Source: Folioceros fuciformis
Lineage: Eukaryota
NCBI GenBank assembly: GCA_049999805.1
Contig: JBNGIO010003086.1
Location: 1 to 46,714, forward strand
DNA length: 46,714 bases
Direction: 5' to 3'
This document shows, piece after piece, positions 1 through 46,714 of this stretch (position 1 is its first letter; every line of letters starts with the position of its first letter). Position numbers and translations under genes: made by a program. A model generated the notes under the pieces. That model was not told the DNA's origin. It was given only the letters and a program-made list of their open reading frames with translations, and ran no database searches.

Positions 1-2637
1 CGATGCAGCTGCCTCTGCCGCTGCCGATCCCGATCCCGATTCTGCAGACTTCTTCACTAGAGGTGCGCTGTCCGTCAACCTCCTTCCTTCCTTCCTTCTT
101 CCTTGTCCTCGTCTGCAATAGCATCCAAACATGTCCCGTCCACGCGCGCTTGCAGAACGAGCAGAGAACCTCGCCTACTGGTCCAGCGTTCGCCTCAAAT
201 TCGGCATGACGGACATGGCTTTTGGTGCGAACGTGACGTCGTCTCAGACTCCTCTTGAACCCTCTCGCATGCCCGCCGCAGCCTTCAACAAGTCAGTACT
301 CTTGTGAATTTGGCGGACGAATTGCCTACGTTTCATTTTTGGCCTGTAAGTTCCCCAGTTAAGTGTTCTGTTTCCGCTCATCGTCTCAGCGTCCCCTCCC
401 CTCTCCTCGCCAGGCAATGGCAGCAACCCGTTCAAGCGTCGAACGATACTTGCAATCGGAGGCCCATCAAAGTGCCATCCGAAGATGATGACGATGAGGA
501 GGATGACTACATCGATGGCAGGTCCAGGGAGGCACGAAAGGATAGCCTCTTCCACAAAGGTCAGTGCTGTCTAACGGTAACATTGCTCACCCCGGCGGGC
601 GGCTCGTCCTGTACTTCATTTTCTTGCATGTGGCCCGAGAGATATTGGACCTTGCTTCATCCGCAACTCAAGGCTGTTCCACTTGCAGAATCTACTCAGA
701 AAGTGGACGGTAAGAGCGATGTGAGGGGTGGAACTCCACGCTCCAAGCATTCGGCCACCGAACAAAGAAGGCGAAGCAAGATCAATGACAGGCATGTATG
801 GGCAAATTGTGCTTGCTTGGGAACGAGCGTGCTACACTTTGTTTCTAATCCCTGGCACGCTCTGCCACCCTTTTTTGTCTGACAGACTCTTCCTGTGCCC
901 CTCCTGTTGTCCCTTGCCTTCTTCGGTCTAACACCTCATCCGAATGCAGGTTCCAAATGCTGCGTCAGTTGGTGCCGCATAGCGACCAGAAAAGGGACAA
1001 GGCGTCGTTCCTGCTGGAGGTAGTGTAGTGTGTCTCTAGCACTTGCAGCTGCTCTATTTACGCCTGGCCGTATCGTCCCTGAGGTGTATGCGTCCACTGT
1101 ATGCTTTGTGCACACATGACGGTGGAGTCTAATTGTTTGTCTCCCCGGACGCTGCAGGTCATTGAGTATATCCAGATACTGAAGGAGAAAGTAAAAAAGT
1201 ATGAGAATGTGGAGCACGGAAGACATCAAGACAGGCTCAAGTCCATGGTCTGGGACCTGTGCAAGGTATATGCCTCTTGCGTGTCTGCATGCCTAGTTTC
1301 CCTCGGTTGCTCTGTTTTGGGGATGTGAGCTGACTCGTGTACGCCCTTCTGTGTCAGAGGAGTGGGGGAGCACCGGACTCGTCTCTGGGCCTGGATCCCT
1401 CTCGTCTTGATTCTCTCGTCTTAGCGAAGGAGTACAGCTCACCAGTTTCAGGGGTATTGGACATCAAACAGGTGAGTGAGAGTGTCCCCGGGACTCTCAT
1501 TGAACAGGATCGTTGCGGCGTGCCTTGGGACACGCTGTGACAGCTATCTGAGTGTGTGTTTTTCTCTGGGATGCCAGCAGTCGGTTCAATCGCCTTTCGC
1601 CAGGACTGTGGGTGGCTATCCGGTGACATCAAAAAGCGAGCCTGGTGTGGCAAATCCAACGGCCACCATATCCAATTCCAGCTATGAAAGAGAAAAGTTT
1701 AACAACGAGGCGTCCGAATCTCTGCATTATCCCGGCAGGGGGCGACCCTATGGCTTTGGAGCCACTGGAATCGTAGGAGGTGTGGCTACCCAGGATCCAT
1801 TGCACCAACAGCAACAGGTTGAGCAGAGGTTTTACGGTGGCCAAGGAGCCAGGCTTGCCCAGTCGGACACCGGCCACTCCCAAGTGTTGAATGAGGAAGG
1901 TGGTTCCAACCTGAAGCCGTTCCCTCCTGGTGCTGGTGCTGCTGCGGATCAACGACAATATTCGCCACCCGCCTCTTATGGCGGACCGTCCTCAAGGCAA
2001 CCGTCTCCGCGCGGCGTGCAGGCCACAGCCAACGAGCCTTCCTTGTCGGTGGCCGGGAGGCACCCACCCAGCAATACGTCCCGTGAGCCGTCTCAACAGG
2101 AGGACTCTCGCGCTCCCTCCAGTGCAGGACAGGATCCGCTGGCTATACAGGGAGGCGTCATCAATGTTTCCAGCGTCTACTCCCAAGGGTAATTTCCGTC
2201 TGCCCCATAACAACCTAGTAGGGTTTCAAGGCCCAGCTGTCAGGCGTAGTGTTCGAGGCTCACACGTTGATCCATCTCAGGTTGTTGGACACGTTGACAA
2301 AGGCGTTGCAAAGCTCAGGATTGGACTTGTCTCAAGCCAACATCTCAGTGCAGATCGACCTCGGGAAGACCACAGCGGCTGTTTCCCCAAAGGTTCGCTG
2401 TAATCTACAGTCCCTCAACTCCTGTTTGCTGACGTACATAGTGCCTTTCCTGCTGGCCTTTCGACTTTAGGACTCGAATCTGATGTGCTGCATCCCACGC
2501 TGGTCCAGGTTGCTCAAACACCAGAGTCCTCTACACAAAGCCACCAATCTCAAGAACACACCAGACAAACTGTCTCGTACCCCGACCAGGACTTGCAAAC
2601 GCCTCACAAAAGACCAAAGATTGAGGTGGATGTGTAG
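1..2637 (+). CDS. BIM: BIM-type (BES1-interacting Myc-like) bHLH transcription factor, multi-exon, 5' end outside the window
   Basis: Spliced bHLH reads [49 protein letters not shown]. The BIM C-terminal block is [39 protein letters not shown]. Inferred exons: <1-62, 156-291, 414-559, 689-791, 950-1019, 1158-1265, 1358-1471, 1578/1581-2188, 2281-2392, 2509-2637 (ends [10 protein letters not shown]). Confidence 0.9.
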
Positions 2638-4844
2638 CTTTACGGTTTTGTAGATACCTACCCCTTTTCTGTCGTTGAGGGCAATTTTTCTGTGTCTTTC
2701 CCGGGGCTTCCTTCCTGTGACCGTAGGCGAGAGTGTCATCCTAACCCCGAAAGCCACTGCTTGTCAGCACCCTGGTTGAACGTGAACCGTGTATCCAGTC
2801 CCGCTCCGTTTCTCATGTCCGACGTCATGGGCAAGGCACAGGAAAGTCCGTGTATTTTCTGACTACCCGCAGGTGCTCCTCACTCGAGAGTGTGAAGCAT
2901 TTGTCGATACTGGCGCCACTTGGGCCCGTTGTGCTCTGCCTCTTTCAGGTGTCGAGGACGAGCTAAAAGGTTTATGGAGGTGTCGAAGGCGAGGTGGTGC
3001 CAAAACTTGTTGTTGCCCAAGGAGTAGTTGGCGAGCCTCTTCTCTTGGAAGGAAGGCTCATCTGGAGCAAGTCCAGGTGATTTCTGCCCGGCCTGATTGC
3101 TATAAGTTCAACAGTCGTGCTATTGATGTATAAAATTCTTACGCACAGTAGCCTTGTCTCTGCATCACTCGCTCTGAGCGTATTATGCCAGGGGATTGTG
3201 CACTAGTTTGTAAAGTAAACGATTCTTTCAAGAAAAGATGTATCTACCTATTGTACCAATTTGACGAAAAGACTTGAAGCTCTATTGGGGGCCTCTACGG
3301 AAGCAAAGTTTGATTAATTGCCCTTGGTGAGTTCCTTATGAGCTGCATTGGGACCCCCATCTTGAGACCCGGCATTCCTGTCCGGAACACACTTGCTCGC
3401 AAAGACATCTGTCGGTATATGAATGCCTTCTGGGAGCACACTTAGGAAACTCTGACCGATCCCTGTGGAAGCCCTCAGGGTAGGACGCCAGGCTTATATG
3501 TCTGGGTGACATTCCACCAGCTGAAATTCCCACGTCAAGGGGCAGGGAGCATCCAGAGGGATTAGGTGAAACGTATTATTGCTGATCATATGATGTGTAT
3601 GTTGAAGACCTCCATTTTGCTCTCGGGAATAATATCGCCACACAATCTCAAGGTTTCCGATGATCTTGCACCAATATGAGGTCACAGTGGTCCGTGCTAT
3701 TTTGGGTCGTAAGATGTTTGCCTCCTACCACTTCCCCTGTGCTGTCCTCGAGACATGCTTGCCGTATTATTGAACTTGTAACGGTCTGGCTTCCAGCATC
3801 ACTGAAATCTTGGATCCCTCCTTCTTAGGCTAAATTTCTCCAATCTTGTCCTTAGGCTAAGTTGCTCTGATACCCTAATGCAGATGCGGCCGTGTTGTTG
3901 AGACAGCTCATGCTGCAAATAGGTTGCGCAGAAGAGCCGCTGATCCTGCGACTCGGTGAGGCGTGTGCTGGTGTGCATAGATGACTGGAGAGCTGCTACG
4001 AGTGGCAATTTTCAGCACGACGTCCACTTACTCGAGCCTGAGCGCGGCGGGACCGCATCCCTTCCCAGCAATTCCTTGTCTCCATCGCCTCATGATCTTT
4101 GGCAGCTCCTTGAACGTGTGGAAAATGTTCAAGGATGTACCTCTGGATGGCGCACATTCTGCTCCGCAACTGACACACAATCAAGGTCAGCACGTTACGA
4201 TAGTGATGGCGTGCGCATTGTGCCAGATTCCATGATTGCACGCCACCTGAAAGCGTAGGGTACCGACTCCTCTGTTCCCGTCTGCTTTCCTCCGTGTCTG
4301 CCAGGACTGCGATTTGAGCACTGCGGCCGGCCGGGGATGAGCAGTTTGCAGCGCTGAATTGAGAGTCGACTTGGTCTTGGTGTCAGCAGGACTCCTTCGG
4401 GGGCTTGCGAGACGTGAGTCCTTCAAGCGCTCCTCCACAATGAAGGCGAAACAGACACCAAGGAAGCGGAAGAGGGATCACAGAACACCAGGGATGCATC
4501 CAGTGCCACAACAAGCATCAGCGGCATTGACGGCCGCCTGGCCCCTCGCAGGAAGCACCAGCAACCTGCAAGGTATGATGTGGCTCACGGGACTAGCCAT
4601 GGCCAAGAGTCTGGCCACAGCAGCCTCCCAGCTTGCCCGCTCTAGCGTGCCGAGTGACCAGGCCGGAGAAAAGTTGGTAGCGATGGAGACGAATATCAAG
4701 GAGAGCAAAGCGATTGATTAGCGTTTCAAGTTGCAGATTTCTTATTTTCAGATGTTCAGATTTCCGCGCGTTCCTGGTTTTCAGTTGTGTACAGTCTAGG
4801 TATGTGGGCGGGTACCCGAGGCCAAAGGGACAGGCGGGGAACGG

Positions 4845-5525
4845 GATATTTCTACGAATATCCCGCCTACCGAGCTCGGACATGTACTTCCAGAATCCCT
4901 AGACTTGACAAAGCATCAACAGCCTGTCCCCCTGTACTGTATGTTCCGAAAGCACCTAAGGAAAAAGAGTATAAGTGTATGATGTTTGAAATCGTGAAAG
5001 GTATGCATGGCCGAAAACTGGCCGAAGACGGTGAGGATCTACTTACAGTACTTGGTACAAACCCCCTTTCAGCAGACTGTCATTGGAAATATGGTCTCGA
5101 CAGCCAGCCAGGGTTTTGCTTTGCATTTGGTGAAGAATTCCCTAATGATGTTGCTATGGCAACCAGCGGGAACACCGTGTTGCGGATCAAGGTGGGAGCC
5201 CGAGATACCATCCTCAACGGTTTCAGCAAGTCCACTCTACGACGTTGCAGTTGTCGGAAGTCCGCAGCTCATGGCTTCCACCGCCGTCAACCACAAGGCA
5301 TCGTACAATTCAGGCTGCAATGTAGAAAACCAGTCCATCAACATGCTGAACTCCAGCTGCAATTTGAACGTCCGAGCAAGGAAACGGTGGATCGTGTGCT
5401 GTGCTGCAATGGTACCTGCACCAAAGCACCGTGAGTAAACTTGCAATGCATCGCTACAGCTCTCTGTTTCGTCTAACATGTTTCTCCCCGAACCGCTCGA
5501 TCAGGAAAGTCATGCATGTTCTTCA
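4845..5525 (-). pseudogene. SUS: Sucrose synthase (GT-B glycosyltransferase) C-terminal fragment, degenerate, introns retained
   Basis: Minus strand reads RRNREL*RCIAS..HGALVQ|PELYDALWLTAVEAMSCGLPTTATS*SGLAETVEDGISGSHLDPQHG...EFFTKCK...DRLLMLCQV*GFWKYMSELGRRDIRR. This matches the SuSy consensus [59 protein letters not shown] / ERLLTL..VYGFWKYVSKL.RRETRRY. Stops at ~5454, ~5237, ~4899; GT-AG intron at 5415-5315. Confidence 0.88.
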
Positions 5526-6010
5526 CACGATCCGGAGGTATCATAAGAGAATATGCAGGGCTTTGTCTTCTCCTTCAGCGCCCTCTGCAAATCGAAAGAG
5601 ATAAGGTCCAAGGCCAAGCTTCCAAATGACACCAGTCTCTTCCAGAGACGTCATCTGCATCTGCCGTGAAGAATGAAACATGACACGGTGCAGATTGCAG
5701 CCACGGTCTGGACTTCCTCTACTCACGCCTTTCCTGACCGAAGTGACGATCCTGAGACTTCACCCCCTGTGAGATCTTACCCATTGGATCAGTTACAGCT
5801 CAGAGCGGTTTTCTATGCCAATGGGTCTACAAAGCGAGTCTCCCGCCCACAGAGACTCTGCCATCTGACAGATACGTCCGTTGCAGCGTGCTGTACGAGG
5901 GCGTTGTGGGAACAGTGCCACGTGCTTGCTCTTCCCTGTGAAGTTGGAGATACGGCATCTGCTGCGTTCGAGAACCCTGACTCCTCTCGAGTGTCTGCAT
6001 ATATGATTTA

Positions 6011-9000
6011 CTATGTAATCTGTATCACTCCCAACAATTGAAGATGTGTCAGCTGCGGTGTCAGTAGCTTCGGTCTGTCTCCCAGGTCCAGCATTTTGAG
6101 GGCCGGCAGCGACGACAGTCGGTTGGGGAGGTGATCCAATGGCACATCTTTCAGTTTTAGCTCTTCCAACCTTCTGAAGCAGGAATAACTACTGAGCCCA
6201 CCACATCCGTCTGCTTTCTCTAGCACACACTCACCGTCCATAGTGCCCGGAAACTTACTCATGCCGGGACTGTCGTCCGCTGCGTCTGGTTTACATGAAT
6301 CGAGAACAAAGGAAGCGTCGGGAAAGCAGTGGTCAAGGTTTTTAATTCCTGTGCACCGGCTGAGATCAAGATGCCCAAGGCTGCGGAGGCTGGATAGAGA
6401 ATGAGGTAGCCTTCGGAGGCCAATACAGCCAGAGAGTTTCAGTTGCGAGAGCATTTCAAAGGCGCCTTCCCGAATCGGAGGAAACTCCTCCAACCGATTG
6501 CAATCTTCCATCCACAGTTCCTGCCAGCATGTACAGCTTGTCAGGCAGTTCTTCTCCTCGAAGTTCATTTGCTCCGTGTGAAAGTGTAGCCTTGAGCATT
6601 TTGAAGAAAAAAAAAAAATCAAACCACACAGCATAGGATCGTACCTGCAACTCTGGGAATGCTCCCTTGCATGCAAATTTCGACGGAAGCTCTGAGATTC
6701 CCTTACAGTCATTCAGGTACAGTCTCTGAAGCCGAGGAAGCTCGTGGAGATCAGGAAGGGATGTCAAGCCCGAGCACCGTCTCAGGTCCAGTGTTACAAG
6801 TTGTGTGAGGGAAGGCATCCAGGGGGGTAAGGACACAAGTGTCCGACAGAAACTAACATCCAAGATCTGAAGTTGGCCAACAATACTGGTTTCCAGTTTG
6901 TCAGGTAGGGAAGTGAGTGACTCGAAACTGACTTTCAGCACCTGAAGATTATTTAAACGTGAGATACTTCCTGGCAAGGATGTGTGTGTTCCGCTTTCTA
7001 TGCGAAGGTCCGTGAGGCGGGACAAAGAGCAAACATTATCAATAGGGGCTGGCCCTGTGATTGAAGGAACAACGAACTCGGGTTAGAGACTCAAACCTAA
7101 TCGAGTATCACAGATAACATCTCGTGAACGTCATAAGGTAAAACTCAGGGAAGGAACGAACCACAGAACAGGTAGTCTTGCCCTTGGCAGGTTCCAGGGA
7201 AATCGTACCTTTCTGCTCCCAAAAACTGCGGCAACCAGCTGTGTTAAGGGATCGCAGGCTTTTGAGACTGGAAACCTTGAAAGAAAGAGGTTTCAAGCCT
7301 GAACAGCCCTGGACACTAAGAAACTTGAGGTTTCTCAGCTTTTTTAACGAGCTGGGCAGCTTCCGCAAGGAGGTGTTTCCTGACAAATCCAGATGACAGA
7401 GACAGAGTAGATCTCCGATGCTGCTGGGTAGTGTCTCGAGGTTGGTTCGACTGAGGTCAAGCACCTTCAATTTAGGAAAGCCCTCGAGAAAACCTACGCC
7501 ACAAAGGACAGACAAAGGCTGTTTCAGAACCGAGCAATCCCTAGTGAAACGGCACACACGACTTGTGACGACAGACGTACTGACTTGGTGGAATCGCCTT
7601 AAGTCGCTTGTTCTTTCTCAGAAGCAAAACTGTCAAGTTGAGTGCTCGGAGATAGGATGGAAGTGCTTTCAAGGAGTTGTCAACAAGCGATATCCGAGTT
7701 GCTGCAAGCTCCTTACTGGAATTCCGGGTTCTGCTGTTCCCTGCTTCCTTGCTTTCTGTTGACCATGGAAAATTGGCAAGCCCCTTTCCGGCCTTGAATA
7801 GGCATTCCTGTGGGTCAACCAAATATAACTTCTTGAGGTTGCTAATTCTCTACCAAGAACGAGGACAAATCAGAAGGGCGCCAATTTACTCACATATGCA
7901 TACACGTTGCTTTTCAACTGCAGGGTATAGAGAGCAAAATCACGCAAGACATCGTGTATTTGACACCACTGCATCCCCATATACCTGTCACTTTGGTATG
8001 ACAGATCTATGAGAGATCTTCCAATAAGTACTCCCAAAAGAAAATAGGCATCAGGCATGAAATCATTGTGGTCATTCGGCTGCAGAAGACCCTCGCCAGC
8101 CCACAGATCCACTAGGTACTCCACTTTCACAACTTCATCCTCCGGGAAGGCGGCGAAATACAGGAAACATCTCTGTAACCGGGGATCTATTGGAACTAAG
8201 GCGTCATAGCTCAGCTGGACTCGTTGGTACAGCAGAAGCTCATGATCCTGATTCAGTATCTCCGCCTCCCGAAGTTTGCTCAGGGCCCTTTGCCATAGCT
8301 CTTCAGACTTCTGAGAGGCAAGAGCTCGGGCTACAACTTTCAGAGCCAGCGGCAGTCCTTTGCACTCACTAACCACCTCCTTGACCTGCACAGCAAAAGC
8401 ATAGCGTGTCAAGCGGCCATTCCGGACATACACAAATATAACTATGCTGAAATAATTAAGGTAGAAGTGATTACGAGACTCTGAAACCACTTCGACCCAG
8501 CCCGTTTATAGGCTCCACCAAATGCATGCTGGCAAAATAGCTTCCAACTATCATCATCACTGAGCTTTTGCATTCTGATGGTGGCCTCGTCGGCTGCGTG
8601 CACCCTCTCCAGGACCTGCCATACATACGGACAGGGAGAGCAACACACTCACGTACTATCCATGTATGAGATGCAAAGCTCGCACAACTTCAGAGAGAAG
8701 TGAGACGCACATCCAGATTTCGAGTGGTCACAAGAATTCGACTCCCCAGTTCTTCCGTCGAAACGACGTCCATCCACTCGAGAATTGGCCTTCCATCATC
8801 TTCCCAGACATCATCTAGGACCAGCAAAAATTTCCTTCCCCTTAACGCATTGCGGAGGTTCTTTTTGTAATCCTCTCTAGTAGAGGCCGCAACCGGGATT
8901 CCTATCTTCTCACACAGCTTACTCTGTAGTCTTTCAATTGATGGTTCTCTCCCGACTGTCAACCAGAAAGTCATGCCAGTAAAATAATTGTGAACTCTAG

Positions 9001-10078
9001 GATTGTTCTTAACCCTCTGAGCAAGCAACGTCTTCCCAATCCCTCCCTTGCCCCATATGCCCACCCACTGCGACCCATTTTCTCCTGAAAGCAAGATTCC
9101 CAGTAGACGCTTCATTATGTCATCTATTCCAAAGACGAAATCTGGCTCCGGCTCCCGGTCTTGATCACATGCAGACAAGCTTCTGCCGCTTTCCCAACTT
9201 CTGGCAGATATCTTGCTTACAGAGACTGCACTCTCCTCTCCACTCACGAAACTTAGCCCTTGTATGCCATCATTTCTGCTTGGTAAAGGACTGAAGCCGC
9301 TTCGCCTAGAGGACCTTGAATCATTTGAAATTTGGCTCCCCGATAACCTCCTACTCTCGTCATGCGAGGAGCTTGTCAGGCTATCCGTTCTCCTCTTGAT
9401 CTCGTCGAAAGCAGCTTCTTGGTTCATCTGGCGCCCTTGGAAACATAAATCCCTGGTTGTGACAGCAAGCTCCAAACGTCTCAGCTGCATCACCAGCTCC
9501 TTGATACACTCCTCTATTGTTCCAAGCTTCGACATAGTTGCCAAGGAACAGTCTGCAGCTAAGTCCTTTATCCGCATGGTTACATCAAGAATTGACTTCG
9601 ACTTCTTGTAGCTGGCCACCATGTTGAGGTCCCACGTATTCTTGTTGCAATCGTCAAGCAAAATCACGGCTTCGTCCAGCAATGTCTTCAACTCTGCCAG
9701 CCAGTCTGTCGCAGCCTCGGACGACGCTGCCCATTGGAAGGACCGCCATGAAGAGGGCAAATGTAGGGTGCAGTCCACGCGTCAGTGTCGACTCTCCCAC
9801 AACACCAGTCCCACCCACAGCAGCACAAACTTGAGCACACATTTCAGAGAAGGGTAGCACGTACTGAAGCCATGAAGAGAAGAATCCTGGCTCGATGCTT
9901 TGCCATGGGACGAGCCTTCCATGTCCTTCACCCGTGGCTCGATGCTCTGTAGTAGCTTCTCCAGATTCTTCCTGTACTTTGGGTAATTTTTAGCCAGCTT
10001 CACACGCTTTATTGCCTTCTCCAACAACTTCGTCACTACAAATCCGACCACCGCAGCCAAAACTCCTGGATCGCCCAT
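6011..10078 (-). CDS. NB-ARC-LRR (NLR) immune receptor with CC/RPW8-like N-terminal domain, about 8 exons
   Basis: N-terminus MGDPGVLAAVVGFVVTKLLEKAIKRVK. P-loop GIWGKGGIGKT, kinase-2 FLLVLDDVW, RNBS-B GSRILVTTRN, RNBS-C LSDDDSWKLFCQHAF, GLPL ECKGLPLAL, RNBS-D CFLYFAAFPED, MHD variant IHDVLRDFA, then many LxxLxLxxC LRRs. Introns join in phase, e.g. 9864-9727 and 8710-8616. The donor near 7160-7190 and the 3' end at 6011 are tentative. Confidence 0.92.
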
Positions 10079-10404
10079 CGCCCCTTCCGAATGCAAAGTT
10101 CCTTCAGCCCGCACCCATCCAGCTCAGGATGGCCAATCGTTGACCTTCTCCTCGTCTGCCCATCGAATGCTCCTGCTGCTGCGCCACCCGATTCGGAAGC
10201 AAAGGACTTCCCTTCTGGGTCCAATTATGCAATGCCGATAGATCCTGTTTTGCCCCCTTTGACCGCCACGCGGAAATCAGTCGGAAAATGTCGGCATTAC
10301 CCGTCTGAACAAACGGGAGACGTTGACTCCGGTTGAATCAACGTATGCGTATGTGTGCACTATATGCTAAGTAATGCGAGTGTCCAAAACTGGGTCCGGC
10401 ATGC

Positions 10405-13400
10405 ATGAAGTTGATTGATCGAGTCGAGAATCGATCCTGTTTACAATCAAGTGCCAAAGATGGGCTACGGGATCTTGCATCCATAGGCTCAGTGCGCGGT
10501 CCTGCGATGGCTGTCGTGAGCGTTTCAGTTGTCTTCACGCATGAAAGAAAGGGAGGGTGTTCAAGAGGATATGAATCTGTCATCAGAGGTCGTCGGCATA
10601 GGCAGTTTCAGGAGGTCCTCTGGTTAAATAATTTGTGCAAGCCAGCTCGGGTTCATTTGCAGCTCGCTGCTTTGGATCTGGAGATGGGTCCTGATGCTAA
10701 CCCTCTCAGGCCTGCAGGCTACGATCAGTGTGTGACAGCTGAGAGTGTGAAAGAGCTGTGTGATGGCGGACATCTTAGGGAGGCTGTTGAGGCTTTAGGG
10801 GTTTTGGTGCGGACGGAGTGTTTTGTTTCCAGAGCCTTGTTTCATACTGTTTTGAAGACTTGTATGTTGAAGAAGGATCTTACTCTGGGTCGGCGGGTGC
10901 ATGCATTCACGGTGAGGAAGGGGTACCAGTCAGACACGTTCCTGGGCAACCACATTGTGCGGATGTATGCTGCCAATGGCAGGTTGCAAGATGCGATGGA
11001 TGTGTTTGAAAGGGTTGCCAAACCTGATGCATTCACGTGGTCTGCCATTATGTCTGCGCATGTTCAGCATGGACAAGAGAAGCAGGCTATAGAATTGTAT
11101 CGTTGGATGCGGAGGTCAAGGTTGAAGCCTGACGGTCATGTGATAGTGGCAGCTCTGCAGGCTTGTGCAAAGGGATCGGACTTAGAGACTGGGCAAGAGG
11201 TGCATGCTGACGTGTTGGCCTGTGGGATTGAGCGCGACATGTTTGTCTCTAATGGCTTGGTGAACATGTATGCAAAGTGTGGCAGCTTAGAAGATGCTCA
11301 GAGAGTGTTCAACGGACTTGATCACAAAGATGTGGTGACGTGGACTGCTCTAATTGCTGGGTATTCCAAGAAGGGCATGGGACAGGAAGCGCTTTTTGTG
11401 TACTGTGCTATGCAGGAAGAAGGCATTGCTGTACCCAATTCTACGACCTTTGCTTGTCTCCTGCAGGCGTGTGCTACTATGGGCAACGCCGGTTTGGAGA
11501 CGGGGAAACGGTTGCATGAGGAAATTAAAGAACGACTATATCAAAATGATGTCTTTGTGGCCAGCAGTTTGGTGAACATGTATGCAAAGTGTGGCAGCTT
11601 GGAAGATGCTCAGAGGGTTTTCAACGGACTTCGCCAAAAAGAAGTCGTGACTTGGACTGCCCTGATTGCAGGTTATTCTCAACAGGGTAGGGGACAGGAA
11701 GCCATTCAACTTTACAGTGTCATGCGAGAAGAGGGCATGGCTGTGCCCAATTCAGTGACATTTGTGTGTCTACTGCAGGCGTGTGCAACTGTGGGCACTT
11801 CAGCATTGGAGATGGGGAAGCAACTTCATGGGCAAATAACGGACCAAGGACGCCAAGCTGATGTGTTTGTGGCTAGTAGTTTGGTGAATATGTATGCAAA
11901 ATGTGGCAGCTTAGAAGATGCTCAGAAAGTATTTGATGGACTCGGTCAGAAGGATGATGTCACATGGACTGCTTTAATCGCAGGGTATTCCCAGCAGGGC
12001 ATGGGACGGGAAGCTCTTCGTCTCTACTGTGCTATGCAAGAAGAAAATGACACTGTACCCAACTGCGTGACATTCGTGTGCCTCCTGCAGGCATGTGCAA
12101 GTGTGGGCACCACAGCGTTGGAGATGGGAAAGCAGCTTCATGCGCAAATTAGAGAGGGTGGACATCAAGGTCATGCGTATGTGGCCAACAGTTTGGTGAA
12201 CATGTATGCAAAGTGTGGCAGCTTGGAAGATGCGCAGAGGGTGTTTGATGGACTTGGTACAAAGGATGTAGTCACGTGGAATGTCATGATAGCAGGATAC
12301 TCCCAGCAGGGGATGGGCCTAGAAGCCCTTCGTCTGTACAGTGCTATGCAAGAAGAAGGTATAACGGTACCTGATTCTGTTTCCTTTGTTTCCTTGCTGC
12401 AGGCTTGTGCGAGTATGGGCAGTGCGGCTTTGGAGAAGGGGAAGCAGCTTCATGCGCGAATTAGAGAAGAAGGACACGAAGCTGACGTGTTTGTGGCCAA
12501 CAGTTTGGTAAACATGTACGCAAAGTGTGGCAGCCTAGAATGTGCTCAGCAAGTGTTTGACAGACTTGATGACAAGGATGTGGTTACGTGGACTGCTCTC
12601 ATTGCAGGGTATTCTCAGCAGAGCATGGGGCAGGAAGCCCTCCGTCTGTACAAGGTTATGCAAGAAGGTGGGATTACTGTGTCCAATTCCATGACGTTTT
12701 CATGCCTGCTGCAAGCATGTGCAAGTGTGGGAACCACAGCACTCGAGCTGGGGAAACAGCTCCATGTGCAAATTAGGGAGCAAGGACATGAAGCTGATGT
12801 GTTTATAGCCAGCAGTTTGGTAAACATGTATGCAAGCTGTGGCAGCCTGGAAGATGCTCAGAGTGTGTTTGACAAACTTGGTGAAAAGGATGTGGTGCTT
12901 TGGACTACTTTGATTGCAGGTTATTCCCAGCAGGGGATGGGCCAGGAAGCCCTTCATCTCTACAGTCTCATGCAAGATGAAGGCATGGTTGTACCCAATT
13001 CTGTGACATTTGCTTGCCTCCTGCAGGCGTGTGCAAGTGTTGGCCCCCAGGCTTTACAGAAGGGGAAGCAGCTTCATACAGAGATTAGTGAACGTGGAAT
13101 TCAAGCTCATATATTTCTAGCCAGCAGTTTGGTGAACATGTATGCCAAGTGTGGAAGCTTAGATGATGCTCGGATTGTGTTTGACGGACTCAGTCAAAAG
13201 GATGTGGTAGCGTGGAATGCCATGATAGCAGGATATTCCCAGCAGGGCATGGTGCAGGATGCTCTTGGTCTCTATGCTGCTATGCAAGAAGGCGGCATCA
13301 CTGTACCCGATTCTGTAACTTTTGTGACCCTCTTGCAGGCTTGTGCTTGGGTAGGCCGCCCCGCCCTTGAAGATGGAAAGTTGCTTCATTCGCAAGTTAG

Positions 13401-15129
13401 AGAACTAGGACATGAACGTGATGTTTTTGTCAGCAGCAGCTTGGTGAACATGTATGCCAAGTGTGGCAGCCTTACAGATGCTCAGAGGGTGTTTGACTGC
13501 CTCAGTGAAAAGAGTCTGGTGGCATGGAACGCCCTGATAGCAGGGTACTCTCATCAGGGCATGGGTCAGGAAGCCCTTCATCTCTACAGCTCTATGCAAG
13601 AAGAGGGCATAGTGGTAGTTGATTCTGTGACATTTGTGTGCCTCCTGCAGGCGTGTGCGAGTGTGGGCAGCTCAGCTTTGGAGAAGGGGAAGGAATTTCA
13701 TGCCCAGATAAGAGAACAAGGACATGAAGCGGATTCCTTTGTGTCCAGTAGCTTAGTGAACATGTATGCAAAGTGTGGCAGCGTGGAACTTGCTCAGAGA
13801 CTGTTTGCCGAACTGGGTCAAAAGGATGTGGTGACTACGAACGCCATGATGGCAGGTTATGCCCAGCATGGCATGCTGCAAAAAGCCCTTAGTCTCTACA
13901 GTGCTGTGCAAGACGAGGGCATCCTTGTGCCTGATTCCGTGACTTTCGTGTGCCTCCTGCAGGCATGTGCAAATGTGGGCACCCAAGCCTTGGAGAACGG
14001 GAAACAACTTCATGCGCAAATTAGAGAACAAGGGCATGAAGCTGACCTGCTTGTAGGCAGCAGTTTGGTGAACATGTATTCAAAGTGTGGCAGCTTGGAA
14101 GACGCACAGAGTGTGTTCGACAGACTTGCTGAAAAGAGTGTGGTAACGTGGAACAGCATGATAGCAGGGTATTCTCAGCAGGGTTTGGGACAGGAAGCCC
14201 TTCGCCTGTACAACGCCATGCAAGCAGAGCGTAGGGCTGTACCCGATTCTGTGACATTTGTGTGCCTCCTGCAGGCATGTGCTGATGTTGCAGCTTTGCA
14301 TCTGGGAAGACAGCTACATGTGCAGATCAACGAACTAGGGTTAGAAGCTGATGCATTTCTAGCGCACAGTTTGATAAACATGTATGGGAAGTCAGGAAGC
14401 ATGGTTGATGCACAGAGGGTGTTTGACGCGTTGTATGAAAGAGACGTTGTCTCCTGGAACGCTCTCATTGCAGGCTACACTTGCCAGGGCAACAGTGAAG
14501 TAGTCTTCGACCTGATCCGAAGAATGGAAGACGATGGCATACAGCCCGTCAGTCTCACATTTCTCAGCGTCTTGACAGTATGCAGCCATGCAGGTCTCTT
14601 GAACAAGGGGCGTGAGTACTTCAATTCTATGAGCAGACAGTATGGCATCACTCCCACAACGCACCACATCACTTGCTTGGTGGATCTTCTAGGTCGTGCG
14701 GGACAGGTGGAGGAGGCACTAGCTCTAATAAGGACTATGCCTGTACTGCCCGACGCCCCTGTGTGGCACACGCTGCTGAATGCTTGTCGAAAATGGGGCA
14801 ATGTGGAGGTAGGACGCTATGCCTTTGACCAAGTAGTGAAGCTGGACCAGAAAAATGCCGCAGCTTATGTGCTGATGGCAAACATTTACACCGCCGCGCA
14901 AATGCGAGAGCAGGCACAGACAATACAGGCAAGAAGGGCCAAATTCAGGGCATGGAAGCAGCCCGGTCAGAGCTGGTGGACAGACAAGGATGGACTTGTA
15001 CATAGCTTTCTGGTTGGTGACGATGGATATATTAGAATCCGGCAAGGCGGAACCGTATTCATCACATGTCACAGACTTCTGATGGCAGAAACGGCGATGC
15101 CCAGGTCGGATTCGATGGCGATCTGGTGA
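10405..15129 (+). CDS. PLS-class pentatricopeptide repeat protein (E1-E2 plus WW-type PG box, no DYW deaminase); putative organellar RNA-editing specificity factor
   Basis: Intronless 1574-aa ORF with 10 near-identical S-P-L triplets (SLVNMYAKCGSLEDAQRVF / VVTWTALIAGYSQQG / SVTFVCLLQACA). These are followed by P2-L2-S2 (HITCLVDLLGRAG), E1 (VWHTLLNACRKWGNVEVG), E2 (AAAYVLMANIY) and AWKQPGQSWWTD. Start codon uncertain (10405, 10507 or 10684). Confidence 0.95.
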   Translation: MKLIDRVENRSCLQSSAKDGLRDLASIGSVRGPAMAVVSVSVVFTHERKGGCSRGYESVIRGRRHRQFQEVLWLNNLCKPARVHLQLAALDLEMGPDANPLRPAGYDQCVTAESVKELCDGGHLREAVEALGVLVRTECFVSRALFHTVLKTCMLKKDLTLGRRVHAFTVRKGYQSDTFLGNHIVRMYAANGRLQDAMDVFERVAKPDAFTWSAIMSAHVQHGQEKQAIELYRWMRRSRLKPDGHVIVAALQACAKGSDLETGQEVHADVLACGIERDMFVSNGLVNMYAKCGSLEDAQRVFNGLDHKDVVTWTALIAGYSKKGMGQEALFVYCAMQEEGIAVPNSTTFACLLQACATMGNAGLETGKRLHEEIKERLYQNDVFVASSLVNMYAKCGSLEDAQRVFNGLRQKEVVTWTALIAGYSQQGRGQEAIQLYSVMREEGMAVPNSVTFVCLLQACATVGTSALEMGKQLHGQITDQGRQADVFVASSLVNMYAKCGSLEDAQKVFDGLGQKDDVTWTALIAGYSQQGMGREALRLYCAMQEENDTVPNCVTFVCLLQACASVGTTALEMGKQLHAQIREGGHQGHAYVANSLVNMYAKCGSLEDAQRVFDGLGTKDVVTWNVMIAGYSQQGMGLEALRLYSAMQEEGITVPDSVSFVSLLQACASMGSAALEKGKQLHARIREEGHEADVFVANSLVNMYAKCGSLECAQQVFDRLDDKDVVTWTALIAGYSQQSMGQEALRLYKVMQEGGITVSNSMTFSCLLQACASVGTTALELGKQLHVQIREQGHEADVFIASSLVNMYASCGSLEDAQSVFDKLGEKDVVLWTTLIAGYSQQGMGQEALHLYSLMQDEGMVVPNSVTFACLLQACASVGPQALQKGKQLHTEISERGIQAHIFLASSLVNMYAKCGSLDDARIVFDGLSQKDVVAWNAMIAGYSQQGMVQDALGLYAAMQEGGITVPDSVTFVTLLQACAWVGRPALEDGKLLHSQVRELGHERDVFVSSSLVNMYAKCGSLTDAQRVFDCLSEKSLVAWNALIAGYSHQGMGQEALHLYSSMQEEGIVVVDSVTFVCLLQACASVGSSALEKGKEFHAQIREQGHEADSFVSSSLVNMYAKCGSVELAQRLFAELGQKDVVTTNAMMAGYAQHGMLQKALSLYSAVQDEGILVPDSVTFVCLLQACANVGTQALENGKQLHAQIREQGHEADLLVGSSLVNMYSKCGSLEDAQSVFDRLAEKSVVTWNSMIAGYSQQGLGQEALRLYNAMQAERRAVPDSVTFVCLLQACADVAALHLGRQLHVQINELGLEADAFLAHSLINMYGKSGSMVDAQRVFDALYERDVVSWNALIAGYTCQGNSEVVFDLIRRMEDDGIQPVSLTFLSVLTVCSHAGLLNKGREYFNSMSRQYGITPTTHHITCLVDLLGRAGQVEEALALIRTMPVLPDAPVWHTLLNACRKWGNVEVGRYAFDQVVKLDQKNAAAYVLMANIYTAAQMREQAQTIQARRAKFRAWKQPGQSWWTDKDGLVHSFLVGDDGYIRIRQGGTVFITCHRLLMAETAMPRSDSMAIW
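11240..14355 (+). repeat. 312-bp tandem coding repeat (S-P-L PPR triplet), 10 copies
   Basis: The tgaa(c/t)atgtatgc anchor recurs at 11261, 11573, 11885 and onward, a period of 312 nt (104 aa). Confidence 0.9.
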
Positions 15130-15647
15130 TCTACAAACTGGGCGACACACAGCAATCGGTGGTGTTAGCAATCGCGAATTCCCAATCCCCCTGCACCATA
15201 GTCGGCCTGTTTTGTCAAGTGATGGAAGAACTTGCTTCATGGATTTGCTTCACCAGATTCAAAAGAGAAAATAGAGACACTTGCACCATGTAGGAGCAAC
15301 GTCACCTGACGAATTGAACCCCAGATCCAAGAATGATGCCCTGTTCTTCAACAGACAGATACAACAGTTGTTGGAGGGTTTTTTCCAGCTCTTTTCTTCG
15401 ACCTGTTAGCACCTTCGACGAACTTTGCATCATTTCTCTCCTTGGAAATCCATCGCGGGGAAAGTGAGGGGCGAGCTGCAAGAGGGAGGCCTTTGGGGTC
15501 AAGCACGGTAGGAAGACCCCAGTAGCGTGTGGTGGGCATCTAATGCATCCCAATCTACCCTGGACACGCCCAGGTCCAACCGACGGCGATCTGGTGGTCT
15601 ACAATGGAACTGGAGGACCCTTGTGGACCTCCCAAACTACCAAGTAG
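15066..15647 (+). pseudogene. Degenerate bulb-type mannose-binding (B-)lectin-like fragment
   Basis: Two related segments, AQVGFDGDLVIY (~15098-15134) and VWWASNAS..GHAQVQ/TDGDLVVYNGTGGPLWTSQT (~15527-15647, one frameshift). Both resemble the QxDxNxVxY..xxW.S.T B-lectin repeat. Confidence 0.55.
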
Positions 15648-15796
15648 TGGTATCAGCAACCTGGACTCCCCAATCCCGTTGGGTCCGGAAGCTTTATTAC
15701 CTGCTCTGACATTGGAGTCAATGAATTTATTTGATTGCCGAGAAACGTTCCTACAAATTCTCGAACTCGGACGTGCAGTTCGAGGTGGTATAAAGA

Positions 15797-18493
15797 TTAA
15801 CCACAACGCGCAGGTCTTTCACGATGTCTCTGGGCATGGGAATTCCCTTTGACATAATGTACAGGAAGTATGTGATACTCAACCTCTCTTTTCCGACCAT
15901 ATTTGTTGGGCGGTGACGAGGCAGAGTCTGCCATACAGCCCTGTCTCATTGATTCAGAGAAAACCCGTTGCGGCCTTGCCTGCCTGTAATCATGCTTGTC
16001 GTCCCCAACAAAAAAACTGTGCACCTGTCCGTCCATGTCTGTCCACCAGCTCTGACCCGGCTGCTTCCATGCCCTGACCTGCAGTCTTGTCGCCTGCACC
16101 CTCTGTGCCTCTTCCCACATCTGGGCACCGGTGTATATGTTTGACATCAACACATATGCTTCAGCATCTCTCGCATCTAACTTCAACGCTTCCTGAAATG
16201 CGAGGTGTCCCACCTCCACGTTGCTCCACTTTTGACACGCACCCAACAGAGTATGCCAAACTACAGCATCAGGCAGTGCAGGCATTGTCCTTACTAAGGC
16301 TACTGCCTCGTCCAACTGTCCAGCACGACCCAAGAGATCCACCAGGCAGGTGAGGTGGTGAGATGTAGGGTTGATGCCGTGCTGTTTGCTCATAGCCTCA
16401 AAGTACTCTTGTCCCTTATTTACTAGACCCGCTTGACTGCATACGGAGAGGATGCTAAGGAATGTGACGCTCACTGGCTGTATGCCACTCTCTTTCATTC
16501 TCTGGACCAAGTCGAAGACCACTTCACTGTCTCCTTGACAGGCGTAGCCTGCAATCAGAGCATTCCACGCGATGACATCCCTTTCCTGCAATCCATCAAA
16601 CACCTGCTTTGCATCCACCATGCTCCCACACTTTCCGTACATATTTATCACACTGCCAGCAACACCACTGTCAGCTTGAAGCCCATGTTCATCGATCTGT
16701 GCATGTAGCTGCCTTCCCAGTTGCAAGGCTGCCAGATTGGCACACGCTTGCAGGAGGCACATGTATGTCACGGAATTAGGTACAGCTATGCTGTCTTGCT
16801 GCATTGTATTGTAGAGGCGAAGGGCTTCCTCGCCCATGCCCTGTTGGGAATACCCTGCTATCATGGCAGTCCATGTCACCACGTCTTTTTGGACAAGTCC
16901 GTCAAACACCCTTTGAGCATCTTCCAGGCTGCCACACTTAGCATACATGCTCACCAAACTGCTGGCCACAAACACATCTGTCTGATATCCTTTTTCCCTG
17001 ACCTGTGAATGTAGTTGCCTCCCTTTCTCCAAAGCTGAGATGCCCACAATTGCGCACGCCTGCAAGAGGCACGCAAATGTCACGGAGTTGGGTACGGCGA
17101 TGCCTTCTTCTTCCATAAAATTGTAGAGACAAAGCGCGACGTGCCCCTGACCCTGTTGAGCATATCCTGCAATTAGAGCAGTCCACGTCACATCATCCTT
17201 TTCCACAAGTCCATCAAACACACTCTGGGCATCTTCCAAGCTGCCACACTTAGCATACATGTTTACCAAACTGCTTGCCACAAAGACATCAGCTTGATGT
17301 CCTCTTTCTCTAATTTCTGCATGAAGTTGCTTCCCCTTCTCCAACCCTGACGCACCCACACTTGCACACGCCTGCAGGAGGCACACAAATGTCTTAGAAC
17401 TGGGTACAGCAGTGCCTTCTTCTTGCATAGCACTGTAGAGTCGTAGGGCCTCCTGGCCCAAGCCTTGCTGGGAGTACCCTGCAATAAGCGCAGTCCATGT
17501 CACATCATCCTTTTCACCAAGTCCGTTGAACAATGTCTGAGCATCTTCCAAGCTGCCACATCTTGCATACATGCTTACCAAACTGCTGGCCACAAACACA
17601 TTCGCTTCATGTCCTTGCTGTCTTGCTTGTGCATGAAGCAGCTTCCCCATCTCCAGACCTGGATTGCCCACACTTGCACAGGCCTGCAGGAGAGATACAA
17701 ATGTCATGGAATTGGGTACCGAGATTCCTTCTTCTTGCATGGCACTGTACAGAAGAAGGGCTTCCTGCCCCATACCCTGCTGAGAGTAACCTGCGATCAT
17801 GGTATTCCAAGCCACCACATCCTTTCGACGAAGTCCATCAAATAGTTTCTGAGCATCTTCCAAGCTGCCACACTTCGCGTACATGTTCATCAAGCCAGTG
17901 CAGACAAACAAATCAGGTTCAACGCCTGTGGCCAACACATCAGCATGCACCTGCTGCCCCATTCTCAGGTCTGATACTTTCGAGCAAGCCTTGAGGACCG
18001 CCACAAATACATGGCTATCTTGCTGCACGGCTGACCTGCACATCCGATTGTACAGTTCTATGGCCTGATGCTCCTGTGCATGGTCAGCATGCGCAGAAAT
18101 TATTGCCGACCACGTGAAGGCATCCGGTTTCGCAACTTCTGCGAATACATCCATCGCGTCCTGCAACCTTCCATGGGAAGCATACATACGGAGGAATTGG
18201 TTGCCCACAAACGTGTCGAACTGGTACCCGCTTTTCACCGCCAAAGCATGTACTCGGCGACCAACCACGCAATCCTTCCTGGCCATCTTCAAAACAGCAT
18301 AAACGAGGGACTTGGTAATGGACCCATCCGTCTGCACCAGAACTCCCAGAGCCTCCACAGCTTCAGCGCAACGCCCCTCATGACATAGTTGGCTCACGGT
18401 CTCAGCCGTTACGCCTCTATGGTAAGCTGCAGGCCTACGAGGGACAAAATCATCAGGCAGTTTCCAGTCAGTTGCACGGAGAGTTACCTCCAT
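15797..18493 (-). CDS. PLS-class PPR protein (E1-E2 plus WW-type PG box, no DYW)
   Basis: Intronless ORF with first ATG at 18493 (MEVTLRATDWKLPDD, aligning with a Met present in both paralogs). Four central S-P-L triplets, HLTCLVDLLGRAG and AWKQPGQSWWTDMDGQVHSFFVGD. An upstream transit-peptide segment may be missing. Confidence 0.93.
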   Translation of the reverse strand: MEVTLRATDWKLPDDFVPRRPAAYHRGVTAETVSQLCHEGRCAEAVEALGVLVQTDGSITKSLVYAVLKMARKDCVVGRRVHALAVKSGYQFDTFVGNQFLRMYASHGRLQDAMDVFAEVAKPDAFTWSAIISAHADHAQEHQAIELYNRMCRSAVQQDSHVFVAVLKACSKVSDLRMGQQVHADVLATGVEPDLFVCTGLMNMYAKCGSLEDAQKLFDGLRRKDVVAWNTMIAGYSQQGMGQEALLLYSAMQEEGISVPNSMTFVSLLQACASVGNPGLEMGKLLHAQARQQGHEANVFVASSLVSMYARCGSLEDAQTLFNGLGEKDDVTWTALIAGYSQQGLGQEALRLYSAMQEEGTAVPSSKTFVCLLQACASVGASGLEKGKQLHAEIRERGHQADVFVASSLVNMYAKCGSLEDAQSVFDGLVEKDDVTWTALIAGYAQQGQGHVALCLYNFMEEEGIAVPNSVTFACLLQACAIVGISALEKGRQLHSQVREKGYQTDVFVASSLVSMYAKCGSLEDAQRVFDGLVQKDVVTWTAMIAGYSQQGMGEEALRLYNTMQQDSIAVPNSVTYMCLLQACANLAALQLGRQLHAQIDEHGLQADSGVAGSVINMYGKCGSMVDAKQVFDGLQERDVIAWNALIAGYACQGDSEVVFDLVQRMKESGIQPVSVTFLSILSVCSQAGLVNKGQEYFEAMSKQHGINPTSHHLTCLVDLLGRAGQLDEAVALVRTMPALPDAVVWHTLLGACQKWSNVEVGHLAFQEALKLDARDAEAYVLMSNIYTGAQMWEEAQRVQATRLQVRAWKQPGQSWWTDMDGQVHSFFVGDDKHDYRQARPQRVFSESMRQGCMADSASSPPNKYGRKREVEYHILPVHYVKGNSHAQRHRERPARCG

Positions 18494-18569
18494 TTCCGGA
18501 GTAGCGAGATGACTAGCCACCCAAGCTGTCTTGTACGACTTCGTCAACAAGAGAAACTCCGGCGCATCG

Positions 18570-19060
18570 CAGATGGTAAAGCAGCGTCCCTCACAAATCG
18601 GAGAAAGAGGACATCACGACTGATGTGATTACACATTACAGTTTGGTCAACACGCAGGCACACGTTGGCAGCGTGGGAGACACTCAGGATGTCTTCGATG
18701 GACTTGTTCAAGGAAACGAGTGACGTTGAGTGCAGGGTGTTCCACGTCACCAGAACCGGGGCCTTCGAGTTCAAGAGGTTTTGGATATGTGCATCAATAT
18801 AGTTGCATGGTTGATCTGCTTGGCTGGCCAGGCCGCCTAGGTGAAGCAGAGCCTTTGCTGGAGAGCATAGCATGCCATTGAAAGACAACCCAGTCGAGCG
18901 GGCCGAAAATTCTGCTCAGTGAATGCAAAAGTCGCGGTGATGTAGGGTGGGGAAGCCGGTATTTAATAATCCTGTTGACTACCAACGAACTTCTGGAATC
19001 CCGCTGGGTTTGAAGCACAACAATCTAATCTAGATGTCCACGACAGTAAGGGCATGGGAA
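18570..19060 (+). pseudogene. Degenerate, internally deleted PLS-PPR relic in inverted orientation
   Basis: Plus strand reads QMVKQRPSQIGERGH (L motif end), SLVNTQAHVGSVGDTQDVFDGLVQ (S motif), QYSCMVDLLGWPGRLGEAEPLLES (S2) and MPLKDNPV..ILLSECKSRGDVGWGSRY (E1), with stops and frameshifts. Confidence 0.75.
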
Positions 19061-19173
19061 GTATAGGCATTTCCACCCGCTCAGCCTAATGCGACGTGCC
19101 GCTGGAGGTTTGTAGATGCCACCACCCCGGGCCTGGTCTGCCTGTTGAGCCTCGGAAGCACTCAGTGTCTCCA

Positions 19174-22100
19174 TCAAGAGATGCCCAGTGACCTGCCTAA
19201 AATCACCTTGTCCAGTTTTGTTTGGCTCCGTGGATGGTTCTCATCTCGCACCAAGAAGTTGTGGACCAGCCCGTCCTTGTCCGTCCACCAGCTCTGACCA
19301 GGCTGCTTCCATGCCCTGATGTGTTTTCTCCTTGCCTGCATTTTCAAGGTCTCCTCCCACATCTGGGCACCGGTGTATATGGTCGACATCAACACATACG
19401 CTTCGGCATCTTTGTTGTCCAGCTTCACTGCTTGATCGAAGGCGATGCGTCCGACCTCCACGTTGCTCCACTTTCGACAAGCACCCAACAGTGAGTGCCA
19501 GACTGCAGCATCAGCCAGGACAGGCATTGCTAACGCTAGATCTAGGGCCTCATGCAGTTGTCCTGCCCGGCCCAAGAGATCCACCATGCATGTGAGGTGT
19601 AGTGCCGTAGGAGTGATGCCCTGGAATCTGCTCATGGCCCGGAAGTACTCTCTCCCCTTGTCAACAAGACCCGCATGACTGCAAACTCTTAACACACTGA
19701 GAAACGTGATGCCGTCTGGCTGTATGCCATCTTCCTTCATTTTGTGAACCAAATCGAACACCTTTTCACTGTTTCCTTGACAGGTGTAGCCTGCAATCAG
19801 TGAATTCCACACGACAGCGTCTCTTTCCTGCAATGAGTTGAACACCTTCTGTGCCTCAACGACACTACCACATTTTCCATACATGTTTATCAGGCCCCCA
19901 GCTAGAAACAAATCAGGTTGAAACCCTCGTCCCTCTATCTCTGCATGTAGCTGCCTTCCGACATGCAAGGCTGCCACATTTGCACATGCCTGCAGGAGGC
20001 AGGCAAATGTTACGGCGTTGGGTACAGCAATGCCCTCTTCTTGCATATCACTATATAGACGAAGGGCTTCCTGCCCCATGCCCTGCTTGGAATATCCCGC
20101 AATTATAGCTGTCCATGTCACAGAATCTTTGTCACAAAGGCCATCGAACACTCTCTGAGCATCGGCCAAGCTGCCACACTGTGCATACATGTTGACCAAA
20201 CTGTTCGCCACGAATACGTCAGCTTGATGTCCTCCTTCTCTAATTTGAACATGAAGCTCCTTTCCCTTCTCCAACGCCGATGTGCCCATACTTGCACAAG
20301 CTTGTAGAAGACACGTAAACGTCACAGAATCCGGAACTGCGATGGCCTCCTCTTGCATAGCACTGTAAAGATGAAGGGCTTCCTGACCCATGCCCTGTTG
20401 TGAATGTCCTCCTATCATAGCATTCCACGTCACCACATCTTTATGGGGTAGTCTGTCGAACACCATCTGTGCATCTGCTAAGCTGCCACACTTTGCATAC
20501 ATGTTCACCAAGCTGTTAGCTACAACAACATCAGCTTGACATCCTCGTTCTTTACTTTGTACATGAATCTTCTTCCCCATCTCTAAAGCTGGGGTACCTA
20601 AACCAGCACATGCCTGCAGGAGGCAAACAAATGTCACCGAATCAGGTACAGCAATGCCCTGCTCTTGCATAGCCGTGTAGAGGCAGATGGCTTCCTGCCC
20701 CATGTACTGCTGGGAATACCCTGCAATCAGAGCAGTCCAGGTCACCACGTCTTTTTGGACGAGGTTATCAAAAACTCTTCGAGCATCGTCCAAGCTGCCA
20801 CACTTTGCGTACATATTCACCAAACTGCTGGCTACAGACACATCAGCTTGTTGTCCCTGCTCTCTAATCTGGGCATGAAGGCGCTTCCCCTCTTCCAAAG
20901 CTTGGTTGCCCACACTCGCACATGCTTGGAGGAGGCATACGAAGGTCACAGCATTGGGTACAGCTTCACCTTCTTCTTGCATAGCAGTGTACAGACTAAG
21001 GGCCTCCCGTCCCATCCCCTGCTGGGAGTACCCTGCCAACATAGTATTCCAGGTGATCACACCTTTTTGGCCGAGTCCGTTGAACACTCTCCGTGCATCT
21101 TCCAAGCTGCCACACTTCGCATACATGTTCACCAAACTGCTGGCAACAACCACATCCGTTTCGTAGTCTCGCTGTCTAATTTGTGAATGAAGTTGCTTCC
21201 CCTCCTCCAAAGCTAGGGTGCCAACACTTGAACATGCCTGCAGGAGAGACACAAATGTCACAGAATCGGGTGAGACAAAACCTTCATTTTGCATTGTGCT
21301 GTAAAGACCAAGCGCTTCATGGCCCATGCCCTGCTGAGAATATCCTGCTATCATGGCATTCCATGTCACCACGTCTTTCTGAACAAGTCCGTCAAAGACT
21401 GCTTGGGCGTCTTCCAGGCTGCCACATTGTGCATACATGCTGATCAGACTATTAGCTATAAAAACATTAGCTTGATGCCCTCGTTCTCTTATTTGTAAAT
21501 GAAGCTGCTTACCCTTCTCCAATGCGCCGTTACCCACCCTTGCACATGCCTGAAGGAGGGACAAAAAGGTCATGGAATCCGGTACAACAGTAGCCTCTTG
21601 TTGCATTACGCTGTAGAGTTGAAGGGCTTGCTGGCCCATGCCTTGCAGGGAGTATCCTGCTATCATGACATTCCACGTCACCACATCTTTATAAACGAGT
21701 CTGTCAAACATGCTCTGAGCATCTCCCAAGCTGCCACACTTTGCATACATGTTTACCAAACTGTTTGCTACAACCACGTCAGCTTCATGCCCTCCTTCCC
21801 TAATTTGTGCATGAAACTGCTTTCCCTTCTCTAAAGCAGAGGCGCCCACACTCGCACATGCCTGCAGAAGGCACACAAAAGTCACGGCATTGGGCGTAAC
21901 TATAGCTTCTGCTTGCATAGCACTGTAGAGGCGAAGGGCATCTCGCCCCATGCCCTGCTGGGAATACCCTGCAATCAGAGCAGTCCAGGTGACGACCTCT
22001 TTTCGGCTGAGTCCGTCAAAAACTCTCTGGGCATCTACCAAGCTGCCACACTTTGCATACATATTCACCAAACTGCCAGCTACAGACAAATCATCTTCAT

Positions 22101-23229
22101 ATCCTCCGTCCATAATTTGGCCATGAAGCTGCCTTCCCTTCTCCAGAGCTTGGGTGCCCACACTCGCACATGCCTGCAGGAGGCACACAAAGGTCACAGA
22201 ATCGGGTACCGCAACACCCTCCTCTTGCATAGCATCGTAAAGACCAAGAGCTTCCTGGCCCATGTTCTGCTGGGAATACCCTGCAATTAAAGCAGTCCAC
22301 GTTACCACATTTTTCCTATCCAGTTCATCAAACACTTCTTGAGCATCTGCCAAGCTGCCACACTTTACATACATGTTCACCAAGCAGTTACAGACAAACA
22401 AATCAGGCGCAACCCCACTGGCCAACACATCAGCATGCACCTGCTGCCCAGATTTCAGGTCCGATCCCCTCGCACACGCTTGAAGGGCTGCCACCAGTAC
22501 ATGTCCATCTGGCTTCACACCCGACCGGCGCATTCGATGGTACAGTTCTATTGCACCATGCACTTCCCCCGCTTTAACATGCGCAGAAATAACCGCAGAC
22601 CACGTGAAGGCATCCGGTTTGCCCACCATTCCAAACACATCCATCGCGTCTCGCAACCTGCCATGAGCAGCGTACATTCGCAAAATATGGTTGCCCAGGA
22701 ATGTATCCGACTGATACCCCTTCCTCACCGTCAAAGCGTGCACCCGGCGACCCAAAACAAGATCCTTCGTCAACGTACATTTCTTCAGAACAATTTGAAA
22801 AACAGATTTGGCAATACAACAGTCTGCCTGCACCAGCATCCCCAGAGCCTCAACGGCTTCACGCAGATGCCCCTCATTACACAGCTGGCTCACGGTCTGA
22901 TCCGTTAAGCCCCTATCATACCCTGCGTTCCTGCCTAGGCAAGCATCATCAGCCAACCTCCAGTCCGAAGCAGACCGACCCATCTCCACATCCAAAGCGC
23001 CACCCCAAGCTGCCTTGCAAAGTTGAACCTCCTGAGACTGCCTGTGCCCAATGCCAGGCCAACGGAGGCTCCTCTCGATGCACCATCCTTGCTTCCTTGA
23101 AGCCGGGCGAACCGGAGCTCTCCCTCGACTGCCAGCCAGCCCACCAATTTCCTGGGTCCCCACAAACTGTCCCCACAACGGATTCTGTTGCCCCCCGCGT
23201 GCCTGAATTGCAGCACTCCCGACAGCCAT
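19174..23229 (-). CDS. PLS-class PPR protein (E1-E2 plus WW-type PG box, no DYW)
   Basis: Intronless 1351-aa ORF with an Arg/Ala/Ser-rich N-terminus (possible transit peptide). Eight central S-P-L triplets, HLTCMVDLLGRAG, then AWKQPGQSWWTDKDGLVHNFLVRDENHPRSQ and a stop shortly after. Confidence 0.95.
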   Translation of the reverse strand: MAVGSAAIQARGGQQNPLWGQFVGTQEIGGLAGSRGRAPVRPASRKQGWCIERSLRWPGIGHRQSQEVQLCKAAWGGALDVEMGRSASDWRLADDACLGRNAGYDRGLTDQTVSQLCNEGHLREAVEALGMLVQADCCIAKSVFQIVLKKCTLTKDLVLGRRVHALTVRKGYQSDTFLGNHILRMYAAHGRLRDAMDVFGMVGKPDAFTWSAVISAHVKAGEVHGAIELYHRMRRSGVKPDGHVLVAALQACARGSDLKSGQQVHADVLASGVAPDLFVCNCLVNMYVKCGSLADAQEVFDELDRKNVVTWTALIAGYSQQNMGQEALGLYDAMQEEGVAVPDSVTFVCLLQACASVGTQALEKGRQLHGQIMDGGYEDDLSVAGSLVNMYAKCGSLVDAQRVFDGLSRKEVVTWTALIAGYSQQGMGRDALRLYSAMQAEAIVTPNAVTFVCLLQACASVGASALEKGKQFHAQIREGGHEADVVVANSLVNMYAKCGSLGDAQSMFDRLVYKDVVTWNVMIAGYSLQGMGQQALQLYSVMQQEATVVPDSMTFLSLLQACARVGNGALEKGKQLHLQIRERGHQANVFIANSLISMYAQCGSLEDAQAVFDGLVQKDVVTWNAMIAGYSQQGMGHEALGLYSTMQNEGFVSPDSVTFVSLLQACSSVGTLALEEGKQLHSQIRQRDYETDVVVASSLVNMYAKCGSLEDARRVFNGLGQKGVITWNTMLAGYSQQGMGREALSLYTAMQEEGEAVPNAVTFVCLLQACASVGNQALEEGKRLHAQIREQGQQADVSVASSLVNMYAKCGSLDDARRVFDNLVQKDVVTWTALIAGYSQQYMGQEAICLYTAMQEQGIAVPDSVTFVCLLQACAGLGTPALEMGKKIHVQSKERGCQADVVVANSLVNMYAKCGSLADAQMVFDRLPHKDVVTWNAMIGGHSQQGMGQEALHLYSAMQEEAIAVPDSVTFTCLLQACASMGTSALEKGKELHVQIREGGHQADVFVANSLVNMYAQCGSLADAQRVFDGLCDKDSVTWTAIIAGYSKQGMGQEALRLYSDMQEEGIAVPNAVTFACLLQACANVAALHVGRQLHAEIEGRGFQPDLFLAGGLINMYGKCGSVVEAQKVFNSLQERDAVVWNSLIAGYTCQGNSEKVFDLVHKMKEDGIQPDGITFLSVLRVCSHAGLVDKGREYFRAMSRFQGITPTALHLTCMVDLLGRAGQLHEALDLALAMPVLADAAVWHSLLGACRKWSNVEVGRIAFDQAVKLDNKDAEAYVLMSTIYTGAQMWEETLKMQARRKHIRAWKQPGQSWWTDKDGLVHNFLVRDENHPRSQTKLDKVILGRSLGIS

Positions 23230-24000
23230 GGCTGCCAGGAGCTATCTGGTAAGGCCTCCAGCCTGTAAGATGCGAATCCTGTAGGCTCACATTCTTCGTG
23301 TCCTGGTGATGGATTATCATGCTATCAGCAGTGCTCTGAAGGTGTCCATGAATTTCGCCGTGCAGTGATTATCAGACACGCTTTTCAGAGAGAATCTGTC
23401 GACACCGGCCCCTCGACAGCAAGCAACATTGCTTCCACAAAACGTGTCCTTGAGCACGGAACGGAACATGAATCTGACCAACAGGAATCCAAATTCGAGA
23501 GGACGGTATCGCTTACAGTAATACGAGGAATTACTGGGTTTTGTCTGGAAGGAGAGAGAGTCTAGAGAATTCTTCACTAGGCGTCCAAGCTTTGCTTGCT
23601 ATTTCATTGGGTGGAAAGTTGTAGAAACGGAAGTCTCCAGAAGGCACGTCTGAACACATTACTGCCACACTCGCTCTACGCGCAAGTGTATTGCATTCTT
23701 CGCGCACGGAGGTCCGCTTGCGCGCACACGTTGCGACGCTGAACCATCTCTCTCTCGCACATCGATTGGCTTGCGCGGCCGCCACCTCTTCTGGTATGTC
23801 GCTGCACTGCACCCTCCTGCCCATTGCAGCTGAAGCTACGGGCAGTTGGTTGGAGGCGGTTCTTTCCCGCTCTCAGCCGTATCTGAACGCCGCCGCGGCT
23901 AGTACTCGATTTCTCTCCGTCGCATGCTACTGAGAAGCTGCTCTTTTCCTCGGTTTTGTGCAGAGTCTACTGCCAGGGGGCTGCTTCCTGCGGTGTTGCA

Positions 24001-27000
24001 ATGGAGGACTTTGAGCTCAACGAGGGCGACGACCTAGGGGAAGAGGATTTCCAGGGGGTCAAGGGTTATGGGGATGGAGCTACCTCGGCTGGGCCGCAAA
24101 AGGTTGGCGAGGAGCGTGAAATCGTCAAGGGACGTCTCAAGAAGCTTGTGCAGAAGGAGGGAACTGGCTGGGAGACTCCTGATGCCGGGGATGAGGTGAC
24201 AGGTGAGGGAGTGGTGCGAGTTGCTTGAATTTCGGTTGCTGGCGTTGGCTGTGACGCTGACTCCGCGGTTTGGTGTGGTTCTACAGTGCATTATACCGGA
24301 ACGCTGCTGGACGGGACTAAGTTCGACAGTAGCCGGGACCGAGGGACGCCTTTCACGTTCAAGCTAGGCCAGGGTATGGGTTTCGCCTTTCTCTGCCGCG
24401 GTTTGTGGTATCTTGGTGCTCTCCACTGAAGCTTGTATGGGGGACCAGGTGAGGTTATTCGGGGATGGGACGAGGGAGTGGCAACCATGAAAAAAGGAGA
24501 AGTCTCGGTTTTGACTATCGAACCTGAGTATGCCTATGGTGAGACCGGATCACCTCCCACAATCCCTCCTAATGCTACTCTAAAGTTCGAAGTTGAGCTG
24601 CTGTCGTGGAGCAGCGTGAAAGACATTTGCAAGGATGGCGGCGTGCTCAAGAAGGTTATCAAAGAGGGTGAGAAGTGGGAAACGCCGAAGGGAGAAGACG
24701 AGGTTACTGGTACGTTGTGTGTGGTTTCGTGTTAAATTCTGTGGTTACTTGTTTGGCAGAAACCCGTGCCCCAGGTTTTCTGTAGTTCTGTTCCGTGCTT
24801 GATACGAAGTTTGTTCGGATGCAGTACGATTTGAGGCTAGGCTTGCCGACGGCAGTGTTGTGGAGAAGACCCCTGAGGATGGTGTTGAGTATGACTTGAC
24901 TCAGGGTTAGTGTTTCGTGTCATGTTGAAGTGCCCTTGCGATGTTAGGTTCTGAAGTAGATGTCTTCCCTGCGAAGTAGCAGTTTTGCTGAGCTTGGTGC
25001 TGCATTGATGCATGGCAGGCTACTTCTGCAATGCCATTAGCGCAGCAGTGAAGACAATGAAGAAGTCTGAAGTGGTGACACTAACAGTTAAACCTTCTTG
25101 TAAGTAAAGCTATGTTTTCCCATTTGGTGTCTCTTGATTTGTCGCTACGAGCAACTGACACAGCGCACTTTCCTTTCAGATGGTTTTGGTGACAAGGGAA
25201 GGCCTGCACAAAATAGTTTGGCAGCTGTACCACCTAACGCAACGCTATCTATTGATCTTGAGCTGCTTTCTTGGAAACCCGTAGAGTCTGTGACTGACGA
25301 TAAGAAAGTTATGAAAAAGATTTTGAAGGCAGGGGAAGGCTATGAGAAGCCAAACGATGGATCCGTCGTGCAAGGTCAGTTTACTTCGGATAGGAGTTGT
25401 AGAACGAGGGAGTATTATTTTGAACACAGCTTCTGCATCGATGATTGCTGGGTTTTGGATTCGAGCTACCACATGTTCTGATCGTTGTCTTGGATTTGAG
25501 GTGTAATGGTTTTGTTTGTCGTCTGCAGTGAAGTACATAGCAAGATTGTCTGATGGGACCGTCTTTGAGAAGAAAGGGCATGATGATGAGCTCTTTGAGT
25601 TTATGACGGATGAAGGTAGGTGTAGGGGAACATTTCAGTCTCCACCTCTGAAGTCCAACCTGGTCTCCCTTTTCATGTTCGACTGACTAATATTGGTGCG
25701 ATGTGTCACAGAGCAAGTAATTTCGGGTTTGGATAGGGGAGTTGGCACCATGAAGAAGGGCGAGATAGCACTGCTGACTGTTCATTCAGAGTATGCCTTT
25801 GGGGATGTAGAGGTGAAGAAAGATCTGGCTACTGTTCCTGCCGGGTCCACTGTGGTGTATGAAATTGAGCTGATATCTTTTACCAAGGTGAGTTGAGTCT
25901 TCCCTCTCGTCACGGATCCGCTTGTGTCTGCCTTAGTAGTTTATGGTTGTCGGGATGGCGTATGGCGAAGGTGAGCTGCTCTGTGTTCCTCTCCTAACAT
26001 GGTTGCACTCACGCAGGAAAAGGAGGGCTGGGATTTGGATACCGCTGAAAAGCTGGTGTATGCGGCGAAGAAGAAGGAAGATGGGAATGTTTTGTTTAAA
26101 TCTGGGAAGTACTGGAGAGCAGCGAAGAAGTATGAGAAGGTGAGTTTTCTCGTCTGCCCATTCACATGGAGTTTGGACTGGTCATGGAACACTGCACCTG
26201 TTGATGCGATGGAATCTAAGGTCGACCACACTTGCCCATGTGCAGGCCGTGAAATACCTTGAATTGGACACCTCTTTTAATGACGAACAAAAGAAAATTT
26301 CTAAGGCTCTGAAGGTCACCTCCTACGTGAACAATACAGCGTGCAAACTAAAGTTAAAGGACTTTCCGGAGGCTGTGAAACTGGCTACCAAGGTGAATTT
26401 TGTCTCACCCGACAGTTGCTCTTTTGACAGGGTCGATCCTTCTTCCGTTGATTTCTCCGTTCTAACCTGTGCCTCGTGCTGTATTTAGGCTCTAGCGTTG
26501 GAGTCTTCTAATGTGAAGGCCCTCTTCAGACGAGCGCAAGGCTATATGGAGACGGCAGATTATGATTTGGCTGAATGGGACATTAAGAAGGCTCTGGAAA
26601 TTGAGCCGAACTCCAGGTACTGCTAGTGCCCGAGTCTGCCTGTGTGCCGTGATTTTTTTTCCTTGATCCAGCTTGGAGTCTTTGGAAGGTTTAACTCACG
26701 AAGGGTTCTGGTAACTGCAGAGAGATTCGCGCACTCTTGAAGTCGGTGAAGCTGAAGCAAATCGAACAGAATAAGAAAGAGGCAAAGCTGTATGGCAACA
26801 TGTTTGCCCGATTGAGTAAACTTGAAGCGAAGGAGGTCAAGGTACCGAGTCCATAACCCGCCTCTTGATTTCGGGCGATGTCTTGTGCTGGCTCGTCGTA
26901 CTCGTGCGTCTTATTGTAAAACTCAGGTATTGTTTGTACCCACAGAGTGAAGGTGGAGAGCCCATGGAGGTGGAGAAGGGAAATGGGAATATCATTGACG

Positions 27001-27044
27001 CCGGGGCTGAGGAGGGTGAGGCCATGGCGGTGGACAAGGAGTAG
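24001..27044 (+). CDS. FKBP62: FKBP62/FKBP65 (ROF1-type) peptidyl-prolyl isomerase with three FKBP domains and TPRs, multi-exon
   Basis: Spliced protein includes [82 protein letters not shown], repeated FKBP domains, TPR region [24 protein letters not shown] and [13 protein letters not shown]. Stop TAG at 27042-27044. Confidence 0.95.
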
Positions 27045-27264
27045 GTGCCGTTGACGGGTCGCATTGTAGAGACACCACTGGCTAGGTGTAGGTGAGGGAC
27101 GTTAGGTCTGAATAGTGGGATTTCAAGCGGCCTGGTTCGATTGATAACGGAAAAGAATTTGTAAAATGGAGAGCAGCTGGAGGGGTCGTGTGCCCATGCA
27201 ATGAGGCAGAACCATTTCCTTTCGTTATGTCCTTATCACTTAAGACCCACCTATCTTCGGATTA

Positions 27265-27272
27265 AAACCCTA
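27265..27272 (+). promoter_or_regulatory. Telo-box (AAACCCTA) upstream of ribosomal protein gene
   Basis: Exact AAACCCTA ~350 bp upstream of the RPS9 ATG. Telo-boxes are typical of plant ribosomal-protein promoters, but an 8-mer could be chance. Confidence 0.45.
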
Positions 27273-27618
27273 CGTTCGGTAACAATTCTGCACTCAACAT
27301 GTCGTGCATCGAAAACGGTGGTTCTCCCAGCAAAGGAAATCAACTTTCCAATGTAGAAACTGATTTTTGTAGTTAACTATTTGTGGCCATACCCTTAATT
27401 AAAGGTGAAGCTAATTTTCTATTTTCCGTATAAGGAAATAGTAATTACGCTATACATACGAGTAGTGGAAGAAGCAGTTGGCTACCATTTAGGGCACAGG
27501 GCAGGAATTAAAATCCTCTTCGCGCGGCATTGAAGGTTGCTGTTTCCCTGAGCTGCGGGCGACGTCGCTCGTTTCTCTTGAGCAATCTCTGTCGGCGAGC
27601 CGCCCGGCTTGAGCAGCT

Positions 27619-28447
27619 ATGGTGCATGTAGCGTTCTACCGCAACTATGGCAAGACGTTTAAAAAGCCGCGTCGACCATTCGAGAAGGAGCGGTTGGATG
27701 CGGAACTGAAGCTGGTGGGCGAATATGGCCTGCGGAACAAGCGTGAGTTATGGCGGGTTCAGTACGCCCTGAACCGCATCCGCAACAATGCCAGGATGTT
27801 GCTTACCTTGGATGAGAAGAACACCCGTCGTATCTTCGAAGGCGAGGCCCTGCTCCGTCGGATGAACAGGTGTGTCTCAGCTGGAATAACCAATTGTCTA
27901 CAGGTTGTGTTGTGTAGGCCTGTGTTGGAGAATTCGTGAGGAGATGCTCACCCTAGTGACCAGGGCAATAGAGGAATCCACTACGGCCCGAGAAATTAGG
28001 GCGTGGCTACCTTTGTTTGTTTGATGATGGATTGCAGGGAGAGCCTGCACCGTCAAAATTTAATCTAGCGGTGCTGGTAGCTAAATTTTTGGACGTCGCA
28101 GGTACGGTTTGCTGGACGAGAGTCAAAACAAGCTCGACTATGTCCTAGCCCTGACCCCCGAGAACTTCCTGGAGCGCCGCCTGCAGACTTTAGTGTTCAA
28201 ATCTGGCATGGCCAAGTCTATTCACCACGCCCGTGTATTGATCAAGCAGAGGCACATTAGGGTGGGGAAGCAGATTGTGGACGTGGCTTCCTTCATGGTG
28301 CGGGTTGACTCTCAGAAGCACATCGACTTTGCCCTGTCCAGTCCACTCGGTGGCGGTCGCCCTGGACGCGTGAGGAGGAAGAACATGAAGGCAGCATCCA
28401 AGAAAGCAGCTGGTGGCGACGGGGATGAAGAGGAAGATGATGAGTAG
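27619..28447 (+). CDS. RPS9: 40S ribosomal protein S9 (uS4), 2 exons
   Basis: [43 protein letters not shown]...[22 protein letters not shown]...[19 protein letters not shown]. Intron at 27870-28101. Confidence 0.98.
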
Positions 28448-29794
28448 AGTAGGTGTTCCAATTAGGGTTGCGGGAACTCATTTCTAGGGCACCTAATCCT
28501 TGGGGCACGGTGCCGAAGTCCCTCGTTTTGGGACATGTTGTGGAGCCCTCCACGTCGAGGAAACGAAATTTTTGTCTAGTGTCTGTCCTATTCCATGTTT
28601 TTCCCAGGGAATCAGTTTTACATCAGTTGGAAGTGTTGGGCAAGTTGTAATAACTTTGCGAAAGCATGGTTTTTGTTCCCGAGTAGGGCGGCTCAGTCAA
28701 GCCGCCCACGTCACACGTTTAGGCACCCTTCTTCTACTCCTGTTTGTCAAATCCACACCGATGTTTCACACACGGCATGTCCTGTTCCTCACTCCCCAAG
28801 GCGGTACGATTGCGGGTCCCAAGCCAGCCGAGCGCAAATGCTTTTGCGAACACTGCTAATAATGCTAGGCGTGAGGCCCCACAGGTGACGTGCTTGACAC
28901 CGAGTAGATTACCATCCCTGCGATTGATGACTTCCTATAGGATGCAGTTGCATTTTCTAGCGCGTGGGACAGTGTGGGCTGGCTGCAATTCCTTTCTTCC
29001 ACTAGGGAGCCGTCGCATATCCTACCGCGTGGGGCAGTGTGGGTTCATTGGCTTCTAGCAAACGGTTGCACCCACCCCGGATCTAAGCTGTTAGATGAGA
29101 ACCAGCCAGAGCTCGAACAATTTCACACAGTTCGCCGAGCACATCGACCTGGATGTCATATGAACAAGGAATCTGAGTCCGCTCACCTTGTGTTGCGCAC
29201 TGTATGCCCAGCAAATAGTATTCATAGTCCGCCCACGTTGTGTTGTCCGTATCTTTCTAAAGCTTTCATGAACTCTCTCACCGGTTGCTGTCTAAGTTCA
29301 CGTAAAACACTTCGAAGGGACTCCAGCGACCTCTTACCTGGTCTCAGTCCACACGGTCGGACTTCCATCCCTTGCTCACCCTGTCTCACCTGAGACAAAA
29401 ATTTCCGGTCGATAGGCTTTGCAAGTACTGGTCATGGGGACGTTGCAATAGATAGAAATATGTGGGAACCGTCGTCGCCATGTGCTGCGCGAGGAGGCGA
29501 GACCGTCATGATAAATATGGCACGTGCGTGATCTGGAGTTTCTTGGAAGCTTGATAATCAATGGTCATTGCCGGCCCGAGAACTACAAATGCTTGAGCTG
29601 TGCAGGCTTCTCTTCGAACTCTCCCCTTGCTTCCACAAGCAGAGCTGAGAGGAAACATCTTGTGGCCTCTCAATTCTTTCACGAGCCTGCCGGCACCCTC
29701 CACTTGCACACTCCACATCACTGCCACCGATCGTCAACGGTCCCGGAGTTCCGACCTCCAACACAACAGCTTCCACGCCACCGATACAGGATAC

Positions 29795-32724
29795 ATGGCG
29801 AGGGAAATGGCAGTGCAACCCTTGGTTAAGCTTGCAATTGCTTGCCTCGTCGTGGCCCTTGGCCTGGCTTCACAAGCGTCTGCCACATCTTCGTATGAAG
29901 ACAAGGGCCCCTACGAGGTGGACAAGGGACGCAAGGGATCGCAACCCATCACCCACTACTACGACTGGAAGGTTAGTGTGTACTCCAGATCTAGATCGAA
30001 GTCCAGAACTCCTCCTGAACAACCAGCGGCTGCGATGGTCGTGAAACATGTTTGAATTGCGAGCTCACCAGCTCACCTCATGAATTCATGTTAGACTTAT
30101 CGTAAGATGGATATATCTGGCCGCAACGAAACTCATGAGTTCGAGTGGTGCATTCCCGCCAACAGGTGCAGTACGTGAATGTGACTCGGCTATGTCGTAC
30201 CAAGCCTCTCGTCACCATCAACGGCCTATTCCCCGGCCCTCCTGTCTACATTAGAGAGGACGACAGAGTTATCATCAAAGTGACCAACGAGGTTCCATAC
30301 AACGTCACGCTCCACTGGTACTGGGCCTTCCTCGCCACCTTTATACAACGCAACGCGTTTGGAGTTCAAGTCAGCGGAATCGTTCCTGAATTGAACTCCA
30401 CCGACTCCAGGAACTTCCAAGTTCCTGAATTGAGCCCCACGAGCTCCAGAAACTTCGGAGTTCCTGAATCCGATTTGAATTCGATTATTCTGGATGGATC
30501 CTGTCGGCTGAGGCTGACATTGCGCAAATTCCGTTACTGCAGGCACGGAGTAAAGCAAGTGCTACAGAACTGGCAAGATGGCCCGGCGTACATCACTCAG
30601 TGCCCGATCCAGACAGGAGATTCCTTCACTTACGACTTCGTCGTGGGCAGCAGTCAGCGGGGAACCCTTTGGTGAGTGCCACGACCGTTTTCTGTCATCC
30701 ACGATTATTTTGTCAACTCTCCCAGCTGGAATGCTTTTCTAAGATCTTCGTACTGCTATCGTGTGAACGTATGCACATGGCTACTAGATGGATCGTTTGA
30801 CAGTCTTAGCTTACATGGCTTCACGAATTTTTATTGCATCTTTCCCGGAAAAACCTACGCCGGCACCCGGCCCACATCATATTCGTCTGGAATTGCGTGC
30901 CTACTGTCAAACGTTGAGCAACACATTGATGTGGAATTCGTCTGCAGGTACCACGCTCACATCACATGGCTACGAGCCAGCCTTTACGGAGCCTTCATCG
31001 TCCTTCCCAAGAAGGGAGTTCCCTACCCATTTCCCAAACCCGATGGGGAGCAAGTTATCCTATTCGGTACGATCGTGGCTTCCGTCCATCGCCAGTTGTC
31101 GGATGCAATCTCTGTTTCCTTGAGCTTTACACTCATGCGAATTGTTCTTTATCCTGGCAGGAGAATGGTGGAACGCGAACTACGAAGACGTGGAAGCTGC
31201 AGCCATCAGAAGAGGCGCTGGTTACAACATCTCAGATGCCCTCTTGCTGAATGGCCAGCCCGGCAATGGCTACAACTGCTCATCTCAGGGTGCGTATCAA
31301 ATTCTACCCAATGGCATGGATGATCAGTGACATGATAGTTCTTGGAACACACCCGGGCTGTCTACTGATCAGAAGGAGGTTGTGGTGGATCATGGCAGAC
31401 ACCACGGTTGTCCAAGTGGAGTACGGAAAGACGTACCTGCTCCGACTGATCAACTCCGCGATGAACTTCGAGCAGTACTTCAGCATATACAACCACAACC
31501 TGACTGTGGTAGAAGCCGACGGCGAGTACACCAAGCAGCTGAAAGAGTCCGTGGTGCTGCTGACACCAGGCCAGTCATTGAACGTGTTGGTGAAAGCCAC
31601 TCAAGCAGGAGGAGGAAGGTTCTACATTGCGACCAGCGTGTGGTCCCCGGCTCCAGTGAGGTCCGTCCCCTTCCCCACCATATCGGCCACAGCCATTCTG
31701 GAGTACGTGAAGCCCAAGACCGATCCCAAAAAAATGTCACCCTCCCAGCTGCCCACCTTCCCTGCGTTCAACGACAGCGCGTGGGCCTTGGACTTCGACG
31801 AAAAGATCAAATCCTTGGCCAGCAAAGAGTTTCCCATCAGCGTGCCCAAGAACATCAGCCCAGACACTGACCTGCTGTTCACGGTGGGATACAACGTGCA
31901 ACCTTGCAATCCCACCGACGGCTGTGGGTTCAGCAACGGCACAGCCAAGCTGGTCACCAGCATTAACAACATCACATTCGAGGAGCCCAAGAGGTCCCTT
32001 CTTGAGGTAAAATGAGGCTTCTTCGGTCATTGTTACCCCTTTTTGCAAGCAACCGTTCTGAGACTCAGACTGATTTGATACGGTGCTGGTGCTTTGAACC
32101 CAACAGGCCTACTTCAACCATGTAAACAACATCTACTCATCGGACTTCCCCGATGACCCTCCCTTCATCTACAACTTCACAGGAACCGTTGTGCCCGCCA
32201 ACCGGCAAGGGCAGAGGGGGACCAGGCTAAACGTTATCCCATTCGGATCTGAGGTGCAGCTGGTATTCCAGAACACCAACTTGGTTTTCTTTGAGAGTCA
32301 TCCTTTCCATTTGCACGGCTTCAGCTTCTACATCGTGGGCTCTGGATTTGGTACCTTCAATGCCACCGAGGACCCCAAACATTTCAACCTCGTAGACCCA
32401 CCTCTCCGCAACACGGCTGCCGTCCCTGCTGGAGGATGGACTGCCGTACGTTGGAAAGCAGACAACCCCGGTACAAATTTACTCAACACTCTCATCAATT
32501 TCAATAACCTGGGCCTGACCTTGACCAATTTTTCACATCAGGACTGGTGTGCATTCTGTGCTCACAACAGCGTTGTTTGTGTAACTGCTGCAGGTGTCTG
32601 GTTCATGCATTGCCATCTCGAAATCCACACCTCGTGGGGCATGGCTATGGGCTTCATCGTGCAGAACGGGCAAGGGCCCCTCGAGACCCTGCCTCCTCCA
32701 CCTCCCGGCATGCCCAAGTGCTGA
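29795..32724 (+). CDS. LAC: Laccase (multicopper oxidase), secreted, multi-exon, apparently intact
   Basis: Signal peptide [18 protein letters not shown]. Copper motifs TLHW|HG, TLW|YHAH, HPFHLHG and [15 protein letters not shown] (axial Met). Ends PPPPGMPKC*. Confidence 0.95.
30382..30469 (+). repeat. 39-bp tandem repeat (~2.3 copies) inside a laccase intron
   Basis: gttcctgaat starts at 30382, 30421 and 30460, within intron 30318-30542. Confidence 0.8.
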
Positions 32725-33484
32725 TCTGAGTTTCGCACCCAATTTATCCCGTATCACCTCTCGAGTTTTGGCCATGTCTTACATTCTTGCCCAGCTTGAC
32801 ATCTCATTCTTGTTGGGCTTGATATCTCATCAAACGGCTCAGTCCAAATTCAGACACACCTGAACAAGGCCCTGATTAGTCCTTCCTCACCCCAAGAGGG
32901 ACCTAAATGGTGTACCTTCTCTATTAGAAAAATTGCTTTGTGCTTTGTGTTTCTAGAAGCCTACTTTGCTCTAAGCAGCAAGTTGCCTCAAGGTGTTGGG
33001 ACATGCCCACTCATGGTGGGCTTCCAAAAATAAATTTATTTATATTTCTTTTATATTTCAAAGTGAGCGAAGCAGAAGTCTGACAGTCCAGTAAGCATGG
33101 ACTTCCCAGGTACTTCACAACTTAGACCATGATGAAGCGACGTGCTTGCACCAAAGAATAATTTCGTTTAGACACCAATTTAAATACTGGTCCCAGCAGG
33201 ATGATTATTGACGGCACTTTTACAAATGTGTCTATTCATGTCAAGGCTGGGAGCCCAGTTGAGGAGCACTTAGCCAAATGGAACAGCTCGTATGTGTGAT
33301 GGTTCTCAAGACACAACATCCCCCTTTCACATGGCTTATGGGTCGTGGACAGAATATCCTTTCACACGGTCCTTGGGTCATCGAGTGATTGCCACGCTGG
33401 CTGGCAAAATGTGAGCATCCACGACCCCAGCTTGGAATCAATGTGGTGTATATGGGAATTCGTACAAGAATCAGCGATATGTGG

Positions 33485-34010
33485 GTGGTGTCGCATGTCC
33501 GCCATAGACAAGGGGCAGATTACCAAGGGGGCCGTATCCATGCTGTCAGGTGAAGGCTACGGTGGTGCGCACGAGGTGTGCCTATCCAGACGTCACCGCA
33601 TGCACCAGACACTTGCAACAGTTGACAAACAGTTCACAGGTTACATATATTTGCTCCTGGAGAAGATGGGCATGAAGTGCAAGGGACGTGCTGGTGACGG
33701 TGAAGTTTGCATTTGATGTCGTGTTCAGCACTTTCTTGCACCAGAGTGAACTGCGCTGACAGCTTCAGCCCATCCGACAGTCCATCTAACAACCCATTCC
33801 AGCCCATAGAAAGGATGCCCAGAATCGCACCAAGAGACAGTGACCCCTTGAGGTCTCGGTTGCATTGAGAGTGGCGAATCCAGTCCCCAGGGTGGTAGTT
33901 AAAACGTTGGAAACAGAAGTTAAGGAATGGATGGCCATGATAGTCGTCTAATTGAGATAAATTTGTCCTGCCTTTGGCAAAACGGATGGGGACATGTTCA
34001 GGATGGCCCT
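33485..34010 (-). pseudogene. Heavily degraded laccase 3' fragment (third copy)
   Basis: Minus strand aligns by eye to the last two laccase exons: GHPF (HPFHLHG), gggactggattcgccactctcaatgcaaccgag vs ggctctggatttggtaccttcaatgccaccgag, and gtgtctggtgcatgcggtgacgtctggataggcacacctcgtg vs gtgtctggttcatgcattgccatctcgaaatccacacctcgtg. Confidence 0.7.
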
Positions 34011-34032
34011 GCTTTGTGTTCAAAAAAACTCG

Positions 34033-34080
34033 CAACTTCAGTCCAACCGAGGTGGTTACACCTCGGTTGGACTGAAGTTG
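34033..34080. repeat. Perfect 22-bp inverted repeat with 4-nt loop
   Basis: caacttcagtccaaccgaggtg-gtta-cacctcggttggactgaagttg; the arms are exact reverse complements. Confidence 0.95.
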
Positions 34081-34130
34081 GTCGGTCTCACTATGTTACA
34101 TTGAAAGGGAGGTACGGCTGGAGGAGGAGT

Positions 34131-36170
34131 TTAGCACTTGGGCATGAAGGGAGGTGGACCTGGGAGAGTTTCCTCGGGTCCCTTTCCATCCTTGACGATG
34201 AATCCCATAGCCATACCCCACGAGGTGTGGATCTCGAGATGGCAATGCAAGAACCAGACACCTGATACACACACGACACACAGATGAGAACAAATGCTAA
34301 GGTGCCTAGGCTCGGGCGAATTTATCACACTGTCAAATGCTGTATACACAAATTACCTGGATTGTCAGCTTTGAAACGAATGGCACTCCATCCACCAGCA
34401 GGCACGGCGGCTGTGTTACGAAGAGGTGGATCCTTGAGGTTGAAGTCCTTGGAGTGCACTTTCTCATCAAAGGTTCCGAATCCAGAGCCCACAATAAAGA
34501 AGCTGAAGCCGTGAAGATGGAAGGGGTGGCTCGAGAAGAAGAGGGAGTTGGAATTTTGGAAAACCAGTTGCACGTTTGCTCCGAACTTGAGAACATTCAG
34601 TCTCGTCCCATTCTCACCCAGAAGGCTGGCCGGCTTCACCGGTCCAGTGAAATTGTACACGTTCTTGGGGGTATCTGGAAAGTCGGTGGCGAACACCTTT
34701 TTCTCCCTGAGGTAGTAAGCCTGTAGCACAGCCATCCAGTTAGAGATGCACTGCATCTGAAGGTGGGAGTCAAGTTTGGGACAGAGGACAAAGGGAAAAC
34801 ACTCGCCTCCAGAAGAGATCTGGTTGGGGCAACAAAAGTGATGTTGTTGATGCTGGTTCTGATCCTGAAATCTCCGCCTGGTGTAACTCTACCGCATCCT
34901 TCCCCAGGTTTGCACGCCTCAAGATTATAGCCGACGGTGAATATCTGGTGTTCGTCCAACTTCTTGGGCACCGAGATAGGGAACTGCTTGTTGGCCAGAG
35001 ACCTGATCCTGTCATCGAAATCGAAAGCGAACTGACTGTCGTTGAAGGCAGGAAACGTGGGCAACGCAGACCTCTTCTGCTTGCCATGCTTGGGCTTGGG
35101 CTTCACGTACTCCAAGATGGCGGTGGCAGGCGTAGTAGGGAAAGGGACGGAACTGATCGGGGCAGAAGACCACACGCTGGTGGCGATGTAATACTCCCCT
35201 CCCCGTTTCTGCGTCAAAAATAAAGCTGATGAAGACAAGCGTCTCTTCGGCGTCAGGCTTGGGGAAAGGGTACGGGACGCCCTTCTTGGGATAAACGATG
35301 AAGGCGCCGTAGAGCGTGGCTCTGAGCCAGGTGATGTGAGCATGATACCTGCGATTCGTACGGAGGATAGGAATTGAGCACTGCTTCAGAGCGAGTCCGG
35401 CTACGCAGCAACCAAAGTTCGGTCGTGAAGCCGAGGGAGTCGAGATAGCGCGGTTGACACAAACTCACCACACGGTTCCCCGCTGGCTGTGATCCACCGT
35501 GAATCGGTAGGTGAAGGATTCACCGGGCTGGATGGGGCACATTGTCACATACGCGGGTCCGTCCTGCCAGTTCTGAAGCACCATCTTTAGGCCGTGCCTG
35601 CAGACACAATACAATGTCATCGCCGTTATTTGGCATGGGCGATTGATGTGCGCGACAAGAATTTTGTTCTCATCTCATCTCCAAAAAGTCTGGAAGGGAG
35701 GATTCCGATATGCAGGATTCTGCAGGGTATACCAGTGGAGTGTGACATTGTGCTCTACGCGATTGGTGACCTTTATGACCACGGTGTCATCTTCTCGGAT
35801 GTGGACAGTAGGTCCTGGTAACTCATTGTTGATGGTAACGATCGTCTTGGACTCGCAGAGTCTTGTGACATCGGTATTCACGATCTGCAACCCACACAAA
35901 CCAATTTCCAATTAGAGCCCAAAAGACTGCAATGTGTGAATGCATACGCCCGGCACCCGATCGCAATCCCCATACCGATCCCGATCCCGGGCGCGTCGCC
36001 AGGCCCATGGTTCATGTAAGCACCTTCCAATCGTAGTAATGCGTGATGGGCTCGCTGCCCTTTCGTCCCTTATCTAGATCATAAGGCTTTTCGTTCTAGT
36101 ACGTGATGTTGGCCGCCACGCTGGTGGACAGGAACACCAGGGCCAGCAGAAGAGCGGCCACCTGGGCCAT
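34131..36170 (-). pseudogene. LAC: Laccase paralog with a premature stop and an internal deletion/frameshift
   Basis: ATG at 36170. In-frame TAG at 36098-36096 (NITY*NEKPYDLDKGRKG vs [17 protein letters not shown] in the intact copy). After [11 protein letters not shown] the sequence jumps near 35213-35230 to [12 protein letters not shown] in another frame, losing GEWWN...LNVLVK. Copper motifs are otherwise retained; ends PPPFMPKC*. Confidence 0.88.
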
Positions 36171-36353
36171 TGAGGTGGTTGCTTCGTGGTTGTTTCCACT
36201 ACATTGTCTCCTCTTGTTGCCTGAAAACAACGGTCATGATCTAACCACTAGTGTTTGCAAGTCAAGTGTCATGCCTTAGGGTAAGGCCAATGCTAGTAAA
36301 GTGGAGACCCCTGTGGTTGCACACATGCCACATCAAGACACTTGTTACAAAAA

Positions 36354-36597
36354 CTATGATAGACTAGGGAAGCACTTGTTGCCTCTGCCAAATCAGCATG
36401 TTGAGTAGTAATATAGCATGCAGCCTCTACGACAATCTTTGCGCCTCTTCTACACTAATCTCATCCACGAGCAAGCTATGATAGACTAGGGAAGTACTTG
36501 TCACCTCTACCAAATCAGCATGTTGAACAGCTATGTTGCATGCGGACTCTATGTCAATCTTCATGCCTCTTCTAAACTAATCATGTCCATGAGTAAG
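36354..36597 (+). repeat. 122-bp diverged tandem duplication (2 copies)
   Basis: ctatgatagactagggaag starts at 36354 and 36476, with continued similarity across the unit. Confidence 0.85.
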
Positions 36598-36599
36598 CA

Positions 36600-37600
36600 T
36601 TTTTGGTAATGGTGCCTAGGGAGCTTTGGTTTTTGGTCACCGAACAAGGGGCAGACCATGACAAGCAACACCAAATCAAGAACACCATTGAAGAAGGAGG
36701 TTTCCTTACTCATAATTATCTTAGCAGTTACTTGGCCAAAGAATGAATAGACAAATTGTCTATTCGCACTTCCAATGCCCACATGAAACCTACTTTAAAA
36801 CACGCTTACATACCTTGTTTCTTCTTATCAGACTCGGCTCTTATGTTCCTTTTCAGGTAGTCACAAGTTGTGCATAGCGAAAGCCTATTGGTCTTCAGAA
36901 TTCGCACTTTGTGGAAATGTGAAGCCCTCAATTGACAGAAATAAGAGTAACACACACTGTACTGTTCCGCTCATTGCATTTGCCCCTTGTACTCCAAAAA
37001 CATTTCCTCTTTTGTGTACGAGTCTAGAAGATGATACACTTCAATGTTCGGCATGTGTTCTACTAGTAGCAAAAATAATTGATCTGTCTCAACACATGTG
37101 GCCATAGCGTGGTCTTGGGTGCGCTTCTCTGCACAGATAGAGCCCACCCACACAATGTTATCCAAAGCTCTTTCTTTCGCCGCCTCGTGCCTATTCGCAC
37201 CGATACAAAAAGCTCATCTAAAGGCGTCCGAACAACAGCATATCTTTGCAGATCCAATCAAAAAAGTCTCCGCTGTAGAGCGTCCATCTGTAGCACGATT
37301 GACATCGAACAAGGTGTGCAAAAACATTTCTTACTCTGTCCTGCACATGTTAGAAACCAGTACCTCAAATCCCGAAAGCCTGGTTTACCTAAGGATCTAA
37401 GACACTACTTACCACAACATATCCTACAGTAATCTGTAGAAATACGGATCTCAGAGCACTTTGCGTCAGGTACAGTTGAGATTTTTTTCTTTCGACTGCG
37501 TCGATGATCTCCAGGAGCTTTAATCAGAGATTTGGATGATGGTTTTAGATTGTATGCTCTTTGCACCGTTGTGCCAATCATCCTGCCAGCTTCTTCGGAC
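36600..37600 (-). pseudogene. Cys-rich DDE-transposase-like relic (resembles Sola-type/DUF7869-associated proteins, from memory), truncated before most of the catalytic domain
   Basis: Minus strand reads ICCGK*CLRSLG...LRYWF, EHMPNIEVYHLLDSYTKEEMFLEYK..*..CYSYFCQLRASHFHKVRILKTNRLSLCTTCDYL, and later DQKPKLPRHHYQK. This follows the MP..HLP...TK..VY / F..LW...FP.V.IPK..RFS.C..C / DGMDQ.K..LP pattern of such transposases. Confidence 0.55.
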
Positions 37601-38209
37601 AACGCATCCGCTCCTTCACCTTTGGCATGGAATCACTCCCCACTTGATGTTCCTGGTACCCAACTTCCACTCGCATGTACTTCCACATCTAGATTAACAA
37701 CGTTAGTGTGCAAGATTGTGCCCTCCGCATTCCGCTTGATAGGTGTTGTTTTCCGGATCGCTGGCCTGAAAGGAGATTGTAAGCGCAATGGGCTTGTTGA
37801 AGTATGGATGTCGTCGAGAAGACTAAGGCGAATAGGCGAAGCTTGGAAGTCGATGTCGGTACCTTCTGAATCATCGACTACAAAGCATCATGACGCGAAC
37901 AGAAAACTCTAACATAGACTTCCAACTAGAACACACGAATGCCCTTCGCAAACCGAATTCCTCGCCTACCCTAAGAGTTGAACTCCACTGTTGTCATCGC
38001 CACCATCTCATGTGAGGAAGAAGCCTACCAATCCATGCCAATGTCTCAAGGATTGCTCGCAATGACCTTTCTTACAAGATGCAAGCTAATGTCACTCAGA
38101 GTTTGATTGAAGACAGGGTTACATTGGCATAATTAAGCCGCCACTTGAATATGAACGTTTGATCACATAACAAATAGCTGTTGTTGGTCTTAAATGGCGC
38201 CTACAATCG

Positions 38210-38330
38210 TTGTTGTGGCATAAATGCTGGAGATGTAGTTCAAACACCCTTGCTATTTCAGGAAACAGAAAGACTTCAAATCTCATTGTTCATTGCTTAA
38301 GACATCATTCTCTCCTTCTAGATCAGACCA
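38210..38330 (+). other. BED-type zinc-finger-like coding remnant
   Basis: HKCWRCSSNTLAISGNRKTSNLIVHCLRHH fits CxxC..(G)xxxTSNLxxHxxxxH. Confidence 0.5.
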
Positions 38331-39770
38331 GTTGTTTTCAAGTTCCATCGTTCACAGGCTCTCCAGCGCAATCGAAGATGGCAGTTGACCGGCGGAGCAA
38401 CAAGCAGCTGAATGCGGCCATTAACTTGCAAGCATTGGAGGCACCACCAAGGTTGAAGAAACCACGATAGGGTGCGAAAGCTTCAGCTCGCGCTGCTTCT
38501 GGCCCATTCGTGGAAAGAGATAGCCATCGGCGACCAGCGATCACAATAGGGGATGTTACACCACAGCCACCAATTATTACACTGAGAAGAGACAATTCCG
38601 CCGGGAGCGTCCGTGCCTCGAACAACAAAGCTAGTGAAGTTCATATTAACCATGTTCATGTTCATGTGACTCAAGGTGGTAGCACGGGTGGTAGCCAAAA
38701 CCGCAACATTCCAAATGCATACAACTTTGTTGAGCGTTAAAAGGTAAAAAAGCTTGAAGACACGCTTGCCAAAAGATTCAACACAGACAAAGAGTGGTTT
38801 TTAGTCATAGTAGAGGTGCCAGAAGACTGCAATTCGCCTTGGGTGTTGCTGGTGGCTATGTGGGTTAACGGTTTCCAAGGCTTGCAGGACGATGAGGCAG
38901 GGAGGCCCGGATGGATTCTGTGTGCATCTATTGACGGCGTGGAAGAGGAAACCCATGTCAATTTCATATGCAAGCGGCACCCACCAAGCCATATCACCGA
39001 TGACTAAAGCCACAGCCTCATTGTAGTCAATGTCGCGAAAGCTGTGCCACAGCGCTACGAACCGGTGTGGCTAAAAACCGCTTTAAAAGATTGCTTGGAA
39101 GTGGAAGATGTTAGTATTTATTTATTGTAATGTCGGTTTATGTTTATAAACCCAGCATTAGGTAACCCTAAAATTTCCATAACATGTTCCCTACAGGGAG
39201 GCGAACAGTTCTGTTGGACTATCTTGCATTGTGTTGCTGATTGCGTTCTGAAGAATCATGTGTTAGCATCCAGAATCGCAGGAGAGCGCCAAAGGGTTTC
39301 AATCCAAGCAGAGTTCGGCCCCATCTCATCAAGGCCAAAGGAGAGGGTTGAGAGACCGGTGGAAATGCCGCTCATGCAGCTAGAGCTTTCAGAAGATGAC
39401 ATCCCTAACCCCAGAATAGCTAAGCGGTGAGGAGGAGAAAGAGATGGGAGAGTATTCCTCCACGGAAGACAGCTTGAATGAAGCCGTAGATGCGGCACGA
39501 GGCTTAGGAGAGGAGGAAGATGGTGAAGAAGATTCACTAATAGAGATATCCCCATCTCGAAAGAAACTGAAGACGGCGCACCGGGCTACTGGCGCCCCTG
39601 TGCAACGGAAGAGGAAGGTTGCAACTACCTCTCCCTCGAAGATGCGGAAGAGAAACACAGGTTATTGTTATATACTCACCCGTTGTTCTTTCTGTTCTCT
39701 TGTGTGAAGAAACTGTTATCTTGGGATGCCACAGACGCTGACATCTTGCCTAACAATGAGAACTGTTTCA

Positions 39771-41060
39771 GTGGCAGCTACTTCACCGCAGAAGAGGAAG
39801 AACAGGATGGCAGGTCCTGTAAGTGAAGGAGCTGCTCAGCGTAAGCAGAGGCGGAAGGCCCAAGGTCCTACTTGCGAAGAGGAGCCGCCACGGACAGTGG
39901 AGACAGACGCAGAAAGAATGGAGAGAGTTGCGCAAGATGAAAATTATTTGAATGCAGTTCGCAGAAAAGCCCATGCCAAACGGATTCGATCAACAACGTT
40001 TGATCTACATGTCGACATCCTGCATCCGGCCAGTTACATTACAGCAGATGCATAGATACGGGAGGTAGATGAAGCGTGGATGAAGTGCCTGGTCAGGCAG
40101 ATGCATTCAAGGTCAGTGAAGGAAGCATTTTGCCTCTCCTTTGCATGATAGATCCCAAACAGGCTTCTAAGAAAGAAAATGTTTCACTGGACAAGATCAC
40201 AGTGCAACAGTACCAGATGGGAGTGCTTGGAGGAAACCACTGCTTCGCAGCTATTCAGAAGCTGCACTAGATGTACCTAGCTGAGGACAAGTACGAATGG
40301 ATGGAGGGGCATGTTTATGCAAGACTGACAGATGAGAAAATGCGAGTCCTCGCAGTGAATCATAATGTGTATGCAGATAAGTGAAAGAGAATGGGCTGCA
40401 TTGAGCAAGTTCGGTATATCCACGACGAGCTGGATATCTTCCATAGGAAACATGGCTTGGATGAGAAGCCCCCTGTGAAGTGGAAGTTCAATCTCTATAG
40501 GTTGCTCGGGATGACAGATGAAGCAGGTGACCCTCGAGACACTGACTGGGTGCAGAAGATGGTAGACAGGTAGACATTACCATATCGGGTGGCCAAGTGT
40601 AGTGGGATTCTATGGGAGAACGAGACATGATATCAAAATGTGGGAGAAGAGTGAGCTTCCTGCATAGATAGCAGGAGGAAGCTCTGGGACAAAGAAGCGC
40701 GCAAAAGCAAAGAGGAAACCTGGGGAAGCTGGACTCGCTTCTAGTAGTACGCCAATGGTAGACGAGTCTTCGAAGAAGGTTGCAGCAATGCAGGGCAGGC
40801 CTTGGAGGGCTTTTCAAGGAGTCTCGGCAGGTGTTAAAGGCAAAGAGATGCTTATTGCGGTGACACAAAAGGTTAACCAGGGGAAGCTGCACCTCAAGGA
40901 CATGGACACAGAGGTGGGCAAGAGGAAACGAATCCATCTCATCCAACATGCTTTCAAGATGGTTTTGAAGTGCGCAACGTTTGAGGAAGCGAAAGTGTTG
41001 TATCCCAAGCATACGGAAAATGCACATCTCCTCAGATTCCATACCGCATTCGCAAAAGTG
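39771..41060 (+). pseudogene. ParB/Sulfiredoxin N-terminal-like domain and helical region (5' part of the ParB-MTase gene)
   Basis: *IREVDEAWMKCLVRQM.. / SILPLLCMID...YQMGVLGGNHCFAAIQKLH*..YEWMEGHVYARLTDEKMRVLAVNHN resembles the ParB-N pattern (R..D...V..L; IxxGNHRxxA; LA...N). GGNH at 40229-40240; stops at 40053, 40268, 40382. Donor GTAAGC at 41061. Confidence 0.65.
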
Positions 41061-41176
41061 GTAAGCTTTCTTTCAGATCCCTTAGGTTTTTTTCAGCATG
41101 CTGGTTGAACTGCGCCATAGACGGGCGTACTCTAACTAATTTCTCTTGCACACGCTACCCAGCGCGTTCCGGAAAA

Positions 41177-41428
41177 TGGCTGGAGTGCGCCGGTAGACCA
41201 GTGCACTCCAGCCAGACATCCACTCTTCTACAATTGTTACGGTTTTCCTTACACAATGGCTGGAGTGCGCCGGTAGACCAGCGCACCCTAGCCATTTTCT
41301 CTGGAATGGGTCTTTGTTTTCCATCGTTTTCTATTAAAGTGGCTGGAGTGCGCCGGTCTCCAACCACTTTCACAAGAAGGCATATAGATTGGGGGGGTGT
41401 GCGCCGGTCTACCGGCGCACTCCAGCCA
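41177..41428. repeat. Clustered GC-rich palindromic repeats (tggctggagtgcgccggt-ag-accggcgcactccagcca consensus) in an intron
   Basis: Copies at 41177-41214, 41257-41294, 41340-41359 (half) and ~41398-41428 (inverted). Followed by tttagggtttaggg at ~41446. Confidence 0.85.
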
Positions 41429-41530
41429 CGAGAAGAGTTTTTCTCTTTAGGGTTTAGGGTCAACATAGTTCTCGATTTATGATTGTGCTTGTGGTGTGGT
41501 TGTTCTTCTGACCAAACTGTTTGTTGGCAG

Positions 41531-42706
41531 AAACCCACGGAATTCAGTGAACTTGAATCATTGCCGAAGCCTTTCCAAGATAATGTGTATTCAGCGAGAA
41601 GCATGGAAGAGGAAAAGCAGAAACTCGTTGACCCAGATATGGATGCAAGATTATTGGAGTTTAGGGTCCTAAGTAGCAACCAGAAGACTAAGTATCAAGT
41701 AATCCAGCCAAACATTTTGGAGATGAACGCATTTATGGTAAAACGACCTTATACTCTGTTATTCGTTGATTTGCCTCGCGGACTGCAACGCCATGAATTC
41801 GACAGGCAGCTAACAAGAAAAGAGCTTGAAGACATGATTAGAGGGTTTTTCAGAATGCACGAGCAGTAATGCTTATAGGATGGTCCTCATGTATGGCGTG
41901 GACCTCATTACACAAGCTAGGGAAGCACTTCAGCCATGTTGCAAGAAGGGAACCATATAGACATTAGTATGGGGGAGAAGACCAACATTCCTCCCAATGC
42001 AGGGGCAGTTGAGACTGTGGAGTATTTAAATGTTGGAAGTGCAGTTCACTCTAAAGCTCAGGCCACAAAAGCTGCATTATTCGCGAATCAGGGATTTCTT
42101 TTGCCGAGAGTTATAAGGCATGGAGCTGTGGTAAAGAAACATCTGTTCCACTCGGCAGACTCTATGGTCGTCTCGCCGTATCAAAAGCCCCTTGGGTTAA
42201 TGGGTATGTTGGTCAATATGTTTTCGGCTGAAGGAGACTGGGTAGTGGATGGGTGCGTAGGATTTGGGTCATTCCTTCAAGCTGTGATTCAAAGAGGAAG
42301 GCATGTTGTCGCGATGGACATTAATATACGATGCACGACTTATATGATGCAGAGAGTGAATGGCATATGCTCTTTGCTAGACGCTGATGAGGAGATCAGC
42401 ACAAACCACTTCTCACACGAGCCCACGAAGTTTTGGGCCAAAGAAGTCTGCGCGGCCGGTAGCGTGGATCGTTGTATGCAGGTATTCAATTTGCTGGGGA
42501 AAAAAGGGGAGATATTTTCTCAATCGAACGACAGACCAGCGGAAGATCTGTATGTGATGATGATATGGGATGAGAATGGCACACTTCCGCCTCAGACTGT
42601 GGACAACCCACATTTGTATGTCCTCGACGTGGAGGGACAACGCCTCAAAGATGTAGATATAGTTGTTGATTCCGAGGCCAACCAAGGAATTCATGTTTTG
42701 GTGTAG
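41531..42706 (+). pseudogene. Beta-class N6-adenine/N4-cytosine DNA methyltransferase-like domain (N6_N4_Mtase type), disrupted
   Basis: Motif IV-like YTLLFVDLPRG (DPPY equivalent, D at 41768) precedes SPYQKPLGLMGMLVNMFSAEGDWVVDGCVGFGSFLQAVIQRGRHVVAMD. This matches HPxQKPxxLxxxLIxxxSxxGDxVLDPFxGSGTxxxAAxxxGRxxIGxE (motifs X, I, II), i.e. beta order. In-frame stop at 41867. Confidence 0.75.
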
Positions 42707-42827
42707 AGGTGATTTGGAAAGTAGCTGAAGTTCGTGGTACATTATGCGTATATTTAAATTCGACTGATAAACCCTTCAAATTCATGGCATGTAGATAGCC
42801 AACTTCCTGTCACCCAAATATACTATT

Positions 42828-42853
42828 GAGTGCGCCGGTAGACCGGCGCACTC
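42828..42853. repeat. Further copy of the GC-rich palindrome (perfect 12-bp arms)
   Basis: gagtgcgccggt-ag-accggcgcactc, about 120 bp downstream of the MTase stop. Confidence 0.85.
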
Positions 42854-43229
42854 GAAGTACGATTTGTTTTTCCTTGAAATTTCCATAGTTCTAATAACTT
42901 ATGTACCAGTTGGTTGTGGGTTGAAAGCAAATTTGTGGAGATTGATGGTGTCCACCACAAGTCAAAACAAGTGATTTTTTTAAAATACGGCTTAAATGAA
43001 AATATGTGACTAGGATGGTGTAAATTCAAACGGGCTTCATAAAATACGACCGTTAGGCACAAAACTTGTTTTTCCAATACCACAATCAATCTACTCATGA
43101 TCCCATGTTATTTATATATATACATTCAATTTAACAACATTGTATATATTCAACGAGACTAATTCCTATTAATCTAGTTTATATACGATGCTTACTATTC
43201 ATGTATATTATGTAGTGATGTACATGGTA

Positions 43230-43693
43230 ATCACCTCTCCTATCATTGTTGTCGTTCTATATGTAGCATTAGCCCCGAACTTGGGAAGTACCAATAGCAT
43301 ATGAAATATTATGGTCTAGATGAAGGAATTGTCTACTACCATTGGAGTAGCAGACGCCATCTCTCTTGCCATTGTCGTCCTCTTGCATATGACTAGTGCT
43401 GGAGTCGCCAACGCCAACAGGAGAATATTGGAGTCGCTGACATCGACATGAGAATGTTAGAGTCGCTGACATCACCTCTCCTATTGTTGTTGTTGTTCTA
43501 TAAATCACATTAGCCAACACGCATTGTAGTGCAATAGAAATCCTATGCTGAAAGCACTACAATACACGAAATAAAAAATAATTTTATTTTTCAAATCGCC
43601 TTGGCACAAGACTTCGAAAACTTAGAAAATGCCTTGTATTTTTTAAATCGGCTTTGCACAAGACTTCAAAAACGTGGAAAATGCCTTTGCACA
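43230..43693. repeat. Cluster of short repeats: 45-bp direct pair, 10-bp inverted pair, 52-bp tandem pair
   Basis: atcacctctcctat...cattagcc at 43230 and 43471; attgtagtgc/gcactacaat at 43523 and 43554; aaatcg..gcacaagacttc.aaaac at 43593 and 43645. Confidence 0.7.
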
Positions 43694-46529
43694 TACCATA
43701 CGTGGGATAAAGGAGTATCAGCTTATGGAGGGGTGTGGAGTATCAACTTGTGAAGGGGTGTACTTGGGAATATGGGGTGTATGTGTGAAACTTGTGGAGA
43801 TGTACTTGTGAATTTGGAAGGTACGTGTGAATCTTAGCTAATGAATTTCCTTCTACTTCCCAATCGGACAACATGTTGGCAGACAAAGCGTGTCTCCGAC
43901 GATTATTTATCTCTTTTTGGTTTTCCGCATCAAACTAGCGTTCCATATTCTCCTCAACAAAATGGACGTGCTGAGATTCGAAATAAAATTCTTGTCACTG
44001 CTGCTCGCCAAATGTTATTTCACATGAGTGTGTCTCCTCTGTTTTGGGCTGAGGCTGTTCAAACAGCTGCCTATGTTATGAATCGGGTGGTTTCTGATAT
44101 TTTATGTGGTCAAACTCATGAGGCGTTATGGATTGTGCTTATTCCTTCTTCTTTGGACCTTCGAGTTTTTGGTTGTGTCGCATATTCGCATATTCCCAAA
44201 GAAAAGAGATCTAAGCTAGATCAACGAAGTGTTCAATGTACATTTCTTGGTTATTGTGAGAATTCTTCAGGACATCGTTTGTTTGATCCACAAACACGAT
44301 AGATTATTTTGGGTAGAGATGTTATTTTTTGTGAAAACTTGTCTTGGAAGGATATTATGCAAAATTCTCGTCAATTGTGAATGGAATCAGCTGATGATTT
44401 TGTTTTCCATCAGTTTCCATCTTTACTACCTATATCAGATGATGATTCATATATGTTTGATGAGGTTTTGGATCCTCTTGATGTTCAGCCGGAACATAAT
44501 CCTGTTGTTCATGCTCATTTGAATGCCGTCTCTGGGAATTCCACTGATCATGTTTCAGGTGCTTCTTTATCAATAGCATCATCTCCACGTGACAATCAGC
44601 TTCTGCCTCAAGTTTCTGGTCCTCAAGTACACACACCTCGTCGTTCTGGACATTTACGTACTCCTTCTCGAGGACAACTAGAATCTTTGGAGACACAAGA
44701 TTTTATTGCTCTTCTCTCTGCTCCTTTACCGGAGCCACAATCTTTGGCTAAGGCTCAAGCTTCTTCAGATTGGCCGCTTTGGGAGAAAGCTTTACAAGAT
44801 GAATGAGATTGTTTATTGGAGAATAATATCTGGGATACTGTTTCTCTTCCATCAAGTCGCAAACTAGTTGGTTGCAAATGGGTTCTCAAAATCAAATACA
44901 ATGCTGTTGGGACTATAGAACGTTACAAAGCCCGGTTGGTTGCCAAGGGCTATTCACAAGTTGAGGATGTTGATTACAAGCAGACTTTTTCTCCGGGGGT
45001 CAAACTGCCTTGTATTCGACTTCTTCTTGCTCTTGCTGCCTATTTTGATCTTGAGATGTGTCAAATGGATATTAAGACTGCTTTTCTAAATGGAGATTTA
45101 GATGAAGAGATTTACATGGAACAACCGCCGCCATTTAATGATGCTATGCCATTTAATGATGCTATGCGACGTTCTATATAACCTGGTTTGGTTTGTCGTT
45201 TGCGAAAAAGCATATATGGCTTGAAGCAACCTCCCCGTGCATGGAACTTGATACTACATTCTATTCTTATTGCACATGGTTTTATTCGGAGTTTGGCTGA
45301 TACTAGTCTATATATCTTGTGTCAGCAAGATTCTTATCTTTATATTGGTGTCTATTTTGATGATCTTATTCTTGTCTCTCCTCAACTCCAACTTTTTCAA
45401 TGGGTTTTCTCTTTTCTTTCAACTACTTTTGTTCTGAAGTCTCTTGGTGCCTTGGGTTATTTTCTTGGTGTTTGTCTTGTATGGGACCGATCACGTCATC
45501 TTATGTGGCTTTCTCATGAGAAGTATCTTGAGAATATTTTACAGCACTTTCATATGCAGGATTCTCGTCCTGTTTCTACTCCTCTTGTGCCTTCTTCTTT
45601 ATCCTCTTCCAATCTTGGCAATTTTCCTTTACTTTCTTCTAAGGACATTGAGTCTTATCAAAAGGTTGTTAGCTCTCTCATGTATGCTTCTCTTTCCTCA
45701 CGTCCTGATTTGATCTCTTCTGTCAACATTTTGCGTCGGCACACTAGTCAACCTTCCATGCTTCATTGGCAATGGGCTAAGCGCATTTTACAATAGCTAC
45801 GGGTCTCTTCCAATTATGGTTTATGTTTTGGTGATTCTTTTGTTACAGCGATTGCTTCTTCATGTCTTGTTGGCCATTGCTATTCCGATTGGGTTGGTGA
45901 TAAGCTGACCCAATGTTCTACTTCAAGATATTCTTTTTATGTCTTCAATGCTCTTATCGGCTGGAGTACTAAGTCACAACCTACTGTTGCTCTATCCTCT
46001 ATTGAGGCCGAGTATATGTCTGCTTCTTATGCTACTAAGGAGGCTGTTTGGTTGCGTCTTCAGTTATAAGAACTTGGTCATCCTGAAATGCTGCCTACTC
46101 CTTTATATATTGATAGTCAAAGCAATGTTAAGGTAGCACAAAATCCGGAATTTCATCAACGTATGAAACATATTGATATTCGTATGAAACATATTGATAT
46201 TCAACATCATTATATTCGTGAAAAAGTGGAAGAAGGAGTCATTAATCTTCAATATATACCAGCAACTTCCATGATTGGAGATGGGTTTACTAAGATCCTT
46301 CCTACAACCAAGTTTAATCAATTTGTGCAATCTTTGAGGGTGGTCTCTGTGCCTAATTCTTCATCTTCTTCTGTAGCTCAGGCTAGTGATGCAGATGTTT
46401 CATGTGTTTTGTTGCCCTTGTGAAAGCCTCTAAGCATGGCTTTTTCCTCTTGATAGATTTTTCCCCCAAGGTTTTTTTGCTATCCTTGAGGTTTTTTACT
46501 GTCGCTTAAAGTGGTCCCTTGCTTAGTTT

Positions 46530-46541
46530 AAGGGGAGGGAA
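46530..46541 (+). other. Polypurine tract of the copia element
   Basis: aaggggagggaa immediately before TG at 46542. Confidence 0.8.
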
Positions 46542-46714
46542 TGTTAGGAATAGTAGATTCTGTTATAGTTTGTGATGTTAGTGGTTATTAATATTATAGG
46601 GCTTATGGCAAGTCTCAAGGGTTTGTGGACTAGACTGTAGTACTATAATAGTATAGCGGACTCTCCAAGGGTATATAAAGGGCCTCCTCTAAGGTTGGAG
46701 TATCTCCTAGGGTA
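46542..46714 (+). repeat. 3' LTR (partial, runs off the window)
   Basis: Begins TGTTAG right after the PPT and contains TATATAAAG at ~46672. Confidence 0.75.

Follow-up and report, generated by a model that had tools for sequence, protein, structure and literature searches.

Proteins that carry a ParB-like domain together with a DNA methyltransferase are known from algal giant transposons. In Ectocarpus, the curated Sola1 transposon Sola1-1_Ec32, which is 21.5 kb long and has a transposase, is reported to encode a 1104-aa accessory protein combining a ParB-like domain for DNA binding with a DNA methyltransferase, and self-binding and self-modification have been proposed for it (PMC12477816). 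In the red-algal Plavaka elements (EnSpm/CACTA), two accessory proteins are described, PAG2 with PF01555 and SET domains and PAG3 with a ParB-like domain and a 2OG oxygenase (bioRxiv 10.1101/2025.02.11.637652). Fusions of a ParB fold to an N6_N4 methyltransferase are also described as enriched in phages and prophages (PMC12704722), with ParB-Tls loci as a related case (PMC4738411). Land plants have been described as having few N6A methyltransferases (PMC4738411), and when we searched the literature for ParB-methylases of land plants or PF01555 genes carried by transposons, only the algal reports turned up.

The window analysed here, a 46,714-nucleotide stretch of Folioceros fuciformis DNA, contains at 39771-42706 on the + strand what is probably a decayed accessory gene of a mobile element, similar to the ParB-like/DNA-methylase proteins of the algal giant transposons. 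Compared by description, the locus resembles Sola1-1_Ec32 in that a single polypeptide, encoded within a repeated element, unites an N-terminal module, putatively ParB-like, with an N4C/N6A-type methyltransferase. However, Sola1-1_Ec32 has a brown-algal host and a transposase, whereas neither a transposase nor termini were found in the window. As far as the published description of Plavaka goes, inverted-repeat arrays adjoin the ParB-like PAG3, and the window also has a palindrome cluster; in contrast, the two domains of Plavaka are on separate proteins (PAG2 and PAG3), while the window family joins its domains, including a helical middle one, in a single protein, in which Pfam found neither SET nor oxygenase. 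The phage and prophage fusions, as reported, have the same order of an N-terminal ParB-type domain followed by a beta-class enzyme and are tied to mobile DNA. In one example, P0074, ParB_N scored 23.6 bits, just under the cut-off of 26.3 (E 5.4e-5), and motif IV is DPPYG. The plant family differs from them in giving no ParB_N match, in having GGNH, GGGH or GGCH and no arginine box, in its DxPYG or DLPRG motif IV, and in its introns, added helical domain and C-terminal LPDExQE tail.

The assignment of the C-terminal half to the bacterial-type beta-class N6A/N4C methyltransferases, already made in an earlier note from the sequence, is solid. This half starts in frame 2 at 41531..41845, with motif IV LLFVDLPRG at 41756-41782, continues in frame 0 at 41847..41972 (NAYRMVLMYGVDLITQAREALQPCCKKGTI*TLVW), where the match to P0001 was seen by eye, and ends in frame 2 at 41975..42706. 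The last segment contains SPYQKP (42173-42190), motif I DGCVGFGS (42248-42271), GRHVVAMD (42296-42319), a tail motif LLDADEEIS (42374-42400) and a stop codon at 42704-42706. Motif IV thus precedes motif I, which is the permuted beta order noted earlier and is found in the relatives too. The piece 41921-42703 matched PF01555 with 27.2 bits, just over the cut-off of 26.7 (E 4.4e-6), and PF01555 was present in all 10 top relatives scanned, and relatives score 30-69 bits; NCBIfam gave nothing below E 0.04. The segment 41975..42706 had 74 library matches (best 3.4e-18), and P0001 matched 41690-42364 by tblastn (E 1e-32). A profile built from five relatives matched, among PDB sequences, M1.HpyAVI (deposited as DpnA; 2e-8), CcrM, MboIIA, RsrI and N4C enzymes. 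In a structural model of the relative P0024, which is not the window copy, block-mean pLDDT was mostly >90 over the methyltransferase. Foldseek with this model found CcrM (6pbd, 2.4e-13), M.BceJIV, M1.HpyAVI (TM-score by target about 0.8), RsrI, MboIIA, PvuII and N4CMT (8s9o, 2.6e-10), with the N6A enzymes CcrM, M.BceJIV and M1.HpyAVI ranked above N4CMT.

The plant family shares its C-terminal fold and motif order with CcrM, M.BceJIV, M1.HpyAVI, RsrI and MboIIA, but its motif IV is different. These enzymes carry a canonical DPPY/NPPY-type motif IV. The earlier note had looked to homologues for such a catalytic motif, and of the 16 family proteins extending as far as motif IV not one has (D/N/S)PP(Y/F/W): eight have D[I/F/A]PYG, one DLPYD, three DLPRG, two DIPHG, one DISQG and one DIPST. 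The family pattern retains the Asp and second Pro and replaces the first Pro; nine of the 16 proteins retain Tyr, and the DLPRG clade has also replaced the aromatic residue. The window reads D-L-P-R-G, in a column that was aligned with the relatives; three relatives also have DLPRG. The motif persists in proteins that share no more than 35-50% identity, suggesting selection.

Three collinear tblastn matches of P0024 place the resemblance beyond chance, among them aa 396-477 (40800-41060, E 2e-6) and aa 679-760 (42110-42358, E 6e-12). These, collinear matches of P0078 and the same architecture in Ginkgo and a fern support the earlier reading of a single fused gene. The order of N-domain, helical middle domain and methyltransferase recurs in P0024, P0078, Ginkgo P0005 and P0079, and the fern Adiantum P0023, where the methyltransferase core is shortened. 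Because this three-part order recurs in Ginkgo, Adiantum and other assemblies, both halves belong to one gene. The helical middle domain, in frame 0 at 40629..41060 (DIKMWEK ... PWRAFQG ... LHLKDMDTE ... FHTAFAKV), is conserved, and in the P0024 model its pLDDT was 82-95 over most helices. Ginkgo has seven gene models of 58-95% identity, which are truncated and chimeric in differing ways. As the earlier note had expected, other plants have relatives that are more intact, and so does the DNA of the same organism. Word-based protein searches found only P0078 with P0024 as query, and a longer one found nothing. A first metagenome scan and a prokaryote genome scan with P0074 also found nothing, and a second metagenome scan yielded a single contig, L001, of 2.6 kb; it has two segments resembling methyltransferases, in an uninformative context.

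The two halves are separated by a predicted phase-0 GT-AG intron at 41061..41530. The splice letters proposed in the earlier note are present (GT 41061-41062, AG 41529-41530), with whole codons on both sides. In addition, a match of Ginkgo P0080 (aa 371-457; E 2e-9 against a 1.2-kb subject) ends exactly at 41060, and the relatives P0001, P0002 and P0010 start about where exon 2 starts. Other copies retain the intron and have indels at its palindromes; contig joints in it run from 41109, 41212 and 41286 to 41399, and none of the 15 joints shown (of 26) skips exactly 41061-41530. Upstream, a possible exon of uncertain membership lies at 39420..39661 (+), which would encode an acidic and then a basic stretch (KKLK, KRK: NLS-like). 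The frame is open over 39420-39707, with a GT after 39661 and an AG whose last base is 39770; contigs of the repeated unit still cover 39400-39741, and the possible exon had no significant protein match. On this reading the locus is the dead remnant of a gene that had two exons or more and encoded a protein of roughly 800 residues.

The identity of the N-terminal domain is less clear. The 5' coding part, in frame 0 at 39771..40124, contains a basic stretch and then the N-domain start (FDLHVDILHP...IREVDEAWMKCLVRQM), whose likeness to the N-domain starts of P0024 and P0079 was seen by eye only; tblastn with relatives gave no significant match to this part. The N-domain continues in frame 2 at 40127..40627 (ILPLLCMIDPKQ ... 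VLGGNHCFAAIQKL ... HVYARLTDEKMRVLAVNHN) and is ParB-like by pattern only. Here tblastn matched P0024 (aa 143-248 at 40097-40414, E 1e-7) and P0023 (aa 7-120, E 3e-9). The sequence VLGGNHCFAAIQKL, read from the letters at 40223-40264, contains the GGNH motif pointed out earlier. The arginine-rich nucleotide-binding box of ParB is GxxRxxA; the corresponding region reads GGNHCFAA in the window, GGGHSREA in P0024, GGCHSVEA in P0079 and AGTHSLIE in P0023, and none of these four has Arg at the box position. ParB_N of Pfam gave no match at E up to 10 in the window pieces and the eight relatives scanned at that limit. The only Pfam lead was DUF6551, which scored below its cut-off (E 0.019-0.17) and was confined to four Ginkgo paralogs that are nearly identical. 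The protein atlas gave leads to ParB_N and DUF6551 clusters at 0.90-0.93, and look-alike clusters, also leads only, in eukaryotes unrelated to plants (Cnidaria, Porifera and Ascomycota). An atlas link to fungal DUF3723 (0.93-0.94) is a lead as well, without Pfam backing at E up to 10. The N-domain profile aligned to the bacterial ParB-methylase P0074 with an hhalign probability of 0.2, a PHROGs search gave methyltransferase matches only, and among 50,697 phage records the N-domain had a single tblastn match (E = 1). The N-domain was modelled with low confidence, with block-mean pLDDT of 34-63 in the P0024 model and, in a separate model, a mean of 49.8 and values <50 over residues 1-127. A structure search with the low-confidence model, mostly over residues 122-215, found unrelated helical proteins at Z <=4.2 and none at Z 5 or above; the lack of ParB entries in its list and in the PDB sequence search is no evidence either way. 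Of the earlier proposal of a ParB-methyltransferase fusion, the single gene and the beta-class enzyme were retained. The N-domain, with no ParB_N match at E up to 10, low pLDDT and the low hhalign probability, is at most a candidate for ParB/Srx homology, by its sequence pattern.

The window locus itself is dead and without a function of its own. All four stop codons listed in the earlier note (40053 TAG, 40268 TAG, 40382 TGA, 41867 TAA) are present in the letters, and further in-frame stops occur at 40571, 40665 and 41958. The copy is more broken than the note had said, with at least six in-frame stops and four frameshifts, reading frames being assigned by eye against relatives. The frame changes from 0 to 2 near 40124, from 2 to 0 at 40625-40628, from 2 to 0 at 41846, and from 0 to 2 near 41971; the TAA at 41867 falls out of frame if the surplus base at 41846 is ignored. 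Of the in-frame stops, TAG 40053 lies in the 5' coding part, 40268, 40382 and 40571 in the N-domain, TAG 40665 in the helical domain and TAG 41958 in the frame-0 methyltransferase segment, which is flanked by a 1-base and a 2-base insertion. Several of these lesions are private to the window copy. Base 41846 is absent from 5 (X1) and 6 (X2) contigs of other copies, and the two bases at 41971 are absent from 1 and 2 contigs, respectively. One X1 and one X2 contig have an additional base after 40124 that would shift the reading from frame 0 to frame 2. Before 41973, the loose-end consensus of 8 (X1) and 4 (X2) contigs has, in a by-eye alignment, CAG where the window has TAG at 41958. Some other copies lack the lesions at 41846, 41971, 40124 and 41958.

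The gene, its intron and its flanks are a dispersed many-copy repeat in the source plant. At 80% identity or above, 831 (X1), 647 and 541 contigs from three DNA runs of one sample lay on 39400-42800, and these are contig counts, not copy numbers. A further run, X4, presumed to be RNA, gave 0 contigs here, which carries no information on expression. In X1, 85 contigs had 99% identity or more, 182 had 95-99%, 275 had 90-95% and 289 were under 90%. Coverage includes the intron and both flanks, and the same other letter at one position occurred in up to 20 distinct contigs of one run (42252, 42456). The differences in X1 were rich in transitions (C>T 121, G>A 134, vs 24-37 per transversion type). 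In addition, 192 of the 831 X1 contigs lay only partly on 39400-42800, the share of aligned contig sequence running on into unlike sequence was 0.11-0.18 (0.11 in X1), and past 42637 contigs of other copies run into different shared sequence. A cluster of ~36-bp palindromes lies inside the intron at 41172..41429 (repeat families D1 and I1-I10; strand does not apply), with the core GGCTGGAGTGCGCCGGT-AG-ACCGGCGCACTCCAGCC, and the repeat search found a further copy 3' of the stop codon at 42820..42859 (again without strand). With one mismatch allowed, seven of the eight window matches to GAGTGCGCCGGT fall in 41183-42853, against 0.13 expected by chance. The palindromes could also be an unrelated MITE-like insert. 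A six-frame Pfam search of 36000-39700 and 42700-46714 found no DNA-element transposase or integrase, only a 5'-truncated copia; no terminal inverted repeats pairing both flanks and no second gene copy were found in the window, which may not contain the whole element, and Rfam found no family over 36000-46714.

Since gene, intron and flanks form a many-copy repeat, the locus is read as mobile-element cargo. As neither end of the repeat unit was located, we infer mobility from copy number alone, and a host family amplified in tandem or by segmental duplication would give the same contig picture. It is conceivable, but rather unlikely, that the locus is a decayed paralogue of such a non-mobile family, a ParB-like/methyltransferase gene domesticated by land plants. 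The predicted spliceosomal intron structure and nuclear-type leader, the occurrence in a gymnosperm, a fern and the source plant, the selection suggested by DLPRG, and the lack of a transposase or termini in the window would all fit this explanation. However, hundreds of contigs at 80-99% identity also cover the intron and non-coding flanks, the partial X1 contigs and those running into unlike sequence are as dispersed copies would give, the substitution spectrum looks neutral, and the Ginkgo models are broken in various ways; the look-alikes of the N-domain in animals and fungi, although atlas leads only, point in the same direction.

It is very unlikely that the locus is left over from an endogenous viral element, whether of a giant virus, a virophage or a polinton-like kind, or from phage-derived DNA with a ParB-methylase fusion. 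Such fusions are indeed enriched in phages and prophages (PMC12704722), the methyltransferase matches phage families such as phrog_67 at 1e-14 to 1e-21, and the nearest prokaryote-type library matches carry DLPYG, close to the family motif IV. Against this, other copies keep the phase-0 GT-AG intron, the GC content of the locus matches that of neighbouring plant DNA, an IMG/VR scan with the family profile gave only two weak loci (33-36% identity over ~60 residues), the N-domain had a single match at E = 1 among the phage records, and six-frame Pfam found no other viral hallmark gene in the flanks (36000-39700 and 42700-46714). The earlier note had instead favoured a prokaryote-derived 6mA/4mC writer family in a seed-free plant, here read as a low-copy host writer like Marchantia DN4MT1 or bdelloid N4CMT, of which the window would hold a disrupted copy. 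This reading is disfavoured and is the most improbable of those considered. MpDN4MT1a/b and N4CMT are, like the window family, eukaryotic PF01555-type permuted amino-methyltransferases with introns, sharing its Pfam family and beta order; N4CMT was among the fold matches, and the family is found in Ginkgo and a fern, which have motile sperm. However, the locus is one copy of a dispersed, high-copy repeat, with at least 20 distinct copies seen at single positions, whereas DN4MT1 is a tandem pair of sperm-expressed host genes. Its motif IV is DLPRG (DxPYG in relatives) and not of the SPPY type, in contrast to the TSPPY reported for DN4MT1. N4CMT is an allelic pair with a chromodomain, while the window locus has a different N-terminal module and Pfam found no chromodomain, and CcrM, M.BceJIV and M1.HpyAVI outranked N4CMT in the fold search.

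If the locus is mobile-element cargo, intact copies would encode a basic NLS-like leader, a divergent G-G-x-H N-domain, a helical domain and a C-terminal PF01555 methyltransferase. The N-terminal and helical module might bind DNA of its own element, with the 36-bp palindromes in the intron and 3' flank as candidate sites, and the fused methyltransferase might mark that DNA. The Asp in motif IV would favour N6-adenine over N4-cytosine as target, and the Tyr-to-Arg change of the DLPRG clade may leave a SAM-binding, non-catalytic DNA binder. As a tentative and, on balance, unlikely proposal, a land-plant mobile family (gymnosperm, fern, source plant) might thus carry its own sequence-specific epigenetic module, which binds the palindromes and writes 6mA or 4mC on its own DNA or, in the DLPRG clade, occupies it without methylating; in a manner analogous to VANDAL anti-silencing but through amino-methylation, this would protect it against silencing by the host. 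The enzymes behind reported 6mA and 4mC in plant DNA are difficult to pin down. An element-borne PF01555 family in Ginkgo, ferns and the source plant would, if true, be a candidate source of such marks, and would bring land plants into a class recently noticed in algae, the self-binding and self-modifying accessory proteins of transposons. With its conserved change from Tyr to Arg, motif IV offers a natural comparison of active and inactive forms. For annotation, this is a caution that "bacterial-type DNA methylase" gene models of large plant genomes could be cargo of repeats and not host genes. On the tentative reading of a mobile family with its own epigenetic module, the copies in the same genome that are without the frameshifts of the window copy would suggest that the family may still be active.

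The locus at 39771-42706 (+) is the relic of one real gene. All features listed in the earlier note were present, namely the peptide VLGGNHCFAAIQKL (40223-40264), a gap with GT at 41061 and AG at 41529-41530 flanked on both sides by whole codons, the methyltransferase motifs, and four stops (40053, 40268, 40382, and 41867). In addition, four frame changes missed by that note were recognized along the locus by reading against relatives, partly by eye. The coding path follows frame 0 (39771-40124), frame 2 (40127-40627), and frame 0 (40629-41060), and after the putative intron frame 2 (41531-41845), frame 0 (41847-41972), and frame 2 (41975-42703). Six stops are in frame along this corrected path, at 40053, 40268, 40382, 40571, 40665, and 41958; the TAA at 41867 lies off it because of an extra base at 41846. 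The match of the Ginkgo relative P0080 stops at 41060, precisely on the proposed donor site. The relatives P0001, P0002, and P0010, which were called from open reading frames, start at about the beginning of exon 2, weakly suggesting that the intron position may be conserved.

The proposal that the two halves form one gene was borne out by the relatives. The 789-aa relative P0024 gave three collinear tblastn matches, at 40097-40414 (E 1e-7), 40800-41060 (2e-6), and 42110-42358 (6e-12), and P0024, P0078, and the Ginkgo proteins P0005 and P0079 share with the window both the three parts (N-domain, helical middle domain, and methyltransferase) and their order. The fern protein P0023 also has this order, with a shortened methyltransferase core. 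When the 261-residue C-terminal frame served as query in an exhaustive HMMER search, 74 proteins were identified at E <= 1e-3 (best 3.4e-18). A simple signature (N/S/C/K-x-Y/H/A/Q/C-Q-K-P/S/L) placed 44 of them in one eukaryote-type family; 15 were prokaryote-type enzymes, marked by an HPTQKP-type signature, a motif IV of the form D-[P/L/M]-P-[Y/F], or both; and the other 15 fell in neither class. Named family members include Gb_37443 of Ginkgo biloba and MCO5611298.1 of Adiantum nelumboides, and a profile search added 6 further Ginkgo gene models with 58-95% identity. A 2.6-kb metagenome contig (L001) carries two successive methyltransferase-like segments of the locus family at 1251-2284, in different frames.

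The methyltransferase assignment held under both profile and structure-model checks. The Pfam domain PF01555 scored 27.2 bits on the window, barely above the threshold of 26.7, and all 10 relatives that were scanned showed it clearly. Among PDB sequences, a five-sequence profile matched M1.HpyAVI (deposited as DpnA), CcrM, MboIIA, RsrI, and N4C enzymes (2e-8 to 1e-4). The AlphaFold model of P0024 was confident in the methyltransferase domain, and in structure comparison it matched CcrM (2.4e-13), M.BceJIV, M1.HpyAVI, N4CMT, RsrI, MboIIA, and PvuII. The beta order was confirmed, with motif IV (LLFVDLPRG, 41756-41782) ahead of motif I (DGCVGFGS, 42248-42271); SPYQKP is located at 42173-42190 and GRHVVAMD at 42296-42319.

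The earlier note proposed a 6mA/4mC writer family; the canonical catalytic motif was absent in 16 of 16 family proteins reaching motif IV. These proteins carry D[I/F/A]PYG (8), DLPRG (3, plus the window), DLPYD (1), DIPST (1), or, in Ginkgo, DIPHG or DISQG. DLPYG is present in some prokaryote-type matches, which makes activity of the Tyr form plausible. Proteins sharing only 35-50% identity retain DLPRG, a pattern that points to a selected variant and not to decay. The aromatic residue of motif IV contacts the flipped base, and the Arg-clade (DLPRG) enzymes may have lost activity. A passage of PMC8885841 states that the domain by itself cannot separate 6mA from 4mC, and the Asp versus Ser rule in motif IV, as given in section 8 of PMC4738411, favors adenine as the target.

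The earlier note took the N-domain to be ParB-like, and profile, model, and structure tests did not confirm this identity. By eye, its succession of a strand closing with P, a helix, PLL-V-D, Y-x-V-GG-x-H-x-x-A, and lastly VY-x-LT-x-E-x-x-x-L-x-x-HN can be superposed on that of ParB N-domains. Pfam scans of window pieces and relatives gave zero matches to ParB_N at E up to 10, and DUF6551 appeared only at E 0.019-0.17, limited to near-identical Ginkgo paralogs. The arginine box was absent from the N-domain in the alignment of the window and relatives. Hhalign of the N-domain profile against the bacterial ParB-methylase P0074 gave a probability of 0.2, and a PHROGs search matched the methyltransferase only and not the N-domain. 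Two structure models had low confidence across the N-domain, and a structure search with one of these models returned no meaningful match. A protein atlas offered leads only, to clusters of ParB_N, DUF6551, and fungal DUF3723. In this atlas, residues 130-480 of P0024 and 262-420 of P0079 adjoin fungal DUF3723 clusters (0.93-0.94; 161-176 shared features) and also lie near cnidarian and poriferan clusters. DUF3723 is an accessory family carried by Starship elements of fungi; the Pfam scan of relatives and window pieces did not find it.

DNA contigs from three runs of a single sample of the same organism (X1, X2, and X3) were placed on 39400-42800 at an identity of at least 80%, yielding 831, 647, and 541 contigs, which are contig counts and not copy numbers. 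In X1, 85, 182, 275, and 289 contigs had identities of 99+, 95-99, 90-95, and under 90%, respectively. Single positions showed the same alternative letter in up to 20 distinct contigs of one run, transitions predominated among the differences between copies, the cover extended over the intron and both flanks, and 11-18% of the aligned contig sequence continued into unlike sequence. The locus is therefore a single decayed member of a dispersed repeat family. The base inserted at 41846 is missing from other copies (5 and 6 contigs), as are the two surplus bases at 41971; an additional base behind 40124 is present in 1 contig each of X1 and X2, and other copies read CAG versus the TAG at 41958 of the window copy (8 and 4 contigs; a loose-end consensus aligned by eye). 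The earlier note expected intact relatives elsewhere; this stands in the form that the same genome very probably contains copies that are more open. Contigs from other copies diverge past 42637 (5 in X1; 4 and 2 in X2) and share a different continuation, so the last 22 codons of the window copy may not be the family's usual C-terminus. No exact intron removal occurred among the joints shown, several of which join across intron palindromes. In X3, T stood at full depth in numerous C positions, in contrast to the C of X1 and X2 (C>T at 263 versus 121-125 places in 39400-42800). This resembles a bisulfite-type library, from which the 5mC state of the repeat family could be read.

The window is plant nuclear DNA. 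Three long intronless PPR open frames with a C-terminal E motif form a 13-kb cluster at 10375-15129 (+), 15797-18613 (-), and 19174-23241 (-), coding for 1584, 938, and 1355 aa, and an NB-ARC open frame at 8690-9781 (-; E 5e-26) probably belongs to a resistance-type gene of the NLR kind. Laccase-like multicopper oxidase exons (Cu-oxidase_3, Cu-oxidase, Cu-oxidase_2) are located at 30139-32724 (+) and 35675-35911 (-); a second laccase-like N-terminal piece was spotted by eye on the opposite strand. A 122-bp unit occurs in two tandem copies (80% identity) at 36351-36594, in an ORF-poor region upstream of the methylase locus. About 1.1 kb past the methylase stop codon begins a 5'-truncated Ty1/copia polyprotein with stops (43838-45796, +; integrase SH3-like domain and RVT_2), and the GC content is approximately 0.45-0.55 as far as 43 kb and 0.38-0.40 thereafter.

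A 36-bp palindrome is present in four to five copies in the intron and one 3' of the stop, and seven of the eight window matches to its core lie within 1.7 kb (0.13 expected by chance). Cargo of a similar kind is described in two recent papers. In the brown alga Ectocarpus, the Sola1-1_Ec32 transposon encodes an accessory protein of 1104 aa that joins a ParB-like domain to a DNA methyltransferase (PMC12477816). In the part of a report on red-algal Plavaka elements considered here, PAG2 combines PF01555 with SET, PAG3 combines a ParB-like domain with a 2OG oxygenase, and inverted-repeat arrays adjoining PAG3 have been suggested to serve in self-binding (bioRxiv 10.1101/2025.02.11.637652). The palindrome cluster of the locus is comparable to these arrays. 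Given the resemblance to algal cargo, the palindrome cluster, and the repeat nature, we lean toward reading the locus as a dead copy of an accessory gene from a mobile element, comparable to the algal cargo genes. No transposase, termini, or second copy was found in the window, which counts against this reading, and the main rival, an amplified host family, is less likely but deserves some weight. A viral relic fits worse and is improbable. A host writer resembling DN4MT1, the Marchantia N4C methyltransferase with TSPPY, was the claim of the earlier note; it also fits worse than a mobile-element accessory gene and is slightly more improbable still.

The architecture and its mobile context are already known from phages and algae. 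Sulfiredoxin is described as the common eukaryotic ParB-fold form in the relevant part of PMC12704722. The portion of PMC4738411 drawn on here surveys eukaryotic N6A methyltransferases in 13 clades, reports few of them in land plants, and describes no land-plant ParB-fused beta-class enzyme among the Group-1 clades or the others treated in that portion. Literature searches turned up no land-plant report of a ParB-methylase, and Iyer et al. (2011) or the algal supplements may list plant homologues. Four features go beyond the known phage and algal cases: occurrence in land plants, the DxPYG/DLPRG motif, a helical domain in the middle, and the LPDExQE tail.
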